Shown here: piece by piece, positions 1 to 64,000 of the stretch
How positions within the stretch are numbered: the first letter of the stretch is position 1
Layout: each line of letters starts with the position of its first letter
Notes under the pieces: model-generated
Told to the model about the DNA's origin: nothing
Databases searched by the model: none
The model's input: the letters and a program-made list of their open reading frames with translations, nothing else
Made by a program: the position numbers and the translations under genes
Assembly (NCBI RefSeq): GCF_051903065.1
Contig: NZ_CP178438.1
Source of the DNA: Escherichia coli
GTDB lineage: Bacteria > Pseudomonadota > Gammaproteobacteria > Enterobacterales > Enterobacteriaceae
Length of the DNA stretch: 64,000 bases
Reading direction: 5' to 3' (one strand)

Positions 1-1
1 C

Positions 2-1450
2 GACTTAAACCCTAACGTCGCCAACCGCAACAAAGGCCCACGCCGTCAGCCGGAAAAGAATGTTTTCACCGATGAACAGATTGAGAAGCTGGAAGAAATC
101 TTCCATTCCTCCATGTTCAACTACCAGCGCCACTGGTGGGAAGCCGGAAAAACCAACCGCATCCGCAACCTGCTGAAGTCACGCCAGATCGGCGCAACCT
201 TCTATTTTGCCCGTGAAGCCCTGATTGACGCCCTGCTGACCGGACGTAACCAGATTTTCCTTTCCGCCAGCAAGGCACAGGCCCACGTCTTTAAGCAGTA
301 CATCATCGACTTCGCCAAAGAAGTGGAGGTGGAGCTGAAAGGTGATCCGATGGTGCTTCCTAACGGTGCCACGCTTTACTTCCTCGGCACCAATGCCCGC
401 ACTGCCCAGAGTTATCACGGCAACCTGTATCTGGATGAATATTTCTGGATACCGAAATTTCAGGAGCTGCGCAAAGTGGCTTCCGGTATGGCTATTCACA
501 AAAAATGGCGACAAACCTATTTTTCCACGCCATCCAGCCTGACACACAGTGCTTATCCGTTCTGGTCCGGTGCGCTGTTCAACCGTGGACGCAACAAAGC
601 CGACAAGGTGGACATCGACCTGTCCCACAGCAATCTGGCCCCCGGCCTGCTGTGCGCAGACGGGCAATACCGCCAGATAGTCACCGTGGAAGATGCGGTG
701 CGCGGCGGCTGTAACCTGTTCGACCTCGACCAGCTACGCATGGAGTACAGCCCGGACGAATACCAGAACCTGCTGATGTGCGAGTTCGTGGACGATCTCG
801 CGTCCGTGTTCCCGCTCAGCGAACTGCAGGCGTGCATGGTGGACAGTTGGGAAGTCTGGACCGACTTTCATGCACTGGCCCTGCGCCCGTTTGGCTGGCG
901 CGAGGTGTGGATCGGTTATGACCCGGCAAAAGGTACGCAGAACGGCGACAGCGCCGGATGCGTGGTGGTGGCACCGCCAGCCGTGCCAGGCGGTAAGTTT
1001 CGCATTCTTGAGCGTCACCAGTGGCGCGGGATGGACTTCCGCGCCCAGGCTGACGCCATCAAAAAACTGACCGAACAGTACAACGTGACCTATATCGGCA
1101 TCGACTCGACAGGTGTCGGTCACGGGGTTTACGAGAACGTGAAAGCGTTCTTTCCTGCCGTCCGGGAGTTTGTCTACAACCCCAACGTTAAAAACGCCCT
1201 GGTACTCAAAGCCTACGACATTATCAGTCACCGTCGTCTGGAGTTTGACGCCGGACACACCGACATAGCGCAGTCATTTATGGCAATCCGTCGCGCCACC
1301 ACCGCCAGTGGCAACCGCCCGACCTATGAAGCCAGCCGCAGCGAAGAAGCCAGCCACGCCGATCTGGCCTGGGCAACGATGCACGCACTGTTTAACGAAC
1401 CGCTGCAGGGCGAGTCCGCCAATACCAGCAATATTGTGGAGATTTTTTGA
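2..1450 (+). CDS. Phage terminase large (ATPase) subunit, P2 gpP-like; 5' end lies off the window (reading frame open to position 2)
   Basis: Translation shows a terminase-type ATPase N-region (KSRQIGATFYFAREA) and no in-frame stop upstream of 113; gene order P then Q as in P2-family phages. Confidence 0.8.
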   Translation, partial: DLNPNVANRNKGPRRQPEKNVFTDEQIEKLEEIFHSSMFNYQRHWWEAGKTNRIRNLLKSRQIGATFYFAREALIDALLTGRNQIFLSASKAQAHVFKQYIIDFAKEVEVELKGDPMVLPNGATLYFLGTNARTAQSYHGNLYLDEYFWIPKFQELRKVASGMAIHKKWRQTYFSTPSSLTHSAYPFWSGALFNRGRNKADKVDIDLSHSNLAPGLLCADGQYRQIVTVEDAVRGGCNLFDLDQLRMEYSPDEYQNLLMCEFVDDLASVFPLSELQACMVDSWEVWTDFHALALRPFGWREVWIGYDPAKGTQNGDSAGCVVVAPPAVPGGKFRILERHQWRGMDFRAQADAIKKLTEQYNVTYIGIDSTGVGHGVYENVKAFFPAVREFVYNPNVKNALVLKAYDIISHRRLEFDAGHTDIAQSFMAIRRATTASGNRPTYEASRSEEASHADLAWATMHALFNEPLQGESANTSNIVEIF

Positions 1451-2475
1451 TGGGAAAGAGTAAGAAAAACCGCGCTGCGGCGACGAATCAGCTCAAGCAT
1501 AAAAGCCAAACTTCAGCCGAAGCATTCAGCTTCGGTGATCCCATTCCAGTACTTGACCGCCGCGAACTGCTGGACTATGTGGAATGCGTACAGACGGATC
1601 GCTGGTATGAGCCACCCGTAAGTTTTGACGGACTGGCGCGAACATTCCGCGCCGCCGTTCACCACAGCTCACCGATTGCAGTGAAATGCAACATTCTGAC
1701 CAGTACCTACATCCCTCACCCGCTGCTCAGCCAGCAGGCTTTTTCGCGTTTTGTGCAGGACTATCTGGTTTTTGGTAACGCCTACCTGGAGAAACGCACG
1801 AACCGGTTCGGTGAAGTGATCGCCATTGAGCCTGCTCTGGCAAAATACACCCGACGCGGGTTAGACCTTGATACCTACTGGTTTGTGCAATACGGTATGA
1901 CAACCCAGCCGTATCAGTTCACGAAAGGCAACATTTTTCATCTGATGGAACCTGACATTAACCAGGAGATCTACGGCCTGCCCAGCTATCTTTCTGCTAT
2001 TCCGTCCGCCCTGCTCAACGAGTCCGCCACGCTGTTCCGCCGCAAGTATTACATTAACGGCAGCCATGCAGGTTTCATCATGTACATGACCGATGCCGCG
2101 CAGAACCAGGAGGATGTGAACAACCTCCGCAACGCGATGAAAAGCGCCAAAGGTCCAGGCAATTTCCGCAACCTGTTTATGTACTCGCCTAACGGCAAAA
2201 AAGACGGACTTCAGATCATTCCTCTGTCTGAAGTCGCGGCGAAGGATGAGTTTTTAAACATCAAGAACGTGAGCCGGGACGATATGATGGCTGCGCATCG
2301 TGTTCCGCCACAGATGATGGGGATCATGCCGAATAATGTTGGGGGGTTTGGGGATGTGGAGAAGGCCAGCCGCGTGTTTGTCCGAAATGAATTGATGCCG
2401 CTTCAAAAATGTCTTGAAGGTATCAATTGTTGGCTAGATGCAGATGTAATAAAGTTTAACCAATACATTTTGTAA
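1447..2475 (+). CDS. Phage portal (capsid) protein, P2 gpQ-like
   Basis: 342-aa ORF immediately downstream of and overlapping the terminase gene; size and position match P2 Q. Confidence 0.75.
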   Translation: MMGKSKKNRAAATNQLKHKSQTSAEAFSFGDPIPVLDRRELLDYVECVQTDRWYEPPVSFDGLARTFRAAVHHSSPIAVKCNILTSTYIPHPLLSQQAFSRFVQDYLVFGNAYLEKRTNRFGEVIAIEPALAKYTRRGLDLDTYWFVQYGMTTQPYQFTKGNIFHLMEPDINQEIYGLPSYLSAIPSALLNESATLFRRKYYINGSHAGFIMYMTDAAQNQEDVNNLRNAMKSAKGPGNFRNLFMYSPNGKKDGLQIIPLSEVAAKDEFLNIKNVSRDDMMAAHRVPPQMMGIMPNNVGGFGDVEKASRVFVRNELMPLQKCLEGINCWLDADVIKFNQYIL

Positions 2476-2486
2476 ATTCCTTCGGT

Positions 2487-2511
2487 AAAAGGCCGCTATG
2501 CGGCCTTTTTT
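2487..2511. terminator. Bidirectional hairpin terminator between portal gene and convergent cargo gene
   Basis: ggccgc-tat-gcggcc stem-loop flanked by A-run and T-run. Confidence 0.6.
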
Positions 2512-3202
2512 AATTTGCGTCATCATTTTTTTTATTTTCTAAAGACTCAATATACCCTCGCAAATTAAATTCTTTATTTTCTCTGAGTTTAGGTCCTTCT
2601 TTAGTATCTGAGCCTCGTTGCTCACGTAAACTTTTATTCAAAGCATCGATCAATTCTTGTCTAGAGATTTCCGTTGCAATTAACCCATCAAAATATCTCT
2701 TCATTTTTCTCGCGCTCTCGGTTACTTTAACAACTTCAAAACCAAGGCAGAGCAAATAAATTAGCGTTGTTATTGTAAATCCAGTATCTACAGAGATAAA
2801 ATAGCCAATATCGAGCACTTTCTTAAGTGATTCCAAGGGCATAACCATGCACAATAAAACCAAAAGCAAACCAGTGCCAAGATATAAATAAGTCATTGAG
2901 TTTCTTTCAATCAGCTTGAAGTACTCATCTCTCTGACCTTCAAAGCTAGCAACAATCTTAGGGGGTGTTTTTTTTGGAAGATCGAGGTCTCGAATTTTAT
3001 CCTGAAGATCTACGTATCTTTTAATAAGTAAACCGACTATGGCAGCAGTGATTAATGAAAGCGTTTTCGATAAAATATTGCCCATTTCCACGAGCACATT
3101 TAATTTATAATTAATCAGATATACTACACTCGATGCCAATACTCCACTTAAAATGGATAATATTATATAAAACGCATATCGCTCCACTCGATTTTTAATC
3201 AT
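2510..3202 (-). CDS. Hypothetical 4-TM membrane protein (candidate effector of a two-gene cargo cassette)
   Basis: 230-aa ORF with about four hydrophobic helices and a charged C-terminal tail; AT-rich; overlaps upstream gene by 4 bp. Confidence 0.6.
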   Translation of the reverse strand: MIKNRVERYAFYIILSILSGVLASSVVYLINYKLNVLVEMGNILSKTLSLITAAIVGLLIKRYVDLQDKIRDLDLPKKTPPKIVASFEGQRDEYFKLIERNSMTYLYLGTGLLLVLLCMVMPLESLKKVLDIGYFISVDTGFTITTLIYLLCLGFEVVKVTESARKMKRYFDGLIATEISRQELIDALNKSLREQRGSDTKEGPKLRENKEFNLRGYIESLENKKNDDAN

Positions 3203-4188
3203 GGATTTATTACCCCATCAGCTAACAATCTGAGCAACCACTCTACCATTTCCTCACAAACGCTATCAATAACAGGCATCCCATTATTATATTCAATATT
3301 GACGGTGTCTTTTATTTGTATTTCGTCATTTCTTAAAATACCTGCGCCTTTTAACTCTATGGTTAATGCTTCATCACGGTTATCGATAAGAGCCTCCGTA
3401 ATTTTCCTTAAAATATTTTGTTCCTCATCATTAGCTTTATATTTATACCCTATAGAAACATCTATCGTTAAATGTTCTCGAGACATGTCAACTGAAACAT
3501 CCTGTGATGCATTGTGTTTACGCAACACATCAACTCTGTGCTCACCGATAAGAGATTTCAATAATTCACTAGCGACATCATCTACTCCATCTCCATAAGA
3601 GGATAGAGGCAGCTTCAAGCTTACATTTTTTACATTGCTACGCATCAGCAATTCATTAGTCAAACGTAAATTTCCTGCTTGTAATATAATAAAGTTATCA
3701 ACATCAACCCTTAGATTATCCTTCAAAATGTAATTAATATAATTTTCAATATCTTTAATTCTAATTGCACGACTTTGCAATATTATTACATGATTTTTGA
3801 CAATCCCGATATATGCAACACTATCTAAATATTCTTTCGGAACACTTCCAGTAAGCTTTAATGCTTCATAAGCCAATCGATTTTTTTTATATTCTGAAAC
3901 ATCAAAAACTGGCACACTATTCCCTGGCTCAATATAAACTATTTCACCAAAAAATATACCATTCCGTTCGAAGGAATCAGATAAAACCATGTGCGCGTGG
4001 CTGCTAACACAAGGGTCACTATCTCCAGTTTCAAGATAGTAAATTCTGTCCTCAACGGTTGGAAACTTGTGATTAACAATTTCGTTCATACGATTCTGCA
4101 AATCACTTGCTAAAAGAGCATCCTTTTTAGGAAGCATTACTGCGTGTCGATAGTGTAACGCTTTAACTTTTGAGGGATTACTGGCCAT
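3199..4188 (-). CDS. Hypothetical soluble protein (candidate sensor partner of the 4-TM protein); alternative TTG start at 4230
   Basis: ORF 3199..4230 in track; the ATG at 4188 (MASNPSKV) has a GGA 7 nt upstream; AT-rich; no family recognised. Confidence 0.55.
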   Translation of the reverse strand: MASNPSKVKALHYRHAVMLPKKDALLASDLQNRMNEIVNHKFPTVEDRIYYLETGDSDPCVSSHAHMVLSDSFERNGIFFGEIVYIEPGNSVPVFDVSEYKKNRLAYEALKLTGSVPKEYLDSVAYIGIVKNHVIILQSRAIRIKDIENYINYILKDNLRVDVDNFIILQAGNLRLTNELLMRSNVKNVSLKLPLSSYGDGVDDVASELLKSLIGEHRVDVLRKHNASQDVSVDMSREHLTIDVSIGYKYKANDEEQNILRKITEALIDNRDEALTIELKGAGILRNDEIQIKDTVNIEYNNGMPVIDSVCEEMVEWLLRLLADGVINP

Positions 4189-4270
4189 GAAACATCCATT
4201 ATTAATCTTAGATTTAGTGATATGGAACAATCATACAATCTGTTAATTTTTCTTGCCACAACTCCTTTTC

Positions 4271-4300
4271 GCGCGCTCGTATCCCCGCCACGCCTGCCCG
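4271..4300 (-). other. Putative phage cos site (cohesive-end region)
   Basis: Reverse complement reads GGCGTGGCGGGGATACGAG, resembling the P2/186 cohesive-end sequence as recalled from memory. Confidence 0.35.
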
Positions 4301-4498
4301 CTTTATGTAGTGGTTTTCATGCAGGTGCATGATCTACGCAAAAGCCCGCCAGTTCTGGCGGGCCTTAGCAAAAACGATCCTCAAACGATCATGCGATCTC
4401 ATGCGGCATAGACATGCACTACAGAGCTAACGCCTCGCAAGGGCTCGTTGTTCAACCTTGCTGACGCCAGAAACAAGTTCAGACGCCAGCAACGTTTC

Positions 4499-4732
4499 TT
4501 AATGCAGCCAGCTGTCGTCTTCCCACACCTTCTGCATAATTTTCATCACTTGTTTTCTTTCTTCGTCCAGTTGCAGTCCGGTCAGTTCCACACCGTTAGA
4601 GCTACCTTTGCGGATACGAATTACCGTTTTGGGATACAGGGGGCGCAGATTGCGGTAAAGCTCGGATTCAAGGGCGTCCAGTGTAGACTGGCTAATCTTC
4701 TGCTCTTTATCGATCATTATTTCAATGCGCAT
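4499..4732 (-). CDS. DinI-like protein (possibly the C-terminal part of a frameshifted tum-like antirepressor gene)
   Basis: Translation MRIEIMIDKEQ...WEDDSWLH resembles the DinI family; the longer ORF 4499..4804 overlaps the upstream small ORF in another frame. Confidence 0.6.
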   Translation of the reverse strand: MRIEIMIDKEQKISQSTLDALESELYRNLRPLYPKTVIRIRKGSSNGVELTGLQLDEERKQVMKIMQKVWEDDSWLH

Positions 4733-4742
4733 AAAAGTCACC

Positions 4743-4931
4743 TCAGCTGATGACATCCATTGAGCGGTTGTATTCGTGGGTTCTGATTTTTGCCATGAGT
4801 TCATCTGTCAGTTCAGAAACCCACTGCAGAGCCAGCCCCTTCTCTTCATCACTACACTCACTAGCCGCTACAAGCTTAAGAAAAAAATCAATGCGCTGGA
4901 GCTTCAAAGACTCCAAAAAATAGTCCTGCAT
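4743..4931 (-). CDS. Small SOS-regulated ORF (possible N-terminal part of a tum-like gene)
   Basis: 62-aa ORF directly downstream of a LexA box; with the DinI-like ORF spans about 144 codons. Confidence 0.4.
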   Translation of the reverse strand: MQDYFLESLKLQRIDFFLKLVAASECSDEEKGLALQWVSELTDELMAKIRTHEYNRSMDVIS

Positions 4932-4972
4932 CTTTCCTCCTATGACACCAAAGCAATACTGTATATATAATC

Positions 4973-4992
4973 ACTGTTTATATTTACAGTAT
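4973..4992. promoter_or_regulatory. LexA (SOS) box upstream of the tum/DinI-like operon
   Basis: CTGT-N8-ACAG core (ctgtttatatttacag) at 4974..4989 in an AT-rich promoter region, preceded by a CTGT half-site. Confidence 0.6.
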
Positions 4993-5083
4993 ATAATAAT
5001 CTTACTGATGTAAAACGTTTTTTTACGTTCATCAGCCTGATATGCCTGGTATTATTAAGAGCACGAATTGTTAACCCGCGTAA

Positions 5084-7498
5084 TTAATACAGGTTTCGCC
5101 ACTTATCATCTTCCTGCAAACGCTGGTTCCGATAGAAGATACGCAGGCCTGCTCCTGACGGAATACTGCCACCGCGAAGGAGTAAATCGACCTCTTTCTC
5201 GCTGCCATCAAATCCTCTGGACTTCAGTTCATAGACGAGCTGCTGTCGCTGATGATCTGTAATTCGCTGTTTGTAGTCTTTACGCCGTTTCGGCTTAACC
5301 AGGCGTAACCTTGCTGCCAGTTCCCGGCGCTCTTTTTTGCTCATACTGTGCAGATAATCGTGCAACTCCTTGTCATCCATGCGGGTAATATCCGTTCTGG
5401 TGTCCCCATCAGCTGATTTATCTTTCTCCTGTTGGTTCAAATTTTCAGCAAGGGGACAGTTATTGCCACGAGTCCAAGGGGCGCAAGCGCCCTGGTCGGC
5501 TACCGCCTCCTGAACGTCAACGGCTTTACGAACCATTTTCCACTTCACTGCATGAGTGCAGATCTTGCCCTCTGCAATGGGTGACCAGATGCCATAAATA
5601 CGAATGCCGTGATCGCCATAGGCGGTCGGCTCTTCGTTAATTTCATAAGCAGTTCTGATGAGGTGATATTTGCGGGGAACCAGTACGCCACCCTGCTTCA
5701 TGATGTAAGTGGCAAAACAACCAGCATCAGCAGCAGCCAGGATGGCATCAAGGCGCGGGTTATCCAGTACCGGCGCACCTGCTTTTTTGTCGCCCTGTTG
5801 CCTTGCCGCCTGACCAGCCAGCAATCGCAGTTCACGGTAAGCCTGACGCCCCGGAATACCAAAGAAGCGGAATTGCTGAACACGATGCAGAGACGCCCAG
5901 GCATTAACGTATTCAGCGTTATCACGCAGGGATTTACCCGTTTCCTTGCTGATCTCGCCAGCCAGACCACGCCCGTCAATGTTCTTACTAATGTATTTCG
6001 CAATGTAGCTTGTCGGCGTTCCTTTGCGCGGGTTTATCAGCTCAGACTTAAAGCGTGGCCCCGTGTTATTGCCCAGCTCCTCGCGGTCTTCACGGATGGC
6101 AAACTTACGCAACAATGCAGTAATGGCGCGGCGGTCTTTTTTGCGCATGAAACACAACAGGTGCCAGTGAACTGTGCCGTCATGATGCGGCTCAGCCACC
6201 CGCACGCCATACCAGCGCAACCCGGCTTTGTGCATAGCCTTACGAAATGCAGCAAACATGCCGACCAGATAATCGCTGCTTTGTCTTACTGTCGCGTTGG
6301 TCCAGGTCGGGTTTGGCCTGCCGTTATTTAGCGTGGAATGGAAACGTGACGGACAGGTGATGGTGTAGAAAACGGCGCAGTCACCACGCATTTCCGCGAT
6401 AAGCTCCAGGCCTTTAACACAGGCCATCATCTCGTTGCGGCGATGCGCCGGGTTGCTGCTGCTGGCGTTTACCACATCCTCCATGTTCAGCGTGTCGCCG
6501 TCTTCGTTCACCAGTTCATGAGAACGGAAAAACTCCAGCGACTTACGGCGCTGCTCACGTTTATGCATCACGGCTTCATAGCTAACATAGGGAGATGCTT
6601 TTTTGCTGACCAGGCAGACAGCACGCAACTGCTCTTCCCGCAATTCGCAACGCATCTTCCATAATTTCCGATACCACCAGTCGGCGCACAGCATACGCGC
6701 CAGCGAACCCGGAATGAGTTCATAAGGCACAGGTTTGCGGCGGTTTCTTTTCCGGCGGAGTTGCTCAAACGCAGGCGGTATGACATCCAGTCGCAGGGTT
6801 TCTGCAGCCACCTTTTCCCATGTCTTGCGGATTTCTTCTGGCTTAACATCATCGGAGGCGTACAAATCACCACAAGCGGCATCAAGACACATGCTCATAT
6901 GCGCAGCGACAAGGGTAGACAGGCGTTTCACCTGATCCTGACTCATTTCAGGCAGGATCAGCAGACCGTCCAGCCCCTCATGGCTTGCCATAAAACGAAA
7001 AGATGCAGATAGCTGGCTGTCGCGTACATGCTCCAGTCGTTCCAGACATGGCTTAATCGTCTCACGCAAATAGCGGGAATAAGCCTTTGGCCTGCCCATG
7101 CTGCTGAAATATTCAATACGTTGCATCAGCGGCTTGCTGATATGGGAAGGCTGGGCGTTGACGTCAGCCAGAATGACCATGTCTGGATTAAAACGCTGCT
7201 GCTCATGCGCCATCTTTGCCCGGCTAATGAGCTTATCCTGCTCCATTTCGCGTTGGACAGGATCACGGGATTCATTAAAGAAATAATGCTCCCAGACCTG
7301 ATCACTCAGTGCCTCGCGGCGCAGTTGTTCCTGCTCGTTATCGGTAGCGTACAGAGTGATCAGGTTTGAAAGCGCAGAAACCGGCGCAACTTCCGCCGGG
7401 TCCAGATAAGGGTTAATGGCCTTTTTCGGGCTGTTCCATGAGAACGCTGCGGCAGCCTCGTTAAAGCCGCAGCAGTTGTTCATATCGGCATGACTCAT
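5084..7498 (-). CDS. Phage replication initiation protein (P2/186 gene A-like rolling-circle endonuclease)
   Basis: 804-aa ORF in the early-operon position of P2-like phages. Confidence 0.75.
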
Positions 7499-8352
7499 GC
7501 ACGTACTCCGTACACGGCAGAACTATCCACGCCACGCGAATAATCAAATCCCACCCAGCAGCGCGGCCCGGAAACAGCAATGATTTCTGTTGCTGATTTA
7601 CCCTCGCCAGCTGCCACACCGATGCTGCGTTTTACCTTGATATAGTGGTGAATAAAATTGCGATACAGCGAACGGATCAGGGATGTGTCACTGTTAGAAA
7701 CAATGACCGGATGTCCTTCTGATGACCGATGTTCAAGAACGGATGCCAGGTGATACTGATCATCTTCAGTGAAACCATCAGTGTGATAGCCGGAAAACGT
7801 ACCGTCATACGGCGGATCGCAATACACCACATCCCCCGCCTTCAACATCGCCAGCGTTTCATCAAAGCTGGCGCAGATAAACGTTGCTCGCTGGGCTTTT
7901 TCTGCAAATGCGCGAATTTCTTTTTCAGGGAAATACGGATTTTTATAATTACCGTAGGGAATGTTGAAATGCCCGCTCTTGTTATAGCGACATAAACCAC
8001 GGTAACCGTGACGATTGAGATACAGGAAATATACCGCTTTCATGAAATCAGTAATTTCAGTTGAGTAATTAAACTCCTGCCTTATGTTGTAATAAGCCAC
8101 CTCCCTGTTTGCGATCTCAAATAAAACTCTGGCGCGAGATATAAACGATTCACAATCAGCAGCAACCTTTTTATAGAGGTTGATTAAATCAGGATTAATA
8201 TCCGCAACAAGATAGCTGGGGTACTCCGTCTCCATCATCACTGCACAGGAACCCGCGAAAGGTTCAACCAGTCGCGGGCCAGCAGGAAGGTGTTTTTTCA
8301 GTTCGGACATAATTGCGGTTTTATTTCCCGCCCATTTCAGGATGGTGCTCAT
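7495..8352 (-). CDS. DNA adenine methyltransferase (Dam-like, phage-encoded orphan MTase); start may lie further upstream at 8412
   Basis: ILKWAGNK N-terminal motif and DPPY catalytic motif in translation. Confidence 0.8.
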
Positions 8353-8576
8353 ACAGCACCTCCGTTGTAATGTTTGCCTTTCAGCTCTGCGATTTCCTGA
8401 CAGGTAATGCAAAGCTGCACTCCAGGAATGGCGCGGCGGCGTGCTGGCGGAATTGGCACTTCACATTCAATGCAAAGCACGCGAGACACGCCCGGTGTTT
8501 TGGCACGGGCAGCACGGATATGGCGCTGGCGTTCTTCTTCAACGCGCTGCTGTACGAGATCCATTGCATCAGCCAT
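8349..8576 (-). CDS. TraR/DksA-family C4 zinc-finger protein
   Basis: 75-aa ORF with CxxC...CxxC spacing (CIECEVPI...CITCQE). Confidence 0.6.
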   Translation of the reverse strand: MADAMDLVQQRVEEERQRHIRAARAKTPGVSRVLCIECEVPIPPARRRAIPGVQLCITCQEIAELKGKHYNGGAV

Positions 8577-8815
8577 TAGTGGATCTCCTGCGCTTCGTTC
8601 TGGATTGCTTCAGCGGTCACACGCAGCAGTTCTGCCGCTTCGACGTGGTTTAGCTGGCGGGATGTGATATGACACGCAAGACTATCAAGGCGGGCAGCCA
8701 TTGCTTCAGCCCTTGCCCGGCGTTCTTCCAGACGAGCCTCTGTCAGTAAAATATTAAGCCCTACGTCATCCGGTCCGGTTTTAGTCGTGAGGGTTTCAAT
8801 ATTACGCATAATCAA
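8576..8815 (-). CDS. Hypothetical prophage early protein
   Basis: 79-aa ORF in operon context, translationally coupled to neighbours. Confidence 0.4.
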   Translation of the reverse strand: MIMRNIETLTTKTGPDDVGLNILLTEARLEERRARAEAMAARLDSLACHITSRQLNHVEAAELLRVTAEAIQNEAQEIH

Positions 8816-8876
8816 TTCTCCTGAATTTAGATAAAGGGATGCCCGGCGGGTTTACGCCATTAATTTCATTAGTTGG

Positions 8877-9218
8877 TTAATTCGGCATGGTTAGCCGTCT
8901 GGGAAATAAGCTCACTACTGCACGAAAATGATTCATTGCTTTAATCAACTCCCGCTTTTCGTCAGTGGTCAGCTCATTAATGCTGATGCTATGACGTTCA
9001 GCTGGAATTTTTGCCATAAAGAATATGGCAGCCAGTGCCCGTTTATTTTGTTCGCTATTAATATCCCGTGGATCACGCATATCTTTAATAAACCGTTCAA
9101 GCTCTGACTCAATATTAAGACCAAAAACTTTCGCCCTTAACTCCGCAATATGATTAAGTCCATTCAGGCGTTCACCGGGGCTTAATGGAACAGTCGCCGC
9201 AGCGCCTTCAATAGCCAT
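8877..9218 (-). CDS. Hypothetical prophage early protein
   Basis: 113-aa ORF in early operon. Confidence 0.4.
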   Translation of the reverse strand: MAIEGAAATVPLSPGERLNGLNHIAELRAKVFGLNIESELERFIKDMRDPRDINSEQNKRALAAIFFMAKIPAERHSISINELTTDEKRELIKAMNHFRAVVSLFPRRLTMPN

Positions 9219-9412
9219 TTGTTCCCCCGTTTTTTCGTAGATAGTTCTGCCAGCAATTCATCTTGTGAACGGCACGGATGCCAGCGTTTACCATCCTCAC
9301 CCATGATCCAGCCGTGACCGTAGTGCATTGCCGGGCTTTGTTTAACCAGCAGCGATGCAAATGATGGTTCTTTCGTAAGCATAAGCACCTCACAGCAAAC
9401 CGAATGAAGCAC
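9182..9412 (-). CDS. Hypothetical prophage early protein
   Basis: 76-aa ORF downstream of the CII-like gene. Confidence 0.35.
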   Translation of the reverse strand: MLHSVCCEVLMLTKEPSFASLLVKQSPAMHYGHGWIMGEDGKRWHPCRSQDELLAELSTKKRGNKWLLKALRRLFH

Positions 9413-9899
9413 CGAGGCCAGTCACGGTATCAACTGCACTCGCCATCGCAGGGTTAGCCTGTAAACGGGCCTGCAGTGAAACAGCAGCCAGCGCCATCAG
9501 TCGTGTTACAGAGTTAATGCTGCTGATAGCATCACGACGACCTGCACTGGTTTTTACATCGCCAGATACCGCACCTGCAGCAACACGCCCGATCTCTGCG
9601 GTTGCACTCATGACGTAATGCGGCAGTTTCTCTTTTGCTACCTCATTAATCGGTACACATGGCAGGCAGTGAATCTGTGCCAGAAAACCATCTATCAGCG
9701 TTGAATCTTCAGTCAGATCGGTAAGCAGCCAGATTTCTGGCGCATTGAGCTGATGCGGTTGATCTGGGTTGAGTTTGTTTCGCAGAGTCTGGACATTCAT
9801 TCCTGCACGTTCTGCCAGCTTCGCCATATTGTGACGAAGTGCAAAAGCTCTACAGGCTTCATCAAAATGCGGGTGTTTGGAAATCTTATAATCAAACAT
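9390..9899 (-). CDS. cII: 186 CII-like transcriptional activator
   Basis: 169-aa translation closely resembles coliphage 186 CII as recalled (MFDYKISKHPHFDEACRAFA...GASFGLL). Confidence 0.7.
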   Translation of the reverse strand: MFDYKISKHPHFDEACRAFALRHNMAKLAERAGMNVQTLRNKLNPDQPHQLNAPEIWLLTDLTEDSTLIDGFLAQIHCLPCVPINEVAKEKLPHYVMSATAEIGRVAAGAVSGDVKTSAGRRDAISSINSVTRLMALAAVSLQARLQANPAMASAVDTVTGLGASFGLL

Positions 9900-9931
9900 G
9901 CTACCCCCTTAGAAAGTTCTCATAATTGAAC

Positions 9932-10174
9932 TCACTTACCAACAATGACGCGGAAGTTGGAATGACCTAGGGATTCACGGACCTGATCGGTTTTGTACAT
10001 TAAATAACGCAGACTTACGCGGCCTTTGTTTTTTTCTTTCTTGACCATGTATTTAGCAAGCTGACCATGGTGAATTTTTTGATACACGGAGCCGCGGGAG
10101 ATACCTTCCCATTCCGCGAACTCTGCTGGCGTAGCCATCTCTTTTGGTACACGAATTGAAATATCAGTGCTCAT
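9932..10174 (-). CDS. Apl/Cox-like excisionase and lytic-switch HTH protein
   Basis: 80-aa HTH ORF first in the early operon, divergent from the repressor gene. Confidence 0.6.
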   Translation of the reverse strand: MSTDISIRVPKEMATPAEFAEWEGISRGSVYQKIHHGQLAKYMVKKEKNKGRVSLRYLMYKTDQVRESLGHSNFRVIVGK

Positions 10175-10233
10175 AGTGCAGTATCTCCCGATTAAGGTTT
10201 GGTTTACGTCGTTTTATCTCGTTTTACTTGATT

Positions 10234-10276
10234 CAATATTTGATACATCGAGATACTACGATCCAATATTTGATAC
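10234..10276. promoter_or_regulatory. Putative operator repeats in the CI/apl divergent promoter region
   Basis: Two copies of CAATATTTGATAC spaced 30 bp apart. Confidence 0.4.
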
Positions 10277-10293
10277 GTCAACAGGATTAAAAA

Positions 10294-10926
10294 ATGATAC
10301 AGGTAAAGGCTGGAGAGAATACAGGGGGAAGAGAGGCTATCCATAGACTAATGGCAGCCTATGATTTCAAGTCCAGACAGCAACTTTGCGATCACTTAGG
10401 CGCATCAAAAAGCACCATGGCAAACAGATACTTAAGAGATAGTTTTCCTGCAGAGTGGGTGATTCAGTGCGCCTTGGAAACAGGAGTTTCTTTACTGTGG
10501 CTAACCACCGGACAGGGAGAGCCAGGTCCAAACATTGAACCTAAAAAAAATATCAATTCCGTGAACTCCAGCAAAGTTGTACCTCTTTCTGAACTAGTAT
10601 CTCCTGAAATTGACAAGGCGACTCTCAACGGTGGTTTATTGGTCGATGCTGGAAAAGCAATCATTGATAGCAGCATACTCCCCTCAGACTCAAGCAACCT
10701 ACTGCTGGTGACTACTTCTGGTGATTCTTATTTAATAGATCGCAACCAAACACCACCAGTAAATGGTATGTGGTTAGTCGATATCGACGGGATAAAAAGC
10801 ATTGTTAAATTGACTCGGCTCCCGGGAAACAAATTAGTAGTGCATCAGGATGATTCATCGTTTGAGTGCGGTCTGGATGACATTGAGGTAGTAGGCCGCG
10901 CACTGAAAATCATTAAGAGCCTTTGA
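10294..10926 (+). CDS. cI: Prophage CI-like immunity repressor
   Basis: 210-aa ORF with N-terminal HTH, located directly upstream of int as in 186. Confidence 0.6.
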   Translation: MIQVKAGENTGGREAIHRLMAAYDFKSRQQLCDHLGASKSTMANRYLRDSFPAEWVIQCALETGVSLLWLTTGQGEPGPNIEPKKNINSVNSSKVVPLSELVSPEIDKATLNGGLLVDAGKAIIDSSILPSDSSNLLLVTTSGDSYLIDRNQTPPVNGMWLVDIDGIKSIVKLTRLPGNKLVVHQDDSSFECGLDDIEVVGRALKIIKSL

Positions 10927-10927
10927 T

Positions 10928-11941
10928 ATGACCATCAGAAAACAGCCGAACGGAAAATGGTTGTGTGAGTGCTATCCCAATGGACGCAATGGCAAGCGCG
11001 TGCGTAAGCAATTTGCTACGAAAGGCGAAGCCATTGCGTTTGAAAGCTTCACAATGGAAGAAGTGAATAAAAAACCGTGGTTGGGTGAAAAGGATGATCG
11101 GCGACGCCTATCAGAATTAATTGAGCTTTGGTATTCCCTGTATGGTCAAACACTCGCAGACCCCAAGCGCCTCATGGCGAAACTTAGAATTATCTGTAAT
11201 GGTCTAGGCGATCCCATCGCCTCAGAACTGACAGCTGGTGACTTTACAAAATACCGCGAAGCACGGTTAAAAGGTGAAATACGAAATGAAGATGGCACGC
11301 TTATGTCGCCCGTTAAGCCCCGCACGGTAAACCTTGAACAGCGCAATCTATCATCTGTGTTCGGTACATTAAAAAAACTAGGACACTGGTCAGCACCAAA
11401 CCCGCTGGCAGGACTTCCGACCTTCAAAATTGCCGAAGGTGAGCTGGCTTTTCTTTCCACAGACGAAATCAAGCGCCTGTTGGCGGCATGTGCTGAATCT
11501 CAAAACCCTAGCTTACTAATGATTGCAAAAATATGCCTAGCTACTGGCGCACGGTGGAGTGAAGCCGAAAATCTGCAGGGCCACCAAATATCGAAATACC
11601 GAATTACTTATACAAAAACAAAAGGCAAGAAAAACAGAACAGTACCCATATCACAGGAGCTGTATGACGAACTCCCAAAGAACAGAGGGAAGTTATTCTC
11701 ACCATGTAGAAAAGCCTTTGAACGAGCAGTAAAACGGGCAGGTATAGATCTACCGGATGGCCAATGCACCCACGTGCTGCGACATACGTTTGCTAGTCAC
11801 TTTATGATGAATGGCGGGAACATACTTGTGCTAAGGGATATTTTGGGACATTCGGATATCAAGATGACCATGGTTTACTCACATTTCTCACCAGATCATC
11901 TTGAAGATGCCGTTACTAAGAACCCATTAAACTTGATATAA
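10928..11941 (+). CDS. int: Tyrosine integrase, P2 family
   Basis: 337 aa; C-terminal HxLRHT...Y catalytic region; resembles P2 Int. Confidence 0.9.
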   Translation: MTIRKQPNGKWLCECYPNGRNGKRVRKQFATKGEAIAFESFTMEEVNKKPWLGEKDDRRRLSELIELWYSLYGQTLADPKRLMAKLRIICNGLGDPIASELTAGDFTKYREARLKGEIRNEDGTLMSPVKPRTVNLEQRNLSSVFGTLKKLGHWSAPNPLAGLPTFKIAEGELAFLSTDEIKRLLAACAESQNPSLLMIAKICLATGARWSEAENLQGHQISKYRITYTKTKGKKNRTVPISQELYDELPKNRGKLFSPCRKAFERAVKRAGIDLPDGQCTHVLRHTFASHFMMNGGNILVLRDILGHSDIKMTMVYSHFSPDHLEDAVTKNPLNLI

Positions 11942-11954
11942 AACAGCCAAAATT

Positions 11955-13712
11955 CTATTTCATCAAGTAATCCAATTCATCCTTCATAGGTATAACTTGC
12001 TCATAAAGTCTATGGTAGGATTTTCCAATTGCGCCCCTAAATTGAATAAGTTTAGGGGAAAAGCTACCGATATTAATAATATGTTCTTGCGCTATACCAG
12101 GATATGGATCGATAAAAATAATCTCTGTCATACCTAACTGATAAGCTTTTTTAGCACAAAGTTCACAAGGGCTAGCTGTAGTATATAGTTTCCCTCCATT
12201 AATACCGACCCCACCATATTTGGCCAATTGCAAAAAAGCATTCTCCTCTGCGTGTAATGCACGGGTATGCACTTGATTCCCTTTCTTTTCATCATCAAGG
12301 CTGTTGTGAATATCTTTAAAACAATATGGCAAATTAAGTCCTTTAAAAACAGTAGAACTTGAATCACTCGCCCTTATTTTTATTAAATTTTCTTTAACTT
12401 TACTCCTAAATTTTGTATTACTTCGTTCGTACAGGCTATATGTTCCCTCATCAAAATCATGCAATAACCCATCAAATGACCTCATAGAACAAGGAACTTG
12501 ACCTTTTGCTACATCGTTCCAACCAACTGACTTGATAGAGTTATCATTATCTGTCACAACCGCCCCTACTTGCCTAGATATACATCCAGAATTTAGTTTT
12601 ACAGTATATGCAACTTGCATAACCCTTTCCATGGCGGTAGGAGATATTAATCCAGGGTGTTGCATTAATGATACATACCACGCAATTTGTGCTTTGAGAA
12701 AATTATTATTATCAAATTCTTTTTTAGGGTTAAAAAAATGTATATCTGAAATTTCAATGCATTTTTTTACATTAGGATTAGTAAGATGATTATACTCGCC
12801 ATCTCCTTTACCAGATTCTTCATCATTAATTTTCTTTATCTGTTCCTCTGAGAACTTATGTAATTTCTTTAAATATCTGGTTCGATGTTCATCTGGTGCA
12901 TTTATAGAAACCAGATGGAATGCAGCATATCTATCTTTGAAGAATTTAGCTTCATACGGGTTACGTATCGCATCAATGACTATATACGCTTTATTATTCT
13001 TTACTTTTCTAATTATTTTAATAACACGATTAATTGTTTCAGGTAAATGAAAAACAGCCTTTGGAATAAAGTCTTGATTTTCATAATCTACATCAACCTT
13101 CCCTATTCTTCTAATTGACTTTCCTGCTGACTGATATAGCTCAATATATAAACCTGGCTCTAGTTCATTTAATTCCCTTTTAAAATCCCGTGTAAATTTT
13201 CGAGTAAGAGTTAATATCCTAATAAAGGTATCTTTCCCCCTGCCTTTAAAGTCAATCTCATCATCATGATTAAGAAGATTTTTTATCACCTCAAGATATT
13301 TTATCTTCAACAAACTTTTAGCGAACACACCATTAACAACCAGTTTCTTGGCTACCTTAAAGGAAATCGAATTTTCTTTTTTATCGGGGATTTTACTTGC
13401 AGAAAACTGAATGAATTTAGCTAAGGCCGATGGAGATAAAAGGAGCAAATATATTGAAATGAGATCACTGACCTTTATCGAATAGAAGTTCTTCCAATGA
13501 GTCTCTGCAAAATTTTTTACTATTTCATAACGCCGCAAATCCAATCCTTTATAATACTCAGCCAAGACGTTACTATCTGGAAAAGATATTTCTTTTTGTT
13601 CTAAAATATTTGCTGCAGTAGTACATCCTGAGCCAGTTCTCCCAGTTAAACCAATAAGAATAAATTGACTATTTTCTAAAAAAAGCTCACTAATAAATTT
13701 GTGTTCTCTCAT
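11955..13712 (-). CDS. P-loop nucleotide-kinase / cytidine-deaminase fusion protein (candidate antiphage dCTP-deaminase-type cargo gene)
   Basis: N-terminal GLTGRTGSGCTT Walker-A-like motif; C-terminal HAEENA...PCELC zinc-deaminase motif; AT-rich; lies between int and attR. Confidence 0.65.
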   Translation of the reverse strand: MREHKFISELFLENSQFILIGLTGRTGSGCTTAANILEQKEISFPDSNVLAEYYKGLDLRRYEIVKNFAETHWKNFYSIKVSDLISIYLLLLSPSALAKFIQFSASKIPDKKENSISFKVAKKLVVNGVFAKSLLKIKYLEVIKNLLNHDDEIDFKGRGKDTFIRILTLTRKFTRDFKRELNELEPGLYIELYQSAGKSIRRIGKVDVDYENQDFIPKAVFHLPETINRVIKIIRKVKNNKAYIVIDAIRNPYEAKFFKDRYAAFHLVSINAPDEHRTRYLKKLHKFSEEQIKKINDEESGKGDGEYNHLTNPNVKKCIEISDIHFFNPKKEFDNNNFLKAQIAWYVSLMQHPGLISPTAMERVMQVAYTVKLNSGCISRQVGAVVTDNDNSIKSVGWNDVAKGQVPCSMRSFDGLLHDFDEGTYSLYERSNTKFRSKVKENLIKIRASDSSSTVFKGLNLPYCFKDIHNSLDDEKKGNQVHTRALHAEENAFLQLAKYGGVGINGGKLYTTASPCELCAKKAYQLGMTEIIFIDPYPGIAQEHIINIGSFSPKLIQFRGAIGKSYHRLYEQVIPMKDELDYLMK

Positions 13713-13934
13713 TTCGCACCTGTTACGTTATAACACAAGTCTCTTCCATGTTGTATTTATTAGTATTTATTAAAAAACAAGAAATTGCAACATAGCGGTA
13801 ACAATACACACACCAAGAAAATGGCGGCAACTTGGCGGCAGAGCTTTAAAAACGTATAAAACGGATAAACACAAAACAATACCAACCAACTGTTTTTGAA
13901 AACAAATTATTGTTTTCATTATAATATAAATGGT

Positions 13935-13979
13935 ATGTAGGAATTTCGGACGCGGGTTCAACTCCCGCCAGCTCCACCA
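13935..13979 (+). other. Partial duplicate of ssrA (tmRNA) 3' end: prophage/island attR
   Basis: ATGTAGGAATTTCGGACGCGGGTTCAACTCCCGCCAGCTCCACCA matches the tmRNA 3' terminus (T-arm, acceptor, CCA) with no upstream tmRNA body. Confidence 0.85.
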
Positions 13980-14108
13980 ATCATGATTGGACGGTGTAAA
14001 AACAACACCAACAAAAACAGGAAGTTAGAAGTCTCAGCAGGACACCGACCAGACGGTGAGGAGACATAAAAGGATACGCAAAGGAGCCGCGGCTCCTGGT
14101 GACATGAA

Positions 14109-14130
14109 AGCCCACAGATGTGGGCTTTTT
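14109..14130 (+). terminator. Rho-independent terminator hairpin
   Basis: gcccaca-ga-tgtgggc stem followed by TTTTT. Confidence 0.6.
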
Positions 14131-14139
14131 CGTTGATGG

Positions 14140-17100
14140 TCAGAACGACCAGTTCACACCAGCCACCGCGTTCCACGGGGATTCCACATCGGCACCGTTG
14201 CTATACCCCACCCCGAGATGCCCGCTTAACGTACTGCTGAATGAGGCTTTAATACCTGCCTGGTATATTTCACGTCTGCCCGACAAATCATTGACGAAAT
14301 TACCGTCATTATTCACCTTCACCCGGTTATCATCGACAAATTCTTTGCGCACAGCCGCCTTCAGCCACGGCTCAACTTCCATACCGTTCCCCAGACGCAT
14401 GTTGTAACTCAGCGTTGCACCCAGTTCACGATATATACTGCGGGTATCGACTGATTTCGATTCCATGCCATTGGATAAATGATATTCAGGGTTATCAGCG
14501 GTGAACCCCGTTAACGATGCATACGGCGTCAGGTTCCAGTTACCATCGGTAAATCGCATCCCGGTTTCAATGTGACCGCCCAGCCCGTTGCTGCGATAAC
14601 TGCCGTTGGCGGCTCCACCGCTGCTCATTTTACCGGCTACGTTACTTTCAAAACGGTTCAGCTTCACGACACCGTCCAGATAAAAACCACTTTCATGTTC
14701 CCAACTGGCATAGCCGCCCAGAGAATAACTGCCCACACTGCCATGTCCTCCGCGATCAAAACCGATATGTGAATGGGAATAGCCCATAAAAGCGCCCAGC
14801 GTGGCAATCCCTTCAGGAATATCATTACGACTGTCGATTCCCACTGTCATTCCGGTCAGCGTCTGCTCAAACCCGGCACCCGCATCGGTGGTGACATTAT
14901 TACGGGTGTTATACGTCGCCCCCCAGACATTATTGTTGTGTGGACTCGCTTTCATTATGTTCAACCGCTCGCGAATACTGTTTAGCTCAGCATCAAATAC
15001 CAACGGTAATGTTGCAGCCATATTGAGTACGGCTGCCGTAGAAGGCGTGATGCGTTTCTCCGGAACGGGTGTCGGCGTTGGATCGGGAGTCGGGTCTGGT
15101 TTCGGATCCGGTTTTGGGTCTGGTTTTGGATCTGGCTTCGGATTTGGGTTGGGATTTGGGTTGGGATCCGGGTTGGGTTTGACATCATTGGTCAGGTTCC
15201 AGTTGCTGTTGCCATCGCTTTTCAGGACATACTCATAGGTCCCAAGATCAACGAAACCGCCAGTATTGCCCAGCGAAAACGAAGCATCCCCTCCCCCTGT
15301 TTTCACCAGCGTCATCGCGTCGTCAGACTGAGGGCTGACGCCGGTATCCTGAACAAAGATTTTAAAATTACCAGTGGCGTTGTTGTTGACGACCAGTTGA
15401 TCGCCCCGGGAGCCAGCAACGTTGGTATGCAGGTAGAAATTACCGCTACCGGAAAGTTCATTGGTTGTCAGCGTATTGTAGATACCGTTAGTTGTGGCAG
15501 GCGCTGCTGTTTGTGCTGATAAATAAACATCACCGTCGTTGAGTAGCAAACTGTTTACTCTATATTCGCAGTTGCTGGTACCTGCACAGGAATTATTGCT
15601 GTTAAGCCAGACACTGCCCCGGCTGGCAGCCGTCAGGTCGGCAAGCGTGGTATCGACGCCATTTCCCAGAGTTAATGTCGCGCTATCGGTAATCCGAACC
15701 GCCCCTTCAAGTTTTACTGGCGTAACATTATCCCGTGGCGTGATTAACGACAGGCTTCCTGTCGCGCCACTGACCGATGCATCCGCCAGCGTACCTGCGT
15801 AGATGATTGCCGTCCCGCCAGCGACCTGGAGATCTTCTGCCCGGGCCAGAGGCTGAAACTCATCTTTTGACCGCCCAAGGGTATATTGCCCGCCAGAGTT
15901 AACCTTTGTAGCGGAGTCCTGACCCAGGTTTTGCATTGCACCACCCTTGCCAACCGTGGAGTCATGGGCTTCGGTACCTGCTAATACCAATAAATTACCA
16001 CCATTTTCCAGCAACATATTGGTCGCTAAATTTCCGGCAATGGAAAAGGTGCCGTACTGGTGAGTACCGCTGATTTCAATACCGTTAGCCGTGCTCGTCT
16101 GGAGAGCGGCACCGCTGTTCTGGACGATATCTGTCGCTTTGCCATTATCGTTGACTGTCAGCGTTCCGCCTTCATTGATCGTTGTTTTTATTGCTTCTCC
16201 GTTAGCTGAAACTGTTTGTATTCCGCCGTCGTTAATTGTTGTCTCATTCGCCACACCCTCGACGATTTGTTCACCGCCGGTGAGCGTCGTGCCTGTCGCA
16301 GTGGCTTTTGTTTTGACGATCTCCCGTCCGCCCGTATTGACCTGTGTTTTGTCAGAAGAGGTGTCTGACTCTACGGTTAACACGCCGCCATTTGCCAGCA
16401 GGATATTGTTCGCCGCACCCTGCTCGATGCTGAACGCGACGCCATCCGCGCGTGTTCCTGTGACCCGCGTCGCCCTGGTGGTTGCAACCAAAGCGCCCTG
16501 CCTACTCTGCTGTATCCCCGTTGCGCTGCCTTTCTCCCACACATCGAGTGTGCCGCCGTCATTAAGCACCGAGTTTTCAGCCAGACCGCCCTCATTAACT
16601 ACCTGTGAACCCCCATTAATAATGGAACCTTCCGCTGTCCCGTTTGCCATAATTTGTTGTAGGCCAGAGACGATATCGGTATTGATTGCCTTACCATAAT
16701 TCTGAACGGTTTGCGTGCCACCATTGATGTGTGTTTTCTCTGTTGACCCACCATCAACAATTTGTTCACCACTTTCGATATTTGCCTCAGTGGCTAATCC
16801 ATATACCGTTTGCTTGCCACCTTTGATATTTGCTTTATCAGAAGTGGCACTGGCATATATTGTTTGGGTGCCAGCACTATTGAGTACAGTGCCAACATCT
16901 TTTCCATAAACATCCATTTTGCCGTTGGCATTAATAATCGTATCAACTGCCCGGGAACCAGTGACGACTGTTAATGAGCCAGCGTTTTCCAGCACTACAT
17001 TTTTAGCTTCTGAATTCCTGATGTAGAAAGCATCACCATAACTGTTGGTTCCTTCGATAAGTGTTCCGGAGGTCGTGGAAGCAATTAATGCGCCGCCGGA

Positions 17101-17470
17101 TTGTTGCTCAACATGCTTAGCCTCACCACCGTCCTGAACCTCCAGAACGCCGCCATTATTAAGTCTGGTGCTATCTGTTTTAGCCTCCTTCTGGACAATC
17201 AGCTTACCGCCAGCATCAATGGTAGTATTTTTCGCCGAGGTTTTAGCCACTACCGTCAGTTCGCCGGTATTTTCCAGCACAACATAATTAGCCTCCCCTC
17301 CGGTAATAGTGAAGTGAGAGAGCTTGTTGTATCCTTCGATATCAGTCCCTGCACCCGTGTTGGCAACTAAAGCACTGCCCGTCTCCTGGTTAACCCCATG
17401 TGCAATACCGCCGGTATAGACAATCAGCGAGCCTCCGGCGCTAATATTGCTGCCAATTGCCGTACCATCT
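14140..17470 (-). pseudogene. ypjA: Autotransporter adhesin (YpjA-like), 5'-truncated by IS903
   Basis: Repetitive passenger domain, PNPDP/KPDP linker, C-terminal beta-barrel ending in WSF; ORF lacks signal peptide and runs into the IS903 end. Confidence 0.7.
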
Positions 17471-18527
17471 GGCTTTGTTGAATAAATCAGATTTCGGGTA
17501 AGTCTCCCCCGTAGCGGGTTGTGTTTTCAGGCAATACGCACGCTTTCAGGCATACCTGCTTTCGTCATTTTGTTCAGCGCTCGTACCAGGGCCATAGCCT
17601 CTGCAACCTGACCATCGTAGTCACGCAGTGTCAGTGAACCCCCGAACAGCTGTTTTACCCGGTACATCGCCGTTTCCGCTATCGAGCGACGGTTGTAATC
17701 TGTTGTCCATTTCCACCGCGCATTACTCCCGGTCATTCGCTGATTAGCCACTGCACGGTTACGGTCTGCATATTCACCGGGCCAGTAACCCGCACCTTTT
17801 CGGGGAGGGATAAGCGCGCTGATTTTCTTACGCCGCAGTTCATCGTGACATAGCCGGGTATCGTAAGCGCCATCGGCGGCGGCTGACCTGATTTTCCGGT
17901 GGGTTTGCCGGATTAACCCGGGGAAGGCCTCTGAGTCCGTAACGTTGTTCAGCGACAGGTCAGCGCAGATGATTTCATGTGTTTTACTGTCAACGGCGAG
18001 ATGCAGCTTACGCCAGATACGGCGGCGTTCCTGGCCATGCTTTTTGACTTTCCACTCGCCTTCACCGAAGACCTTCAGCCCGGTGGAATCAATTACCAGG
18101 TGTGCGATTTCACCCCGGGTGGGCGTTTTGAAACTGACATTAACCGACTTTGCCCGCCTGCTGACACAGCTGTAATCCGGGCAGCGTAGCGGAACGTTCA
18201 TCAGAGAAAAAATGGAATCAATAAAGCCCTGCGCAGCGCGCAGGGTCAGCCTGAATACGCGTTTAATGACCAGCACAGTCGTGATGGCAAGGTCAGAATA
18301 GCGCTGAGGTCTGCCTCGTGAAGAAGGTGTTGCTGACTCATACCAGGCCTGAATAGCTTCATCATCCAGCCAGAAAGTTATGGAGCCACGGTTGATGAGG
18401 GCTTTATTGTAGGTGGGCCAGTTGGTGATTTTGAACTTTTGCTTTGCCACGGAACGGTCTGCGTTGTCGGGAAGATACGTGATCTGATCCTTCAACTCAG
18501 CAAAAGTTCGATTTATTCAACAAAGCC
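17471..18527 (-). mobile_element. IS903-group insertion sequence (IS5 family), complete 1057 bp
   Basis: Terminal inverted repeats GGCTTTGTTGAATAAATC at both ends. Confidence 0.85.
17527..18495 (-). CDS. IS903 transposase
   Basis: 322-aa ORF; translation matches IS903 transposase as recalled. Confidence 0.85.
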   Translation of the reverse strand: MKDQITYLPDNADRSVAKQKFKITNWPTYNKALINRGSITFWLDDEAIQAWYESATPSSRGRPQRYSDLAITTVLVIKRVFRLTLRAAQGFIDSIFSLMNVPLRCPDYSCVSRRAKSVNVSFKTPTRGEIAHLVIDSTGLKVFGEGEWKVKKHGQERRRIWRKLHLAVDSKTHEIICADLSLNNVTDSEAFPGLIRQTHRKIRSAAADGAYDTRLCHDELRRKKISALIPPRKGAGYWPGEYADRNRAVANQRMTGSNARWKWTTDYNRRSIAETAMYRVKQLFGGSLTLRDYDGQVAEAMALVRALNKMTKAGMPESVRIA

Positions 18528-18583
18528 GGGTGATGCTGCCAACTTACTGATTTAGTGTATGATGGTGTTTTTGAGGTGCTCCA

Positions 18584-18859
18584 GTGGCTTCTGTTTCTAT
18601 CAGCTGTCCCTCCTGTTCAGCTACTGACGGGGTGGTGCGTAACGGCAAAAGCACCGCCGGACATCAGCGCTATCTCTGCTCTCACTGCCGTAAAACATGG
18701 CAACTGCAGTTCACTTACACCGCTTCTCAACCCGGTACGCACCAGAAAATCATTGATATGGCCATGAATGGCGTTGGATGCCGGGCAACAGCCCGCATTA
18801 TGGGCGTTGGCCTCAACACGATTTTACGTCACTTAAAAAACTCAGGCCGCAGTCGGTAA
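18584..18859 (+). CDS. insA: IS1 InsA
   Basis: [21 protein letters not shown]... translation. Confidence 0.9.
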
Positions 18860-19281
18860 CCTCGCGCATACAGCCGGGCAGTGACGTCATCGTCTGCGCG
18901 GAAATGGACGAACAGTGGGGCTATGTCGGGGCTAAATCGCGCCAGCGCTGGCTGTTTTACGCGTATGACAGGCTCCGGAAGACGGTTGTTGCGCACGTAT
19001 TCGGTGAACGCACTATGGCGACGCTGGGGCGTCTTATGAGCCTGCTGTCACCCTTTGACGTGGTGATATGGATGACGGATGGCTGGCCGCTGTATGAATC
19101 CCGCCTGAAGGGAAAGCTGCACGTAATCAGCAAGCGATATACGCAGCGAATTGAGCGGCATAACCTGAATCTGAGGCAGCACCTGGCACGGCTGGGACGG
19201 AAGTCGCTGTCGTTCTCAAAATCGGTGGAGCTGCATGACAAAGTCATCGGGCATTATCTGAACATAAAACACTATCAATAA
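18778..19281 (+). CDS. insB: IS1 InsB (transposase expressed as InsAB' by frameshift)
   Basis: 167-aa ORF overlapping insA in the -1 frame. Confidence 0.9.
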
Positions 19282-19296
19282 GTTGGAGTCATTACC

Positions 19297-20468
19297 AAGA
19301 ACGTAAACAAATCCATCCAGAAGATATACATCTCACTGCAAAAGACTTCGAAGCAAGTAAAGATAACATCTCTAAGGATGAATGGGAAAACCTCCATGCA
19401 TTAAAAGAAAAGCGTTTAAATGGAATGCCTAAAACAACCCCCAAAAGTGACCAGGTTATTATGCTGCAAAATCAATACGTTCGTGAAATGCGAAAATATG
19501 GCGTACGAGGTTTACGTTATGATGCGGCAAAACACTCAAAACATGAACAAATAGAAAGATCAATAACCCCACCGCTTAAAAATTATAATGAGCGATTACA
19601 CAATACTAACTTATTTAACCCAAAATATCATGAAAAAGCCGTTATGAATTACATGGAATATCTGGTAACTAGTCAGTTGGATGAACAACAAATGTCATCG
19701 CTGCTTTATGAAAGAGATGATTTAAGCGCCATTGATTTTTCATTGCTCATGAAGACGATAAAAGCCTTTTCATTTGGTGGCGATCTCCAAACCCTTGCAT
19801 CAAAACCGGGTTCCACAATCTCAAGCATCCCATCAGAAAGACGGATATTGATTAACATTAACCACGATTTCCCTAACAATGGTAATCTTTTCAATGACTT
19901 TCTATTTAACCATCAACAAGATGAACAATTAGCAATGGCATATATGGCCGCTCTCCCGTTCAGCAGGCCTTTAGTTTACTGGGATGGCCAAGTATTAAAA
20001 TCAACGACTGAGATTAAAAATGATGATGGGTCCACGCGTGTCGGCGGTGAGGCGTGGCTTAATAAAGGTTGCTCTACCTATCAGCAGCTCTACAATGAAT
20101 TCCACGCATTATATATAGATAAAGCAGGAATATGGAGCGCATTTGAGGGTGTATTTGCAACTAAAAACGTTCTGGCCTTTAGTCGTGGGGATTCTGTGAA
20201 TATTAATCACTCTCCTCATGACGGACTAGTTATAATAAATAAAGGAAACGAAGAAATTGAAGGTGCCTGGCCTAACAAATTGCAACCAGGAATATATAAA
20301 AATATGGGGAGTAATAGCGTTAACATTATTATTAATAATACACGCAAAAGTATTCCCCCTGGTAAAGTATTTACGCTTAAAGGCGGAACTCTAAATATCA
20401 ACATTCCTGGGCGTAGCGCTCTTCTTTTAGGGAAAACAGGAGAACTGCCGAACTATCTCTATTTGTAA
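19297..20468 (+). pseudogene. ygaQ: 3' fragment of a glycoside-hydrolase family 13 (alpha-amylase-like, YgaQ-type) gene truncated by IS1
   Basis: Reading frame open from the IS1 boundary; GLRYDAAKH catalytic-region motif. Confidence 0.55.
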
Positions 20469-20690
20469 TTTAATGTTATATCTGCCCCGCTAAAACGGGG
20501 CAGATAATATGTTTAGTTTACTGACGGTCATTTTGCAGTGAAGCCATTTACTGTTTTTTATCGACCAGATAATCTGTTCTCTGATGGTAATTCCCCCCTA
20601 ACCTGTTGCTTTAGTTATTCATTTCCTGTCTCACTTTGCCTTAATACCCTACGTTAAATGTTACTAATTTGTTGTTTTTGATCACAATAA

Positions 20691-21782
<1,092 letters not shown>

Positions 21783-21800
21783 CGCAAAGGAATTGAGCGG

Positions 21801-23069
21801 ATGTATGATTTTGTGATTATTGGCGGTGGCATCATCGGCATGTCGACCGCCATGCAACTGATTGATGTCTACCCGGATGCCCGCATTGCGTTGCTGGAGA
21901 AAGAGTCCGGCCCGGCCTGTCACCAGACGGGCCACAACAGCGGCGTGATCCATGCCGGGGTTTATTACACGCCCGGCAGTCTGAAGGCGCAGTTTTGCCT
22001 GGCGGGAAACCGCGCCACCAAAGCCTTTTGCGATCAAAACGGCATTCGCTACGACAACTGCGGCAAGATGCTGGTCGCCACGTCTGAACTCGAAATGGAA
22101 CGGATGCGCGCCTTATGGGAACGCACGGCCGCGAACGGTATCGAGCGCGAGTGGTTAAACGCCGATGAACTGCGCGAGCGCGAACCGAATATCACCGGGC
22201 TTGGCGGTATTTTTGTGCCGTCCAGCGGCATTGTCAGCTACCGCGAAGTCACGGCGGCGATGGCAAAAATCTTCCAGGCCAGAGGCGGCGAGATTATCTA
22301 TAACGCCGAAGTCAGCGGCCTTAGTGAGCATAAAAACGGCGTGGTGATACGTACCCGTCAGGGTGGCGAATACGAAGCGTCAACGCTGATTAGCTGTTCC
22401 GGGCTGATGGCTGACCGGCTGGTGAAAATGCTCGGCCTCGAACCGGGCTTTATTATCTGCCCGTTCCGTGGCGAGTATTTCCGCCTGGTGCCGGAGCATA
22501 ACCAGATTGTTAACCACCTGATTTACCCCATCCCCGACCCGGCAATGCCGTTTTTAGGCGTTCATCTCACCCGCATGATCGACGGTAGCGTCACCGTTGG
22601 GCCAAACGCAGTGCTGGCGTTCAAACGCGAAGGCTATCGCAAGCGCGACTTCTCGTTTAGCGACACGCTGGAGATTTTAGGCTCGTCGGGGATTCGCCGG
22701 GTGCTGCAAAACCATCTACGCTCAGGACTGGGCGAGATGAAAAACTCGCTGTGCAAAAGCGGCTATCTGCGGCTGGTGCAAAAGTATTGTCCCCGGCTTT
22801 CGTTAAGCGATCTCCAGCCCTGGCCCGCCGGTGTGCGGGCGCAGGCGGTATCGCCGGACGGCAAGCTGATTGACGATTTTCTGTTTGTCACTACCCCGCG
22901 CACGATCCACACCTGCAATGCGCCCTCCCCGGCAGCGACATCAGCAATTCCTATTGGTGCGCATATTGTCAGCAAGGTACAAACGCTGTTGGCAAGCCAG
23001 AGTAACCCCGGACGCACGCTGCGAGCGGCACGTAGTGTGGATGCCTTACACGCCGCATTTAATCAATAA
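21801..23069 (+). CDS. lhgO: L-2-hydroxyglutarate dehydrogenase/oxidase
   Basis: FAD-binding GGGIIG N-terminus; synteny. Confidence 0.95.
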   Translation: MYDFVIIGGGIIGMSTAMQLIDVYPDARIALLEKESGPACHQTGHNSGVIHAGVYYTPGSLKAQFCLAGNRATKAFCDQNGIRYDNCGKMLVATSELEMERMRALWERTAANGIEREWLNADELREREPNITGLGGIFVPSSGIVSYREVTAAMAKIFQARGGEIIYNAEVSGLSEHKNGVVIRTRQGGEYEASTLISCSGLMADRLVKMLGLEPGFIICPFRGEYFRLVPEHNQIVNHLIYPIPDPAMPFLGVHLTRMIDGSVTVGPNAVLAFKREGYRKRDFSFSDTLEILGSSGIRRVLQNHLRSGLGEMKNSLCKSGYLRLVQKYCPRLSLSDLQPWPAGVRAQAVSPDGKLIDDFLFVTTPRTIHTCNAPSPAATSAIPIGAHIVSKVQTLLASQSNPGRTLRAARSVDALHAAFNQ

Positions 23070-23091
23070 CCTTTGTAAACAGGATGTAGCG

Positions 23092-24540
23092 ATGAAACTG
23101 AACGACAGTAACTTATTCCGCCAGCAGGCGTTGATTAACGGGGAATGGCTGGACGCCAACAATGGTGAAGTCATCGACGTCACCAATCCGGCGAACGGCG
23201 ACAAGCTGGGTAGCGTGCCGAAAATGGGCGCAGATGAAACCCGCGCCGCTATCGACGCCGCCAACCGCACCCTGCCCGCATGGCGTGCGCTCACCGCCAA
23301 AGAACGCGCCAACATTCTGCGCAACTGGTTCAATTTGATGATGGAGCATCAGGACGATTTAGCGCGCCTGATGACCCTCGAACAGGGTAAACCGCTGGCT
23401 GAAGCGAAAGGCGAAATCAGCTACGCCGCCTCTTTTATTGAGTGGTTTGCCGAAGAAGGCAAACGCATTTATGGCGACACCATTCCCGGTCATCAGGCCG
23501 ATAAGCGCCTGATTGTTATCAAGCAGCCGATTGGCGTCACCGCGGCCATCACACCATGGAACTTCCCGGCGGCGATGATTACCCGTAAAGCCGGCCCGGC
23601 GCTGGCGGCAGGCTGCACCATGGTGCTGAAGCCCGCCAGTCAAACGCCGTTCTCTGCGTTGGCGCTGGCGGAGCTGGCGATCCGCGCGGGCATTCCGGCA
23701 GGCGTGTTTAACGTGGTCACCGGTTCGGCGGGCGCGGTGGGTAACGAACTGACCAGCAATCCGCTGGTGCGCAAACTGTCGTTTACCGGTTCGACCGAAA
23801 TTGGCCGCCAGTTAATGGAACAGTGCGCGAAAGACATCAAAAAAGTGTCGCTGGAGCTGGGCGGCAACGCGCCGTTTATCGTCTTTGACGATGCCGATCT
23901 CGATAAAGCCGTGGAAGGCGCACTGGCTTCGAAATTCCGCAACGCCGGGCAAACCTGCGTCTGCGCCAACCGTTTATATGTGCAGGACGGCGTGTATGAC
24001 CGCTTTGCCGAAAAATTGCAGCAGGCGGTGAGCAAACTGCATATCGGCGACGGGCTGGAGAAAGGCGTCACCATCGGGCCGCTGATCGATGAAAAAGCGG
24101 TAGCAAAAGTGGAAGAGCATATTGCCGATGCGCTGGAGAAAGGCGCGCGCGTGGTTTGCGGCGGTAAAGCGGATGAACGCGGCGGCAACTTCTTCCAGCC
24201 GACCATTCTGGTGGACGTTCCAGCCAACGCCAAAGTCTCGAAAGAAGAGACGTTCGGCCCCCTCGCCCCGCTGTTCCGCTTTAAAGATGAAGCCGATGTG
24301 ATTGCGCAAGCCAATGACACCGAGTTTGGCCTTGCCGCCTATTTCTACGCCCGTGATTTAAGCCGCGTCTTCCGCGTGGGCGAAGCGCTGGAGTACGGCA
24401 TCGTCGGCATCAATACCGGCATTATTTCCAATGAAGTGGCCCCGTTCGGCGGCATCAAAGCCTCGGGTCTGGGTCGTGAAGGTTCGAAGTATGGCATCGA
24501 AGATTACTTAGAAATCAAATATATGTGCATTGGTCTTTAA
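23092..24540 (+). CDS. gabD: Succinate-semialdehyde dehydrogenase
   Basis: 482 aa from MKLNDSN; aldehyde dehydrogenase motifs. Confidence 0.95.
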   Translation: MKLNDSNLFRQQALINGEWLDANNGEVIDVTNPANGDKLGSVPKMGADETRAAIDAANRTLPAWRALTAKERANILRNWFNLMMEHQDDLARLMTLEQGKPLAEAKGEISYAASFIEWFAEEGKRIYGDTIPGHQADKRLIVIKQPIGVTAAITPWNFPAAMITRKAGPALAAGCTMVLKPASQTPFSALALAELAIRAGIPAGVFNVVTGSAGAVGNELTSNPLVRKLSFTGSTEIGRQLMEQCAKDIKKVSLELGGNAPFIVFDDADLDKAVEGALASKFRNAGQTCVCANRLYVQDGVYDRFAEKLQQAVSKLHIGDGLEKGVTIGPLIDEKAVAKVEEHIADALEKGARVVCGGKADERGGNFFQPTILVDVPANAKVSKEETFGPLAPLFRFKDEADVIAQANDTEFGLAAYFYARDLSRVFRVGEALEYGIVGINTGIISNEVAPFGGIKASGLGREGSKYGIEDYLEIKYMCIGL

Positions 24541-24553
24541 CTGGAGAACGCGA

Positions 24554-25834
24554 ATGAGCAGCAATAAAGAGTTAATGCAGCGCCGCAGTCAGGCAGTTCC
24601 TCGTGGCGTTGGGCAAATTCACCCCATTTTCGCTGATCGCGCGGAAAACTGCCGGGTGTGGGACGTTGAAGGCCGTGAGTATCTTGATTTCGCGGGCGGC
24701 ATTGCGGTGCTCAATACCGGGCACCTGCATCCTAAAGTGGTTGCGGCGGTGGAAGCGCAGTTGAAAAAATTGTCGCACACCTGCTTCCAGGTGCTGGCTT
24801 ACGAGCCGTATCTGGAGCTGTGCGAGATTATGAATCAGAAGGTGCCGGGCGATTTTGCCAAGAAAACGCTACTGGTCACCACGGGTTCCGAAGCGGTGGA
24901 AAACGCGGTGAAAATCGCCCGCGCCGCCACCAAACGTAGCGGAACTATCGCCTTTAGCGGCGCGTACCACGGGCGCACGCATTACACGCTGGCGCTGACC
25001 GGCAAGGTGAATCCGTACTCTGCGGGCATGGGGCTGATGCCTGGGCACGTTTATCGCGCGCTTTATCCTTGCCCGCTGCACGGCATCAGTGAAGATGACG
25101 CTATCGCCAGCATTCACCGAATTTTTAAAAATGATGCTGCGCCGGAAGATATCGCCGCCATCGTGATTGAGCCGGTTCAGGGCGAAGGCGGTTTCTACGC
25201 CGCGACGCCAGCCTTTATGCAGCGTTTACGCGCGCTGTGTGACGAGCACGGGATCATGCTGATTGCCGATGAAGTGCAGAGCGGCGCGGGGCGTACCGGC
25301 ACGCTGTTTGCGATGGAGCAGATGGGCGTTGCGCCGGATCTTACCACCTTTGCGAAATCGATCGCGGGCGGTTTCCCGCTGGCGGGCGTCACCGGGCGCG
25401 CGGAAGTGATGGATGCCGTCGCTCCAGGCGGTCTGGGCGGAACCTATGCCGGTAACCCGATTGCCTGCGTAGCTGCGCTGGAAGTGTTGAAGGTGTTTGA
25501 GCAGGAAAATCTGCTGCAAAAAGCCAACGATCTGGGGCAGAAGCTAAAAGACGGATTGCTGGCGATAGCCGAAAAACACCCGGAGATCGGCGACGTACGC
25601 GGCCTGGGAGCGATGATTGCCATCGAGCTGTTTGAAGATGGCGATCACAGCAAACCGGACGCCAAACTCACCGCCGAGATCGTGGCTCGCGCCCGCGATA
25701 AAGGCCTGATTCTTCTCTCCTGCGGCCCGTATTACAACGTGCTGCGCATCCTTGTACCGCTCACCATTGAAGACGCTCAGATCCGTCAGGGTCTGGAGAT
25801 CATCGGCCAGTGTTTTGCTGAGGCGAAGCAGTAG
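24554..25834 (+). CDS. gabT: 4-aminobutyrate aminotransferase
   Basis: 426 aa from MSSNKELMQRR; class III aminotransferase. Confidence 0.95.
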   Translation: MSSNKELMQRRSQAVPRGVGQIHPIFADRAENCRVWDVEGREYLDFAGGIAVLNTGHLHPKVVAAVEAQLKKLSHTCFQVLAYEPYLELCEIMNQKVPGDFAKKTLLVTTGSEAVENAVKIARAATKRSGTIAFSGAYHGRTHYTLALTGKVNPYSAGMGLMPGHVYRALYPCPLHGISEDDAIASIHRIFKNDAAPEDIAAIVIEPVQGEGGFYAATPAFMQRLRALCDEHGIMLIADEVQSGAGRTGTLFAMEQMGVAPDLTTFAKSIAGGFPLAGVTGRAEVMDAVAPGGLGGTYAGNPIACVAALEVLKVFEQENLLQKANDLGQKLKDGLLAIAEKHPEIGDVRGLGAMIAIELFEDGDHSKPDAKLTAEIVARARDKGLILLSCGPYYNVLRILVPLTIEDAQIRQGLEIIGQCFAEAKQ

Positions 25835-25844
25835 CACCGCCCCC

Positions 25845-26110
25845 ATGCCGGAGGCGACGCTGCGCGTCTTGTCCGGCCTACAGGTATCAGGTCGGATAAG
25901 GCGTTTACGCCGCATCCGACATTCGGCGCACCATGCCGGAGGCGACGCTTACGCGTCTTGTCCGGCCTACGGAAATGTAGGTCGGATAAGGCGTTTACGC
26001 CGCATCCGACAATCGGCGCACCCATGCCGGAGGCGACGCTTTGCGTCTTGTCCGGCCTACGGGGATCCAGGTCGGATAAGGCGTTTACGCCGCATCCGAC
26101 AATCTGTACG
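25845..26110. repeat. REP/BIME cluster (about 4 REP units) between gabT and gabP
   Basis: Repeated gccggatgcggcgtaaacgccttatccgacct units in alternating orientation. Confidence 0.85.
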
Positions 26111-26250
26111 TGAACAGGAATAAATCTATGTTGGCCGGGTAAGGCGGAGCCGCTCTCCGGCAAAAAGAATCAATAACAATTAAACGCGTGACCCGACGCG
26201 GGAAATGTCGGGGCGCTCTCCCAAGTGACACACTTTCGAGAGGATTCAGG

Positions 26251-27651
26251 ATGGGGCAATCATCGCAACCACATGAGTTAGGCGGCGGGCTGAAGTCACG
26301 CCATGTCACCATGTTGTCTATTGCCGGTGTTATCGGCGCAAGTCTGTTTGTCGGTTCCAGCGTCGCCATCGCCGAAGCGGGCCCGGCGGTATTACTGGCC
26401 TATCTGTTCGCCGGGCTACTGGTGGTTATGATTATGCGGATGTTGGCGGAAATGGCGGTTGCCACGCCCGATACCGGTTCGTTTTCCACCTATGCCGATA
26501 AAGCCATTGGTCGCTGGGCGGGCTATACCATCGGCTGGTTGTACTGGTGGTTTTGGGTACTGGTTATCCCGCTGGAAGCCAACATCGCCGCCATGATCCT
26601 GCACTCGTGGGTTCCAGGCATTCCCATCTGGTTATTTTCCCTCGTCATTACCCTTGCCTTAACTGGCAGTAATTTATTAAGCGTTAAAAACTACGGCGAA
26701 TTTGAGTTCTGGCTGGCGCTGTGCAAAGTCATCGCTATCTTGGCCTTTATTTTCCTTGGTGCAGTCGCAATTAGCGGTTTTTACCCGTATGCCGACGTGA
26801 GCGGGATCTCAAGATTGTGGGATAGCGGCGGCTTTATGCCCAACGGCTTCGGTGCGGTATTAAGCGCGATGTTGATCACCATGTTCTCGTTTATGGGCGC
26901 AGAAATTGTCACCATTGCCGCCGCGGAATCCGACACGCCGGAAAAACATATTGTCCGCGCTACCAACTCGGTTATCTGGCGTATTTCTATCTTCTATTTG
27001 TGCTCTATTTTTGTCGTAGTGGCGTTAATACCGTGGAATATGCCGGGGCTGAAAGCCGTTGGTTCTTATCGCTCGGTTCTGGAATTGCTCAATATTCCCC
27101 ATGCGAAATTAATCATGGACTGCGTGATATTACTTTCCGTAACCAGCTGTCTGAACTCGGCGCTGTATACCGCGTCAAGGATGCTCTACTCCTTAAGCCG
27201 TCGCGGTGATGCGCCCGCGGTAATGGGCAAAATCAATCGCAGTAAAACCCCGTATGTGGCGGTGTTACTCTCCACCGGAGCGGCATTTTTAACGGTGGTG
27301 GTGAACTATTACGCACCTGCGAAAGTGTTTAAATTCCTGATAGACAGCTCCGGTGCTATCGCCCTGCTGGTTTATTTAGTCATCGCCGTTTCACAGTTGC
27401 GGATGCGTAAAATTCTGCGAGCAGAAGGAAGCGAAATTCGCTTGCGCATGTGGCTTTACCCGTGGCTCACCTGGCTGGTAATAGGCTTTATTACCTTTGT
27501 GTTGGTGGTGATGTTATTCCGCCCGGCGCAACAGTTAGAAGTGATCTCTACCGGCTTATTAGCGATAGGGATTATCTGTACCGTGCCGATTATGGCGCGC
27601 TGGAAAAAGCTGGTATTGTGGCAAAAAACACCCGTTCATAATACGCGCTGA
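26251..27651 (+). CDS. gabP: GABA permease
   Basis: 466 aa from MGQSSQPHELGGGLKSRH; APC transporter. Confidence 0.95.
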   Translation: MGQSSQPHELGGGLKSRHVTMLSIAGVIGASLFVGSSVAIAEAGPAVLLAYLFAGLLVVMIMRMLAEMAVATPDTGSFSTYADKAIGRWAGYTIGWLYWWFWVLVIPLEANIAAMILHSWVPGIPIWLFSLVITLALTGSNLLSVKNYGEFEFWLALCKVIAILAFIFLGAVAISGFYPYADVSGISRLWDSGGFMPNGFGAVLSAMLITMFSFMGAEIVTIAAAESDTPEKHIVRATNSVIWRISIFYLCSIFVVVALIPWNMPGLKAVGSYRSVLELLNIPHAKLIMDCVILLSVTSCLNSALYTASRMLYSLSRRGDAPAVMGKINRSKTPYVAVLLSTGAAFLTVVVNYYAPAKVFKFLIDSSGAIALLVYLVIAVSQLRMRKILRAEGSEIRLRMWLYPWLTWLVIGFITFVLVVMLFRPAQQLEVISTGLLAIGIICTVPIMARWKKLVLWQKTPVHNTR

Positions 27652-27671
27652 TAATGATCAGGAGTCACACC

Positions 27672-28334
27672 ATGACCATTACGTCTCTGGATGGCTATCG
27701 CTGGCTGAAGAACGATATTATTCGCGGTAATTTTCAACCGGATGAAAAATTACGAATGAGTTTGCTGACATCGCGTTATGCACTTGGCGTTGGGCCGTTA
27801 CGGGAAGCTCTTTCGCAACTGGTGGCGGAACGGCTGGTCACGGTGGTGAATCAAAAAGGGTATCGGGTGGCGTCTATGTCAGAGCAGGAGCTGCTCGATA
27901 TTTTCGACGCCCGCGCCAATATGGAAGCGATGTTAGTGAGTCTGGCGATTGCCCGCGGTGGCGATGAGTGGGAGGCAGACGTTCTCGCAAAAGCGCATCT
28001 GCTGAGTAAGCTTGAGGCCTGTGACGCCAGCGAGAAAATGCTTGATGAGTGGGATCTGCGTCATCAGGCGTTTCATACTGCAATTGTGGCGGGCTGTGGT
28101 TCTCACTATTTGCTGCAAATGCGTGAACGGTTGTTTGATCTGGCGGCGCGTTATCGATTTATCTGGCTGCGGCGAACGGTGCTTTCGGTGGAAATGCTGG
28201 AGGATAAACACGATCAGCACCAGACCCTGACTGCGGCGGTACTGGCGCGAGATACCGCGCGCGCCAGTGAGTTAATGTGCCAGCATTTACTGACGCCAAT
28301 TCCCATTATCCAGCAGGCGATGGCTGGCAATTAA
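27672..28334 (+). CDS. csiR: GntR-family repressor CsiR
   Basis: 220 aa from MTITSLDGYRWL. Confidence 0.9.
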   Translation: MTITSLDGYRWLKNDIIRGNFQPDEKLRMSLLTSRYALGVGPLREALSQLVAERLVTVVNQKGYRVASMSEQELLDIFDARANMEAMLVSLAIARGGDEWEADVLAKAHLLSKLEACDASEKMLDEWDLRHQAFHTAIVAGCGSHYLLQMRERLFDLAARYRFIWLRRTVLSVEMLEDKHDQHQTLTAAVLARDTARASELMCQHLLTPIPIIQQAMAGN

Positions 28335-28784
28335 CTACTCTTCAGGAATACGCAACACTTGCCCCGGGTAAATTTTATCCGGGCTTTTTAGCATCGGTTT
28401 ATTCGCTTCGAAGATTTTATTGTACAGATTGGCGTTACCGTAGACCTGTTTGGAAATGGCACTCAGAGTGTCGCCAGACTTAACGGTATAAAACTGGCTG
28501 GCAGTGGCTGGTGTCGCCGTTTTCACCTGATCATCGACACTGGCAATACCGGAAATATTCCCCACCGCAACAAGGATTTTCTCCTTCGCCTCCTGACTCA
28601 GGCCGTCACCAGTGACCGTCGCTTTGCCGTCGGCAATTTGAATGTTCACTTTATCGGCATCCGGTATACCGGTTTTGTTCAGATGCTCCTGCACCTTCTT
28701 CGCCTGATCGTCTTTATCGTGCTGACCTGTAACCGCGTCCCAGAGTTTTTCTCCGGCATCTTTCACAAAATTGAACAGACCCAT
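28335..28784 (-). CDS. ygaU: Potassium-binding protein Kbp (BON-LysM)
   Basis: 149 aa from [15 protein letters not shown]. Confidence 0.9.
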
Positions 28785-28867
28785 AGCTACCTCATTCGTT
28801 AACGGAAACACTCAGAAAGTGTAGCAGAGGAACGCGGCGCGTTAACGCCGCGGGGATGAGCACAGGT

Positions 28868-29026
28868 TTAATCGCGGGTTTGCACCCAGAACGCGTGAAT
28901 CAAACCGGGGATATACCCAAGCAGTGTCAGCAGAATATTAATAATGAACGCCCAACCGAACCCTTTACCGAGCAGCACGCCGAGCGGCGGCAGAATGATG
29001 GTGATGACGATTCTCCAGAAACCCAT
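28868..29026 (-). CDS. yqaE: Small membrane protein YqaE (UPF0057)
   Basis: 52-aa minus-strand ORF MGFWRIVITIILPPLGVLLGKGF..., not in the 60-aa-cutoff track. Confidence 0.8.
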   Translation of the reverse strand: MGFWRIVITIILPPLGVLLGKGFGWAFIINILLTLLGYIPGLIHAFWVQTRD

Positions 29027-29208
29027 ATGTACTCCCTATAAGAAAATTACTCATTGTTTAAAAAGAGATTTTATCTCTTAAGCGTAGTAATTTTAGCGGA
29101 GGCTGCCAGTTTCAGCTTACGCTTTTACTCTCATTTACGCTGCTGATGCTGGTATATGTTGCATTTTTAGTTTAGAGTTTACTTAATTTAGAAAATACTT
29201 AAATAAAT

Positions 29209-29508
29209 ATGACTGAACTCGCGCAATTACAGGCCAGTGCCGAACAGGCAGCGGCCTTATTGAAAGCAATGAGCCACCCTAAACGGTTGCTGATTCTGTG
29301 CATGCTTAGCGGTTCCCCCGGCACCAGCGCGGGAGAGCTGACGCGCATTACCGGACTGAGTGCCTCTGCGACATCACAGCATCTCGCCCGTATGCGGGAC
29401 GAAGGGCTTATCGACAGCCAACGGGATGCCCAACGCATTCTATATTCCATTAAAAATGAGGCGGTAAATGCCATTATCGCCACCCTGAAAAATGTCTATT
29501 GTCCGTAA
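29209..29508 (+). CDS. ygaV: ArsR-family transcriptional regulator
   Basis: 99-aa HTH protein. Confidence 0.9.
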   Translation: MTELAQLQASAEQAAALLKAMSHPKRLLILCMLSGSPGTSAGELTRITGLSASATSQHLARMRDEGLIDSQRDAQRILYSIKNEAVNAIIATLKNVYCP

Positions 29509-29517
29509 GGAGTCACT

Positions 29518-30036
29518 ATGGCTTTGACAACCATTTCGCCGCATGATGCACAAGAATTAATCGCACGCGGCGCAAAGTTAATCGATATTCGTGACGCTGA
29601 TGAATATCTTCGTGAACATATTCCTGAAGCAGATCTGGCTCCATTATCCGTGCTGGAACAGTCAGGTCTCCCGGCTAAATTACGTCGCGAGCAAATTATA
29701 TTCCACTGCCAGGCAGGTAAACGCACCAGTAATAACGCCGATAAATTAGCAGCGATTGCCGCCCCCGCAGAAATCTTTTTACTCGAAGATGGGATTGATG
29801 GCTGGAAAAAAGCAGGATTGCCAGTAGCGGTAAATAAATCTCAACCCTTGCCGTTAATGCGCCAGGTGCAGATCGCTGCGGGTGGTTTAATATTAATCGG
29901 CGTTGTACTGGGTTATACCGTAAATAGCGGTTTCTTCTTATTAAGCGGCTTTGTTGGTGCCGGGTTACTGTTTGCAGGAATTAGCGGTTTTTGTGGGATG
30001 GCAAGGTTGTTAGATAAGATGCCGTGGAACCAATGA
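29518..30036 (+). CDS. ygaP: Membrane-anchored rhodanese (thiosulfate sulfurtransferase)
   Basis: Rhodanese domain with C-terminal TM segments. Confidence 0.9.
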
Positions 30037-30088
30037 GCTTGAGAAGCGACGCCGGACGCGCCATAGCAGCGACATCCGGCCTCAGTAA

Positions 30089-30493
30089 TTAGATCAGGAA
30101 ATCGTCGAGAGATTTACCTTCTGCCAGCGCCTGAGCGATTGGCTTCGGTGTACGGCCCTGACCGGTCCAGGTTTTAGTTTCACCGTTAACATCGGTGAAT
30201 TTATATTTCGCCGGACGCGGCTGGCGTTTTTTACCAGCACGTGGTGCAGCAGCAGAGCTATTACCCAATAACTCTTCCGGGTTAATTCCGTCAGCTTTCA
30301 TCAGCTCCAGCCAGGTGCTAATTTTTTCCTGGCGCTCTGCCAGTTCACGCTGCTGCTGTTCTTCTTCTTCACGTCTTTCTTTAGTGACAACCCTGAATTT
30401 TTCGAGCATTTCTTCAAGAACGTCAATGGAGAATTCGCGAGCCATCGCACGGAGGGTGCGAATGTTATTTAAACTTTGTAACATTACGGACAT
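30089..30493 (-). CDS. stpA: H-NS paralogue StpA
   Basis: 134-aa translation. Confidence 0.95.
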
Positions 30494-31160
30494 AATAAAG
30501 AAAACCTTTTAACGCCAAAACAAAAAAGTATTTCGTCGCGTAGTGTAAGCGATCACTTATTATATTTCCACAAAATTTAATCTATTTACAGTCCTGCGCG
30601 AGATTATTTCAGCTGTTATTTTCTGAAACTCTCAGAATAATTTCAAGATTATATATTAGCCATTTTGATGAGTAATTTAGGTTATTGGTGAACAGAGTGG
30701 CGCTCTCTGCTCGCTAATTCCGCAAGCCTGACAAAACCGAAGTGAATAAAAATGCAATATAACAGAATAAAAGAAAACACCACTCACTGGTGCTTTCTGC
30801 TGTTAATGTACATTTTCTGGCATAAAAAATGCTGTAAATGACCCGGTCACGACATACACCGAATTCTCTACGCTTATAGCGTTACCTCACCCCCAAACTT
30901 TCATTAGTGAAATTAAAGGAAAGGTCATATCTAATTGATTTAATTGAAAATAAATCATATCGGCATGTAAAAATCCACAATGTACAAAAAACGAGCCGTT
31001 ACGGAATATTTTATCTACAAAAACTGACTAAATAAAAATTTTTCACTAATTGATTAGTCATAGTCAGCGATATACGCTATGCGAAAATGCAGATGGCAAT
31101 GAGATCCACTGCTTTCATCTCCATTAACATCCCATTACGCTTTTATTAAGGAGCATTAGC

Positions 31161-31610
31161 ATGTTCTCACCGCAGTCACGCTTGCGTCATGCAGTTGCAG
31201 ATACGTTCGCGATGGTTGTTTACTGTTCTGTCGTGAACATGTGTATTGAAGTTTTCCTCTCCGGAATGAGCTTCGAACAGTCTTTTTATTCCAGATTGGT
31301 AGCGATTCCGGTGAACATCTTAATTGCATGGCCATACGGTATGTACCGCGATCTGTTTATGCGCGCGGCACGCAAAGTTAGCCCGTCGGGCTGGATAAAA
31401 AATCTGGCGGATATCCTGGCTTATGTGACGTTCCAGTCACCGGTGTATGTGGCGATCTTGTTAGTGGTGGGCGCAGACTGGCATCAGATTATGGCGGCAG
31501 TCAGTTCAAACATCGTTGTTTCGATGTTGATGGGGGCGGTTTATGGCTACTTCCTCGATTATTGCCGCCGACTGTTTAAAGTCAGCCATTACCAGCAGGT
31601 AAAAGCCTGA
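31161..31610 (+). CDS. alaE: L-alanine exporter AlaE
   Basis: 149-aa membrane protein. Confidence 0.9.
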
Positions 31611-31646
31611 CTCTTCTTTTCGCGACTGGCATCGCCAGTCGCGTCT

Positions 31647-31991
31647 TTAACTGGCTTCGCCAAATAAACCATTCAAATAACGTTCAAGCGCAACACGCGA
31701 ACTAAAGCCATGCGGGATACCGTAATGCTCGTGTCGCTCGCCTGCTAAATAGAGCGGAAATTGTTGATAATGATCGCAAGTTTTAATATCGGAAGCGGGT
31801 TCAGCCAGTGTCGAACTACGTTCTTTTAATGTTGGATGAATTACCAGTGCGGTACGTCCCATTCGCGCTTCGCGATTAACATAGACATAATTTTCCCCAC
31901 GGCGGTAACCATACGCTTTCTGGGTTACCACATCGACAGTAAAACCGACTTTTTCAAGTACGCGCGCCACCTCGTCTGGTCGTAAATACAT
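31647..31991 (-). CDS. ygaC: UPF0319/DUF2002 protein YgaC
   Basis: 114 aa; synteny. Confidence 0.85.
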
Positions 31992-32130
31992 ATTTGATCC
32001 TCGTTATTATCAACCGCGGGCCTACCTTACCTGATTGCGCATTCACAACGCTTTCAGAAAAGTCCATAAAGCCGCGATGAACCTCAGTTAAGAAAATTAT
32101 GGTCTACACTGAAAATTACATCGAATTCTA

Positions 32131-32472
32131 ATGGGGGATCATATGTTTAACCGACCGAACCGCAACGACGTTGATGATGGCGTGCAGGATATCCAGAATG
32201 ATGTCAATCAATTAGCTGACAGCCTCGAATCTGTATTGAAGTCCTGGGGCAGCGACGCCAAAGGGGAAGCTGAAGCCGCACGCAGTAAAGCTCAGGCATT
32301 GCTGAAAGAAACCAGGGCGCGAATGCATGGTCGTACTCGCGTCCAGCAAGCCGCGCGCGATGCCGTAGGCTGCGCGGATTCTTTTGTTCGTGAAAGACCC
32401 TGGTGTAGTGTGGGTACAGCGGCTGCGGTAGGTATTTTTATCGGCGTACTGTTAAGCATGCGCAAATCGTAG
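32131..32472 (+). CDS. ygaM: ElaB/YgaM-family membrane-anchored protein
   Basis: 113-aa ORF with C-terminal TM; possible start at 32143. Confidence 0.85.
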   Translation: MGDHMFNRPNRNDVDDGVQDIQNDVNQLADSLESVLKSWGSDAKGEAEAARSKAQALLKETRARMHGRTRVQQAARDAVGCADSFVRERPWCSVGTAAAVGIFIGVLLSMRKS

Positions 32473-32719
32473 TGCAAAAATGATAATAAATACGCGTCTT
32501 TGACCCCGAAGCCTGTCTTCGGGGTTTCTTTTTGCCTGGTGAATCACAAAAATCCCCCTACCCCGTCACGCTCATACCCAGGGTACTTTCGACCACCATT
32601 TGCTATATATTGTGTGGTTGAATCTTTTTTCAACTACATCTAGTATCTCTGTATCAACAGAGAGACAACCCGACGCGTATCATCGCGCCGTATCTTCATT
32701 TTAAACGGAAATACGAATC

Positions 32720-32965
32720 ATGCGCATTACTATTTACACTCGTAACGATTGCGTTCAGTGCCACGCCACCAAACGGGCGATGGAAAACCAGGGCTTTGAT
32801 TTTGAAATGATTAATGTCGATCGCGTTCCTGAAGCGGCAGAAGCGTTGCGTGCTCAGGGCTTTCGTCAGTTGCCGGTAGTGATTGCTGGCGATCTTAGCT
32901 GGTCTGGTTTCCGTCCGGACATGATTAACCGTCTGCATCCAGCGCCACACGCGGCCAGTGCATGA
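32720..32965 (+). CDS. nrdH: Glutaredoxin-like protein NrdH
   Basis: 81 aa with CVQC redox motif. Confidence 0.95.
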
Positions 32966-33372
32966 GCCAGCTCGTCTACTTCTCCAGCAGCTCCGAAAAC
33001 ACGCAGCGTTTTATCGAACGTTTAGGTCTGCCCGCGGTGCGCATCCCGCTCAATGAGCGGGAACGGATTCAGGTAGACGAGCCTTACATCCTGATCGTGC
33101 CCTCTTACGGCGGCGGCGGTACGGCTGGCGCGGTGCCACGACAGGTAATTCGCTTTTTAAACGACGAGCATAACCGGGCATTGCTGCGCGGCGTTATTGC
33201 TTCGGGTAATCGCAACTTTGGTGAGGCGTATGGCCGCGCCGGAGATGTGATTGCCCGGAAATGCGGCGTGCCGTGGCTGTACCGTTTTGAACTCATGGGT
33301 ACGCAAAGCGATATCGAAAACGTTCGTAAAGGAGTAACCGAATTTTGGCAACGACAACCGCAGAATGCCTGA
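32962..33372 (+). CDS. nrdI: Flavodoxin-like NrdI
   Basis: 136 aa; synteny. Confidence 0.95.
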
Positions 33373-35489
33373 CGCAGGAAACGATGGATTATCACGCGCT
33401 GAATGCGATGCTTAACCTCTACGATAGCGCAGGTCGCATTCAGTTCGATAAAGACCGCCAGGCCGTTGACGCCTTTATTGCGACGCATGTGCGTCCGAAC
33501 AGTGTGACCTTCAGTAGCCAGCAGCAGCGCCTGAACTGGCTGGTCAACGAAGGTTACTATGATGAAAGCGTTCTTAATCGCTACTCTCGCGACTTTGTCA
33601 TTACGCTGTTTGCCCACGCACACACCAGCGGTTTTCGTTTCCAGACATTCCTCGGGGCATGGAAGTTTTACACCAGCTATACGTTGAAGACATTCGACGG
33701 TAAACGTTATCTGGAAGATTTTGCCGATCGAGTCACGATGGTGGCGCTGACGCTGGCACAAGGCGATGAGACGCTGGCGTTGCAACTGACAGATGAAATG
33801 CTGTCAGGACGCTTTCAGCCAGCCACGCCAACATTCCTCAACTGCGGTAAGCAGCAGCGCGGCGAACTGGTTTCCTGTTTTTTGCTGCGTATTGAAGACA
33901 ATATGGAGTCGATTGGTCGGGCGGTAAATTCCGCACTGCAACTGTCGAAACGCGGCGGCGGCGTAGCATTTTTGCTGTCGAATCTGCGAGAAGCGGGCGC
34001 GCCAATTAAACGTATTGAAAATCAATCGTCTGGCGTGATTCCGGTGATGAAAATGCTGGAAGACGCATTTTCCTATGCCAACCAGCTCGGCGCGCGTCAG
34101 GGGGCTGGGGCAGTCTATTTACATGCTCATCATCCCGATATTCTGCGTTTTCTCGATACAAAACGGGAAAATGCCGACGAAAAAATCCGGATTAAAACAC
34201 TGTCGCTGGGCGTGGTGATCCCGGATATCACTTTCCATCTGGCAAAAGAGAATGCGCAGATGGCGCTGTTTTCGCCTTATGACGTAGAGCGAGTTTATGG
34301 CAAACCGTTTGCCGATATCGCCATTAGCGAACACTATGACGAACTGGTTGCCGATGAACGCATTCGCAAAAAATACCTCAACGCCCGTGATTTCTTCCAG
34401 CGACTGGCAGAAATCCAGTTTGAGTCCGGCTATCCCTACATCATGTATGAAGACACGGTAAACCGTGCTAACCCTGTCGCCGGGCGCATAAATATGAGTA
34501 ATCTCTGCTCAGAAATTTTGCAGGTTAACAGCGCCTCAGAGTATGACGAGAATCTCGACTATGCCCGCACAGGCCATGATATTTCCTGCAATTTAGGTTC
34601 GTTGAATATTGCGCACACCATGGATTCCCCCGATTTTGCCCGCACGGTAGAGACTGCCGTGCGCGGTTTAACGGCAGTATCAGATATGAGTCATATCCGC
34701 AGCGTGCCGTCCATCGAAGCCGGAAATGCCGCCTCGCACGCCATCGGACTGGGGCAGATGAATTTACATGGTTATCTGGCGAGGGAAGGCATCGCTTATG
34801 GTTCGCCGGAAGCACTGGATTTCACCAATCTCTATTTCTATACCATCACCTGGCACGCACTGCGTACCTCGATGTTGCTGGCGCGCGAACGCGGTGAAAC
34901 CTTCGCCGGGTTCAAACAGTCACGCTATGCCAGCGGTGAATATTTTAGCCAATATCTGCAAGGTAACTGGCAGCCGAAAACCGCGAAAGTTGGCGGACTG
35001 TTTGCCCGTAGCGGTATTACGTTACCTACCCGTGAGATGTGGGCGCAGCTGCGCGACGACGTGATACGCTATGGCATATACAACCAGAATCTTCAGGCGG
35101 TGCCGCCAACCGGTTCTATCTCTTATATCAACCATGCCACGTCGAGTATTCATCCGATTGTGGCGAAAGTAGAGATACGCAAAGAGGGCAAAACAGGACG
35201 CGTTTACTACCCTGCCCCATTTATGACTAACGAAAATCTGGCGCTGTATCAGGACGCTTACGAAATCGGCGCAGAAAAGATCATCGACACCTACGCGGAA
35301 GCGACTCGCCATGTCGATCAGGGGCTGTCGCTGACGCTGTTTTTCCCCGATACCGCCACCACTCGCGATATCAACAAAGCGCAGATTTACGCCTGGCGCA
35401 AAGGTATCAAAACGCTCTATTACATCCGCCTGCGTCAGATGGCGCTGGAAGGCACTGAAATTGAAGGCTGCGTCTCCTGTGCACTTTAA
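33345..35489 (+). CDS. nrdE: Class Ib ribonucleotide reductase alpha subunit
   Basis: 714 aa. Confidence 0.95.
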
Positions 35490-36458
<969 letters not shown>

Positions 36459-36813
36459 GGGTGTTATTTTCAAAAATATCACTACCCGCGACAGGGAAAT
36501 AATTCCCGCCAAATAGCTTTTTATCACGCAAATATTTTGTGGTGATCTACACTGATACTCTGTTGCATTATTCGCCTGAAACCACAATATTCAGGCGTTT
36601 TTTCGCTATCTTTGACAAAAAATATCAACTTTTCTCGATTTGCTCTCAGCCCTTATATCACGGGAAATTCCGGCGATTTGCTCACATCAATATTCATGCC
36701 ACATTTGCCCTCAGGGGTTGCCTCAGATTCTCAGTATGTTAGGGTAGAAAAAAGTGACTATTTCCATTGGGTAATGTATCGACATAAACAAATAACAGGA
36801 ATCTTTCTATTGC

Positions 36814-38016
36814 ATGGCAATTAAATTAGAAATTAAAAATCTTTATAAAATATTTGGTGAGCATCCACAGCGAGCTTTCAAATATATCGAACAAGGACTT
36901 TCAAAAGAACAAATTCTGGAAAAAACTGGGCTATCGCTTGGCGTAAAAGACGCCAGTCTGGCCATTGAAGAAGGCGAGATATTTGTCATCATGGGATTAT
37001 CCGGTTCGGGTAAATCCACAATGGTACGCCTTCTCAATCGCCTGATTGAACCCACCCGCGGGCAAGTACTGATTGATGGTGTGGATATTGCCAAAATATC
37101 CGACGCCGAACTCCGTGAGGTGCGCAGAAAAAAGATTGCGATGGTCTTCCAGTCCTTTGCCTTAATGCCGCATATGACCGTGCTGGACAATACTGCGTTT
37201 GGTATGGAATTGGCCGGAATTAATGCCGAAGAACGCCGGGAAAAAGCCATTGATGCACTGCGTCAGGTCGGGCTGGAAAATTATGCCCACAGCTACCCGG
37301 ATGAACTCTCTGGCGGGATGCGTCAACGTGTGGGATTAGCCCGCGCGTTAGCGATTAATCCGGATATTTTATTAATGGATGAAGCCTTCTCGGCGCTCGA
37401 TCCATTAATTCGCACCGAGATGCAGGATGAGCTGGTAAAATTACAGGCGAAACATCAGCGCACCATTGTCTTTATTTCCCACGATCTCGATGAAGCCATG
37501 CGTATTGGCGACCGAATTGCCATTATGCAAAATGGTGAAGTGGTACAGGTCGGCACACCGGATGAAATTCTCAATAATCCGGCGAATGATTATGTCCGTA
37601 CCTTCTTCCGTGGCGTTGATATTAGTCAGGTATTCAGTGCGAAAGATATTGCCCGCCGGACACCGAATGGCTTAATTCGTAAAACCCCTGGCTTCGGCCC
37701 ACGTTCGGCACTGAAATTATTGCAGGATGAAGATCGCGAATATGGCTACGTTATCGAACGCGGTAATAAGTTTGTCGGCGCAGTCTCCATCGATTCGCTT
37801 AAAACCGCGTTAACGCAGCAGCAAGGTCTTGATGCGGCGCTGATTGATGCGCCGTTAGCAGTCGATGCACAAACGCCTCTTAGCGAGTTGCTCTCTCATG
37901 TCGGACAGGCACCCTGTGCGGTGCCCGTGGTCGACGAGGACCAACAGTATGTCGGCATCATTTCGAAAGGAATGCTGCTGCGCGCTTTAGATCGTGAGGG
38001 GGTAAATAATGGCTGA
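36814..38016 (+). CDS. proV: Glycine betaine/proline ABC transporter ATPase
   Basis: 400 aa; Walker [10 protein letters not shown]; C-terminal CBS domains. Confidence 0.95.
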
Positions 38017-39073
38017 TCAAAATAATCCGTGGGATACCACGCCAGCGGCGGACAGTGCCGCACAATCCGCAGACGCCTGGGGTACACCGGCGACTGCACC
38101 GACTGACGGCGGTGGTGCTGACTGGCTGACCAGTACGCCTGCGCCAAACGTCGAGCATTTTAATATTCTCGATCCGTTCCATAAAACGCTGATCCCGCTC
38201 GACAGTTGGGTCACTGAAGGGATCGACTGGGTCGTTACCCATTTCCGTCCCGTCTTCCAGGGCGTGCGCGTTCCGGTTGATTATATCCTCAACGGTTTCC
38301 AGCAATTGCTGCTGGGTATGCCCGCACCGGTGGCGATTATCGTTTTCGCTCTCATCGCCTGGCAGATTTCCGGGGTCGGAATGGGTGTGGCGACGCTGGT
38401 TTCGCTGATTGCCATCGGCGCAATCGGTGCCTGGTCGCAGGCAATGGTTACTCTGGCGCTGGTGTTAACCGCCCTGCTGTTCTGTATCGTCATCGGTTTG
38501 CCGTTGGGGATATGGCTGGCGAGAAGTCCGCGAGCGGCGAAAATTATTCGTCCACTGCTTGATGCCATGCAGACCACGCCAGCGTTTGTTTATCTGGTGC
38601 CAATCGTCATGCTATTTGGTATCGGTAACGTGCCGGGCGTGGTGGTGACGATCATCTTTGCTCTGCCGCCGATTATCCGTCTGACCATTCTGGGGATTAA
38701 CCAGGTTCCGGCGGATCTGATTGAAGCCTCGCGCTCATTCGGTGCCAGCCCGCGCCAGATGCTGTTCAAAGTTCAGTTACCGCTGGCGATGCCGACCATT
38801 ATGGCGGGCGTTAACCAGACGCTGATGCTGGCCCTTTCTATGGTGGTCATCGCCTCGATGATTGCCGTCGGCGGGCTGGGTCAGATGGTACTTCGCGGTA
38901 TCGGTCGTCTGGATATGGGGCTTGCCACCGTTGGCGGCGTCGGGATTGTGATCCTCGCCATTATCCTCGATCGCCTGACGCAGGCCGTTGGGCGCGACTC
39001 ACGCAGTCGCGGCAACCGTCGCTGGTACACCACTGGCCCTGTCGGTCTGCTGACCCGCCCATTCATTAAGTAA
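38009..39073 (+). CDS. proW: Glycine betaine/proline ABC transporter permease
   Basis: 354 aa. Confidence 0.95.
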
Positions 39074-39129
39074 CTCTGCACTTGCCCGGTGACACCGGGC
39101 ATATCACCCTGCCAAAAAAAGGAATAACA

Positions 39130-40122
39130 ATGCGACATAGCGTTCTTTTTGCGACAGCGTTTGCCACGCTTATCTCTACACAAACTTTTGCTGCCGATCT
39201 GCCGGGCAAAGGCATTACTGTTAATCCAGTTCAGAGCACCATCACCGAAGAAACCTTCCAGACACTGCTGGTCAGTCGTGCGCTGGAGAAATTAGGTTAT
39301 ACCGTCACTAAACCCAGCGAAGTGGATTACAACGTTGGCTACACCTCGCTTGCTTCCGGCGATGCAACCTTCACCGCCGTGAACTGGACGCCACTGCATG
39401 ACAACATGTACGAAGCTGCCGGTGGCGATAAGAAATTTTATCGTGAAGGGGTATTTGTTAACGGCGCGGCACAGGGTTACCTGATCGATAAGAAAACCGC
39501 CGACCAGTACAAAATCACCAACATCGCACAACTGAAAGATCCGAAGATCGCCAAACTGTTCGATACCAACGGCGACGGTAAAGCGGATTTAACCGGTTGT
39601 AACCCAGGCTGGGGCTGCGAAGGTGCGATCAACCACCAGCTTGCCGCGTATGAACTGACCAACACCGTGACGCATAATCAGGGGAACTACGCAGCGATGA
39701 TGGCCGACACCATCAGTCGCTACAAAGAGGGCAAACCGGTGTTTTACTACACCTGGACGCCGTACTGGGTGAGTAATGAGCTGAAGCCAGGGAAAGATGT
39801 GGTCTGGTTGCAGGTGCCGTTCTCTGCACTGCCGGGCGATAAAAATGCCGATACCAAACTGCCGAATGGCGCGAATTACGGCTTCCCGGTCAGCACCATG
39901 CATATCGTTGCCAATAAAGCCTGGGCCGAGAAAAACCCGGCAGCAGCGAAACTGTTTGCCATTATGCAGTTGCCAGTGGCAGATATTAACGCCCAGAACG
40001 CCATTATGCATGACGGCAAAGCCTCAGAAGGCGATATTCAGGGCCACGTTGATGGCTGGATCAAAGCCCACCAGCAGCAGTTCGATGGCTGGGTGAATGA
40101 GGCGTTGGCAGCGCAGAAGTAA
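39130..40122 (+). CDS. proX: Glycine betaine/proline periplasmic binding protein
   Basis: 330 aa from [21 protein letters not shown] signal peptide. Confidence 0.95.
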
Positions 40123-40124
40123 TT

Positions 40125-40215
40125 TTTATTCGGGCGGATAAGGCGTTTTCGCCGCATCCGCCGCTCTGTACACAATGCCTGATGCGACGCTGGCGCGTCT
40201 TATCATGCCTACAAA
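40125..40215. repeat. REP element downstream of proX
   Basis: gcggataaggcgttttcgccgcatccgcc / gcctgatgcgacgctggcgcgtcttatcatgcctac palindromic units. Confidence 0.75.
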
Positions 40216-40313
40216 CCACACCGCACATTTCAACAATCTATCTTTCATCCCATATTCATCAACATCCGCTATTATTGATTTCCAGCTTAATCATCACCTG
40301 ATGAACAAAAATA

Positions 40314-41498
40314 ATGACCAAACCTAATCATGAGCTTAGCCCGGCGCTAATCGTGCTGATGTCTATCGCCACCGGTCTGGCGGTCGCCAGCAACTATTAC
40401 GCCCAGCCATTGCTCGACACCATCGCGCGTAACTTTTCCCTTTCCGCCAGTTCGGCAGGCTTTATTGTTACCGCCGCGCAGTTGGGCTATGCCGCCGGTC
40501 TGCTGTTTCTTGTTCCTCTGGGTGACATGTTTGAACGTCGCCGCCTGATTGTCTCAATGACCTTACTGGCGGCAGGTGGCATGTTAATTACTGCCAGCAG
40601 TCAGTCGCTGGCGATGATGATCCTCGGTACGGCATTAACCGGTTTGTTCTCGGTCGTGGCACAAATTCTGGTTCCGCTGGCAGCAACGTTGGCATCACCA
40701 GACAAACGCGGCAAAGTGGTTGGCACCATTATGAGCGGTCTGCTGCTGGGGATCTTACTCGCACGGACCGTTGCCGGATTGCTGGCGAACCTCGGCGGCT
40801 GGCGCACCGTCTTTTGGGTCGCTTCGGTATTAATGGCACTGATGGCGCTGGCGTTATGGCGTGGTCTGCCACAAATGAAATCAGAAACCCACCTCAACTA
40901 CCCACAGTTGTTAGGTTCCGTTTTCAGCATGTTTATCAGCGATAAGATCCTGCGCACCCGCGCATTGCTGGGCTGCCTGACTTTTGCCAACTTCAGCATT
41001 CTCTGGACCTCGATGGCCTTTTTGCTTGCCGCTCCACCTTTTAACTACAGCGATGGCGTAATTGGTCTGTTTGGACTTGCGGGGGCTGCCGGAGCGTTGG
41101 GCGCTCGTCCGGCGGGCGGTTTTGCCGACAAGGGCAAATCGCACCACACCACAACTTTCGGTCTGCTGCTGCTGTTACTTTCATGGCTGGCAATCTGGTT
41201 TGGTCACACTTCCGTACTGGCGTTGATTATCGGCATTCTGGTGCTGGACCTCACCGTACAGGGCGTGCATATCACTAACCAGACGGTAATTTATCGAATA
41301 CATCCTGATGCGCGTAATCGCCTGACCGCAGGTTACATGACCAGCTACTTTATTGGCGGTGCCGCCGGTTCGCTAATTTCAGCCTCAGCCTGGCAACATG
41401 GCGGTTGGGCTGGCGTTTGTCTGGCTGGCGCGACGATTGCCCTGGTTAACTTACTGGTCTGGTGGCGAGGTTTTCATCGTCAGGAAGCCGCAAATTAA
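40314..41498 (+). CDS. ygaY: MFS transporter YgaY (intact here)
   Basis: 394-aa uninterrupted ORF with multiple TM helices. Confidence 0.85.
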   Translation: MTKPNHELSPALIVLMSIATGLAVASNYYAQPLLDTIARNFSLSASSAGFIVTAAQLGYAAGLLFLVPLGDMFERRRLIVSMTLLAAGGMLITASSQSLAMMILGTALTGLFSVVAQILVPLAATLASPDKRGKVVGTIMSGLLLGILLARTVAGLLANLGGWRTVFWVASVLMALMALALWRGLPQMKSETHLNYPQLLGSVFSMFISDKILRTRALLGCLTFANFSILWTSMAFLLAAPPFNYSDGVIGLFGLAGAAGALGARPAGGFADKGKSHHTTTFGLLLLLLSWLAIWFGHTSVLALIIGILVLDLTVQGVHITNQTVIYRIHPDARNRLTAGYMTSYFIGGAAGSLISASAWQHGGWAGVCLAGATIALVNLLVWWRGFHRQEAAN

Positions 41499-41621
41499 GC
41501 AATCAGCAACCGTTTTCGTGGCTTTACACTTATAAGGGTGTTAAGAAGCCCATCAGTCTGATAAGGTTAAGATATTCATTCAGTCTATTTATAATATTAA
41601 CAATCGTTAAGCGTACACTCT

Positions 41622-42359
41622 ATGGAAAGCCCTACTACACAGCCTGCTCCTGGTTCGGCGACCTTCATGGAAGGATGCAAAGACAGTTTACCGATTGTTA
41701 TTAGTTATATTCCGGTGGCCTTTGCGTTCGGTCTGAATGCGACCCGTCTGGGATTCTCTCCTCTCGAAAGCGTTTTTTTCTCCTGCATCATTTATGCAGG
41801 CGCGAGCCAGTTCGTCATTACCGCGATGCTGGCAGCCGGGAGTAGTTTGTGGGTTGCTGCACTGACCGTCATGGCAATGGATGTTCGCCATGTGTTGTAT
41901 GGCCCGTCACTGCGTAGCCGTATTATTCAGCGTCTGCAAAAATCGAAAACCGCCCTGTGGGCGTTTGGCCTGACGGATGAGGTTTTTGCCGCCGCAACCG
42001 CAAAACTGGTACGCAATAATCGCCGCTGGAGCGAGAACTGGATGATCGGCATTGCCTTCAGTTCATGGTCATCGTGGGTATTTGGTACGGTAATAGGGGC
42101 ATTCTCCGGCAGCGGCTTGCTGCAAGGTTATCCCGCCGTTGAAGCAGCATTAGGTTTTATGCTTCCGGCACTCTTTATGAGTTTCCTGCTCGCCTCTTTC
42201 CAGCGCAAACAATCTCTTTGCGTTACCGCAGCGTTAGTTGGTGCCCTTGCAGGCGTAACGCTATTTTCTATTCCCGTCGCCATTCTGGCAGGCATTGTCT
42301 GTGGCTGCCTCACTGCGTTAATACAGGCATTCTGGCAAGGAGCGCCCGATGAGCTATGA
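41622..42359 (+). CDS. ygaZ: AzlC-family L-valine exporter subunit
   Basis: 245 aa. Confidence 0.9.
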
Positions 42360-42684
42360 GGTTCTGCTGCTTGGGTTACTGGTTGGCGCGGCGAATTATT
42401 GCTTCCGCTATTTGCCGCTGCGCCTGCGTGTGGGTAATGCCCGCCCAACCAAACGTGGCGCGGTAGGTATTTTGCTCGACACCATTGGCATCGCCTCGAT
42501 ATGCGCTCTGCTGGTTGTCTCTACCGCACCAGAAGTGATGCACGATACACGCCGTTTCGTGCCCACGCTGGTCGGCTTCGCGGTACTGGGTGCCAGTTTC
42601 TATAAAACACGCAGCATTATCATCCCAACACTGCTTAGTGCGCTGGCCTATGGGCTCGCCTGGAAAGTGATGGCGATTATATAA
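42349..42684 (+). CDS. ygaH: AzlD-family L-valine exporter subunit
   Basis: 111 aa. Confidence 0.9.
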
Positions 42685-42774
42685 CCCACAAGAATCATTT
42701 TTCTAAAACAATACATTTACTTTATTTGTCACTGTTGTTACTATATCGGCTGAAATTAATGAGGTCATACCCAA

Positions 42775-43305
42775 ATGGATAGTTCGTTTACGCCCATTGA
42801 ACAAATGCTAAAATTTCGCGCCAGCCGCCACGAAGATTTTCCTTATCAGGAGATCCTTCTGACTCGTCTTTGCATGCACATGCAAAGCAAGCTGCTGGAG
42901 AACCGCAATAAAATGCTGAAGGCTCAGGGGATTAACGAGACGTTGTTTATGGCGTTGATTACGCTGGAGTCTCAGGAAAACCACAGTATTCAGCCTTCTG
43001 AATTAAGTTGTGCTCTTGGATCATCCCGTACCAACGCGACGCGTATTGCCGATGAACTGGAAAAACGCGGTTGGATCGAACGTCGTGAAAGCGATAACGA
43101 TCGCCGCTGCCTGCATCTGCAATTAACGGAAAAAGGTCACGAGTTTTTGCGCGAGGTTTTACCACCGCAGCATAACTGCCTGCATCAACTCTGGTCCGCG
43201 CTCAGCACAACAGAAAAAGATCAGCTCGAGCAAATCACCCGCAAATTGCTCTCCCGTCTCGACCAGATGGAACAAGACGGTGTGGTTCTCGAAGCGATGA
43301 GCTAA
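42775..43305 (+). CDS. mprA: MarR-family repressor MprA/EmrR
   Basis: 176 aa. Confidence 0.95.
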
Positions 43306-43431
43306 CGCGTCATCTCGCTCAAAAATCCAGATTTATAAAAGAAAAAATGACTGGCCAGCATCGCAACATGCTGGCCTTTTTGGCAAGCAGGTCGGCTCAG
43401 CCGATGAGTTAAGAAGATCGTGGAGAACAAT

Positions 43432-44604
43432 ATGAGCGCAAATGCGGAGACTCAAACCCCGCAGCAACCGGTAAAGAAGAGCGGCAAACGTAAGCGTCTG
43501 CTCCTCCTTCTCACCTTGCTCTTTATAATTATTGCCGTAGCGATAGGGATTTATTGGTTTTTAGTACTGCGTCATTTCGAAGAAACCGATGACGCATACG
43601 TGGCAGGGAATCAAATTCAAATTATGTCTCAGGTGTCTGGCAGCGTGACGAAAGTCTGGGCCGATAACACCGATTTTGTAAAAGAAGGCGACGTGCTGGT
43701 CACTCTCGACCCGACAGATGCTCGCCAGACGTTTGAAAAAGCCAAAACTGCACTGGCTTCCAGCGTTCGCCAAACCCACCAGCTGATGATTAACAGCAAA
43801 CAGTTGCAGGCGAATATTGAGGTGCAAAAAATCGCCCTCGCGAAAGCACAAAGCGACTACAACCGCCGTGTGCCGCTGGGCAATGCCAACCTGATTGGTC
43901 GCGAAGAGCTGCAACACGCCCGCGACGCCGTTACCAGTGCCCAGGCGCAACTGGACGTCGCGATTCAACAATACAATGCCAATCAGGCGATGATTCTGGG
44001 GACTAAACTGGAAGATCAGCCTGCCGTGCAACAGGCTGCCACCGAAGTACGTAACGCCTGGCTGGCGCTGGAGCGTACTCGTATTGTCAGTCCGATGACC
44101 GGTTATGTCTCCCGCCGCGCGGTACAGCCTGGGGCGCAAATTAGCCCAACGACGCCGCTGATGGCGGTCGTTCCAGCCACCAATATGTGGGTGGATGCCA
44201 ACTTTAAAGAGACGCAGATTGCCAATATGCGTATCGGTCAGCCGGTCACTATCACCACCGATATTTACGGCGATGATGTGAAATACACCGGTAAAGTGGT
44301 TGGTCTGGATATGGGCACAGGTAGCGCGTTCTCACTGCTTCCGGCGCAAAATGCGACCGGTAACTGGATCAAAGTCGTTCAGCGTCTGCCTGTTCGTATC
44401 GAACTGGACCAAAAACAGCTGGAGCAATACCCGCTGCGTATCGGTTTATCCACGCTGGTGAGCGTCAATACCACTAACCGTGACGGTCAGGTACTGGCAA
44501 ATAAAGTACGTTCCACACCGGTAGCGGTAAGCACCGCGCGTGAAATCAGCCTGGCACCTGTCAATAAACTGATCGACGATATCGTAAAAGCTAACGCTGG
44601 CTAA
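43432..44604 (+). CDS. emrA: Multidrug efflux membrane fusion protein EmrA
   Basis: 390 aa from MSANAETQTPQQ. Confidence 0.95.
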   Translation: MSANAETQTPQQPVKKSGKRKRLLLLLTLLFIIIAVAIGIYWFLVLRHFEETDDAYVAGNQIQIMSQVSGSVTKVWADNTDFVKEGDVLVTLDPTDARQTFEKAKTALASSVRQTHQLMINSKQLQANIEVQKIALAKAQSDYNRRVPLGNANLIGREELQHARDAVTSAQAQLDVAIQQYNANQAMILGTKLEDQPAVQQAATEVRNAWLALERTRIVSPMTGYVSRRAVQPGAQISPTTPLMAVVPATNMWVDANFKETQIANMRIGQPVTITTDIYGDDVKYTGKVVGLDMGTGSAFSLLPAQNATGNWIKVVQRLPVRIELDQKQLEQYPLRIGLSTLVSVNTTNRDGQVLANKVRSTPVAVSTAREISLAPVNKLIDDIVKANAG

Positions 44605-44620
44605 TCCAGAGGTGCGTGTG

Positions 44621-46159
44621 ATGCAACAGCAAAAACCGCTGGAAGGCGCGCAACTGGTCATTATGACGATTGCGCTGTCACTGGCGACATTCATGCAGGT
44701 GCTGGACTCCACCATTGCTAACGTGGCGATCCCCACTATCGCCGGGAATCTGGGCTCATCGCTCAGCCAGGGAACGTGGGTAATCACTTCTTTCGGGGTG
44801 GCGAATGCCATCTCGATCCCGCTTACCGGCTGGCTGGCAAAGCGCGTCGGGGAAGTGAAACTGTTCCTCTGGTCCACCATCGCCTTTGCTATTGCGTCGT
44901 GGGCGTGTGGTGTCTCCAGCAGCCTAAATATGCTGATCTTCTTCCGCGTGATTCAGGGGATTGTCGCCGGGCCGTTGATCCCGCTTTCGCAAAGTCTATT
45001 GCTGAATAACTACCCGCCAGCCAAACGCTCAATCGCGCTGGCGTTGTGGTCGATGACGGTGATTGTCGCGCCAATTTGCGGCCCGATCCTCGGCGGCTAT
45101 ATCAGTGATAATTATCACTGGGGCTGGATATTCTTCATCAACGTGCCGATTGGCGTGGCGGTGGTGTTGATGACATTGCAGACGCTGCGCGGACGCGAAA
45201 CCCGCACCGAACGGCGGCGGATTGATGCCGTGGGGCTGGCACTGCTGGTTATTGGTATCGGCAGCCTGCAGATTATGCTCGACCGCGGTAAAGAGCTGGA
45301 CTGGTTTTCATCACAGGAAATTATCATCCTTACCGTGGTGGCGGTGGTGGCTATCTGCTTCCTGATTGTCTGGGAGCTGACCGACGATAACCCGATAGTC
45401 GATCTGTCGTTGTTTAAGTCGCGCAACTTCACCATCGGCTGCTTGTGTATCAGCCTCGCGTATATGCTCTACTTCGGCGCTATTGTTCTGCTGCCGCAGT
45501 TGTTGCAGGAGGTCTACGGTTACACGGCAACGTGGGCAGGTCTGGCCTCTGCGCCGGTAGGGATTATTCCGGTGATCCTGTCGCCGATTATCGGCCGCTT
45601 CGCGCATAAACTGGATATGCGCCGACTGGTAACCTTCAGCTTTATTATGTATGCCGTCTGCTTCTACTGGCGTGCCTATACCTTTGAACCGGGCATGGAT
45701 TTTGGCGCGTCGGCCTGGCCGCAGTTTATCCAGGGCTTCGCTGTGGCCTGCTTCTTTATGCCGCTGACCACCATTACGCTGTCTGGTTTGCCACCGGAAC
45801 GACTGGCGGCGGCATCAAGTCTCTCCAACTTTACGCGTACGCTGGCGGGGTCTATCGGCACGTCGATAACCACAACCATGTGGACCAACCGCGAGTCGAT
45901 GCACCATGCGCAGTTAACCGAGTCGGTAAACCCGTTCAACCCGAATGCCCAGGCGATGTACAGTCAACTGGAAGGGCTTGGGATGACGCAACAGCAGGCC
46001 TCCGGCTGGATTGCCCAGCAGATCACTAACCAGGGGCTGATTATTTCCGCCAATGAGATCTTCTGGATGTCAGCCGGGATATTCCTCGTCCTGCTGGGGC
46101 TGGTGTGGTTTGCTAAACCGCCATTTGGCGCAGGTGGCGGCGGAGGCGGTGCGCACTAA
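44621..46159 (+). CDS. emrB: Multidrug efflux MFS pump EmrB
   Basis: 512 aa from MQQQKPLEGAQL. Confidence 0.95.
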   Translation: MQQQKPLEGAQLVIMTIALSLATFMQVLDSTIANVAIPTIAGNLGSSLSQGTWVITSFGVANAISIPLTGWLAKRVGEVKLFLWSTIAFAIASWACGVSSSLNMLIFFRVIQGIVAGPLIPLSQSLLLNNYPPAKRSIALALWSMTVIVAPICGPILGGYISDNYHWGWIFFINVPIGVAVVLMTLQTLRGRETRTERRRIDAVGLALLVIGIGSLQIMLDRGKELDWFSSQEIIILTVVAVVAICFLIVWELTDDNPIVDLSLFKSRNFTIGCLCISLAYMLYFGAIVLLPQLLQEVYGYTATWAGLASAPVGIIPVILSPIIGRFAHKLDMRRLVTFSFIMYAVCFYWRAYTFEPGMDFGASAWPQFIQGFAVACFFMPLTTITLSGLPPERLAAASSLSNFTRTLAGSIGTSITTTMWTNRESMHHAQLTESVNPFNPNAQAMYSQLEGLGMTQQQASGWIAQQITNQGLIISANEIFWMSAGIFLVLLGLVWFAKPPFGAGGGGGGAH

Positions 46160-46166
46160 GGTTGTC

Positions 46167-46192
46167 AAAGGGAGCTTCGGCTCCCTTTTTAT
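46167..46192 (+). terminator. Rho-independent terminator after emrB
   Basis: gggagc-ttcg-gctccc followed by TTTTT. Confidence 0.8.
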
Positions 46193-46416
46193 TTGCTCAT
46201 TCTGCAAACGGTTGTTTTATCCACTCATTCGGTGTATCTTTTCGCCGCCCCAAACTCTTCCATTCACCATTAACCGGTTCTGAGCATTCGCTCAGGTTGT
46301 TAATTCTCTTTTTCCTTCGCCCTCGCTTTCGCGGGTGATACTCACATTTTCCGTTTAACCCCATAACTCGCACCCTCGCGGGCGTACGTTTATTACACAC
46401 AAAATAATGGATTATT

Positions 46417-47124
46417 ATGAATACCCAACTTAAATACGGGAGAACCTGGCATTATCCTTTCTCCCCCGGCACCACCAGCGATGACCGCATTAACGCCGAT
46501 TACTGGCAGGATTTACAGGCCATCACGCAATTGGTGCACACAGAAAAACTCGACGGCGAAAATAACTGCCTTAACCGCTACGGCGTGTTTGCCCGTTCCC
46601 ATGCTGCGCCTACGCAGTCGGCATGGACTTATAAAATTCGCCAGCGTTGGCAACTGCTGAAAAACGATCTCGGCGATCTGGAACTGTTTGGTGAAAATCT
46701 CTACGCCGTTCATTCCATTGAATACCGCGCACTGGAACAGGACTTTTACCTGTTTGCCGTTCGCTGCCAGGATATGTGGCTGAGCTGGGAAGAGGTGCAG
46801 TTTTACGCCGCTCTGTTTGATTTCCCCTTCGTTCCCGAAATCTCCGGTCCGCAGCCGGGGAATGATGAAAAAAGCTGGCAACGTGATTTTCTGGCACTGA
46901 CCAATGCGCGCGGCGCGTTCGATCCCTGGGATACACAAACCGGGCAACCCTGTACGCTGGAAGGCATTGTCAGCCGGAATCGTGATGCGTTTTCCGTCGC
47001 TGACTTTTCGCATAACGTCTTCAAGTATGTGCGCAAAAATCATGTCAAAACCACCGTGCACTGGAAACGACACTGGCAACGGGCGCGGATGGCCCATGAG
47101 TTCGCTTATGGAGAACAGTCATGA
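46417..47124 (+). CDS. ATP-dependent polynucleotide (RNA) ligase-like nucleotidyltransferase
   Basis: Motif I EKLDGEN (KxDG), motif IV-like LEGIVSR, motif V-like [10 protein letters not shown]. Confidence 0.65.
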
Positions 47125-48233
47125 TTTGGCAGCTTACCGACGATAAACGCTGGTCGACACTACGCCAGCGTTTCAGTTGGGTTGAGGAGATGCATCACAC
47201 GCCACAAGACCCTGAGCATCATGGTGAAGGCGACGTCGGCCTGCATACCGAAATGGTGCTGAACGCCCTCGTTACTCTGCCAGAATTCCAGCAACTCCCC
47301 GCTCAACAGCAGGAAGTTTTATGGGCGGCGGCGTTATTGCATGATGTTGAAAAGCGCAGCACTACCGTGCAGGAAAACGGACGTATTCAGTCGCCGGGCC
47401 ATGCTCGTCGGGGCGAACTGACGGCCCGGCTGATTTTGTGGCGCGATATCCCAACGCCGTTCATGCTGCGCGAGCAAATCGTTGCGCTGGTGCGTCTGCA
47501 TGGGTTACCGCTATGGTTACTGGAACGTCCGGAACCGGAGCGTTTGCTGCTCACGGCTGCAATGCGCATCGACACGGGTCTGCTCGCTTTGCTTGCTCGT
47601 GCCGATCTGCTTGGTCGCCAAAGCCCGGATCGGCAATCAATGCTGGAACGCATCGATCTGTTCGAGCTGTTTTGCCAGGAGCAACAGTGTTGGGGAAAAG
47701 TGCGCTCGTTCGTGTCTGATTCCGCACGCTGGCATTACCTGACCCATGAGCAAAGTTCTCCTGATTTTGTTCCCTGGGAGGCTGAACCTTTTGAGGTCAT
47801 TTTGCTGTGTGGCTTACCGGGTATGGGCAAAGATCGCTATATCAATGAACAGTGCCAGGGAATGGACGTTATCAGCCTTGATGATATGCGGCGGCGAATC
47901 AATGCCAATCCGGACGACAAAACCGCCACCGGGCGTATTGTGCAACAGGCAAAAGAAGAGGCACGCGTTTTTTTACGCCAGAAAAAGCCGTTCATCTGGA
48001 ATGCAACGAACATTACCCGCCAGCTGCGTAGCCAGCTCATCAGCCTGTTTACGGCTTACGGCGCACGAGTAAAAATCGTTTATCTTGAAGTGCCATGGGC
48101 GCAATGGAAGCAGCAAAATGCCAGACGCGAGTATGCAGTTCCTGAAGCGGTCGTGATGCGGATGGCCTCAAGGCTGGAAGTTCCTCAACCTGATGAAGCA
48201 CATAGCGTGGAGTATCGGGTGATTGAAAGGTAA
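47121..48233 (+). CDS. HD-domain phosphohydrolase / P-loop NTPase fusion (predicted polynucleotide kinase-phosphatase)
   Basis: N-terminal H..HD motifs ([18 protein letters not shown]); C-terminal Walker-A-like GLPGMGKD; start overlaps ligase stop by 4 bp. Confidence 0.6.
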
Positions 48234-48272
48234 AAAAACCGGGCGGTGGTGTCACCTGCCCGGCTTCTTTTG
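48232..48272. terminator. Bidirectional terminator between the HD/P-loop gene and luxS
   Basis: Imperfect GC hairpin flanked by A-run and T-run. Confidence 0.5.
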
Positions 48273-48281
48273 TTCCACTGA

Positions 48282-48797
48282 CTAAATGTGCAGTTCCTGC
48301 AACTTCTCTTTCGGCAGCGCCAGTTCTTCGTTGCTGTTGATGCGCACGTCACGTTCCAGAATGCTACGCGCAATATCCTGCGCTTCCTGCAACGAGTGCA
48401 TCTGGTAAGTGCCACACTGGTAGACGTTCAGTTCCGGGATCTGATTCTGATCCTGCACTTTCAGCACGTCTTCCATTGCCGCTTTCCAGGCATCAGCAAC
48501 ACGCTGCTCATCTGGCGTACCAATCAGACTCATATAAAAACCGGTGCGGCAGCCCATTGGCGAGATATCGATAATCTCTACACCATTACCGTTAAGATGG
48601 TTACGCATAAAACCAGCAAACAGGTGCTCCAGGGTATGGATCCCTCTTTCTGGCATCACTTCTTTGTTCGGCACGCAGAAGCGCAGATCGAACACGGTGA
48701 TTGCGTCGCCATGCGGGGTGTTCATTGTTTTCGCCACCCGAACTGCAGGCGCTTCCATCCGGGTATGATCGACTGTGAAGCTATCTAACAACGGCAT
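48282..48797 (-). CDS. luxS: S-ribosylhomocysteine lyase (AI-2 synthase)
   Basis: 171 aa with HTLEH motif. Confidence 0.95.
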
Positions 48798-48865
48798 TTA
48801 GCCACCTCCGGTAATTTTTTTAAAAATTTTCTGAACTCTTTCTTCCCAGGCGAGTCTGAGTATAT

Positions 48866-48938
48866 GAAAGACGCGCATTTGTTATCATCATCCCTGAATT
48901 CAGAGATGAAATTTTGGCCACTCACGAGTGGCCTTTTT
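48866..48938 (+). ncRNA. micA: Small RNA MicA (SraD)
   Basis: GAAAGACGCGCATTTGTTATCATCATCCCTGAATTCAGAGATGAAATTTTGGCCACTCACGAGTGGCCTTTTT matches MicA with intrinsic terminator. Confidence 0.9.
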
Positions 48939-48946
48939 CTTTTCTG

Positions 48947-50530
<1,584 letters not shown>

Positions 50531-50575
50531 TTAATTAGCATAACTGTAATGGTGACCATATGTGCAGGCCTACAA

Positions 50576-51004
50576 TTAGTGCCACCACATCATGCCCTGA
50601 ATGGTCGCTGCTGCAACTGCAACATAGCGTAACGCTTTACCAAGGCACAAAAAAAAGATTACTGGCCCCCAGGAGATGCGCATCCATCCCGCTAAGAGAC
50701 ACAGTAAATCGCCAACCACGGGCATCCAGCTTAATAATAGCGCGACTGCACCATAGCGTTTCAGCCAGCCGGTAGCATTCTCTTGCCAGCGCGATGTTTT
50801 ACGCAATGGAAAGAAACGCCCAAGGATAACGTTAGTTAACCCTCCAAGGCTATTACCCATTGTTGCTGTTAAAACTAAAACCCAGGGATGACTGATCCCG
50901 GAAAGCAACGTTGCCACCAGCACGACTTCGGAGTTGCCGGGTAATAGTGTAGCGCTGAGAAAACTACTGGCAAACAACGAGAAAAGCGATAACGCTTCAC
51001 TCAC
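50576..51004 (-). CDS. yqaA: DedA/YqaA-family inner membrane protein
   Basis: 142 aa. Confidence 0.9.
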   Translation of the reverse strand: MSEALSLFSLFASSFLSATLLPGNSEVVLVATLLSGISHPWVLVLTATMGNSLGGLTNVILGRFFPLRKTSRWQENATGWLKRYGAVALLLSWMPVVGDLLCLLAGWMRISWGPVIFFLCLGKALRYVAVAAATIQGMMWWH

Positions 51005-51567
51005 AGCAAGCGAACGTCCACAGCGTCCATACCTGCGGCACGGGCCGCCTGAATACCGAAATCGGCATCTTCAAAGACCACACACTGCGTCGGTTGCACG
51101 CCCATACGCTGCGCGCACAACAAAAATGTGTCTGGCGCGGGTTTATGGTGTTTGACGTGATCGGCAGCGACGACGGCGTCAAAATAACGGCGTAATCCCA
51201 GGTGATCCAGCAATGCCTCAGCGATGGCGCTTTCACTCCCCGTTCCTACAGCCATTGGGCGACGACCATGCCAACTTTTCACCACTTCAACAAGAGGAAG
51301 CGGCTCGACACTATCCAGCAGCATACTTCTTACTGCTTCTGTTTTTTCACGCGCTAACGCATGCGGGTCGAGATCGGCCTGATTCAGCTCAATAATTGCC
51401 TGAGCAATACGCCAGGTGGGCGATCCATTAAGCGCAATCATCGCCTGAACATCGTACTGAAGACCGTAGTGCCCTAATACTTCGCGCCACGCTTTACGGT
51501 GCGTAGGCTCCGTATCCAGGATTGTGCCATCCATATCAAAAATTAAACCTGCATAACGCTCGTACAT
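51001..51567 (-). CDS. yqaB: HAD-family sugar phosphatase YqaB
   Basis: 188 aa with IFDMDGT HAD motif. Confidence 0.9.
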   Translation of the reverse strand: MYERYAGLIFDMDGTILDTEPTHRKAWREVLGHYGLQYDVQAMIALNGSPTWRIAQAIIELNQADLDPHALAREKTEAVRSMLLDSVEPLPLVEVVKSWHGRRPMAVGTGSESAIAEALLDHLGLRRYFDAVVAADHVKHHKPAPDTFLLCAQRMGVQPTQCVVFEDADFGIQAARAAGMDAVDVRLL

Positions 51568-51847
51568 GGTCTTCTCGCAAGTCGAAAAATATGACGCTAC
51601 TTTAGCGTAATTGCTTGATTTTGTCGCTGATGGCGAAGGAGAAGAAAATTCAGGAAATGGATAAAGTAGTTATTTAGAAATGAGATATTTTTGAAGGAAA
51701 TTTTTTGGAGAAGATGGTGCATCCGGGAGGATGACTCACTGGCGTTCGCCCTTCGGGCCGTTGCTAAAGCAACGTTATCCTTCCTGGTGCCTGCGGTTAA
51801 TTCCGCTACCTCTTCGATATCTTCATTGCTGAAGATTTCGGAGAATA

Positions 51848-51924
51848 TGGTGCATCCGGGAGGATTCGAACCTCCGACCGCTCGGTTCGTAGCCGAGTAC
51901 TCTATCCAGCTGAGCTACGGATGC
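51848..51924 (-). tRNA. argQ: tRNA-Arg (anticodon ACG)
   Basis: Reverse complement is GCATCCGTAGCTCAGCTGGATAGAGTACTCGGCTACGAACCGAG...CACCA. Confidence 0.9.
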
Positions 51925-52122
51925 ATCGGGAAAATTTATTTTACTGCTGATATTGATATCGCTACTAAAGCCATATCAAGTAAGAGATGGTGCATCCGGG
52001 AGGATTACTCGCCTTGCGGCTCGCCCTTCGGGCCGTTGCTGGCGCAACGTTATCCTCCCTGGTGCCTGCGGTTAATTCCGCTACCTCTTCGATACCTTCA
52101 TTGCTGAAGATTTCGGAGAATA

Positions 52123-52199
52123 TGGTGCATCCGGGAGGATTCGAACCTCCGACCGCTCGGTTCGTAGCCGAGTACTCTATCCAGCTGAGCTACGGATGC
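52123..52199 (-). tRNA. argZ: tRNA-Arg (anticodon ACG)
   Basis: Identical tRNA-Arg sequence. Confidence 0.9.
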
Positions 52200-52261
52200 A
52201 TCGGGAAATTTATTTTACTGCTGATATTGATACCGCTACTAAAGCTGTATCAAGTAAGAGA

Positions 52262-52338
52262 TGGTGCATCCGGGAGGATTCGAACCTCCGACCGCTCGGT
52301 TCGTAGCCGAGTACTCTATCCAGCTGAGCTACGGATGC
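52262..52338 (-). tRNA. argY: tRNA-Arg (anticodon ACG)
   Basis: Identical tRNA-Arg sequence. Confidence 0.9.
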
Positions 52339-52402
52339 ATCGGGAAACTTACTTTACTGCAGATTTTTTGATACCGCTACTAAAGCCGTATCAAGTAAGA
52401 GA

Positions 52403-52479
52403 TGGTGCATCCGGGAGGATTCGAACCTCCGACCGCTCGGTTCGTAGCCGAGTACTCTATCCAGCTGAGCTACGGATGC
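52403..52479 (-). tRNA. argV: tRNA-Arg (anticodon ACG)
   Basis: Identical tRNA-Arg sequence. Confidence 0.9.
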
Positions 52480-52482
52480 AAA

Positions 52483-52575
52483 TGGCGGTGAGGCGGGGAT
52501 TCGAACCCCGGATGCAGCTTTTGACCGCATACTCCCTTAGCAGGGGAGCGCCTTCAGCCTCTCGGCCACCTCACC
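52483..52575 (-). tRNA. serV: tRNA-Ser (anticodon GCU)
   Basis: Reverse complement is GGTGAGGTGGCCGAGAGGCTGAAGGCGCTCCCCTGCTAAGGGAG...CGCCA with long variable arm. Confidence 0.9.
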
Positions 52576-52890
52576 ACACGCCTCTTACGAGTGCTTCGAA
52601 GAACTTGTTTATCGCTCATCGTCGCTGCGTGGCGCACATATTACTTTCTGAGACTTATAAGTCAAACAATTTTTCCCACACTTTTATCGTTTGCACACTT
52701 CACGCTCAATTAGTCTGTAAAAACGTCAAAAAGAGTGTTTTATCAACAGAAAAACGGAGGTCTGACAGATAGCAGTAATGTAAAAAAATGGAGACTTAAG
52801 TTGAATGAACGGGAGTAAAGCGAAAAGACTATAGAGTGAAGGAGAAATTTTGAGGGTGCGTCTCACCGATAAAGATGAGACGCGGAAAGA

Positions 52891-53076
52891 TTAGTAACTG
52901 GACTGCTGGGATTTTTCAGCCTGGATACGCTGGTAGATCTCTTCACGGTGAACAGAAACTTCCTTCGGGGCATTTACGCCAATACGTACCTGGTTGCCCT
53001 TTACCCCTAAAACTGTCACGGTGACCTCATCCCCAATCATGAGGGTCTCACCAACTCGACGAGTCAGAATCAGCAT
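52891..53076 (-). CDS. csrA: Carbon storage regulator CsrA
   Basis: 61 aa [48 protein letters not shown]. Confidence 0.97.
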
Positions 53077-53310
53077 TCTTTGCTCCTTGAAAGATTAAAA
53101 GAGTCGGGTCTCTCTGTATCCCGGCATTATCCATCATATAACGCCAAAAAGTAAGCAATGACAAACACATTACATCTAAGCAGTCATGGCATTACATTCT
53201 GTTAAACCTAAGTTTAGCCGATATACACAACTTCAACCTGACTTTATCGTTGTCGATAGCGTTAATGCGAATGCCGTGAAGCGAGTCCACGGCATTGCCT
53301 GACGCTTATA

Positions 53311-55941
53311 TTATTGCAATTTCGCGCTGACCCAGCCTTTCACACTGGCTAACGCTGCAGGTAAGGCCGCAGCATCCGTACCACCGGCTTGCGCCATGTC
53401 AGGACGTCCACCACCCTTGCCGCCCACCTGCTGAGCGACCATACCAATCAGTTCCCCTGCTTTCACACGATCTGTGACGTCCTTAGATACGCCTGCAATC
53501 AGAGAAACCTTACCTTCGGCTACCGTTGCCAGCACGATAATTGTCGACCCCAGCTGATTTTTTAAATCGTCAACCATGGTACGCAACATTTTCGGCTCAA
53601 CACCGCTAAGCTCGCTAACCAACAGCTTAACACCATTAACATCAATTGCCTTACTGGAAAGATTTGCGCTCTCCTGTGCGGCAGCTTGTTCTTTAAGCTG
53701 TTGTAGTTCTTTTTCTAACTGACGCGTACGTTCCAGTACTGAGCGCACTTTATCAGCCAGATTATTGCTATCGCCTTTCAGCAGATGCGCGACTTCGCTT
53801 AAGCGATCGCTGTCTGCATGAACGGTGGCGATAGCACCTTCTCCGGTTACCGCTTCGATACGACGAACGCCTGCAGCAGTACCCGATTCAGAGATGATGC
53901 GGAACAGACCAATATCACCAGTGCGGCTGGCGTGAGTACCGCCACACAGCTCGGTGGAGAAATCGCCCATGCTCAGCACGCGTACGCGCTCATCATACTT
54001 CTCGCCGAACAGCGCCATCGCACCTTTCGCTTTCGCCGCTTCGAGATCCATGATGTTGGTTTCGATCGGCAAATTGCGACGAATCTGTGCGTTCACCAGG
54101 TCTTCGACCACACGAATCTCTTCTGGTTTCATCGCTTCGTTGTGTGAGAAGTCGAAGCGCAGCACCTTGTCGTTAACCAGTGAACCTTTCTGCGATACAT
54201 GAGTACCCAGAACCTGGCGCAGCGCAGCGTGCATCAGGTGCGTTGCGGAGTGATTCAGACGAATACGGGCGCGACGAGCCTCATCAACATCAGCCTGCAC
54301 AGCGTCGCCCACTTTCAGAGAACCCGCAGCAAGTTTACCGATGTGACCAATCGCCTGGCCGTATTTCTGCGTATCTTCCACCACGAAGGAGAAGTTAGCG
54401 CCTTTCAGTTCGCCTTTATCACCAACCTGACCGCCGGATTCCGCATAGAATGGCGTTTGATCCAGCACGACCACAGCTTCCTGGCCTGCATTGATGGCAT
54501 CAACCGCTTTACCATCAACAAACAGCGCGGTCACTTTGCCGTTCAGTTCCAGATGGTCATAGCCTTTAAATTCAGATGCACTGTCAACACGGATCATTGC
54601 GTTGTAATCGGCACCAAAGCCGCTGGCTTCGCGCGCCCGACGACGCTGCTCTTCCATTGCTGCTTCAAAACCAGCTTCGTCAACTTTGATGTTGCGCTCA
54701 CGACAAACATCAGCCGTCAGGTCAACCGGGAAGCCATAGGTGTCGTACAGACGGAAAGCAGTTTCACCATCCAGCGTATCACCAGAAAGTTTTGCCAGCT
54801 CTTCATCCAGCAACGCCAGACCGCGCTCCAGAGTACGAGCAAACTGCTCTTCTTCAGTCTTCAGCACCTGCTCAACCTGCGCCTGCTGGCGTTTCAGGTC
54901 TTCACCCGCAGAGCCCATAACGTCGATCAGCGGACCAACCAGTTTGTAGAAGAAGGTTTCTTTCGCGCCGAGCATATTACCGTGACGCACTGCGCGACGA
55001 ATGATACGACGCAGTACATAACCACGGTTTTCATTGGACGGCATTACGCCATCCGCGATCAGGAACGCACAAGAACGAATGTGGTCAGCGATTACGCGCA
55101 GCGATTTATTGCTCAGATCGGTTGCGCCAGTGACTTTCGCTACCGCCTGGATCAACGTGCGGAACAGGTCGATGTCATAGTTAGAGTTAACGTGTTGCAG
55201 CACCGCAGCAATACGCTCCAGACCCATACCGGTATCTACAGACGGTTTCGGCAGCGGTTCCATCGTGCCATCGGCCTGGCGGTTGAACTGCATGAAGACG
55301 ATGTTCCAGATCTCAATGTAGCGGTCGCCGTCTTCTTCCGGACTTCCCGGAGGGCCACCCCAAATGTGGTCGCCGTGATCGTAGAAGATTTCGGTGCACG
55401 GGCCGCACGGACCAGTGTCACCCATCTGCCAGAAGTTGTCAGATGCGTATGGCGCACCTTTGTTATCGCCGATGCGAATAATACGTTCGCGCGGGATCCC
55501 TACTTCTTTTTCCCAGATTTCGTAGGCTTCGTCGTCGCTTTCATAGACGGTAACCCACAGACGCTCTTTCGGCAGGGCAAACCATTTTTCGCTGGTCAGC
55601 AGTTCCCATGCAAACTGAATGGCATCGTGTTTGAAATAGTCGCCGAAGCTGAAGTTGCCCAGCATTTCGAAGAAGGTATGGTGACGCGCGGTGTAACCGA
55701 CGTTTTCCAGGTCGTTGTGTTTACCACCCGCACGCACGCAGCGTTGGGAAGTGGTAGCGCGGGAATAATTACGCTTGTCGAGCCCAAGGAACACATCCTT
55801 GAACTGGTTCATCCCGGCGTTGGTAAACAACAAAGTTGGGTCGTTATGGGGTACCAGGGAGCTGCTGGCAACTACCTGATGTCCCTTACTATGGAAAAAG
55901 TCGAGAAACGCCTGACGGATCTCAGCGGTGCTCTTGCTCAT
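53311..55941 (-). CDS. alaS: Alanine-tRNA ligase
   Basis: 876 aa. Confidence 0.97.
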
Positions 55942-56068
55942 AATTATCCTGAAATCAAGCTAACGAAATATCGCCACCAGCTCCAGCGTGTCTTAACCGC
56001 CGGGCTGGTAACTGAAAAGTGGGAATAAGATAAGTTTTCTTGACTGGGAAGTAAAATACCGTATGCGT

Positions 56069-56569
56069 TCAGTCGGCAAAATTTCGCCAAATATCCTGGA
56101 TATCTTCCATCAGATAGCCACGATAGAGCAGAAAACGCTGGATCTTAACTTTTTCTGAAAAGACAGTTGGCAAAGGTTCACCATATTTTCGCGTCGCCTG
56201 ATCGCGCGCCAGTGCGCACCAGTCGATGTCACATTCACGCATCGCTTTTTCTGTCGCTTCGCGGGAAATACCTTTCTGATTCAGTTCCTGGCGAATACGC
56301 GCAGGTCCATAACCTTTGCGGCTACGGCTGGCGATAAAGCGCGCAACAAATCGGCTGTCATCGAGATAGCCATGTTCATGGCACCAGGTAATAACGCGCT
56401 CGTAATCTTCTGCCGTAGCATCAATCTCTTCTGGGCCATTTTTGCCCATAATCGGTGCCGCGAGTTTACGTCGCAGTTCTTGCTCACTGTGATCGCGCAC
56501 CGCCAGAATGCGTACCGCACGATCCAACAGGCGAGCATATGCCGGGCGACGGGACGTTGATTCTGTCAT
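56069..56569 (-). CDS. recX: RecA regulator RecX
   Basis: 166 aa. Confidence 0.95.
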
Positions 56570-56811
56570 GGCATATCCTTACAACTTAAAAAAGCAAAAG
56601 GGCCGCAGATGCGACCCAGGTTTTGCTGATAAACAGATTTAATAGTCAATGAGTGTGCAGAATGTTCCCGCAGGCCCAATTCGTTAGAGGATCGAGGTGA
56701 GAGTAATTTTTCACGCCAGTGCTGGCCTGTTCCCCTCACCCTAACCCTCTCCCCAAAGGGGCGAGGGGACCGTCCGTGCACACATTATCTATTATCATCA
56801 ATAACGAACGA

Positions 56812-57952
<1,141 letters not shown>

Positions 57953-58450
57953 TCAAGTGTTTTGTAGAAATTGTTGCCACAAGGTCTGCAATGCATACGC
58001 AGTAGCCTGACGGCGCACCGCATCACGGTCGCCGCTGAAGCATTCCCGCCGGGTAATGCCTTCACCGCGGGCAGTGGCAAAAGCAAACCAGACGGTGCCG
58101 ACAGGCTTCTCTTCACTGCCGCCATCCGGCCCGGCGATACCACTAATAGACACGGCGTAATCAGCACGAGCCGCTTTCAGTGCGCCTATCGCCATTTCCA
58201 CCACGACGGGTTCGCTCACCGCGCCATGCTGCGCCAGCGTCTCTTCGCGTACGCCGATCATTTGCGCTTTGGCTTCGTTACTGTAGGTGACAAATCCGCG
58301 TTCAAACCAGGCGGAACTGCCGGCAATATCGGTAATCACTTTCGCTACCCAACCGCCGGTACAAGACTCAGCAGTTGTTACGGTTGCGCCACGGGCTTTC
58401 AGCGCCTGCCCAACCTGTTCGCTTAACTGCATCAGTTCACTGTCAGTCAT
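57953..58450 (-). CDS. pncC: NMN amidohydrolase PncC (CinA-like)
   Basis: 165 aa from MTDSELMQLSEQ. Confidence 0.9.
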   Translation of the reverse strand: MTDSELMQLSEQVGQALKARGATVTTAESCTGGWVAKVITDIAGSSAWFERGFVTYSNEAKAQMIGVREETLAQHGAVSEPVVVEMAIGALKAARADYAVSISGIAGPDGGSEEKPVGTVWFAFATARGEGITRRECFSGDRDAVRRQATAYALQTLWQQFLQNT

Positions 58451-58594
58451 CACAACCTCTGTCAGTCAAAAATTTATGCCGGACAAGATAGCACTTTCGT
58501 CAGGAAGATGGTGTTGGCGTTGCAATTTTACGAGAAGGATTCAGAAAAAAGCTGATTAGCCAGAGGGAAGCTCACGCCCCCCTCTTGCAAATAG

Positions 58595-59680
58595 TTACTG
58601 CACGCGCGCCAGCGCCACGGCTTGTCCTAACTGCCAGACCGCCATTGCGTAATGGGTGCTGTGGTTATAACGGGTAATGGTGTAGAAGTTCGGCAGACCG
58701 TACCAGTACTGGTAACCGGTACCGACATCCAGACGCAGCAGGCTGGCTTGTTGATGGTTGCCCAGCGGCTGCTGTGGCGTTAAACCTGCCGCGGCAAGCT
58801 GCGAAATGCTGTACTTGGTTTTGAAGCCATTTGGCAAGCCTGGAGCCTGACCGTTTGCCATTACCGCGACCTGATCGCCTTTCACCCAACCGTGCGCTTT
58901 GAAATAGTTCGCCACGCTACCGATCGCATCAACCGGATCCCACAGGTTGATATGCCCGTCGCCGCTGAAATCTACCGCATATTGTTTGTAAGACGACGGC
59001 ATAAACTGTCCGTAGCCCATCGCCCCGGCAAAGGAACCTTTCAGATTGAGCGGATCGTCCTGCTCGTCGCGCGCCATCAGCAGGAAGGTTTCCAGCTCGC
59101 CAGAGAAATACTCCGCGCGGCGTGGGTAGTTAAATGACAGCGTTGCCAGCGCATCGAGGATGCGAGTTTTCCCCATCACGCGCCCCCAGCGGGTTTCAAC
59201 GCCGATAATCCCGACGATAATTTCCGGCGGTACGCCATACACCTGCCACGCGCGATTCAACGCATCTTCATACTGATTCCAGAAAACCACACCGTTCTGC
59301 ACATTGTCCGGCGTAATAAATTTTTTGCGATAACGCAGCCATGCGCCGTTCGGACCTGATGGCGGTTTCACCGATGTCGTTGGTGCCTGGTTATCCATCA
59401 GCCGCAGTACCGAATCCAGACGTTTCGCCTGGGAGAGAATTTCCTGCAACTGCTGACGATCGAAACCGTGTTTGTTCACCATTTTGTCGATGAACTGCTG
59501 GGCATTCGGGTTATTGGCGAAGTCACCGCCCATCTGCATCACATTGTGCTGCGGCTCAAGCAGGAAGCCGCCAGACGGCGTTCCGGTGGTCGTATCAGTC
59601 TCAGTAGGTTTTGGCTTGCTGCTACAGGCGGCAAGCAACACAAAAAGGGGAAGCAATGTTACATAACGACGCTTGAACAT
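58595..59680 (-). CDS. mltB: Membrane-bound lytic murein transglycosylase B
   Basis: 361 aa from MFKRRYVTLLPLFVLLAACSS lipoprotein signal. Confidence 0.9.
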   Translation of the reverse strand: MFKRRYVTLLPLFVLLAACSSKPKPTETDTTTGTPSGGFLLEPQHNVMQMGGDFANNPNAQQFIDKMVNKHGFDRQQLQEILSQAKRLDSVLRLMDNQAPTTSVKPPSGPNGAWLRYRKKFITPDNVQNGVVFWNQYEDALNRAWQVYGVPPEIIVGIIGVETRWGRVMGKTRILDALATLSFNYPRRAEYFSGELETFLLMARDEQDDPLNLKGSFAGAMGYGQFMPSSYKQYAVDFSGDGHINLWDPVDAIGSVANYFKAHGWVKGDQVAVMANGQAPGLPNGFKTKYSISQLAAAGLTPQQPLGNHQQASLLRLDVGTGYQYWYGLPNFYTITRYNHSTHYAMAVWQLGQAVALARVQ

Positions 59681-59917
59681 GAGGGGTCCATTTAACAGAT
59701 TCAACCAGGGGCAAGTATGGTAAAGCATCACGCCCCGCACAAGGAAGCGGTAGTCACTGCCCGATACGGACTTTACATAACTCAACTCATCCCCCTCGCT
59801 ATCCTTTTATTCAAACTTTCAAATTAAAATATTTATCTTTCATTTTGCGATCAAAATAACACTTTTAAATCTTTCAATCTGATTAGATTAGGTTGCCGTT
59901 TGGTAATAAAACAATAA

Positions 59918-61455
<1,538 letters not shown>

Positions 61456-61465
61456 AGGCTGAAAC

Positions 61466-62620
<1,155 letters not shown>

Positions 62621-62654
62621 TCAACAGCGGAGATCCGTTAAGGATCTCCGCGAG

Positions 62655-62700
62655 ACTAATAGAATGCCTGATGCGCTACTCTTATCAGGCCTACAGGACT
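62655..62700. repeat. REP-like palindromic element between srlD and gutM
   Basis: gcctgatgcgctactcttatcaggcctac palindrome. Confidence 0.5.
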
Positions 62701-62725
62701 TCCGCCACTATATTAAGGATAAGTT

Positions 62726-63085
62726 ATGGTATCCGCACTCATCACCGTCGCCGTTATCGCCTGGTGTGCGCAACTGGCCTTAGGCGGCTGGCAAATTTCT
62801 CGTTTTAACCGTGCCTTCGATGCACTTTGCCAACAAGGGCGCGTTGGCGTGGGACGTTCCAGCGGGCGCTTTAAACCACGGGTCGTGGTCGCCATTGCGC
62901 TGGACGATCAGCAGCGCATCGCCGACACCTTGTTTATGAAAGGACTGACTGTCTTCGCACGACCGCAAAAAATTCCCGCAATTACGGGCATGCATTCTGC
63001 TGATTTACAGCCCGATGTGATCTTTCCCCATGATCCACTATCACAGAATGCTCTATCATTGGCGCTTAAACTGAAACGTGGATAA
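62726..63085 (+). CDS. gutM: Glucitol operon activator GutM
   Basis: 119 aa. Confidence 0.9.
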   Translation: MVSALITVAVIAWCAQLALGGWQISRFNRAFDALCQQGRVGVGRSSGRFKPRVVVAIALDDQQRIADTLFMKGLTVFARPQKIPAITGMHSADLQPDVIFPHDPLSQNALSLALKLKRG

Positions 63086-63151
63086 TTTCGTTGTGAATGT
63101 TACTTGCTTGCGAAGTTATCATTTTGAAACCTAAATCAGGTAATCACGCCC

Positions 63152-63925
63152 ATGAAACCTCGTCAGCGTCAGGCCGCCATTCTGGAGTATCTGCAAAAGC
63201 AGGGTAAATGCTCGGTTGAAGAATTGGCGCAATACTTTGACACCACAGGCACAACCATTCGCAAAGATCTGGTCATTCTGGAACATGCCGGAACCGTCAT
63301 TCGTACTTATGGCGGAGTGATGTTGAATAAAGAGGAATCCGATCCGCCTATCGATCATAAAACACTCATCAACACCCACAAGAAAGAGCTGATTGCAGAA
63401 GCTGCCGTTAGTTTTATCCATGATGGCGATTCGATCATTCTTGATGCTGGCAGTACCGTTTTGCAGATGGTTCCCCTGCTCTCGCGCTTTAATAACATCA
63501 CGGTGATGACCAACAGCCTGCATATCGTCAATGCGCTATCCGAACTGGATAACGAACAAACTATCCTGATGCCAGGCGGAACGTTTCGTAAAAAATCGGC
63601 CTCATTTCACGGACAGCTGGCAGAGAATGCCTTCGAGCATTTCACCTTCGACAAATTATTCATGGGTACTGACGGCATCGATCTCAATGCGGGCGTAACC
63701 ACCTTCAACGAGGTTTATACCGTCAGTAAGGCAATGTGCAATGCCGCGCGCGAAGTGATTTTGATGGCGGACTCATCAAAGTTTGGCCGTAAAAGCCCCA
63801 ACGTAGTTTGCAGTCTTGAAAGCGTCGATAAGCTGATTACCGACGCAGATATCGATCCGGCGTTTCGTCAGGCGCTGGAAGAGAAAGGGATCGATGTGAT
63901 CATAACCGGAGAGAGCAATGAGTGA
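63152..63925 (+). CDS. srlR: DeoR-family glucitol repressor SrlR
   Basis: 257 aa. Confidence 0.95.
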
Positions 63926-64000
63926 AGCACTACTGAACGCGGGACGTCAGACGTTAATGCTGGAATTGCAGGAAGCAAGCCGTTTACCGGAACGTCTGGG
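63918..64000 (+). CDS. gutQ: D-arabinose 5-phosphate isomerase GutQ, 5' part only (runs off window)
   Basis: [28 protein letters not shown]-terminus overlapping the srlR stop. Confidence 0.85.

Follow-up and report, generated by a model that had tools for sequence, protein, structure and literature searches.

Positions 1-13979 of a 64,000-nucleotide stretch of Escherichia coli DNA (the window) very probably represent the right arm of a temperate phage of the P2 family that is integrated at ssrA and carries two predicted lysogen-protecting cargo modules, one of which is putatively RexAB-like. The features of the element are collected in Table 1.

Table 1. Annotated features of the prophage right arm, in window coordinates
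Feature	Coordinates	Strand	Basis or remark
Homolog of P2 gpP, the terminase ATPase subunit, 5'-truncated by the start of the window	1..1450	+	Pfam Terminase_6N 1.8e-65, Terminase_6C 1.2e-49
Portal protein (P2 gpQ / 186 W homolog)	1447..2475	+	Pfam Phage_portal
GC-rich hairpin with T-runs on both sides, bidirectional terminator-like, at the portal/cassette boundary	2487..2509	.	position matches tW in the 186 record
Cargo gene B, encoding a predicted protein of the inner membrane (230 aa)	2510..3202	-	four TM-like segments (2+2), charged helical C-tail
Cargo gene A, 329-aa soluble protein, predicted RexA-like fold	3199..4188	-	
Sigma-70 promoter-like site upstream of gene A	4230..4259	-	GTGGCA-18-TATGAT, 9/12 matches
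cos cohesive-end site	4276..4294	-	GGCGTGGCGGGGATACGAG versus 186 cos GGCGTGGCGGGGAAAGCAT
DinI-like protein, 77 aa, homologous to the C-terminal half of Tum from 186	4499..4732	-	Pfam DinI 1.3e-22
ORF of 62 aa that opens the SOS operon	4743..4931	-	phrog_698, 3.6e-38
LexA box CTGTTTATATTTACAG, equivalent to the p95 operator of 186	4974..4989	.	exact CTGT-N8-ACAG
Rolling-circle replication endonuclease gpA	5084..7498	-	Pfam Phage_GPA 2.4e-126; 97.8% to RE2010
Dam-type N6-adenine DNA methyltransferase	7495..8412	-	Pfam MethyltransfD12 1.5e-75
Early lytic small genes: TraR/DksA zinc finger (zf-dskA_traR), DUF2732, DUF5347, Fil (Phage_186_Fil)	8349..9412	-	Pfam
CII (CP76) lysogeny-establishment activator	9390..9899	-	Pfam Phage_CP76 1.2e-43; 70% identical to 186 CII
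Apl/Cox-like excisionase-repressor	9932..10174	-	phrog_6912, phrog_575 (excisionase/Cox families); 30% identical to 186 Apl
CI immunity repressor, 186 type	10294..10926	+	Pfam Phage_CI_repr and Phage_CI_C
P2/HP1/186-type tyrosine integrase	10928..11941	+	Pfam Int_N and Phage_integrase
Anti-phage dCTP deaminase, 585 aa, intact, low-GC cargo between int and attR	11955..13712	-	PADLOC dCTPase 2e-146
attR core, an exact duplicate of the 3'-terminal 45 nt of ssrA	13935..13979	+	identity to E. coli ssrA; empty-site homology begins exactly at 13935

Relationship to known P2-family phages

The preliminary description called the element a 186-like prophage of the P2 family. The genes that it listed, from terminase to the P2-type integrase, are all recovered in the listed order by Pfam and PHROG matches, and both the P2-family assignment and the 186-type regulatory layout hold; the backbone, however, is nearer to Felsduovirus of the RE2010/Fels-2 type than to 186. 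A comparison of proteins of the right arm with those of 186 gives identities of 30-82%, compared with 82-99% to RE2010. At the nucleotide level, Salmonella phage RE2010 is 92.9% identical over 67% of the query. A Felsduovirus backbone resembling RE2010 and Fels-2, combined with regulation of the 186 type, is supported by these sequence comparisons.

The phages RE2010, Fels-2, and SopEPhi (Peduoviridae, Felsduovirus) share their gene order with the prophage in the window, with 82-99% protein identity for portal, DinI, orf62, A, Dam, CII, and Int. They likewise insert at the ssrA 3' end, where an intact ...CGCCAGCTCCACCA copy is kept, and carry cargo at the same two loci, one between portal and cos and the other between int and att. 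The cargo itself differs, as RE2010 harbors an AIPR protein and a 401-aa hypothetical protein in place of the RexAB-like pair and the dCTP deaminase, and the CI/Apl region of RE2010 is alignable only in part. Phage 186 (Eganvirus) likewise has the CI/Apl/CII/Fil architecture, an SOS operon under LexA control that encodes a DinI-like product, a homologous cos, the gpA replicase, and a P2-type Int. In contrast with the prophage described here, 186 integrates in ileY, carries its cargo (orf97) on the tum side of cos rather than on the portal side, and lacks Dam. Identity to 186 proper is ruled out by protein identities of no more than 30-82% and by the different att site, and a CP4-57 or P4-like satellite at ssrA is ruled out by the presence of a P2 terminase, portal, and gpA.

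The same backbone is present in E. coli G5 and strain 127 at 95-98% nucleotide identity. In G5, where the left side can be read, it forms a complete prophage of ∼35 kb with an intact ssrA on one side and ypjA on the other. The late genes of the left arm (capsid, lysis, tail, and ogr/B) occur in the relatives G5 and L003. The prophage is mosaic, with breakpoints at ∼2410, ∼4270, and ∼9900, and its exact combination is absent from all 5,426 complete E. coli genomes searched.

The window begins inside the terminase gene with nothing visible to the left, and the element could be a decayed remnant in which the right arm beside attR survives while the left arm, with the structural genes and attL, has been deleted or rearranged. 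The neighboring chromosome is riddled with IS elements, and decay does occur in the lineage, as the G5 relative carries an IS1 insertion in a tail-fibre assembly gene and a frameshifted dCTP deaminase. Such decay is nevertheless very unlikely to account for the element: in the 14 kb that can be seen, all genes are intact and as long as in RE2010 and other relatives, the terminase frame stays open up to the window edge, and in G5 this backbone belongs to a full-length prophage.

Integration at ssrA

The phage end of the element is defined by a 45-bp copy of the tmRNA 3' end. The preliminary description had reported this copy as lacking the tmRNA body, and the match is indeed exact over 13935-13979, with the remainder of ssrA absent from the window. 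ARAGORN detects no tmRNA in the window, and Rfam returns one partial match below threshold and nothing more. The copy is not due to chance, because an exact match of 45 bp cannot occur randomly in 64 kb. In E. coli 23CRST027, sequence 100% identical to the window from 13935 onwards is directly abutted by an intact ssrA with no prophage. The segment is identified as attR because the identical flank in this strain has an intact ssrA and lacks the prophage; the earlier proposal that integration into ssrA produced an attR is thus supported by both the copy and the unoccupied site. The duplicated segment marks the prophage end near the integrase gene (10928-11941), and beyond 13979 the genes are chromosomal, starting with a remnant of ypjA that is truncated by IS903B and IS1.

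In E. coli, the tmRNA locus has been described as a hotspot of integration (PMC10121019). Fels-2 and SopEPhi are phages with P2 integrases at ssrA, and CP4-57 is the occupant of the site in K-12, as the preliminary description states (PMC10107115). The attR core of the window retains the intact ssrA 3' sequence ...CGCCAGCTCCACCA, and since the full end is kept, excision of the phage should restore a functional ssrA. By contrast, the excision of CP4-57 in K-12 deletes T357 (PMC10107115).

Packaging, lysogeny, and SOS genes

The terminase and portal genes are co-oriented and adjoin a cos of the P2/186 type, which is the packaging arrangement of the P2 family. The terminase ATPase is 65% identical in amino acid sequence to its 186 homolog, and the portal protein is 60% identical to 186 W and 82% to the RE2010 portal. 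The final ∼66 nt of the portal gene, from 2410, lie within a variable region, and homology with the relatives at ssrA ends at 2409. The cos-like site noted earlier is real, as an alignment at 81% spans the annotated cos junction of phage 186.

A 186-type switch is present, in which CI lies divergently to Apl/Cox, with CII (CP76) and Fil coming next. The integrase is 94% identical to RE2010 Int, 55% to 186 Int, and 53% to HP1 Int.

The module described as tum/DinI is only partly as stated. The LexA box and the DinI-like gene are present; the operon, however, encodes a 77-aa DinI-like ORF and a separate 62-aa ORF, whereas Tum of 186 is a single protein of 146 aa. The DinI-like protein is 41% identical to Tum residues 71-145 and 98.7% identical to gp13 of RE2010, and no counterpart of the Tum N-terminal part is detectable in the SOS operon of the window. 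The 62-aa ORF is conserved in RE2010 and in E. coli relatives. Exact CTGT-N8-ACAG sites occur twice in the 64-kb window, the other one at the recA promoter, and in the record of 186, LexA is located at p95, which lies upstream of tum.

The dCTP deaminase locus

Two defence cargo loci of low GC, the sole non-routine content of the prophage, are absent from the preliminary description. The dCTP deaminase at the first of these matches NCBIfam NF041025 over its full length with 420.5 bits (curated cutoff 400). Both zinc motifs, H-x-E and P-C-x-x-C, are found, as HAE at residue 487 and PCELC at residue 515. The protein is one residue apart from WP_001513130, a RefSeq protein of other prophages at ssrA, and displays no notable difference from known anti-phage dCTP deaminases (NF041025; PADLOC dCTPase). 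By analogy with these, it would be expected to deplete dCTP during infection.

The A/B cassette and its likeness to RexAB

The second locus is a compact cassette of 1.7 kb that forms an island of 33% GC in a backbone of ∼50%. Its two genes, A and B, are co-oriented with a 4-bp overlap, and the cassette has its own putative promoter. The evidence for this promoter is weak; promoter-like sites in the region are no more numerous than expected from shuffled sequence. The cassette is proposed, by analogy, as a candidate RexAB-type exclusion system.

Structural comparison provides the basis for this proposal. RexA is the top structural match to protein A by two methods, and the predicted structure has the two-domain fold of RexA. 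The next matches are RdgC and CHL4/IML3, which are the fold relatives reported for RexA (PMC11077077). Protein A is probably DNA-binding, and its conserved residues include R48, N132/H133, E148, and W317. Protein B contains hydropathy segments at residues 9-32, 42-61, 102-130, and 135-160, and its AF2 model is all-helical (pLDDT 77); protein B is RexB-like by architecture only. Proteins with four transmembrane (TM) segments are generic. A Foldseek search of the B model against BFVD gives no match at E<=0.001, and RexB is not among the matches listed.

Sequence searches give a different picture. Pfam, PADLOC, NCBIfam, and PHROGs return no match to proteins A and B, also at E<=10, except phrog_3482 (unknown function) for A. 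The PADLOC RexA and RexB models match the lambda proteins and not those of the cassette, and protein A falls outside PF15969. Alignment of the A family with hhalign to lambda RexA alone, to a 21-sequence RexA profile, and to the 'RexAB-like' protein of Rousset yields probabilities of 0.2-1.1%, the B family gives no hhalign signal to RexB, and an hmmsearch of A profiles against PDB sequences is empty. With no signal to RexA even between profiles, a protein A model of moderate pLDDT, and Foldseek TM-scores of only 0.33-0.40, the likeness to RexA could be a modelling artefact or convergence on an alpha/beta DNA-clamp fold of the RdgC/CHL4 kind, in which case the pair would be a different, unnamed system. 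This explanation is considered improbable.

The RexAB-type reading also draws on gene organization. Lambda RexA/RexB and P. putida RexABpp likewise pair a soluble, RexA-fold protein of ∼30-37 kDa with a 4-TM protein of the inner membrane that is co-transcribed from the following gene, and they are encoded by prophages, as is the cassette. The differences from lambda Rex lie in the sequences, which have no detectable similarity to either lambda protein, in the second protein, which has 230 aa with a charged C-terminal extension of ∼70 aa compared with 144 aa in RexB, and in location, as the lambda pair adjoins cI while the cassette adjoins cos, ∼6 kb from cI, with a putative promoter of its own. 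Kiwa is ruled out as an identity for the pair, which has no DUF4868 and no PADLOC match to KwaA or KwaB. The gene order of Kiwa is opposite to that of the cassette.

The 'RexAB-like' system 22 of Rousset, from the P4-satellite hotspot, is also a pair of a soluble and a multi-TM protein that is adjacent to cos and belongs to the P2/P4 community (bioRxiv 10.1101/2021.01.21.427644). Its soluble protein is labelled Pfam RexA, and against protein A it gives an hhalign probability of 0.2%. No peptides of the cassette were found in the portion of the preprint supplement that was available.

Genomic contexts of the A/B family

The cassette is no more than ∼45 bp from cos and occupies the cos-adjacent defence hotspot of P2; the P2 and P4 hotspots that hold it are described in bioRxiv 10.1101/2021.01.21.427644. 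The same locus holds an S8 peptidase and an AAA ATPase in strain 127, and it is where RE2010 has its AIPR. The A/B pair is also found in this hotspot of other P2-like prophages, and in Aeromonas it adjoins the primase of a P4-like satellite. In lambdoid phages, members of the family occupy moron positions, such as the one between Q and lysis, in the Stx2a phage and SfIV. In phage Perceval and an Acinetobacter phage, distant relatives of A (22-24% identity) lie directly 3' of cI and have a TM gene behind them, an arrangement that corresponds to the position of rexA and rexB. A 4-TM partner is located 3' of gene A in all ten contexts with a readable downstream gene; in SfIV, the partner is truncated beside a transposase gene. 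The homolog of A in Acinetobacter phage phi1_092021 carries the label 'DefenseFinder protein', and the PADLOC RexA model does not match it.

The protein A profile matches at least 717 clusters at 50% identity, and a search of IMG/VR with the A1 alignment gives four close relatives only. Among 95 sampled members of the A family, Pfam and PADLOC give isolated noise matches and none above noise, and none of the Pfam, PADLOC v2, and NCBIfam libraries searched covers the A/B family. On balance, the cassette may represent a large abortive-infection family of the RexAB type that sequence searches do not link to RexAB. The family may circulate among P2-like phages (cos-adjacent), P4-like satellites, and lambdoid phages (cI-adjacent and between Q and lysis).

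Functions other than abortive infection have precedents. Lambda RexA acts on the bistable switch independently of RexB (PMC11077077), gp30/gp31 of Butters shows the opposite division of roles between soluble and membrane protein (PMC12894663), and no phenotype was found in the literature for the A/B family. The cassette could accordingly serve the biology of the phage itself, as a part of the lysogeny-lysis switch or as a holin or superinfection-exclusion membrane protein paired with a DNA-binding regulator; an addiction module resembling toxin-antitoxin pairs is a further possibility. These roles appear unlikely given that the locus swaps cargo between otherwise near-identical phages and that most of the cargo tested there is defensive, with 11 of the 16 systems of the equivalent P4 hotspot protective against at least one phage (bioRxiv 10.1101/2021.01.21.427644). 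The presence of the pair in a satellite and at lambdoid moron positions further argues against a role in the regulatory circuit of one phage.

Proposed life cycle and cassette mechanism

The phage very probably integrated into the 3' end of ssrA by Int-mediated site-specific recombination. From 186, Fels-2, and the relatives, the full order would be ssrA (attL)-ogr-tail-lysis-capsid-P-Q-cargo-cos-SOS operon-A-early genes-CII-Apl-CI-Int-cargo-attR-ypjA, and CI would be expected to maintain lysogeny. Upon DNA damage, LexA would leave the box at 4974-4989, allowing expression of the operon of the 62-aa and DinI-like genes, whose Tum counterpart inactivates CI in 186. Apl and Int would then excise the phage, leaving an intact ssrA.

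The working model for the cassette, based on lambda RexAB and P. putida RexABpp, is that protein A would sense a cue of infection, possibly phage DNA or a DNA-protein intermediate. Protein A would then activate protein B, the gene of which is putatively coupled to that of A in translation, and protein B would damage or depolarise the membrane so that the infection is aborted.

Significance

The prophage as such is ordinary: phages with a P2 integrase at ssrA are already well documented, as is the exchange of cargo in the hotspot beside cos. It is useful as a clean worked example with an exact attR, an isogenic empty site, and two defence cargo loci. If the A/B cassette is of the RexAB type by structure and gene syntax, the 70-year-old Rex paradigm would extend to many more phages and satellites. 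Rex-like exclusion would then be far more widespread in the prophages of enterobacteria, Vibrio, Aeromonas, and Acinetobacter than the narrow RexA Pfam family suggests.

Integration at ssrA

The window contains a single exact copy of the 3'-terminal 45 nt of E. coli ssrA (13935-13979), and no tmRNA body occurs anywhere in the 64 kb, as the preliminary description of this P2-family prophage arm (the element, 1-13979) had stated. That description took the repeat for an attR produced by integration into ssrA, which comparison with other E. coli strains bears out. From 13935 to at least 20000, the window and strain 23CRST027 match at 100% identity, with homology breaking at the exact start of the 45-bp core; the intact ssrA of this strain directly abuts the flank without a prophage, and the strain therefore represents the empty site. 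Strains G5 and 127 share the phage backbone at 95-98% nucleotide identity. G5, read on its left side, harbors a full ~35-kb prophage between ssrA and ypjA, in the order ssrA, one hypothetical gene, ogr, tail, lysis and capsid genes, P, Q and cargo, followed by a DinI-like gene, A through CII, Apl, CI, Int, dCTP deaminase and ypjA. Fels-2 and SopEPhi are P2-integrase phages at ssrA, keeping ...CGCCAGCTCCACCA (PMC10107115), and the tmRNA locus is a recognised integration hotspot in E. coli (PMC10121019). CP4-57 is the K-12 occupant of ssrA, and T357 is deleted on its excision (PMC10107115). Given these strain comparisons and both reports, the initial reading of the prophage arm is supported as correct.

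The flank shared with 23CRST027 spans a ypjA remnant, IS903B, IS1A and a truncated amylase gene. Within it (14140-19300), the N-terminus of ypjA (adhesin-like autotransporter) is missing, and the gene is followed 3' by a frameshifted IS903B, IS1A and a 5'-truncated alpha-amylase-like gene. Since the prophage-free strain shows an identical layout, this arrangement is older than, or independent of, the prophage.

Gene content and lineage

The genes proposed at the outset, from terminase to P2-type integrase, were all found in the order stated using ORFs, Pfam and PHROGs. Around the proposed cos-like site, the sequence shows an 81% alignment to 186 that spans the cohesive-end junction annotated in that phage.

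Features of the prophage arm in window coordinates
Feature	Coordinates	Strand	Remarks
Terminase ATPase	1-1450		ORF open to window edge
Portal	1447-2475
Gene B	2510-3202	minus	230 aa; four hydrophobic segments, 2+2; charged helical tail
Gene A	3199-4188	minus	329 aa, soluble; overlaps gene B
cos-like site	4276-4294	minus	GGCGTGGCGGGGATACGAG
DinI-like gene	4499-4732
62-aa ORF	4743-4931		precedes DinI-like gene
LexA box	4974-4989		perfect CTGT-N8-ACAG; ~40 bp upstream of 62-aa ORF
Replicase gpA	5084-7498
Dam methylase	7495-8412		D12-class
TraR/DksA, DUF2732, DUF5347, Fil			between Dam methylase and CII/CP76
CII/CP76	9390-9899
Apl/Cox-like excisionase	9932-10174
CI	10294-10926		186-type; divergent orientation
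Tyrosine integrase	10928-11941		P2/HP1/186-type
dCTP deaminase	11955-13712		anti-phage; intact, 585 aa; between int and attR; 33%-GC island

Only two perfect LexA boxes are present in the 64-kb window, one in the element and one in the recA promoter. The latter (57935-57950, CTGTATGCTCATACAG), in its expected place upstream of recA, acts as an internal positive control for the former, whose counterpart in 186 is the LexA-controlled p95/tum operon. The assignment of a tum gene holds in part: the DinI-like ORF shares 41% identity with the last 75 residues of Tum, but the Tum N-terminus has no counterpart in the element, which carries a separate conserved 62-aa ORF instead.

The term 186-like fits the layout but not the lineage. 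No phage in nucleotide searches covered at least 80% of the region; among annotated relatives, Salmonella phage RE2010 (Felsduovirus) ranks best, sharing 92.9% identity across 67% of the query. At the protein level, identities to RE2010 (Int 94%, gpA 98%, CII 95%, DinI 99%, Dam 97%, portal 82%) are much higher than those to 186 (Int 55%, CI 33%, Apl 30%, CII 70%, Fil 82%, A 35%, portal 60%), and 186 integrates in ileY, whereas the element resides in ssrA. By these comparisons, the element is best described as an ordinary, well-precedented prophage arm, nearer Fels-2/RE2010 than 186.

Mosaicism and variable loci

A P2-like prophage at rcdA in strain 2017.17.03CC matches window 1-9900 at 96.7% identity, and the strain 127 prophage at ssrA matches 4270-14500 (~10.2 kb) at 98.4%. 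Mosaic breakpoints fall at ~2410, ~4270 and ~9900, and 2410-4269 is the segment that varies relative to ssrA-type relatives. The final ~66 nt of the portal gene co-vary with the cargo. Among 5,426 complete E. coli genomes, about 220 carry this integrase type, 6 the int and dCTP-deaminase module, 2 the 2476-4450 cassette, and none the module together with the cassette.

The dCTP deaminase is cargo of an already known kind (PADLOC, 2e-146; NCBIfam NF041025, 420.5 bits against a cutoff of 400), with both the HAE and PCELC motifs. Its position between int and att is a variable locus, as RE2010 has an unrelated 401-aa gene there. Residues 21-32 form an N-terminal P-loop-like motif, GLTGRTGSGCTT, in which Cys replaces the canonical Walker A Lys and the GxxxxGK[ST] pattern finds no match.

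Related P2-like prophages with the same backbone (L003, L004 and L016-L018) reveal at least two further variable cargo loci, beyond what the window contains. The locus between tail genes S and V holds a SIR2 family protein and a hypothetical protein in L003 and other hypotheticals in other relatives; cargo at the CI-Int locus includes a SNIPE/T5orf172 protein and an ASCH-containing set. CI and Int are directly adjacent in the window, with nothing inserted between them.

Outside the element, two overlapping plus-strand genes of normal GC lie between emrB and luxS (46417-48233), encoding a 235-aa RNA_ligase-domain protein (PF09414, 6.5e-28) and a protein of 370 aa that ends in an AAA_33 kinase-like domain. 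K-12 is not known to have such genes at this position; the pair could be an RNA-repair or defence pair.

A putative RexAB-type cassette beside cos

A second low-GC island (2510-4230, 33-35% GC), flanked by the portal terminator (2487-2509) and cos, contains the A/B cassette. Cargo in the element is thus on the portal side of cos, whereas that of 186 (orf97) is on the replication side, as is the tin/old cargo of P2; consequently, conserved sequence on the portal side is limited to ~45 bp from the cos cut. The cos-adjacent gpA-gpQ locus is a defence hotspot in P2-like phages (bioRxiv 10.1101/2021.01.21.427644), and alongside the cassette in this element, other cargo there includes an S8 peptidase with an AAA ATPase (strain 127) and AIPR (RE2010). 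The A/B pair is also present at this hotspot in other P2-like prophages, from E. coli, Klebsiella and Citrobacter, and in Aeromonas hydrophila it adjoins the primase of a P4-like satellite.

Even with the threshold relaxed to E<=10, neither protein has a match in Pfam, PADLOC or NCBIfam, and the sole match of protein A is PHROG 3482, of unknown function. A profile search with protein A recovered at least 717 clusters (50% identity) at E<=1e-3 and 462 at E<=1e-10, nearly all of 320-350 aa. The gene 3' of A encodes a protein with the same 2+2 transmembrane layout in all ten contexts with a readable downstream gene; in SfIV, it is cut short beside a transposase gene.

The best PDB match to the AlphaFold2 model of protein A (pLDDT 69.5, pTM 0.66) is lambda RexA (8TWQ; Foldseek E 1.8e-6, probability 1.0, full-length alignment); the fold search with protein B was uninformative. 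Distant relatives of A (22-24% identity) in the lambdoid phage Perceval and an Acinetobacter phage lie immediately 3' of cI and 5' of a transmembrane protein, the position of rexA-rexB, while those of an Stx2a phage and SfIV lie between Q and the lysis/stx region.

Acinetobacter phage phi1_092021 (L002, 3001-4508) encodes a 333-aa distant A homolog (about 21% identity) directly 3' of cI, followed by a 167-aa protein with four transmembrane segments. The homolog is annotated in GenBank as 'DefenseFinder protein', and the family may already be named under DefenseFinder.

The cassette does not belong to the RexA/RexB sequence families, as even profile-to-profile comparison links it in sequence to neither RexA nor RexB. 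Nor is it related in sequence to the 'RexAB-like' P4-hotspot system of Rousset et al. For these reasons, and given the uninformative fold search with B, the cassette is called RexAB-type by structure and gene syntax only, with a putative anti-phage function. The novelty of the element is confined to this uncharacterised RexAB-type cassette.

Follow-up and report, generated by a model that had tools for sequence, protein, structure and literature searches.

What do two AT-rich genes encode that are lodged between the portal gene and a cos-like site of a 186/P2-like prophage in Escherichia coli, and do they form, as a first-pass annotation had considered possible, an undescribed kind of system? 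The pair, found in the 64,000-nucleotide stretch of E. coli DNA that was analyzed here (the window), was followed up by sequence searches, structure prediction and the comparison of homologous loci. It consists of two minus-strand open reading frames with a 4-bp overlap (ATGA), of which the upstream one encodes a soluble protein (A) and the downstream one a membrane protein (B). Coordinates and properties of these genes and of the surrounding features are collected in Table 1.

Table 1. Features of the cassette and its surroundings, in window positions.
Feature	Position	Strand	Description
Terminase gene	113..1450	+	
Portal gene	1447..2475	+	P2-family (gpQ type); one border of the cargo slot; context
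GC-rich hairpin	2487..2509		10-bp stem, AAAAGGCCGC-tat-GCGGCCTTTT; separates the stop codons of gene B and the portal gene, which converge here
Gene B	2510..3202	-	230-aa membrane protein, pI 9.0, four predicted TM segments; ATG overlaps the stop codon of gene A (ATGA)
Gene A	3199..4188	-	329-aa soluble protein, 37.3 kDa, pI 5.3; RexA/RdgC-like fold in the predicted model
Sigma-70 promoter-like site	4230..4259	-	GTGGCA, 18-nt spacer, TATGAT; 9/12; roughly 40 nt before the start codon (ATG) of gene A
cos-like 19-mer	4277..4295		Reverse complement GGCGTGGCGGGGATACGAG; slot border on the replication-gene side; context, outside the cassette

Gene A can also be read in a longer form (3199..4230, minus strand) that starts at an in-frame TTG at 4230 and yields 343 aa. 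Judged from the sequence, the ATG at 4188 is the more likely start, since the PHROG match sets in at residue 15 when the 343-aa form is used, the alignments of all homologues start with that methionine, and RefSeq annotates a 990-nt coding sequence in an E. coli locus that is 99.6% identical. With the start of gene A moved accordingly, the layout that the first-pass annotation had described, a coupled minus-strand pair with a 4-bp overlap between a P2-type portal gene and a cos-like site, was confirmed, and so were the other features it had read at this locus. The pair had been called AT-rich, and its GC content at positions 2510-4188 is indeed 0.345, compared with 0.542 at positions 1-2475 (terminase and portal genes) and 0.50 at positions 4300-9000. 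The hairpin that it was said to share with the portal gene was also found, and is a candidate bidirectional terminator whose T-run is stronger on the plus strand.

The promoter-like site upstream of gene A is only a candidate for the cassette's own promoter; it is weak, and the number of promoter-like sites in the region was no higher than in shuffled sequences. On the portal side, the identity of the neighboring gene was supported by RefSeq, which labels it 'phage portal protein' in the locus of 99.6% identity, and by a Pfam Phage_portal match in locus L006. On the other side lies the 19-mer, which we take to resemble the cos site of phages 186 and P2, and beyond it are a DinI-family gene, a replication endonuclease gene (5084..7498) and a Dam methylase gene. 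The cassette is located directly downstream of a LexA-box-controlled DinI/Tum-like operon.

The distribution of the cassette was compared with that of its flank amongst complete E. coli genomes. The cos-side flank (4258-4450) was common to 1273 of the 5426 genomes, while the cassette was present in only two. In closely related 186-like prophages the same slot was filled by a DUF262 protein or by three unrelated ORFs. The interval between gpA and gpQ beside cos has been described as a P2 defense hotspot of variable content (Rousset et al. 2022, PMC9122126), and the pair occupies just such a position, between the end of the portal gene at 2475 and the cos-like site at 4277-4295, with content that varies among relatives. 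The cassette is a real prophage cargo that is swapped between related P2/186-like prophages, in agreement with the earlier proposal that it was cargo in a variable defense hotspot.

Several other named systems were considered for the pair. The domain descriptions of Crouga, Bandua, Aernus, Toga, Reve and Hailong, all newly named systems of P2/P4 hotspots, do not match it. Damona contains DUF6602, which is absent from the pair. A lysis or holin role was likewise discarded, given that the lysis genes of P2 are found elsewhere and the pair is not core.

Homologous loci were identified well beyond the P2-like prophages of E. coli. Close homologues, in which A is 43-74% identical, were found in the corresponding slot of further P2-like prophages from enterobacteria, in a P4-like satellite of Aeromonas hydrophila (in the hotspot downstream of the primase), and at the integrase end of an integrative island of V. 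cholerae. The V. cholerae relatives (P0213 and P0215) are rare and are located in the integrative island, outside the superintegron. In Acinetobacter phages and in E. coli phage Perceval, distant pairs follow the CI repressor gene directly and on the same strand, just as rexA-rexB do in lambda. In SfIV and Stx2a phages the pair was found between the Q antiterminator and the lysis/stx region. The positions beside cI and Q are classic moron positions. Vibrio, Salmonella and E. coli prophage members are included in the A family, and in one Acinetobacter phage record the A homologue is labelled 'DefenseFinder protein'.

At these loci the two genes travel together. A membrane-protein ORF was found directly downstream of the A homologue in 100 of 102 loci, i.e., in all 22 loci of a set made up of phage and prophage loci, one satellite and 16 species-representative genomes (Gammaproteobacteria, Betaproteobacteria and a contig that was binned as Actinomycetes), and in 78 of 80 loci from IMG/VR viral contigs. 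In the 22-locus set the partner started within -29 to +25 nt of the A stop codon in every case, and was 108-230 aa long with 2-4 hydrophobic segments (counted with a crude hydropathy threshold; four in 17 of the 22 loci). The pairwise identities of A were strongly correlated with those of B (r 0.956 for 63 non-redundant pairs; in a Mantel test, none of 2000 permutations gave so high a value), and the correlation was still 0.74 among the pairs in which A is less than 50% identical. A and B form a translationally coupled, co-diverging and nearly strictly paired unit. Their recurrence is beyond chance, since the same pair is present in 100 of 102 independent loci, and chance ORFs are ruled out by the same conservation. 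The combination of a soluble partner with a small membrane protein, which had been pointed out at the outset as typical of abortive-infection systems, is retained across these loci.

Sequence searches revealed a large family for A and no match for B. Neither protein was matched in Pfam, NCBIfam (June 2026) or PADLOC (2023), as anticipated from the initial failure to assign them to a named family, and no match to a phage morphogenesis, lysis or housekeeping function was obtained in these collections. A matches PHROG 3482, which is annotated as 'unknown function'; B has no PHROG match. With a profile of 14 A homologues searched against 1.84 billion representatives, 902 clusters at 50% identity were recovered at E <= 1e-3, and 567 at E <= 1e-10. 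Nearly all members are stand-alone proteins of 315-380 aa. None of 150 A-family members matched any Pfam family, RexA and DUF4868 included, and ten diverse members matched no PADLOC or NCBIfam model, including those for RexAB, KwaA and KwaB. Searches of PDB sequences with the family profiles found nothing.

Profile-profile comparisons with the lambda proteins were also negative. The alignment of the A family by hhalign to RexA alone, or to a RexA profile of 24 sequences, gave a probability below 1% (0.5% against the profile), and the alignment of the partner proteins gave 0.3% against RexB. PHROGs keeps the A family (3482) apart from RexA (12654), the RexAB entries being 12654/14878. By sequence family, A does not match RexA and B does not match RexB.

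The predicted structure of A provided a different type of information. An earlier AlphaFold model built from 14 sequences was weak (pLDDT 68.9); the model computed from a 150-sequence alignment was confident, with a pLDDT of 88.7 and a pTM of 0.83. When this model was searched against the PDB with Foldseek, RexA was the first match (E 1.8e-5, probability 1.00) and the sole one below 1e-3. Structure prediction, one of the checks proposed at the outset, covered the A monomer. The list of PDB structural neighbors of A is, moreover, the list that Adams et al. published for RexA (PMC11077077). In the model, residues 1-156 form an N-terminal antiparallel sheet with helices, residues 166-301 an inserted alpha/beta domain, and residues 307-323 a returning helix at the C terminus. 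This order of secondary-structure elements agrees with that of RexA, in which a split globular domain is interrupted by the dimerization domain, and gives the modelled A the two-domain RexA/RdgC fold expected of the soluble component of a Rex-type pair. As modelled, the relationship between A and RexA is one of fold and not of recognizable sequence, since the sequence-level tests were all negative.

The membrane protein B had initially been described as having about four TM helices and a charged C-terminal tail, a description that the hydropathy analysis bears out. Its hydrophobic segments are located at residues 12-30, 42-60, 105-123 and about 135-160, in a 2+2 layout. The two halves are separated by a charged loop of 44 residues (61-104) with 10 K/R, and the protein ends in a charged tail of 70 residues with 15 K/R and 14 D/E. 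By the positive-inside rule, the N terminus, the loop and the tail are predicted to be cytoplasmic. The tail carries a conserved C-terminal K-x-F/Y motif in the window's subfamily. More generally, the partner proteins align with each other, and they have in common a conserved motif in the loop and, beyond TM4, a segment that is helical and charged. Gene B is thus an adjacent, co-oriented gene for a small four-TM inner-membrane protein.

The organization of lambda RexA/RexB (PF15969/PF15968; 8TWQ) is likewise that of two co-directional prophage genes, the soluble protein first and a four-TM membrane protein second, and the slot of rexAB downstream of cI is common to distant members of the A family. 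The differences are found at several levels. Neither protein of the pair has sequence or profile similarity to its lambda counterpart. A is 50 residues longer than lambda RexA, and B is 86 residues (60%) longer than lambda RexB (144 aa); both membrane proteins have four TM segments arranged 2+2, but RexB has a short loop and no tail, in contrast to the 44-residue loop and 70-residue tail of B. Additionally, the window's pair occupies the P2 hotspot beside cos, a long way from the repressor gene, whereas rexAB is located in the immunity region of lambda.

Two experimentally validated systems resemble the pair by their published descriptions. Sucellos (SclA/SclB), encoded in a V. cholerae superintegron cassette, is an anti-phage system (Darracq et al., 10.1101/2024.07.02.601686) that is RexAB-like by structure and unmatched by the Pfam RexA model; it depends on both genes, and the infected cells are killed (10.1101/2024.07.02.601686). 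SclB has been modelled as a transmembrane pore, and Sucellos homologues are mostly found in enterobacterial prophages (10.1101/2024.07.02.601686). At the level of published descriptions, Sucellos fits the pair. RexABpp (PP_5643/PP_5644), from prophage P1 of P. putida, also requires both genes for defense (Rosendahl et al. 2026, PMC12894663) and combines DNA binding with membrane damage that depends on the B component (PMC12894663). RexApp-His has a mass of 37.5 kDa, compared with 37.3 kDa for A, and RexBpp is a four-TM protein of more than 181 aa; here, too, the comparison was by description (PMC12894663). For RexABpp, BLAST matches were limited to hypothetical proteins, and it was HHpred that linked PP_5643 to RexA with a probability of 98% (PMC12894663), a type of link that the profile-profile test of the A family did not find. 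'RdgC homologues' have also been noted just left of cI in some lambdoid phages, with a Rex-like role proposed (PMC12315714). RdgC itself is a stand-alone housekeeping protein, a recombination-associated DNA-binding ring dimer with no membrane partner, whereas the partner of A is near-obligatory.

On the basis of the RexA/RdgC fold predicted for A and the RexB-like four-TM layout of B, the cassette is probably a RexAB-type two-gene abortive-infection module, carried as swappable cargo of a 186/P2-like prophage and expressed from the prophage. The analogy to lambda RexAB, Sucellos and RexABpp suggests the following mechanism. In it, A would form a dimer that binds DNA nonspecifically and would sense a replication or recombination intermediate of the phage, or a phage protein. 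Once activated, A may engage the cytoplasmic loop or the tail of B, and oligomers of B would then form a channel or pore through which the membrane potential collapses. The infected cell would halt growth or die before the superinfecting phage finishes its cycle, and the lysogen population would be protected. Counted against a RexAB-type assignment are the sequences, which are unlike RexA and RexB, the longer B, the distance from the repressor, and the acidic character of A (pI 5.3). DNA binding by RexA does not track with exclusion in lambda (Adams et al., PMC11077077).

The main rival explanation, which we regard as rather unlikely, reverses the roles of the two proteins after the manner of Kiwa: B would be a membrane sensor and anchor, and A a DNA-clamping dimeric effector that, once set free or activated at the membrane, binds the DNA of the incoming phage and blocks replication and late transcription with no killing of the cell. 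The parts list of the pair, a four-TM protein and a soluble protein, is the same as that of Kiwa, in which the four-TM protein has a cytoplasmic loop and a C-terminal region and the soluble one, with about 315 aa, dimerizes and binds DNA irrespective of sequence (10.1101/2023.02.26.530102). The long loop and tail of B, both predicted to face the cytoplasm, would suit such a role. There is also one AFDB50 neighbor of the A model, at rank 37 (E 8e-17, TM 0.66-0.69), that is annotated as a 'DUF4868 domain-containing protein', DUF4868 being the domain of KwaB; judged from this one labelled neighbor, A and Kiwa may be distantly related in fold. Nevertheless, DUF4868 was matched by none of the 150 A-family members, no KwaA or KwaB match was obtained with PADLOC, and the top PDB match of A is RexA, with no Kiwa chain. 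Kiwa genes are arranged as kwaA followed by kwaB, opposite to the order of the pair, where the soluble gene comes first. KwaB is composed of a Rossmann-like domain and DUF4868 (10.1101/2023.02.26.530102), whereas the modelled A has the split RexA-type fold. Finally, in the validated structural analogues, Sucellos and RexABpp, cells die or suffer membrane damage that depends on B.

Two further explanations were judged less likely than this reversal of roles. The pair may act on the life cycle of the prophage or in superinfection exclusion, with A modulating the lysogeny-lysis switch or recombination, or with the membrane protein blocking DNA entry of related phages. There is precedent for such activities, as RexA biases the lambda switch to lytic growth without RexB and RdgC regulates RecA (PMC11077077); distant family members are located in the immunity region beside cI, and SOS read-through from the LexA-box-controlled operon just upstream is conceivable. 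However, the pair lies at a distance from the repressor both in the window and in the closest relatives, and it occupies slots whose contents are swapped between otherwise near-identical prophages and satellites, which is unexpected for a core regulator. It is also carried by only two of the 5426 complete E. coli genomes. Strict pairing with a membrane protein is also unneeded for modulation of the switch, and a life-cycle role appears quite improbable. The remaining explanation, in which the toxic or antiviral activity resides in A itself and B only keeps A sequestered at the membrane until an infection sets it free, follows the logic of gp30/gp31, a Rex-like pair of mycobacteriophage Butters (summarized in PMC12894663). 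Among the five Rex-like systems that the review compares, that pair stands as the exception (PMC12894663), and no toxic domain was identified in A by Pfam or PADLOC, making this explanation a very remote one.

A broader relationship can be put forward only tentatively, as a proposal on the doubtful side. Lambda RexAB, the PHROG-3482 family (probably with Sucellos and RexABpp amongst its members), and perhaps Kiwa and DUF4747 proteins, may be branches of one ancient and very widespread superfamily of immune modules, composed of an RdgC-fold DNA clamp and a four-TM protein, that have diverged beyond sequence recognition. The window's subfamily, set apart by its 70-residue tail, may then couple DNA sensing to the membrane in a manner unlike that of lambda Rex; the tail might, for instance, keep A at the membrane, in the way of Kiwa.

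The initial suggestion of a possibly undescribed kind of system was not supported and was at most partly right, given the RexA/RdgC fold of the A model, the RexB-like four-TM layout of B, and the prior validation of the RexAB-like systems Sucellos and RexABpp. The pair is best regarded as a new candidate member of the RexAB-type class and not as a new kind of system. It introduces no new principle, and what had been a 'hypothetical' pair in the window becomes a defense candidate. The useful result is the structural link between Rex and a large unannotated family, comprising about 900 clusters at 50% identity, by which an annotation gap is closed for proteins that Pfam, NCBIfam and PADLOC did not recognize and to which PHROGs gave no function. 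No abortive-infection system has been known for longer than RexAB. The family is found in moron and hotspot positions of P2-like, P4-like, lambdoid and Acinetobacter phages, and its extent suggests that searches for lambda-like sequences greatly underestimate how common Rex-type immunity is. It also provides many natural variants in which to study the communication between a DNA-clamp-like sensor and a membrane effector.

Transcription from the region around the LexA-box-like site that lies beyond cos is directed at cos and the cassette, and the cassette could thus conceivably be transcribed by read-through during the SOS response. In this region, a DinI-family ORF and a 62-aa ORF are preceded by the LexA-box-like site and a promoter-like site (window 4499..4991), an arrangement similar to the phage 186 region that encodes the tum antirepressor under SOS control. 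At ~11.9 kb, repressor-sized and integrase-sized ORFs mark where the 186-like prophage has its other end, which places the cassette ~6-7 kb away from the immunity region. Next to cos, the RefSeq annotation of near-identical E. coli loci carries a pseudogene over a conserved stretch, and this probably represents the cos region itself and not a decayed gene. Outside the prophage, the host DNA contains a tRNA cluster and a perfect LexA box; the ORF that follows this box is presumably recA.

Features of the prophage and of the adjoining host DNA, in window coordinates
Feature	Position	Strand	Remarks
RefSeq 'hypothetical protein, internal stop' pseudogene	~4214..4402	-	189 nt
DinI-family ORF	4499..4804	-	101 aa
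62-aa ORF	4743..4931	-	
Promoter-like site	4942-4971	opposite strand	11/12 match
LexA-box-like site	4972..4991		CACTGTTTATATTTACAGTA; 1 mismatch vs TACTGT-N8-ACAGTA
CI-type repressor-sized ORF	within 10294..11941	+	210 aa
Integrase-sized ORF	within 10294..11941	+	337 aa
tRNA cluster	51848..52575		host; four tRNA-Arg(ACG) genes, one tRNA-Ser(GCT) gene
358-aa ORF	56812..57888	-	perfect LexA box just upstream
Perfect LexA box	57933..57952		host; TACTGTATGCTCATACAGTA

Searches with the predicted structure of the soluble protein A returned 413 AFDB50 structural neighbours, almost all of them without a name. The few named entries were 'Recombination-associated protein RdgC' (Kluyvera), 'DUF4747 family protein' and 'DUF4868 domain-containing protein'; in Kiwa, DUF4868 is the domain of KwaB. 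These matches hint at a wider fold superfamily that would join Rex, Kiwa and DUF4747 proteins.

Alignment of the membrane partners encoded downstream of the A homologues revealed a common conserved motif close to the C terminus of the long-tailed partners, which the short-tailed ones lack. The motif (...K-E/A-F-N/D-x-x-x-Y-V/I...) is found in the window's own membrane protein B (residues ~210-222) and in the partners at loci L006 and L007, with looser forms at L015, L016-L020 and L023. At the homologous locus of Shigella phage SfIV (L002, 3501..4324), the membrane partner is just 108 aa long with 3 TM segments, and an IS1 transposase gene directly adjoins its gene; this pair has probably been inactivated through IS1 insertion.

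A homologue of A with 47% identity, together with a 216-aa partner, was also identified in Vibrio cholerae (L029/L030, 5001..6631), where the pair has a TraN-like gene on one side and, on the other, a tyrosine integrase with a dus gene next to it. By these surroundings, the V. cholerae pair lies at the border of an integrative element of the dusA type, which adds another class to the mobile elements that carry the pair.

Follow-up and report, generated by a model that had tools for sequence, protein, structure and literature searches.

A probable cos packaging site of a Fels-2/186-like Escherichia coli prophage, next to an exchangeable cargo slot beside the portal gene

Introduction

In phage P2 the portal gene ends close to cos, with the stop codon of Q at base 187 and the cohesive end at bases 1–19, and in 186 the stop codon of W lies at base 196. 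A 55-bp cos core was described by Ziermann and Calendar (1990, Gene 96:9), as reported by papers that cite it (PMC5694545, PMC3931495). The Salmonella phage SEN8 (Felsduovirus; KT630647.2) has the cos sequence GGCGTGGCGGGGATACGAG, which was assigned by annotation and not by end sequencing (PMC5427200). That the interval between cos and the portal gene is a swap site has been known since the 1990s. Judging by its title and by citing papers, the study of Dodd and Egan (1996) described cargo between cos and the portal gene. In phiCTX, ctx lies between cosL and the gpQ homologue (Nakayama 1999, as given in PMC5694545), and ORF1–4 of phiRSY1 lie in the corresponding interval, a place explicitly called a hotspot (Askora 2017, PMC5694545). 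Furthermore, passages of Rousset et al. (2022; PMC9122126) describe a gpA–gpQ hotspot beside cos that is highly variable among E. coli prophages.

The 64-kb stretch of E. coli DNA analysed here, which we call the window, contains part of a prophage of this family. An earlier note on this DNA had proposed that the only cos-like sequence lies beyond a two-gene cargo cassette, that the portal gene of P2 ends close to cos, as is indeed the case, and that the cassette had been inserted between the portal gene and cos, defining a precise hotspot. We find that the cos assignment is correct. From sequence comparison we put at about 90% the probability that the minus-strand segment from 4269 to about 4418 is the cos packaging site of a Fels-2/186-like (Peduoviridae) E. 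coli prophage. The cassette next to it is one of many alternatives exchanged at the same place.

Methods

For P2, 186 and P4, whose records annotate the cohesive ends, the right end was joined to the left end and the product was aligned with the window. A profile HMM was built from the cos regions of P2, 186 and P4 alone and used in an nhmmer search of the 64-kb window. The repeat scan around cos covered positions 4231–4520. Two samples of related loci were compared. The Fels-2/186-type sample consists of 80 viral contigs with portal proteins 91–95% identical to that of the window, and the P2-type sample of 80 contigs with portal proteins at least 99% identical; each is the best 80 of more than 600, and the members of each are not phylogenetically independent. 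The ungapped divergence profile was read on the replication side up to about 400 nt and ignored past that point, where indels misalign gpA and make it unusable.

Results

Prophage setting and gene order

The host DNA that flanks the prophage has a match in 5425 of 5426 complete E. coli genomes. The first base of the window falls within the large-terminase gene P of a P2-family prophage. The frame of this gene is open from base 2, its 5′ part being cut by the window start, and the gene, which matches Pfam Terminase_6N/6C, continues on the plus strand up to base 1450. The portal gene (1447–2475, plus strand) encodes a 342-aa homologue of gpQ/W (Pfam Phage_portal, E 1.1e-17) and is transcribed towards cos. 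Read along the plus strand, the map is P, Q, a terminator, the two-gene cassette, the cos gap, a DinI/Tum-like gene, gpA (5084–7498, minus strand) and the integrase gene (10928–11941). The longest ORF of the DinI/Tum-like gene spans 4499–4804 on the minus strand (Pfam DinI, E 1.3e-22; phrog_189), and RefSeq annotates a near-identical copy in a 234-nt version; tum of 186 occupies the equivalent position beside the right end. The order P–Q–[cargo]–cos–DinI–gpA...int is also that of Fels-2, phage 813R9 and SEN8, and the P2 map is the window order read backwards.

All prophage genes visible in the window (P, Q, DinI, gpA and int) are intact ORFs, P from the first codon in the window onwards. The same cassette occurs in E. 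coli NZ_AP027829.1 (L090), where the P2-like prophage is complete and has genes for capsid, terminase, tail and lysis. Both terminase subunits, gpP and gpM, are encoded in that genome; the window shows gpP only, cut at its start.

Other possible cargo was seen away from cos. Directly past the integrase gene, a 585-aa ORF (11955–13712, minus strand) is named 'anti-phage dCTP deaminase' in near-identical E. coli genomes; possibly it is one more cargo or defence gene, at the integrase–att edge of the prophage. In L090, a SIR2-family gene and a hypothetical gene (9921–11443) lie between the baseplate V and virion-morphogenesis genes; this is a second cargo slot, within the late genes.

The cos site

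The earlier note had placed a cos-like sequence on the minus strand of the 268-bp gap between the cassette and the DinI-like gene (4231–4498). It is there, as GGCGTGGCGGGG at 4283–4294, and it is the sole such sequence, the motif GGCG[A/T]GGCGGGG having one exact match in the 64-kb window. GGCGTGGCGGGG extends to the 19-mer GGCGTGGCGGGGATACGAG (4276–4294, minus strand). In the alignment that the note had suggested, the window is in register with the cos regions of P2 and 186, and also with those of P4 and SEN8, which places the predicted cleavage at 4294/4295. The 19-mer, which falls in register with the ends annotated for P2, 186 and P4, is thus the predicted 19-nt 5′ cohesive end, with predicted cuts between 4295 and 4294 on the top strand and between 4276 and 4275 on the bottom strand. 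We infer the exact bottom-strand cut from the register only, because overhang positions 14–19 differ from those of P2 and 186. For the same reason, the full 186 19-mer, GGCGTGGCGGGGAAAGCAT, has no match in the window at up to three mismatches. In type, the predicted cohesive end of the window corresponds to Fels-2/SEN8 and not to 186.

The search with the P2/186/P4 profile returned a single match in the window, at 4270–4419 on the minus strand (63.6 bits, E 6.8e-19), the next best match having an E value of 3.8. Neither this search nor the motif search with mismatches found a better cos elsewhere in the window. Two one-mismatch matches to the 12-mer were rejected: the one at 45152 lies inside a coding region and the one at 52487 at the 3′ end of a tRNA gene, both without flanking cos features. 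The segment 52420–52540 contains tRNA gene ends with a run of T-arm sequence of the GGTTCGAA type, and the near-match there, GGTGAGGCGGGG, is a chance one due to this T-arm sequence.

The 55-bp core (−29 to +26; 4269–4323, minus strand) aligns without gaps among P2, 186, P4, SEN8 and the window. It forms one end of a conserved cos island of about 150 bp (about −124 to +26; 4269–4418, minus strand) that has variable DNA on both flanks. Among 52–70 unique relatives, taken from the best 80 of more than 600, the island is mostly at least 90% conserved from about −123 to +26. Conservation drops past about −123 and collapses to random from +27 (70 unique relatives from the same best 80 of more than 600). 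The 19-nt end is nearly invariant across 76 related loci from this best-80 sample, +19 being conserved at 0.97.

The island is marked by GCAT boxes at fixed offsets, a cos feature that we derived from the reference sites and not from the literature. One box, at −28 inside the core (4319–4322, minus strand), has an equal offset in the window, 186, P2, P4 and SEN8, and three more, at −100, −110 and −123 (4391–4417, minus strand), have equal offsets in the window, 186, P4 and SEN8; the boxes of P2 are at −122, −110, −100 and −28. The DNA between the boxes differs among the window, 186, P4, SEN8 and P2, and GCATG occurs five times in the island where 0.21 would be expected. The boxes at −100, −110 and −123 are putative terminase recognition elements of the right arm. 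The right arm also holds a hairpin followed by TTTTG (4338–4369, minus strand; −44 to −75), with 15-nt arms that are 87% complementary. This is probably the terminator of the DinI/Tum-like SOS operon. At the equivalent position 186, SEN8 and P4 each have an inverted repeat, whereas P2 has none, and the hairpin may have a dual use in transcription termination and packaging recognition.

Several phage records put small hypothetical ORFs over the cos island. In L090 a RefSeq pseudogene at 21915–22103 ('hypothetical protein, internal stop') spans it, and the window has an ORF at 4253–4411 on the plus strand. Such ORF and pseudogene calls are probably spurious, made on a conserved non-coding site.

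The cassette between the portal gene and cos

The distance from the portal stop to the 19-nt end is 168–177 bp in P2 and 186 but 1.8 kb in the window. This interval is wholly made up of a terminator and the two-gene cassette, and from the portal stop at 2475 to cos +27 it forms the portal-side variable segment, or cargo slot (2476–4268). The position that the earlier note gave to the cassette therefore stands. Its term 'inserted' needs refining: 74 of 75 related loci (from the best 80 of more than 600) carry some cassette at this place, and the cassette is better understood as one of many exchanged alternatives than as a one-off insertion. The limits of the hotspot can be given: its right edge is at cos +26/+27 (4269/4268), and its left edge is a gradient in the last ~40 portal codons.

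A hairpin at 2487–2509 (10-bp stem with six G–C pairs, then a T run) is a predicted bidirectional terminator, common to the portal gene and the convergent cassette and the counterpart of tQ and tW annotated in P2 and 186. The related loci (best 80 of more than 600) all have a hairpin at this place, and each has a different one. Cassette gene 2 (2510–3202, minus strand) encodes a 230-aa membrane protein with an all-helical structure model and four predicted transmembrane segments (four hydrophobic 19-mers). Cassette gene 1 (3199–4188, minus strand) encodes a 329-aa soluble protein with a predicted RexA/RdgC-like fold. RefSeq uses the ATG at 4188 as its start in a near-identical copy (99.5% DNA identity), and the longest ORF runs from a TTG at 4230. 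The two genes overlap by 4 nt, with the start of gene 2 in gene 1. A promoter-like site, GTGGCA-18-TATGAT (4230–4259, minus strand; 9/12 consensus), lies in the variable DNA just past cos. Promoter- and terminator-like matches here are consensus matches and are no commoner than in shuffled sequence.

Both cassette proteins have small families, in which every member is named hypothetical; the homologues of the gene 2 product fall into ten clusters. The 230-aa protein has no match in Pfam, PADLOC, PHROG or NCBIfam, and the 329-aa protein has none in Pfam, PADLOC or NCBIfam and matches only a PHROG of uncharacterised function. No transposase or integrase was found among the cassette proteins with Pfam, PHROG and NCBIfam. 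The cassette is present in 2 of 5426 complete E. coli genomes, and its flanks in 1282.

In layout, and partly in predicted fold, the cassette is similar to RexA–RexB of phage lambda. RexA has 279 aa against 329 aa for the product of gene 1, and RexB is 144 aa long, the product of gene 2 being 230 aa. The model with the RexA-like fold is of moderate confidence (pLDDT 70). The possible RexB counterpart, the 230-aa protein, has four hydrophobic segments, and its gene lies directly downstream with the 4-nt overlap. A profile search of the PDB by sequence and a PADLOC scan of all family members gave no link to RexA, and no sequence similarity to RexAB was detectable for the cassette proteins, nor did any PADLOC model match. 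With Foldseek against viral models, the 329-aa protein hit uncharacterised phage proteins only and the membrane protein nothing significant. We treat the resemblance to RexAB as a lead and not as a classification.

Cargo slots in related prophages

All counts in this section are from the best 80 of more than 600 of the respective sample. In the Fels-2/186-type sample, a cos motif lies downstream of Q in 75 of the 80 contigs, 167–3505 bp past the portal stop. The distance is below 500 bp in one of these 75 loci, L067, and the other 74 carry some portal-side cassette. Clustering of the cargo gave 45 types in 70 loci, 152–3490 bp in size, the type of the window being unique in the sample. L067 (9050–9217) has the sole near-empty portal-side slot of the 75, a 152-bp spacer with a terminator-like hairpin of its own. 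The left-arm spacer of P2 and 186 (~140 bp, from +27 to the portal terminator) is absent from both the window and L067, to whose spacer it is unrelated, and within this best-80 sample it is kept nowhere in the lineage of the window.

On the other side of cos there is a replication-side (gpA-side) slot, from −124 to the DinI stop, which is empty in the window (4418–4498, 81 bp). A spacer of 80–81 bp occupies this place in 22 of 70 loci, the window included, and the other loci have slots of 736–2941 bp, with 20 types in all (70 loci). Fels-2, SEN8 and 186 (orf97) carry a gene in this slot, unlike the window.

The P2-type sample has the reverse arrangement. The portal–cos distance is 163–192 bp in 77 of 79 loci and the portal tail is invariant, whereas the replication side has 47 different contents in 69 loci. 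Which side of cos is loaded is thus dependent on lineage, being the replication side in the P2 type and the portal side in the Fels-2/186 type.

Linkage breaks at cos

The left edge of the exchanged module lies within the portal gene, whose 3′ end (codons ~304–342; 2356–2475, plus strand) is hypervariable. Among 75 unique relatives from the best 80 of more than 600, nucleotide diversity in Q is 0.01–0.16 up to codon ~303 and 0.2–0.5 thereafter. The amino-acid pattern ...LQ..L.E.N.W....[IV]I.F..Y.L is kept despite this DNA divergence. The tail co-varies with the adjacent cargo type, each type having its own tail and its own hairpin.

Twelve cargo types recur with different replication-side types in this best-80 sample. 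Loci that share one of these twelve cargo types differ by 0–2 nt in the 120-nt portal tail and have mismatch rates of 0.08 and 0.00 at +25 and +26. Their 123-nt right arms differ by 3–21 nt, which is the background level, including SNPs at −6, −11, −14 and −17. Conversely, loci with the same replication-side type and different cargo have near-identical right arms (mismatch about 0 from −118 to −6), with +25 and +26 mismatched at background level. Leftward from the cargo, divergence between loci of the same cargo type is 0.004 in the tail and 0.03–0.06 over the length of Q; some 1.3 kb into P it is at background. The number of independent exchange events behind this linkage map is small, about a dozen. 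A portal-side module (tail, cassette and +25/+26) and a replication-side module (−123 to −6, gpA-side slot and DinI) reassort freely. As linkage fades gradually to the left, over ~2 kb of Q and P, and stops abruptly within −5 to +24, the left end of the exchanged module is graded and its right end is fixed.

Discussion

By analogy with P2, 186 and P4, the terminase of the phage (gpM and gpP) would recognise the right arm through the GCAT boxes at −123, −110, −100 and −28 together with the core, and would then nick the two strands 19 nt apart to leave the 5′ overhang GGCGTGGCGGGGATACGAG. The conserved and presumably required sequence stops at +26, so that the DNA from +27 to the portal gene would be free to vary. 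This slot would be the home of interchangeable cargo cassettes, here a two-gene cassette of 1.8 kb, which makes the cassette in the window one allele of the known cos-proximal hotspot, on its portal side. The sequences themselves show the identity of the site, its position, its conservation and the variability of its flanks; from them we infer that terminase cuts here, that the GCAT boxes take part in its recognition and that the prophage may still be able to package its DNA.

It could be argued that the resemblance to cos is a chance or decoy one and that the real packaging site lies elsewhere, such as beside the portal gene or outside the window, given that the overhang matches that of 186 at only 13 of 19 positions. 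We consider this hardly credible: only 34 bp, a terminator hairpin, separate the portal stop from the cassette, the profile search found one match at E 6.8e-19 and nothing else under E 3, and the island is mostly at least 90% conserved in relatives (best 80 of more than 600) whose flanks are unrelated. The site might also be intact and yet a fossil, in a defective prophage in which it is never cut, and the position of the cassette would then say nothing about constraints on packaging. Prophage decay is common, only 2 of 5426 complete E. coli genomes have this very cassette, and the window opens inside gene P, so that the completeness of the prophage is not visible. This reading is less far-fetched than a decoy but still improbable in our view, as P, Q, DinI, gpA and int are all intact where visible, dozens of relatives have an identical core and a genome with the same cassette holds a full set of late genes. 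Moreover, even if this copy were dead, the site would be the same and so would the architecture of its lineage.

The origin of the cassette has to be weighed separately from the identity of the site. The wording of the earlier note would fit de novo insertion of a self-mobile element (a transposon, or an integron-like or retron-like element) into an empty cos–portal spacer, and an 'empty' state does exist, in the 152-bp spacer of L067. However, the cassette contains no transposase or integrase, 74 of 75 relatives (best 80 of more than 600) hold another cassette at the same place, and the portal tail and terminator have diverged along with each cassette type. The last of these observations is expected if related phages swap modules, but not if an element inserts into a fixed target. 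With repeats scanned over 4231–4520, we regard de novo insertion as very unlikely.

How the modules are swapped is a more tentative matter. A graded left end is typical of homologous crossovers. The abrupt break in linkage falls within a 29-bp interval (−5 to +24) that holds the cohesive end, and this fits exchange through cohesive ends: once terminase has cut or the DNA has been injected, genomes of different phages could join at cohesive ends that are compatible, and the joint could then be resolved by one ordinary homologous crossover. Passages of Rousset et al. (2022; PMC9122126) contain a speculation of this kind, in which the ends formed at cos are a substrate for recombination and a second, homologous event follows. 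Alternatively, homologous crossovers may merely be confined to the sole block of ~30 bp that is invariant in all lineages. We give the proposal that cos itself is the crossover point for exchange of the cargo module somewhat less than even odds. A corollary of the proposal is that the gpA–gpQ hotspot may be two slots, with lineage deciding which of them is loaded.

The cos call fixes the genome ends of this prophage, and its value lies mainly in annotation. For engineering and mining, it gives the rule that any DNA from cos +27 to the portal terminator can be replaced, because nothing past +26 is conserved. The slot that the cassette occupies is a recognised one for cargo and defence, so that the cassette is a reasonable candidate anti-phage system. 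Two side results may be of modest general interest, namely the evidence from population sequences that the cos cut is the pivot of cassette exchange in P2-like phages, and the way in which the C-terminal tail of the portal protein hitch-hikes with the cargo.

The locus can be set against the systems introduced above. In the P2 family as in the window, cos lies between the portal gene and the DinI/tum–replication side. The −29 to +26 core is common to the window and the cos sites of P2, 186 and P4, and the first 13 nt of the predicted overhang are shared with 186; positions 14–19 differ, with ATACGAG in the window and AAAGCA(C/T) in P2 and 186. Where P2 and 186 have a spacer of ~140 bp from +27 to the portal terminator, the window has cargo. 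SEN8 is closer still, with a cos 19-mer that is letter for letter that of the window and a nearly identical right arm. It also carries two genes between cos and the portal gene, encoding a hypothetical protein and a putative HNH endonuclease, so that the cargo itself differs.

Among described cargo sites, the slot of Dodd and Egan, as its title and citing papers present it, belongs to an E. coli prophage that is related to 186 and has a Dam methylase gene, and it runs from cos to the portal-gene terminator, as in the window; the cargo of the window, however, is not a retron. The main-text passages of Rousset et al. (PMC9122126) treat gpA–gpQ as one locus, whereas we find two slots split by a cos island of ~150 bp. 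The window cassette has the properties of cargo in this cos-proximal hotspot, in that it lies between gpA and gpQ, adjoins cos at +27 and is replaced by unrelated cargo in similar prophages. It is on the same, portal, side of cos as gop-beta-cII of P4, unlike old and tin of P2, which are in the replication-side slot. In phiCTX and phiRSY1 the morons likewise occupy the interval from the left cohesive end to the portal gene, although the hosts (Pseudomonas and Ralstonia) and the overhang variants are different and the cargo is unrelated.

What the first reader, a model, noticed from the sequence alone, without database searches (positions are those of the whole stretch)
4499..4992. LexA-boxed tum-like module that appears split by a frameshift
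A full CTGT-N8-ACAG LexA box lies about 45 bp upstream of a 62-aa ORF that overlaps, in a different frame, a DinI-like ORF. The two together span about 144 codons, close to the size I recall for the 186 Tum antirepressor, whose C-terminal part is DinI-like. This suggests either a frameshifted tum (loss of SOS inducibility, as in non-inducible P2-like prophages) or a recoding site.
Basis: partly seen in the sequence, partly recalled or inferred. Interest (0 to 1): 0.45.

Follow-up and report, generated by a model that had tools for sequence, protein, structure and literature searches.

The report
Ordinary two-gene tumA/tumB SOS operon
This is the normal, intact SOS-controlled induction switch of a Fels-2/186-like prophage, made of a small antirepressor gene followed by a separate DinI-like gene; it is not a broken or recoded gene, and the arrangement is already described and very common in E. 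coli.

Summary
The LexA box (4974-4989), the 62-aa ORF (4743-4931, minus strand) and the DinI-like ORF are all real. The reported overlap in another frame is an artefact of taking the longest ORF. The DinI-like gene starts at ATG 4732, 10 nt after the orf62 stop codon, behind its own Shine-Dalgarno sequence.

orf62 is 98.4% identical to Fels-2 STM2728. It sits where phage PSP3 has tumA, and it is a remote homologue of the N-terminal half of 186 Tum (profile-profile probability 96.5%, E 7e-10, co-linear). The DinI-like gene is 41% identical to Tum residues 71-145.

In eight relatives both proteins keep exactly 62 and 77 aa. The stop codon, spacer length (10-13 nt) and relative frame (0, 1 or 2) vary, and dN/dS is about 0.08 for both genes. 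That excludes both a frameshift pseudogene and a recoding site.

The split tum of Fels-2 and PSP3 is in the literature (Lemire 2011, citing Bunny 2002). The module occurs in 1082 of 5426 complete E. coli genomes.

Two small extras emerged. The operator is a colicin-style double overlapping SOS box. TumA is much more conserved than its presumed target, the CI repressor.

Verdict: already known, low interest.

The parts
5004..5036 (-). Hairpin between the end of replication gene A (stop at 5084) and the SOS promoter. Its 3' arm contains the putative -35.
   Evidence: RNA fold -12.6 kcal/mol, z -4.1. Lemire 2011 describes comparable palindromes before the LexA box in the Gifsy prophages.
4986..5014 (-). 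Putative p95-like promoter: -35 TTTACA (5009-5014), 17-nt spacer, -10 TACTGT (4986-4991). An alternative -10 is TATACT (4988-4993) with a 15-nt spacer.
   Evidence: Read from the sequence and placed by analogy with the annotated 186 p95, whose -10 is the first hexamer of the LexA site. The consensus scan did not call it. This is an inference.
4974..4989 (.). LexA box 1, CTGT-N8-ACAG. The 20-mer TACTGTAAATATAAACAGTG (4972-4991) matches the consensus TACTGTATATATATACAGTA at 17 of 20 positions.
   Evidence: TACTGTA...ACAGT is invariant in window, Fels-2, PSP3, 186 and YenM_06.16-2 and in eight Fels-2-type relatives.
4959..4974 (.). LexA box 2, GTGATTATATATACAG on the minus strand. It shares one base with box 1. 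The right half-site is perfect and the left half is degenerate.
   Evidence: The ATACAG half-site is invariant in eight relatives. The layout matches the double SOS box upstream of a colicin-like bacteriocin gene, with 92% identity over 39 nt.
4743..4931 (-). tumA-like gene (orf62, 62 aa), the presumed antirepressor of the prophage CI. Its Shine-Dalgarno AGGAGG lies at 4936-4941.
   Evidence: phrog_698 matched over its full length, E 3.6e-38. 98.4% identical to Fels-2 STM2728. hhalign against the 186 Tum N-half family gives probability 96.5%, E 7e-10. dN/dS about 0.08. AlphaFold2 predicts a two-helix hairpin with pLDDT 88.
4733..4742 (-). Intercistronic spacer GGTGACTTTT. Together with the GA of the stop codon it forms the Shine-Dalgarno GAGGTGA for the second cistron.
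   Evidence: Spacer length is 10-13 nt and the stop is TGA, TAA or TAG in relatives.
4499..4732 (-). tumB / DinI-like gene (77 aa).
   Evidence: 41% identical to 186 Tum residues 71-145, E 3e-24. phrog_189 positions 71-148 of 151. NF007893 DinI scores 42.7 bits, below its equivalog cut-off of 111. PDB 1GHH. Its start aligns with the annotated internal GTG start of truncated Tum in 186.
4454..4496 (-). Strong hairpin immediately after the DinI-like stop codon, with no U-run. It occupies the position of 186 t95a.
   Evidence: -23.5 kcal/mol, z -3.1. 186 annotation.
4340..4366 (-). Terminator-like GC-rich hairpin followed by UUUU; the likely end of the SOS operon.
   Evidence: -23.4 kcal/mol, z -4.4. 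It has 4 U and so falls below the scan threshold of 5.
10294..10926 (+). Prophage CI repressor (210 aa), the presumed target of TumA.
   Evidence: Pfam PF07022 plus PF16452 (186-type CI helix-turn-helix and C-terminal domains) and no S24 peptidase domain. 58% identical to Fels-2 CI and 34% to 186 CI.

Best explanation
The region is the intact SOS operon of a Fels-2/186-like (Peduoviridae) prophage, in its two-cistron tumA-tumB form.

Proposed mechanism:
1. In uninduced cells LexA occupies a double, overlapping operator (4959-4989) that covers the -10/+1 region of a p95-like promoter just downstream of replication gene A.
2. DNA damage activates RecA, LexA cleaves itself, and the operon is transcribed.
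3. The first cistron gives a 62-aa two-helix protein homologous to the N-terminal half of 186 Tum. It binds the 186-type CI repressor, which has no autocleavage domain, and stops it binding its operators. The early lytic operon (apl, cII, ... A) then fires.
4. The second cistron, translated from its own Shine-Dalgarno and ATG, gives a 77-aa DinI-like protein that modulates RecA filaments and the SOS response.

Shown here: gene structure, homology, conservation, operator sequence and the type of repressor. Inferred from 186, PSP3 and Fels-2: LexA binding, the TumA-CI interaction and the role of DinI.
For: Context: int, cI, apl, cII, methyltransferase, A, then this module, then cargo genes and portal/terminase, in the same order as 186.

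Operator: the LexA box is invariant across five distant phages and lies at the same place relative to the start codon. The only other full box in the window is that of recA.

First cistron: orf62 is 98.4% identical to Fels-2 STM2728. PSP3 annotates the equivalent pair as tumA ('similar to 5' end 186 tum; UV induction of prophage') and tumB. Profile-profile homology between orf62 and the Tum N-half gives probability 96.5%, E 7e-10, aligning residues 1-44 to 1-44. Full-length 186 Tum aligns through orf62, stop codon and DinI of phage MLG42, residues 1-145, E 6e-19.

Second cistron: the DinI-like gene is 41% identical to Tum 71-145.

Two-cistron structure: eight relatives keep 62 and 77 aa with variable stop codon, spacer and frame. 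dN/dS is 0.05-0.12 for both genes.

Target: CI is of the 186 type, with no peptidase domain.

Literature: Fels-2 and PSP3 have tum split in two, and in PSP3 the upstream gene carries the antirepressor activity (PMC3121763).
Against: No experiment on this element or on Fels-2 STM2728 itself was found in the held literature. The PSP3 result is a personal communication cited second-hand, and Bunny 2002 could not be read.

BLASTP of orf62 against 186 Tum finds nothing, so the homology rests on profiles and on one tblastn read-through.

Identical orf62 proteins sit beside CI repressors only 40-58% identical. This is unexpected for a specific binder.

The promoter hexamers are weak and were not called by the consensus scan.
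Confidence: 0.88

Rival explanations
1. A once-fused 186-type tum gene was inactivated by a frameshift, so the prophage has lost SOS inducibility.
For: Relative to 186, the two halves are in different frames here (offset 1). The combined span of 144 codons is close to the 146 aa of Tum.
Against: The same two-gene structure, with exact lengths of 62 and 77 aa, is kept in at least five genera of Peduoviridae at dS of about 1 with dN/dS of about 0.08. It is present in 1082 of 5426 complete E. coli genomes. Each cistron has its own Shine-Dalgarno and ATG. According to Bunny 2002 as cited, Fels-2, which carries a 98%-identical module, makes a lexA null mutation lethal, so it does respond to loss of LexA. 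186 itself also makes the DinI-like half separately, from an internal GTG at the equivalent position.
Confidence: 0.02
2. A programmed ribosomal frameshift or stop-codon read-through fuses orf62 to the DinI-like ORF, giving a Tum-sized protein.
For: The maximal DinI-frame ORF overlaps the end of orf62 by 62 nt in this window. In MLG42 and PSP3 the two cistrons are in frame, separated only by a stop codon.
Against: The frame offset between the cistrons is 1, 1, 1, 2, 1, 2 and 0 in seven relatives, and the spacer is 10-13 nt. No single recoding event could be conserved across these. No X XXY YYZ slippery heptamer is present near GAT GTC ATC AGC TGA. The overlap region evolves as orf62 coding sequence, and its translation in the DinI frame is not conserved. 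A Shine-Dalgarno and ATG precede the DinI-like ORF in every relative.
Confidence: 0.02
3. orf62 is an unrelated small gene that merely shares the LexA-controlled operon with dinI. On this view the antirepressor is encoded elsewhere, or the prophage is not SOS-inducible.
For: orf62 has no Pfam, NCBIfam or PDB match and databases call it 'hypothetical protein'. It gives no BLASTP hit to Tum. It does not co-vary with CI.
Against: The profile homology is co-linear from residue 1. tblastn reads through the pair. A Yersinia phage protein annotated 'tum protein' bridges the two families by eye. The position is identical to PSP3 tumA. The homologue in ESSI2_ev040 keeps the same position after gene A even without a dinI partner.
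Confidence: 0.07

Closest known systems
Fels-2 STM2728 + STM2726.1 (Salmonella Typhimurium LT2 prophage)
   Same: The same two genes at the same place. orf62 is 98.4% identical in protein. The DinI-like protein is identical, with only synonymous differences (dS 0.09). The spacer is the same, and so is the double LexA operator.
   Different: CI is only 58% identical. The downstream cargo genes differ. The host is E. coli rather than Salmonella.
PSP3 TumA / TumB
   Same: A two-cistron split tum after gene A under one LexA box. tumA is annotated as needed for UV induction and tumB is DinI-like.
   Different: PSP3 TumA (60 aa) is highly diverged from orf62, similar only at motif level by eye. In PSP3 the cistrons are in frame and 3 nt apart. 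PSP3 has a single LexA box.
Coliphage 186 Tum (146 aa) and the p95 SOS operon
   Same: The position, the LexA-overlapped promoter and the 186-type CI target are shared. The N-half is homologous to orf62 and the C-half is 41% identical to the DinI-like gene. 186 also makes the DinI-like part alone, from an internal GTG.
   Different: 186 fuses both halves in one polypeptide, has a single LexA box, and carries orf97 downstream in place of the cargo seen here.
Gifsy-1/2/3 LexA-controlled dinI-antirepressor operons (GfoA, GftA, GfhA)
   Same: The logic is the same: LexA represses a small antirepressor gene co-transcribed with a dinI homologue, and the repressor is not cleaved.
   Different: The gene order is reversed, with dinI first. 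The phages are lambdoid, and the antirepressor and repressor families are unrelated.
Colicin-type double overlapping SOS boxes
   Same: The operator ATACTGTAAATATAAACAGTGATTATATATACAGTATT has the same layout as ATACTGTATATAAAACCAGTGGTTATATGTACAGTATT upstream of a colicin-like tRNase bacteriocin gene. Such operators bind two LexA dimers and repress very tightly (PMC2994835).
   Different: Here the operator controls a prophage antirepressor rather than a bacteriocin. LexA occupancy of box 2 has not been tested.

Membership tests
186-type SOS (tum) module of P2/186-like phages, split tumA/tumB form | Located directly downstream of replication gene A, on the same strand, in a 186-like early region | tested here: met
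   Gene order, identical to 186, PSP3 and Fels-2.
186-type SOS (tum) module of P2/186-like phages, split tumA/tumB form | LexA operator overlapping the promoter of the operon | tested here: met
   Met at sequence level only. The box at 4974-4989 is invariant across distant relatives. LexA binding itself was not testable.
186-type SOS (tum) module of P2/186-like phages, split tumA/tumB form | First coding part homologous to the N-terminal (antirepressor) half of Tum | tested here: met
   hhalign probability 96.5%, E 7e-10, co-linear. tblastn read-through. Plain BLASTP is negative.
186-type SOS (tum) module of P2/186-like phages, split tumA/tumB form | Second coding part DinI-like | tested here: met
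186-type SOS (tum) module of P2/186-like phages, split tumA/tumB form | Cognate immunity repressor of the 186 CI type, without a RecA-stimulated autocleavage domain | tested here: met
   PF07022 plus PF16452 only.
186-type SOS (tum) module of P2/186-like phages, split tumA/tumB form | The product binds CI, prevents operator binding and induces the prophage | not testable with these tools
   Known for 186 Tum and reported for PSP3 TumA. No experiment was found for this protein.
Fused Tum (single 146-aa polypeptide as in 186) | One uninterrupted ORF spanning the antirepressor and DinI-like halves | tested here: not met
   A stop codon at 4743-4745, a 10-nt spacer and a frame offset of 1 separate the two halves.
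Programmed recoding site (frameshift or read-through) | Conserved frame relationship and a conserved slippery or stimulatory signal at the junction | tested here: not met
   Frame offsets of 0, 1 and 2 and spacers of 10-13 nt occur among relatives. No slippery heptamer is present.
DinI (NCBIfam NF007893 equivalog, chromosomal DNA damage-inducible protein I) | Score above the curated equivalog cut-off | tested here: not met
   42.7 bits against a cut-off of 111. It is a DinI-family homologue (phrog_189, PDB 1GHH) but not the chromosomal equivalog.
Colicin-type double SOS operator | Two 16-bp LexA boxes overlapping by one base, bound by two LexA dimers | tested here: inconclusive
   The layout and sequence match. 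The left half of box 2 is degenerate (GTGA), as it is in the colicin operator (GTGG). Occupancy was not testable.

The most novel reading that the evidence does not exclude
The Fels-2-type TumA may be a broad-specificity antirepressor that recognises a conserved surface of many divergent 186-type CI repressors. One SOS-induced prophage could then cross-induce co-resident P2-like prophages. Its colicin-style double LexA operator would make it fire late and in an all-or-none manner. This would explain why TumA is 98-100% conserved beside CIs that are only 40-58% identical.
Probability: 0.3. Interest if true: 0.4.

Novelty: already known. Interest (0 to 1): 0.1.

Why it matters
It matters little for discovery. 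The locus is the standard induction switch of a very common prophage family, and its split structure is already described.

The practical value is for annotation:
- The 62-aa 'hypothetical protein' (WP_001154434-type) found next to DinI-like genes in about 20% of complete E. coli genomes can be labelled a TumA-like antirepressor.
- Longest-ORF calls for the DinI-like gene should be trimmed to the 77-aa form.
- The locus should not be scored as a pseudogene or as evidence of a non-inducible prophage.

Tried and rejected
1. BLASTP of orf62 against full 186 Tum found no alignment. Profiles were needed.
2. Pfam, NCBIfam and PDB sequence searches of orf62 found nothing.
3. Foldseek of the AlphaFold2 model against the PDB returned only generic helical hairpins, none at E <= 0.001. 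This was uninformative.
4. An Rfam scan of 4100-5200 found nothing near gathering scores.
5. The consensus promoter scan did not call the minus-strand SOS promoter. It did call a strong plus-strand site, ATGACA-18-TATAAT at 4942-4971. Its -35 is not conserved in SEN8, ST13, ST437 or MLG42, so I treat it as a by-product of the AT-rich palindromic operator.
6. Bunny et al. 2002 could not be read, by DOI or by PMC id.
7. A paper search for 'tumA/tumB' returned only noise.
8. The single-sequence search of 1.84 billion representatives found 66 clusters. Almost all are stand-alone proteins of 55-75 aa and none is a fused Tum-length protein.
9. The frameshift-pseudogene and recoding readings were considered and rejected on comparative evidence.

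Full report
**What is there.** The finding lies on the minus strand of a 186/Fels-2-like (Peduoviridae) prophage. The gene order is integrase (10928-11941, +), a 210-aa CI (10294-10926, +), apl/cox (9932-10174, -), cII (9390-9899, -), a DNA methyltransferase (7495-8412, -) and replication protein A (5084-7498, -). The module in question follows, then two cargo genes, then portal and terminase. This is the layout of coliphage 186, where the LexA-controlled p95-tum-orf97 operon follows gene A.

**Check of the observation.**
- The LexA box is real. CTGTTTATATTTACAG lies at 4974-4989. It is one of only two CTGT-N8-ACAG matches in 64 kb, with 0.57 expected.
- The other match, at 57935-57950, sits just upstream of an ORF that is plainly RecA. 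The motif therefore picks out genuine SOS boxes in this window.
- The 62-aa ORF (4743-4931, -) begins 43 nt from the box, behind an AGGAGG Shine-Dalgarno.
- The DinI-like ORF is real (phrog_189 E 1.5e-29; 41% identity to Tum 71-145; PDB DinI 1GHH).
- The overlap in another frame is not real. It comes from the longest-ORF start at 4804.
- The actual junction on the minus strand reads ...ATC AGC TGA GGTGACTTTT ATG CGC... The stop codon is part of a GAGGTGA Shine-Dalgarno, and the ATG at 4732 follows 10 nt after the stop.
- Depositors and PGAP annotate 189 nt plus 234 nt as two genes in every relative examined.

**Is it Tum-like?** Yes.
- orf62 matches phrog_698 over its full length (E 3.6e-38). 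That family consists of stand-alone proteins of about 62 aa.
- orf62 is 98.4% identical to Fels-2 STM2728.
- PSP3 annotates the equivalent pair as tumA ('similar to 5' end 186 tum; UV induction of prophage') and tumB.
- BLASTP of orf62 against 186 Tum finds nothing.
- A profile built from 28 diverse orf62 relatives was compared with a profile of 28 relatives of the 186 Tum N-half. The comparison gives probability 96.5%, E 7e-10, aligning residues 1-44 to 1-44.
- Independently, tblastn of full-length 186 Tum reads straight through orf62, its stop codon and the DinI-like gene of Yersinia phage MLG42, where the two cistrons happen to be in frame. It aligns residues 1-145 at E 6e-19.
- AlphaFold2 predicts orf62 as a two-helix hairpin with pLDDT 88.

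**Is it a frameshift lesion or a recoding site?** No. I aligned the module from the window and seven phages of several genera.
- In the window and six of the seven phages both products keep exactly 62 and 77 aa. The exception is phage 500465-1, whose record carries apparent indels in both genes.
- The stop codon is TGA, TAA or TAG.
- The spacer is 10, 11, 12 or 13 nt and always contains a purine-rich Shine-Dalgarno.
- The frame offset between the cistrons is 1, 2 or 0.
- The upstream extension in the DinI frame is not conserved in either length or sequence.
- Both genes show dN/dS of 0.05-0.12 at dS of 0.7-1.8.
- A homologue of orf62 in ESSI2_ev040 occupies the same position with no DinI gene after it.
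- The module (4499-4992) is present at 80% coverage or more in 1082 of 5426 complete E. coli genomes.

None of this fits a pseudogene or a programmed frameshift.

**Literature.** Lemire et al. 2011 (PMC3121763) state that Tum looks like an antirepressor fused to DinI. [quoted passage not shown] The title of Bunny 2002 reports that a lexA null mutation is lethal because of Fels-2. I could not read that paper. 186 itself is annotated with an internal GTG start that gives a truncated, DinI-like Tum. That start aligns exactly with the ATG of the window's DinI-like gene.

**Mechanism.** The anatomy is shown here; the biochemistry is inferred.
1. LexA represses a p95-like promoter. I place its -35 at TTTACA (5009-5014) and its -10 at TACTGT (4986-4991), by analogy with 186.
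2. SOS induction removes LexA.
3. TumA (orf62) binds the prophage CI and prevents operator binding, which releases the early lytic operon. This CI has the 186-type helix-turn-helix and C-terminal domains and no peptidase domain.
4. The DinI-like product modulates RecA and the SOS response.
5. Hairpins at 4454-4496 and at 4340-4366 (the latter followed by UUUU) probably end the operon.

**Two details beyond the finding.**

First, the operator is double. Box 1 (4974-4989) shares one base with a second box (4959-4974) whose ATACAG half-site is invariant in all eight relatives. 186, PSP3 and a Yersinia phage have only one box. The 38-nt operator has the same layout as the double SOS box upstream of a colicin-like bacteriocin gene on a ColRNAI plasmid, with 92% identity over 39 nt. 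Such operators bind two LexA dimers and give very tight repression (PMC2994835).

Second, TumA does not co-vary with CI. The table gives protein identity to the window's orf62 and CI.

| Phage | orf62 identity | CI identity |
|---|---|---|
| Kp4845-2 | 100% | 95.7% |
| Fels-2 | 98.4% | 58% |
| Cartapus | 100% | 52% |
| 4LV2017 | 100% | 40% |
| SEN8 | 88.7% | 90.5% |

Either TumA targets a conserved CI surface, which would allow cross-induction among P2-like prophages, or the module is exchanged by recombination without regard to CI. I did not resolve this.

**Verdict.** The tum-like reading is correct. The frameshift, loss-of-function and recoding readings are wrong. The element is an already-described, very common two-gene SOS operon, and interest is low.

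Noticed in passing
window 4959-4989: The tum operator is a colicin-style double overlapping SOS box. It is conserved in eight Fels-2-type relatives and absent from 186, PSP3 and YenM_06.16-2. It is 92% identical over 39 nt to the operator of a colicin-like tRNase bacteriocin on ColRNAI plasmids. I did not find this discussed in the held literature.
   Followed up: partly
window 4743-4931 versus 10294-10926; loci L006-L011: The TumA-like protein is 98-100% identical in phages whose CI repressors are only 40-58% identical, while SEN8 has 90% CI identity but 89% TumA identity. Antirepressor and repressor do not co-vary. 4LV2017 CI also carries a duplicated N-terminal helix-turn-helix domain.
   Followed up: partly
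window 2510-4230 (minus strand): Two cargo genes lie between the SOS operon and the portal gene, at the position of 186 orf97 and P2 old/tin. One is a 329-343 aa protein (phrog_3482, unknown function) and the other a 230-aa protein with no PHROG, NCBIfam or PADLOC match. The pair is rare, covered in only 2 of 5426 complete E. coli genomes. It may be an uncharacterised defence or moron cassette.
   Followed up: partly
window 11955-13712 (minus strand): A 585-aa anti-phage dCTP deaminase (NCBIfam NF041025, 420 bits against a cut-off of 400; PADLOC dCTPase E 2e-146) lies immediately beyond the prophage integrase. A 1046-aa autotransporter adhesin follows at 14140-17280.
   Followed up: no
window 57935-57950 and 56812-57888: The only other full CTGT-N8-ACAG motif in the window is the SOS box of the host recA gene, which serves as an internal positive control. 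recX lies at 56069-56569, and a tRNA-Arg x4 plus tRNA-Ser cluster at 51848-52575.
   Followed up: yes
window 4942-4971 (plus strand): A near-consensus sigma-70-like site (ATGACA-18-TATAAT, 11 of 12) lies antisense within the operator and leader, pointing towards gene A. Its -35 is not conserved in more distant relatives, so it is probably a by-product of the AT-rich palindromes.
   Followed up: partly
L012 (Escherichia phage 500465-1, NC_049342.1 4033-5118): This public phage record has several single-base indels in both the tumA-like and DinI-like genes relative to all relatives. The result is odd annotated ORFs (291 and 318 nt) and a split 'endonuclease'. These look like sequencing or assembly errors.
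   Followed up: no
window 113-1450 (plus strand): The terminase large-subunit ORF is listed as only 445 aa, starting at 113, and it matches the C-terminal parts of terminase profiles. Either the gene runs off the window's left edge in another frame or start, or it is truncated. Prophage completeness cannot be judged from this window.
   Followed up: no
40 proteins (relatives of the 186 Tum N-half): Among close relatives (68-96% identity) of the 186 Tum N-terminal half, most database proteins are short (63-92 aa) with varied C-terminal ends. Split or truncated forms therefore seem frequent within the 186-type lineage too, and the fused 146-aa form is not the only state there.
   Followed up: no

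What the first reader, a model, noticed from the sequence alone, without database searches (positions are those of the whole stretch)
7495..8576. Prophage-encoded Dam-like orphan methyltransferase next to a TraR/DksA-type zinc-finger gene
An adenine MTase with a DPPY motif and no adjacent restriction partner sits in the early operon, translationally coupled to a small C4 zinc-finger protein. Phage orphan Dam MTases can protect against host restriction or alter host regulation, and TraR-like proteins can act on RNA polymerase.
Basis: partly seen in the sequence, partly recalled or inferred. Interest (0 to 1): 0.3.

Follow-up and report, generated by a model that had tools for sequence, protein, structure and literature searches.

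The report
Ordinary P2-family prophage Dam and TraR genes
These are two well-known, routinely annotated accessory genes (a Dam-type DNA adenine methylase and a small TraR-type RNA-polymerase-binding protein) in the early lytic operon of a Fels-2-like prophage, a block found in about a quarter of complete E. coli genomes, so the finding is correct but ordinary.

Summary
Window 7495-8352 (-) encodes a 285-aa D12-class Dam-family methyltransferase with a DPPY motif. Window 8349-8576 (-) encodes a 75-aa C4 zinc-finger protein of the TraR family. ATGA overlaps link TraR to dam and dam to replication gene A.

The element is a Felsduovirus (Fels-2/RE2010-type, P2 family) prophage integrated at ssrA in E. 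coli. The same block is in 1244 of 5426 complete E. coli genomes and 58 phage records, already annotated as here.

The methylase is 47% identical to E. coli Dam. It keeps the catalytic motif and six of seven GATC-contact residues. One difference, Arg for N120, is invariant across 68 distinct phage proteins. The gene evolves under purifying selection (dN/dS about 0.14), so GATC specificity is predicted but untested.

The TraR-like protein is 46% identical to P2 Orf82, a published RNA-polymerase binder.

The two genes are not a functional pair. The slot between the TraR-like gene and A is variable: empty, orf83-like, other genes, dam, or dam plus DUF3850. Both genes lie in the repressor-controlled lytic operon, so a lysogen-versus-cured methylome in a dam+ host would be uninformative.

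Novelty: already known. Interest: low.

The parts
7495..8352 (-). dam: 285-aa D12-class (alpha-type) Dam-family N6-adenine DNA methyltransferase, orphan
   Evidence: PF02086 1.2e-75. TIGR00571 5e-95, above cutoff. 47% identity to E. coli Dam, PDB 2G1P E=3.9e-73. 97% identity to the RE2010 'DNA methyltransferase'.
7807..7818 (-). Catalytic motif IV, DPPY (residues 179-182)
   Evidence: Read (GATCCGCCGTAT on the minus strand). Invariant in 68 distinct homologues.
7945..8004 (-). DNA-recognition hairpin region (residues 117-136: Y117 R118 L120 R122 N124 N130 P132 Y136)
   Evidence: Alignment to EcoDam Y119 N120 L122 R124 N126 N132 P134 Y138. Roles of the residues are taken from PMC4417163. All are invariant or nearly so in the homologues.
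8359..8363 (-). GGAGG Shine-Dalgarno for dam, inside the end of the TraR-like gene
   Evidence: Sequence; 6-nt spacer to ATG 8352.
8349..8576 (-). 75-aa TraR-family C4 zinc-finger protein (P2 Orf82 / 186 DksA-like homologue)
   Evidence: PF01258 8.5e-11. TIGR02419 65.6 bits, above the 59.7 cutoff. phrog_54 'DksA-like zinc-finger protein' 4.9e-30. 46% identity to P2 Orf82, 67% to the 186 homologue, 39% to F TraR. PDB TraR 5W1S/6N57 E about 4e-9.
8400..8474 (-). C4 zinc-binding motif (C35, C38, C56, C59) with the PxARR segment (R46, R47 = TraR R48, R49)
   Evidence: Alignment A1. C4 is present in 61 of 61 distinct homologues.
8553..8570 (-). N-terminal tip motif D3-A-M-D6-L-V8 (TraR DxxDxA, with Val for Ala)
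   Evidence: D3 and D6 are invariant in 61 distinct homologues; residue 8 varies V/A/I. The motif's role is described in PMC9239242.
5084..7498 (-). Gene A: rolling-circle replication initiator, start overlaps the dam stop (ATGA 7495-7498)
   Evidence: PF05840 Phage_GPA 2.4e-126. Overlap read. In phage 186, translation of the gene upstream of A is annotated as necessary for translation of A.
8576..8815 (-). DUF2732 gene (P2 Orf80 homologue); its stop overlaps the TraR start (TAATG)
   Evidence: PF10809 7.6e-29. The likely true start is ATG 8807, preceded by GGAG.
8877..10174 (-). Upstream part of the early lytic operon: apl (9932-10174), cII (9390-9899), fil (9182-9412), DUF5347 (8877-9218)
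   Evidence: ORFs. Fil PF10893 and DUF5347 PF17282. Synteny with RE2010 and 186. No terminator is predicted in the 8815-8877 gap.
10253..10281 (-). pR-like sigma-70 promoter candidate between cI and apl
   Evidence: TTGACG-17-TAGTAT, 9 of 12 matches. Its position matches 186 pR. This is a consensus match only.
10294..11941 (+). cI repressor (10294-10926) and integrase (10928-11941)
   Evidence: ORFs; synteny with 186 and RE2010.
4277..4294 (-). cos core GGCGTGGCGGGGATACGA
   Evidence: Identical to RE2010 and similar to P2 cosR.
13940..13980 (+). 3' end of ssrA (tmRNA) duplicated at the prophage boundary (att)
   Evidence: Sequence ...GGACGCGGGTTCAACTCCCGCCAGCTCCACCA (recognised as the ssrA 3' end from my own knowledge, ARAGORN called no gene). 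Host DNA from 13935 onward is 100% identical to E. coli strain 23CRST027.

Best explanation
These are two accessory genes of the early lytic operon of a Fels-2/RE2010-type (Felsduovirus, family Peduoviridae) prophage integrated at ssrA in E. coli.

**Expression.** Transcription is inferred to start at the CI-repressed pR-type promoter next to apl and to run through cII, fil, DUF5347, DUF2732, the TraR-like gene and dam into replication gene A. Overlapping stop and start codons would couple translation of the last four genes. Both proteins would therefore be made after infection or induction, not in the stable lysogen.

**The 285-aa protein.** It is an active alpha-class Dam-family methyltransferase that most likely methylates the adenine of GATC. 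It would act on rapidly replicating phage DNA, which outruns the limited host Dam. Progeny genomes would then be packaged fully methylated. That would make them resistant to restriction enzymes that cut unmethylated GATC, and spare them the MutH and SeqA action that targets hemimethylated GATC DNA.

**The 75-aa protein.** It is a TraR-family factor that inserts into the RNA polymerase secondary channel. Like P2 Orf82, lambda Orf73 and F TraR, it would lower rRNA and ribosomal-protein promoter activity to divert the host towards phage production.

**Relationship between the two.** They are neighbours because of operon layout, not because they form a system. dam is one of several alternative cassettes in a variable slot in front of gene A.

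**What is shown and what is inferred.** Shown here: family membership, motif conservation, synteny, overlaps, purifying selection and prevalence. Inferred: GATC specificity, timing of expression, the biological benefit of the methylation, and RNA polymerase binding.
For: **Identity.**
- dam: PF02086 at 254.9 bits and TIGR00571 at 318.2 bits; 47% identity over the full length to EcoDam structures.
- TraR-like: PF01258 and TIGR02419 above their cutoffs.

**Active, GATC-type enzyme.**
- DPPY is kept, and so are K6, Y117, L120, R122, P132 and Y136. These correspond to EcoDam K9, Y119, L122, R124, P134 and Y138, the GATC base contacts listed in PMC4417163.
- All of these are invariant or nearly so in 68 distinct phage proteins down to 58% identity.
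- 98 of 100 ORFs are intact, and median dN/dS is 0.14.

**Lytic-operon placement.** Gene order is identical to RE2010 and parallels the annotated 186 pR operon and the P2 Pe operon. There is a pR-like promoter at 10253-10281 and no terminator in the 8815-8877 gap.

**Coupling.** ATGA overlaps are seen and conserved. The 186 record notes that translation of the gene before A is needed for A translation.

**TraR function.** The protein is 46% identical to P2 Orf82. [quoted passage not shown] D3, D6, the C4 motif and the R48/R49 equivalents are conserved.

**Not a pair.** The slot census is, the DUF3850 insertion, and P2 and 186 lack dam.

**Prevalence.** 1244 of 5426 complete E. coli genomes and 58 phage records hold the block, with matching annotation.
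Against: - No experiment on this clade's methyltransferase was found in the searchable literature, so GATC specificity rests on residue conservation alone.
- EcoDam N120, which contacts the orphaned thymine, is Arg here, and R137 is Asn. Both are lineage-invariant differences of unknown effect.
- The hosts (E. coli, Klebsiella, Salmonella) are dam+, so the selective benefit of a second GATC methylase is not demonstrated.
- GATC is neither avoided nor enriched in the prophage: 3.93 per kb against 4.02 per kb in host DNA.
- The TraR tip motif is DxxDxV rather than DxxDxA. The authors suggested the same kind of deviation in P2 Orf82 might lower activity.
- The promoter assignment is a consensus match only.
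Confidence: 0.85

Rival explanations
1. Lysogenic-conversion epigenetics: the prophage Dam is expressed in the lysogen and changes host methylation and gene regulation.
For: This is a general precedent for prophage methyltransferases affecting host phenotype, for example the titles and abstracts listed. The gene is intact and under purifying selection.
Against: The gene lies inside the lytic operon downstream of the CI-controlled promoter, with no promoter of its own on its strand. Its predicted specificity duplicates host Dam, which already methylates nearly all GATC sites.
Confidence: 0.05
2. Self-regulation or packaging control: the phage Dam methylates a GATC cluster beside cos (window 4331, 4376, 4387, 4395), by analogy with P1 pac, to license terminase action or local transcription.
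For: Four GATC sites lie within 37-105 bp of the cos core, one of only two such clusters in the 64 kb. P2 and 186, which lack dam, have none in the corresponding 200-290 bp. At the level of 90%-identity flank clusters, 30 of 34 dam+ clusters have at least 2 GATC, against 9 of 24 dam- clusters (Fisher p about 1e-4).
Against: The association follows backbone lineage, not the gene. Fels-type backbones without dam keep the GCATGATC..GATC pair (L093, L114, L123, L162). 186-type backbones with dam have 0-1 GATC (L109, L117, L154). The clusters are not phylogenetically independent, and host Dam could methylate these sites anyway.
Confidence: 0.07
3. Altered or relaxed specificity: the enzyme methylates something other than, or more than, GATC because of the lineage-specific Arg at the EcoDam N120 position, Asn at R137, and a 22-aa C-terminal tail.
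For: R118 and N135 differ from EcoDam and are fixed in the clade. The score is below the NF008152 chromosomal-Dam equivalog cutoff, 287 bits against 441. No determined recognition site for this clade was found in the literature searched.
Against: The residues that read base pairs 1, 3 and 4 of GATC are all conserved. The N120 position is already variable among proven GATC enzymes: it is Ser in T4 Dam.
Confidence: 0.08
4. The methyltransferase is half of a restriction-modification or other defence system.
For: Several PADLOC Type II MTase models match it. The prophage carries defence cargo elsewhere, such as the dCTP deaminase at 11955-13712.
Against: No endonuclease-like gene is adjacent, and all neighbours are identified. 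The best PADLOC model is 'orphan methyltransferase'. Neighbours vary among relatives while dam stays.
Confidence: 0.01

Closest known systems
Dam of Felsduovirus phages (Salmonella phage RE2010 gp10, Escherichia phage Cartapus 'Dam DNA adenine methylase', Klebsiella phages KP12 and 4LV2017)
   Same: 97% protein identity to RE2010 gp10. The position between the DksA-like zinc-finger gene and gene A is identical, as are the overlaps.
   Different: Nothing material. These are the same gene in sister phages, and none has a published activity assay that I could find.
E. coli chromosomal Dam (EcoDam, PDB 2G1P/4RTJ)
   Same: Same D12-class fold family, 47% identity across the full length. DPPY and the GATC contacts K9, Y119, L122, R124, P134 and Y138 are conserved.
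   Different: It scores below the NF008152 equivalog cutoff. N120 is Arg and R137 is Asn, and there is a 22-aa C-terminal extension. It is phage-borne and in a lytic operon rather than the damX-dam-rpe locus.
Phage orphan Dam enzymes T4 Dam and the Dam domain of P1 Dmt
   Same: Phage-encoded GATC-type adenine methyltransferases without a restriction partner. Identity is 23% to T4 Dam and 38% to P1 Dmt.
   Different: The virus families and genomic contexts differ. P1 Dmt is a fusion protein, and P1's link to pac cleavage is not supported here.
Haemophilus phage HP1 Dam (orf13)
   Same: Same virus family (Peduoviridae), same early operon, cited as a cloned phage Dam-like gene (cited in PMC7556043); its GATC specificity is from my own knowledge.
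   Different: It is an unrelated protein family: PF05869, 173 aa, no significant similarity, and it lies downstream of rep. It is a functional analogue, not a homologue.
P2 Orf82, phage 186 DksA-like protein, lambda Orf73, F-plasmid TraR
   Same: Same TraR family with similar length (73-75 aa in F TraR, P2 Orf82, the 186 homologue and here). D3, D6, the C4 zinc motif and the R48/R49 equivalents are conserved. The position after the DUF2732 gene in the early operon is the same. Identity is 46% to P2 Orf82, 67% to the 186 homologue and 39% to TraR.
   Different: The tip motif is DxxDxV rather than DxxDxA (P2 has Ile, 186 has Ala). This particular protein has not been tested.

Membership tests
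Dam family N6-adenine DNA methyltransferase (Pfam PF02086 D12 class / TIGR00571) | Full-length match to the family models above the curated cutoffs | tested here: met
   PF02086 254.9 bits against 22. TIGR00571 318.2 bits against 114.85, covering residues 1-260.
Dam family N6-adenine DNA methyltransferase (Pfam PF02086 D12 class / TIGR00571) | Catalytic motif IV (D/N)PPY and AdoMet-binding motif I (FxGxG-like) | tested here: met
   D179-P-P-Y182 and E30-P-F-A-G34 align to EcoDam DPPY and EPFVG. DPPY is invariant in 68 homologues.
Dam family N6-adenine DNA methyltransferase (Pfam PF02086 D12 class / TIGR00571) | GATC-reading residues of EcoDam (K9, Y119, N120, L122, R124, P134, Y138) | tested here: met
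   Six of seven are identical: K6, Y117, L120, R122, P132, Y136. N120 is R118, a position that is Ser in T4 Dam.
Dam family N6-adenine DNA methyltransferase (Pfam PF02086 D12 class / TIGR00571) | Methylation of the adenine in GATC | not testable with these tools
   This needs expression in a dam-null host followed by DpnI/MboI digestion or SMRT/nanopore motif calling.
Chromosomal (housekeeping) Dam equivalog NF008152 | Score at or above the equivalog cutoff of 441 bits, and the damX-dam-rpe locus | tested here: not met
   The score is 287.2 bits. The gene sits in a prophage early operon, not at the K-12 dam locus. It is a phage paralogue, not the housekeeping orthologue.
Type II restriction-modification system | A cognate restriction endonuclease gene adjacent to the methyltransferase | tested here: not met
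   The neighbours are gpA, TraR-like, DUF2732, DUF5347, Fil and CII. The best PADLOC model is oMTase.
TraR family (TIGR02419; Pfam PF01258 zf-dskA_traR) | Model match above the curated cutoffs and TraR-like length without the DksA coiled coil | tested here: met
   TIGR02419 65.6 bits against 59.7, residues 3-64. PF01258 42.1 bits against 24.9. The protein is 75 aa.
TraR family (TIGR02419; Pfam PF01258 zf-dskA_traR) | C4 zinc-binding motif and the R48/R49 equivalents that contact the RNA polymerase rim helices and beta' Si3 | tested here: met
   C35, C38, C56, C59 and R46, R47. C4 is present in 61 of 61 homologues. The roles are described in PMC9239242.
TraR family (TIGR02419; Pfam PF01258 zf-dskA_traR) | N-terminal DxxDxA tip motif | tested here: inconclusive
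   D3 and D6 are present and invariant, but Ala is replaced by Val8. P2 Orf82 has Ile and is still active, though weaker.
TraR family (TIGR02419; Pfam PF01258 zf-dskA_traR) | Direct binding to RNA polymerase and ppGpp-independent inhibition of rRNA promoters | not testable with these tools
   This has been shown for P2 Orf82 (46% identical) and four other homologues in PMC9239242, but not for this protein.
Felsduovirus / 186-type early lytic operon | Gene order cI | apl-cII-fil-(DUF5347)-DUF2732-TraR-like-[variable slot]-A, followed by a Tum/DinI-like gene and cos | tested here: met
   Colinear with RE2010 at 96.5% DNA identity and parallel to the 186 map. The cos core is identical to RE2010.

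The most novel reading that the evidence does not exclude
The P2-family phage Dam clade carries three fixed differences from EcoDam: an invariant Arg where EcoDam has N120 (the orphan-thymine contact), Asn where EcoDam has R137, and a 22-aa C-terminal tail. This clade could have kinetic or specificity properties distinct from host Dam. Examples would be relaxed flanking or first-base discrimination, or efficient de novo methylation of rolling-circle products. Such properties would give the phage something the host enzyme cannot. I found no published recognition-site determination for this clade.
Probability: 0.1. Interest if true: 0.3.

Novelty: already known. Interest (0 to 1): 0.1.

Why it matters
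It matters little as a discovery. The genes are annotated identically in reference phages and in roughly 23% of complete E. coli genomes.

The residual value is practical. This very common prophage methylase has, as far as I could find, never been assayed. The biological reason why phages of dam+ hosts carry their own Dam remains open in general; PMC7556043 states that the function of phage Dam enzymes is still not well understood. The slot census also shows that the position in front of gene A is a small cassette-exchange site in the P2 family.

Tried and rejected
1. **TTG start at 8412 (305-aa ORF).** Rejected in favour of ATG 8352, on homology, the Shine-Dalgarno sequence and the RE2010 annotation.

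2. **GATC avoidance or enrichment in the prophage.** None was found: observed/expected is 0.85-1.02, the same as host DNA.

3. **A link between the phage dam gene and a GATC cluster beside cos, as in P1 pac.** There is a raw association, but it tracks backbone lineage, with exceptions in both directions. Not supported as specific.

4. **EC958 M.EcoMIV** (a prophage D12 methylase reported as transcribed significantly below dam in LB culture and predicted inactive, PMC4659465) **as the same enzyme.** Rejected. It lies on a Mu-like prophage and is 24% identical. Two earlier fetches of EC958 missed it.

5. **HP1 Dam as an orthologue.** Rejected. It is an unrelated PF05869 protein downstream of rep.

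6. **A terminator equivalent to 186 tR1 between DUF5347 and DUF2732.** None was predicted (z = -0.03).

7. **Literature searches for activity data on Fels-2-type Dam**. Nothing specific was found.

8. **A scan of viral contigs with gpA as the query**. It returned only 97-99% identical relatives. Diversity came instead from a scan with the cos-core pattern.
Full report
**Observation**

The stated interval holds exactly two minus-strand genes.

- The methyltransferase CDS runs 8352 to 7495 (285 aa). The longer TTG-initiated ORF in the mechanical list is an artefact. Similarity to Dam begins at Met-Ser-Thr-Ile-Leu-Lys-Trp-Ala-Gly, a GGAGG sits 6 nt upstream (8359-8363), and the RE2010 orthologue is annotated at 285 aa.
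- The zinc-finger CDS runs 8576 to 8349 (75 aa).
- Reading directly, DUF2732 and TraR overlap as TAATG (8574-8578). TraR and dam overlap as ATGA (8349-8352). dam and gene A overlap as ATGA (7495-7498).
- DPPY is residues 179-182 (bases 7807-7818).

**What the element is**

The surrounding genes on the same strand are apl, cII, fil, DUF5347, DUF2732, the TraR-like gene, dam and gene A (PF05840, 2.4e-126). cI and int diverge from them on the plus strand.

The 1.6-kb block is 96-97% identical to Salmonella phage RE2010 (genus Felsduovirus, family Peduoviridae), Escherichia phage Cartapus and many Klebsiella phages. All are annotated 'DNA adenine methylase / DksA-like zinc-finger protein / replication endonuclease'. 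It occurs in 1244 of 5426 complete E. coli genomes, almost always once, with the same RefSeq annotation.

The cos core GGCGTGGCGGGGATACGA lies at 4294-4277. The prophage ends at a duplicated 3' end of ssrA at about 13940-13980. From 13935 the DNA is 100% identical to an E. coli chromosome. The window therefore contains the right-hand third of a Fels-2-type prophage integrated at ssrA in E. coli.

**The methyltransferase**

It matches PF02086 (254.9 bits) and TIGR00571 'dam' (318.2 bits against a 114.85 cutoff). It falls below the chromosomal-Dam equivalog cutoff (287 against 441), so it is a Dam-family paralogue rather than the housekeeping enzyme. It is 47% identical to E. coli Dam over the whole length (E = 4e-73 to PDB 2G1P) and 23% identical to T4 Dam.

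I used the base contacts described for EcoDam in PMC4417163:

- R124 reads Gua4.
- L122 and P134 read the third base pair.
- Y119 intercalates.
- N120 bonds the orphaned thymine.
- K9 and Y138 read the first base pair.

The phage enzyme keeps K6, Y117, L120, R122, P132 and Y136. N120 is replaced by R118, a position that is Ser in T4 Dam.

From about 200 related P2-family loci I recovered 100 dam ORFs. Of these, 98 are intact and 70 are distinct proteins, with identity to the window down to 58% among the 68 full-length proteins aligned. DPPY and all the contact residues, including R118, are invariant or nearly so. Median dN/dS against the window copy is 0.14.

It gives no sign of an inactive or non-GATC enzyme. 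GATC specificity nevertheless remains a prediction, because I found no assay of this clade in the literature available.

**The TraR-like protein**

It passes the curated cutoffs of PF01258 and of TIGR02419 ('phage/conjugal plasmid C4 zinc finger protein, TraR family'). It hits the TraR cryo-EM and crystal chains at about 4e-9.

It is 46% identical to P2 Orf82, 67% to the phage 186 homologue and 39% to F TraR. D3, D6, the four cysteines and the R48/R49 equivalents are all conserved. D3, D6 and the four cysteines are also invariant in all 61 distinct homologues.

Gopalkrishnan et al. (PMC9239242) showed that P2 Orf82 and four other homologues:

- bind RNA polymerase,
- inhibit rRNA and ribosomal-protein promoters without ppGpp,
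- complement a dksA-null strain.

The tip motif here is DxxDxV rather than DxxDxA. P2 Orf82 has Ile at that place, and the authors suggest this may reduce activity.

**Are the two genes a unit? No.**

P2 has orf83 between its TraR-like gene and A. Phage 186 has three other genes there, and neither phage has dam.

I examined 127 related loci in which both the TraR-like gene and A were seen. The sample is biased towards Fels-type relatives.

| Distance from TraR-like gene to A | Loci | dam present |
|---|---|---|
| about 0 bp | 10 | no |
| about 50 bp | 2 | no |
| about 250 bp (orf83 type) | 7 | no |
| 300-1300 bp | 10 | no |
| about 850 bp (dam alone) | 80 | yes |
| about 1150 bp | 15 | yes |
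| 1650-2150 bp | 3 | yes |

In most of the 1150-bp class a roughly 100-aa DUF3850-type gene sits between TraR and dam. In others, extra genes sit between dam and A.

The dam gene is thus one alternative cassette in a variable slot. What is conserved is the overlap architecture: ATGA at the dam start in 95 of 98 loci, and A/GTGA at the dam stop in nearly all. The 186 record notes that translation to the end of the gene preceding A appears necessary for A translation. Any cassette inserted here probably has to preserve that coupling.

**How it most likely works**

By synteny with the annotated 186 pR and P2 Pe operons, these genes are transcribed only when CI repression is lifted. A pR-like promoter candidate lies at 10253-10281, and no terminator is predicted before DUF2732.

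The enzyme would then methylate GATC on rapidly replicating phage DNA. The usual rationale, from general knowledge of T-even and P1 Dam, has three parts:

- Host Dam is limiting during phage replication.
- Full methylation protects progeny from restriction enzymes that cut unmethylated GATC.
- Full methylation avoids MutH and SeqA action on hemimethylated or unmethylated DNA.

This step is inferred. GATC frequency gives no independent support, at 3.93 per kb in the prophage against 4.02 per kb in the host.

Because the host is dam+ and the gene is in the repressed operon, the proposed lysogen-versus-cured methylome comparison would probably show nothing. Expression in a dam-null background is the decisive assay.

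**A lead followed and set aside**

Four GATC sites cluster 37-105 bp from cos (4331, 4376, 4387, 4395), as in RE2010. P2 and 186 have none there.

Across 58 flank clusters at 90% identity, 30 of 34 dam+ clusters have at least 2 GATC, against 9 of 24 dam- clusters. However, the sites are part of a longer conserved motif, GCATGATCGTTTGAGGATCG. That motif is retained in Fels-type backbones lacking dam (L093, L114, L123, L162). It is absent from 186-type backbones that carry dam (L109, L117, L154). The association reflects shared ancestry, so I do not claim a P1-pac-like mechanism.

**Comparison with known systems and verdict**

- The closest relatives are the identically annotated Felsduovirus genes.
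- The closest characterised enzymes are EcoDam, P1 Dmt (38%) and T4 Dam.
- HP1, in the same virus family, carries an unrelated PF05869 'Dam' downstream of rep, which is an independent acquisition.
- The ST131 prophage methylase M.EcoMIV is a different gene on a Mu-like prophage.

The finding is a correct reading of an ordinary, already-annotated gene pair. Novelty: already known. Interest: about 0.1.

The only open points are the untested specificity of this very common enzyme and the general, long-standing question of why phages of dam+ hosts carry Dam.

Noticed in passing
window 11955-13712 (-): A 585-aa anti-phage dCTP deaminase sits as cargo between the integrase and the ssrA-derived att site. 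It scores 420.5 bits on NF041025, above the 400 cutoff, and 2e-146 on the PADLOC dCTPase model. RE2010 has a different 'hypothetical protein' at that position.
   Followed up: partly
window 2510-4230 (-): Two overlapping genes (343 aa, then 230 aa) lie between cos and the portal gene. Neither has a Pfam, NCBIfam or PADLOC match; the larger hits only phrog_3482 'unknown function'. RE2010 carries an AIPR 'prevents superinfection' gene at the same spot, so this is a candidate uncharacterised defence cargo.
   Followed up: partly
window 4277-4400: The cos core lies at 4277-4294, with a conserved flank of GCATG/TGCAT repeats, a GC-rich hairpin (about 4340-4370) and four GATC sites (4331, 4376, 4387, 4395). 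The GATC pair tracks the Fels-type backbone rather than the presence of dam.
   Followed up: yes
window 4499-4990: A DinI/Tum-like gene (4499-4804, PF06183) lies downstream of gene A. It is preceded by a LexA-box-like palindrome, CTGTTTATATTTACAG, at 4974-4989. This resembles the SOS-controlled p95-tum module of phage 186, which suggests SOS-inducible antirepression.
   Followed up: no
window 14140-18495: The host adhesin-like autotransporter gene ypjA adjoins an IS903B (IS5-like) transposase (17527-18495) and an IS1A. A second local cluster of four GATC sites lies at about 15071-15180, inside ypjA.
   Followed up: no
loci L177, L022, L006 and others; also E. coli hits H26 and H32-H35: In about 15% of dam+ relatives a roughly 100-aa DUF3850-type gene (a P2 Orf91-like domain) is inserted between the TraR-like gene and dam. 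It also has overlapping stop and start codons. This shows small-cassette turnover inside the early operon.
   Followed up: partly
L208 (phage HP1) 9166-9687; L207 (E. coli EC958) 36787-37551: Two other phage 'Dam' genes are unrelated or distant. HP1 orf13 belongs to PF05869. EC958 M.EcoMIV is a 254-aa D12-class enzyme on a Mu-like prophage, only 24% identical. Adenine methylases therefore appear to have been acquired repeatedly by temperate phages of Enterobacteria and Haemophilus.
   Followed up: yes

Follow-up and report, generated by a model that had tools for sequence, protein, structure and literature searches.

The two direct repeats in the spacer between the repressor gene and the apl-like gene of a P2/186-like prophage are very probably operators, here called O1 and O2, for the prophage's own CI repressor of the 186 family, at a switch in which the promoters pR and pL would face each other. 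The anatomy of the repeats, their position relative to the predicted promoters, their co-variation with the N-terminal domain of CI and their patterns of conservation are seen directly in the sequences and their comparison. The original prediction had named the repeats candidate operators of the lysis-lysogeny switch; the overlap with predicted pR, the co-variation with the DNA-binding domain of CI and a footprint in 94 relatives support it, and the recurrence of the operator core under apparent DNA-level selection, at a position homologous to FL of phage 186, supports it further.

Anatomy of the repeats

The 64-kb stretch of DNA analysed (the window) begins inside this prophage of E. coli, and around the prophage the chromosome is that of an ordinary E. 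coli. The prophage has its nearest phage relatives in the Fels-2/SopEPhi group of 186-like phages, namely Klebsiella Kp4845-2, Salmonella SEN8 and SopEPhi, and Yersinia MLG42. The prophage repressor CI matches PF07022 (N-terminal helix-turn-helix domain, 5.4e-31) and PF16452 (C-terminal oligomerisation domain, 5.6e-28), and in the PDB it matches 2FJR (186 CI, E = 1.5e-27) and 2FKD (7e-14). It is 34% identical to 186 CI, with an interdomain linker about 16 residues longer; a longer linker has likewise been noted before (PMC3448106).

An exact search finds CAATATTTGATAC twice on the + strand, at 10234-10246 and 10264-10276, which confirms two copies 30 bp apart, this being the distance from start to start, with 17 bp between the two 13-mers. 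Both copies lie in the 119-bp spacer (10175-10293) that runs from the start of the apl-like gene (10174, - strand) to the start of cI (10294, + strand). With up to two mismatches allowed, the only other match in the window is at 2420 (2 mismatches), within the portal gene. The repeat units lengthen to 20 nt, GATTCAATATTTGATACATC (10230-10249) and GATCCAATATTTGATACGTC (10260-10279), with 18/20 identity. Dinucleotide-preserving shuffles of the spacer (2000) gave a longest exact direct repeat of 11 nt against the 13 observed, and a best 20-mer pair of 16/20 against 18/20; because none of the 2000 equals the observed spacer, the repeat is not due to chance.

The copies are directly repeated, as had been described, but each is also an imperfect 17-bp palindrome in itself. 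The two 17-mers share the core YCAA-N3-TTGA, and their palindromy is modest, at 5/8 and 4/8 outer pairs. A site of this form is as expected for a helix-turn-helix dimer. The coordinates of these and the other features are collected in Table 1.

Table 1. Positions of the proposed switch elements, genes and associated loci in the window
Feature	Position	Strand	Sequence or basis
O1, proposed CI operator	10230-10246		GATTCAATATTTGATAC, imperfect palindrome, core TCAA-N3-TTGA, centre 10238
O2, proposed CI operator	10260-10276		GATCCAATATTTGATAC, centre 10268
pR, predicted lytic promoter toward apl	10253-10281	-	-35 TTGACG (10281-10276), 17-nt spacer, -10 TAGTAT (10258-10253)
pL, inferred lysogenic promoter facing pR	10156-10184	+	-35 TTGAAA (10156-10161), 17-nt spacer, -10 CAGTAT (10179-10184)
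Candidate Apl operators	10196-10228	+	CGTTTTA at 10210 and 10220 (10-bp spacing); GGTTTAC at 10201; GGTTTGG at 10196
FL-like distal operator candidate	10525-10541		GGTCCAAACATTGAACC, cI codons 78-83 (interdomain linker), 265 bp from O2
Second DNA-level conserved element in cI	10551-10567		TATCAATTCCGTGAACT, centre 25.5 bp from FL-like site
Palindrome at 186 FR position	9915-9932		AGTTCTCATAATTGAACT, overlaps -10-like CATAAT
cI, 210-aa repressor, 186 CI family	10294-10926	+	Pfam, PDB, identity to 186 CI
apl/cox-like gene, 80 aa, first in lytic operon	9932-10174	-	annotation in relatives: Apl, excisionase or Cox-like
cII	9390-9899	-	PF06892
int	10928-11941	+	
LexA-box-like site	4974-4989		CTGTTTATATTTACAG, upstream of 62-aa ORF and DinI-like ORF
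62-aa ORF	4743-4931	-	overlaps DinI-like ORF
DinI-like ORF	4499-4804	-	PF06183 DinI, 1.3e-22
Two 186-type Int arm-type sites	13822 and 13833		TGGCGGCA
Apl-like repeats by att	13847-13877		TAAAAACG, TAAAACG, ATAAAC, CAAAAC; spacing 7-10 bp
att site	13940-13979		duplicated partial ssrA 3' end

Position relative to the predicted promoters

The repeats fall on predicted promoter elements and not outside them. O2 occupies the spacer between the -10 and -35 hexamers of predicted pR, overlapping the -35 by 1 nt, and O1 lies over the predicted start, spanning about +1 to +17. Predicted pR is the sole promoter-like site on the - strand in a consensus scan, and it is placed, relative to apl and cI, as the pR annotated in the 186 GenBank record. 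Its -10 is kept in the 94 relatives described below; the -35 was fixed by the search pattern with which they were collected.

The facing promoter pL is too weak to be detected by the consensus scan. Counted from the apl start, its hexamers stand exactly where those of annotated 186 pL (TTGCGA-17-CATGAT) do, and the block is kept in 8/8 aligned phages, with an invariant -35 and one change in the -10. Matched by position to the switch annotated in 186, pR and pL would thus be convergent, as in 186 and P2, with predicted start sites about 55 bp apart. The divergent arrangement originally described holds for the cI and apl-like genes, but not for their promoters, which would stand face-to-face.

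A candidate third operator at pR, GGATTAAAAAATGATAC (10284-10300), resembles the repeat but is not supported. The site falls one base short of the repeat's length, relatives differ in its left half, and the start codons of cI constrain the right half.

The window's densest cluster of GATAC/GTATC (7 in 216 bp) is at 10081-10296. We dropped GATAC as an independent motif, as every part of the cluster belongs to something else: the two repeats, the -10 regions of pR and pL, which resemble each other, the start codons of cI, and a pair of sites within apl. Part of this cluster is an 8-nt perfect inverted repeat common to the two -10 regions (AGTATCTC at 10180-10187 and GAGATACT at 10250-10257, 62 nt apart), which is not kept in the other presumed immunity types. 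No known RNA family was found in the region.

Conservation footprint in relatives

Conservation of O1 was read from a sample of 94 unique, colinear sequences of the window's own type (type A, below), taken from IMG/VR stretches and other loci; the search pattern, which retrieved 120 IMG/VR stretches, was anchored on O2 and the -35 only and left O1 unconstrained. GATTCAA (O1 positions 1-7), A9 and TTGA (positions 11-14) are conserved in 90-94 of the 94 sequences, whereas variation is free at positions 8, 10 and 15-17 and in the adjoining bases. The O1 core stands at the exact 30-bp spacing in 87/94. Such a pattern, with half-sites and spacing fixed and centre and flanks variable, is that expected of a dimer-binding operator, and not of a promoter hexamer. 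Imperfect as the palindromes themselves are, this footprint is symmetric.

The footprint bears on two other explanations. The repeats could be promoter elements (for example TTGATA as -35 and CAATAT as -10) of rightward cI promoters: the TTGATA of copy 1 stands 18 nt ahead of the CAATAT of copy 2, and the consensus scan reports a + strand promoter-like TTGATA(10270)-17-AATGAT. We consider this very unlikely. The yield of the scan is within chance (2 sites against 1.3 expected), conservation tracks the palindrome (GATTCAA and TTGA) and not the hexamers, the other sequence types have the flanks of the same promoters with unrelated sequences at the repeats, and the core is also kept within cI, at a place where a promoter would not be expected. 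A leftover of a local duplication, with no function, would equally produce two simple direct copies at a 30-bp period; this is extremely improbable, as the 13 bp separating the two 17-mers are not duplicated and the half-sites are kept across 94 diverged relatives while flanks and centre vary.

Natural exchange of the proposed operators, CI and Apl

Relatives were sorted by the sequences at the O1 and O2 positions into four types, presumed from sequence alone to be immunity types. Type A comprises the window, Kp4845-2, SEN8, MLG42, SopEPhi and two E. coli prophages, with GATCCAATATTTGATAC as the 17-mer at the O2 position. The other three types each have a 17-mer of their own there: GATCACTTTTTATATAC in type B (Fels-2, AZ147 and E371), GATCTTGATTCAAGATT in type C (Cartapus, PK5 and EC17CM12) and GATCACTTTAAGTGATC in type D (E7476). 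The 17-mer is a strong palindrome in two of these three, with 7/8 pairs in type C and all 8/8 in type D, and in both C and D a similar but weaker sequence stands about 30 bp leftward of that position. Types A and B have both ends of the O2 17-mer in common. Within type A, the O1 of SopEPhi is degenerate (GATTCAATAATGGAACT).

The genes around the repeats have been exchanged in both directions. The Apl of the window is 100% identical in AZ147 (type B) and in Cartapus, PK5 and EC17CM12 (type C), and 98.8% identical in E7476 (type D); CII is 95-99% identical in phages with different O1/O2 sequences (99.4% for AZ147). The N-terminal domain of CI in the phages of other types shows just 66-78% identity to that of the window, and 66-76% in those with an Apl identical to the window's. 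Conversely, in five type A phages Apl is just 66-70% identical, yet O1 and O2 are retained and the CI N-terminal domain is 97-100% identical. Megablast against 5426 E. coli genomes finds many prophages that are 92-96% identical up to 10187, where similarity ends; the homology breakpoint with E. coli prophages of the other types is thus 10187/10188, just left of the repeats. By the swaps in both directions and this breakpoint, the repeats are seen to track the DNA-binding domain of CI and not Apl, CII or a host factor, and the assignment of O1 and O2 as putative CI sites, not Apl sites, is supported.

These exchanges decide against sites for an Apl/Cox-like excisionase-regulator, which we regard as highly improbable, although the copies are in direct orientation and Apl/Cox of 186 and P2 binds direct repeats between face-to-face promoters (PMC7498355). 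Apl stays 100% identical where the sequences at the O1/O2 positions are entirely different, and phages with 66-70% identical Apl retain the repeats. The known sites in 186 are 6-bp direct repeats 10-11 bp apart, present at both pR-pL and attP (PMC7498355), whereas O1 and O2 are units of 17-20 bp, spaced by 30 bp, and show no co-variation with Apl.

Better candidates for Apl adjoin the repeats. The CGTTTTA repeats, with their 10-bp spacing, fit the description of an Apl/Cox (RDF) array, sit between pL and O1 and recur in similar form near att, beside the two Int arm-type sites; each of the four presumed immunity types, Apl being common to them, retains one copy of CGTTTTA or more. It is likely, judging from these features, that they and not the 30-bp repeats are the Apl operators. 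The spacer had been described as a CI/Apl region; the repeats indeed follow CI, but Apl likely uses the separate CGTTTTA repeats nearby.

The repeats might also be bound by a different protein, namely CII, a host factor (for example IHF), or a regulator for which Dam methylation of the GATC in O2 matters. The CII half-site ATCAAACAT (9891-9899) is similar to ATCAAATAT, which is part of the repeat read on the opposite strand, and the GATC at the left edge of O2 is kept in all types. There is little probability in this explanation, since a phage that differs at O1/O2 has a CII 99.4% identical to that of the window, and host factors fail to explain a type-specific replacement that tracks the N-terminal domain of CI.

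The helix-turn-helix of CI differs little between types. In residues 31-48 the four presumed immunity types (window, L005, L006 and L012) have the same recognition-helix core, SKSTMANR, and the differences are limited to the turn (GA, EV, NV or KI), the residue after ANR (Y, Y, V or N), the N-terminal arm and helix 1. Such similar helix-turn-helix motifs would have to read very different 17-mers, which speaks against the assignment to CI, as do the modest symmetry of the sites, their arrangement, unlike that at 186 pR, and the degenerate O1 of SopEPhi. Codons 44-47 of cI (10423-10434, AACAGATACTTA), inside the recognition helix, form a short wobble-invariant run that holds another GATAC plus an AGATAC/AGATAG repeat.

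The GATC (10260-10263) is kept at the O2 17-mer of all four sequence types, including the equivalent sites of L005, L006 and L012, despite the differing remainder of the operator. The prophage also encodes an adenine methyltransferase of the D12 class (Dam-like; 7495-8412, PF02086, 1.5e-75), and methylation-sensitive repressor binding or pR activity via this GATC is conceivable.

A distal operator candidate within cI

The regular expression YCAA-N3-TTGA has three matches only in the 64 kb, O1, O2 and a site at 10528, and all are within 300 bp. In the complete genome of the type A phage SEN8, the motif, searched in both orientations, has five matches, of which three are these switch sites. The third site, FL-like, lies in coding sequence. 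Codon 79 of cI reads TCA, ACA, CCA or GCA (Ser, Thr, Pro or Ala) with its four-fold-degenerate wobble A fixed in 94/94, and the wobble T of codon 81 is kept in 91/94, with neighbouring wobble positions varying by 24-65%. Variability below 4% is seen at 8/14 wobble positions of codons 78-91, compared with 24/180 elsewhere in cI (Fisher p = 3.5e-4). This bias shows selection at the DNA level on the putative FL-like site. In the other types the wobble test lacks statistical power, with 20 unique sequences of almost no diversity in type C and 4 sequences in type D. By analogy, 10525-10541 probably acts like FL of 186, looping to the CI oligomer.

In the second conserved element, ATCAAT..NGTGAAC (10552-10566) is present in at least 93/94 sequences at every base, including four wobble bases; its half-site spacing is one base longer than in O1 and O2. 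The element (10551-10567) is a possible weak FL'-like CI site and partner of the FL-like site.

Codons 84-91 (10543-10566, AAAAAAAATATCAATTCCGTGAAC) have most of their wobble bases invariant or nearly so in the 94 relatives, against a median wobble variability of 26% in cI, a pattern which indicates a DNA- or RNA-level constraint in the linker-coding region.

The palindrome at the position of 186 FR is kept in all four presumed immunity types, hence it is not type-specific, and its CATAAT is probably the -10 of the CII-dependent promoter pE. We accordingly dropped an FR equivalent as CI-specific evidence. No pB-like operator pair was found in the 64-kb window or in the complete SEN8 genome.

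Proposed mechanism of the switch

Binding, cooperativity, looping and transcriptional interference are taken here from 186 by homology. One CI dimer would sit on each 17-bp palindrome and contact it with the N-terminal helix-turn-helix domains. With centres 30 bp apart, approximately three helical turns, O1 and O2 would present nearly the same face of the DNA, and adjacent dimers of a CI oligomer could fill them cooperatively, keeping RNA polymerase off pR. Exclusion from pR would leave apl, cII and the replication genes silent, and would relieve the weak facing pL of transcriptional interference, as in 186 (PMC3675496, PMC7708051), such that pL maintains expression of cI and int. The same CI oligomer could also be reached by the FL-like site through a DNA loop. 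For induction, a Tum-like antirepressor under LexA control is presumed. The window has a presumptive locus for it: 4499-4989, by analogy with the split tum of Fels-2 and PSP3 (PMC3121763), is taken to be a split operon of a Tum-type antirepressor and DinI, through which CI would be inactivated.

Comparison with known switches

Comparison with 186 gives a close match in layout. The repressor family (PF07022 plus PF16452, 34% identity, 2FJR match) and the gene order int-cI / apl-cII-fil are common to both, predicted pR and pL are opposed at offsets equal to those in 186, and the Tum-type antirepressor locus under LexA control has a presumed counterpart here. The operators of 186 are likewise 17 bp long with dyad symmetry (PMC3675496), one in the -10/-35 spacer of pR and one over the start site, as for O2 and O1. 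Single distal operators, FL and FR, stand about 300 bp to either side in 186; FL is in the linker-coding part of cI, its distance of about 300 bp comparing with 265 bp for the FL-like site, and the cryptic FL' is 30.5 bp beyond FL, compared with 25.5 bp for the element here (PMC3675496).

There are also differences. Length, dyad symmetry and promoter placement agree with the 186 CI operators, but the sequences are unrelated (ATCTCCCAATTGAGAGAT and ATTCAC-N5-GTGAAT in 186, TCAA-N3-TTGA here), and the number and spacing of sites differ: 186 pR has three operators at two-turn intervals over 56 bp, whereas here two strong sites are 30 bp, or three turns, apart. The interdomain linker of 186 CI is about 16 residues shorter, the 186 pR and pL starts are 62 bp apart against the predicted 55 bp or so, and an equivalent of FR is not demonstrably type-specific here. 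The geometry of O1 and O2 is nearer to the 186 pB pair than to 186 pR. At pB two CI sites, bound with high affinity by 186 CI, are about three turns apart (32 bp against 30 bp; PMC3675496), but that pair governs the late-activator promoter pB and not pR.

It is a tentative idea, and rather unlikely to hold, that the SopEPhi/Fels-2 branch uses a natural three-turn spacing of dimers (30 bp for O1-O2 and about 25.5 bp for the FL-like and FL'-like sites), enabled by the linker of some 16 additional residues and with the distal operator encoded within the linker-coding sequence. A 'three-turn, about 180 bp wrap' alternative was reportedly raised by Wang et al. in 2013 because 186 CI wheels take up a greater length of DNA than would follow from the two-turn model. 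If the idea were true, a three-turn branch would be a natural test of that model.

In the OR region of phage lambda, several 17-bp pseudo-palindromic operators lie over the lytic promoter and are bound by cooperative helix-turn-helix dimers, with distant looping partners. This layout of operators over a lytic promoter with distant partner sites resembles the one proposed here. The oligomerisation fold and family are unrelated, however, lambda promoters are divergent where these would be convergent, and lambda is induced by RecA-stimulated cleavage, compared with the antirepressor expected here.

The O1-O2 region of the C repressors of P2 and WPhi has two direct repeats that flank the -10 of the early promoter in a face-to-face switch, as here; the spacing is 22 nt (two turns) in P2 and 34 nt (about three turns) in WPhi, and operator sequences likewise differ between immunity classes (PMC1904263, PMC1904268). 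P2-type C is a small protein with short, non-palindromic half-sites (GTTTAGAT in P2), whereas the window has a two-domain repressor of 210 residues with 186-type domains, palindrome-like 17-bp units and a cII gene.

No operator mapping, binding or expression data for SopEPhi- or Fels-2-type CI were found in the searchable literature. The analysis supplies a probable operator (YCAA-N3-TTGA within a 17-mer) and a switch layout for a widespread 186-like immunity type, the switch of which had so far been deduced only by analogy with 186 and which occurs in E. coli and in Salmonella (SopEPhi, SEN8), Klebsiella and Yersinia phages. It can serve for annotation, for prediction of superinfection immunity between prophages and for the choice of constructs when the DNA geometry of CI wheels is compared. 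The repeats would be an ordinary, expected part of a 186/SopEPhi-type switch, and the understanding of phage switches is unchanged.

Attachment region and cargo genes

ARAGORN finds no intact tmRNA gene at the attachment region (13822-13979), so the intact ssrA must be at the other end of the prophage, outside the window. Between the portal gene and the tum/dinI region, adjacent - strand ORFs of 230 aa (probably membrane-associated) and 343 aa at 2510-4230, with no Pfam or PADLOC match, mark a candidate second cargo or defence hotspot. A 585-aa cargo gene lies between int and att (11955-13712, - strand). Its product is nucleotide-kinase-like at the N-terminus and includes a cytidine/dCMP deaminase domain, and the gene matches the PADLOC dCTPase model at 2e-146; by these matches it is a predicted anti-phage dCTP deaminase defence gene in a hotspot of P2-like prophages.
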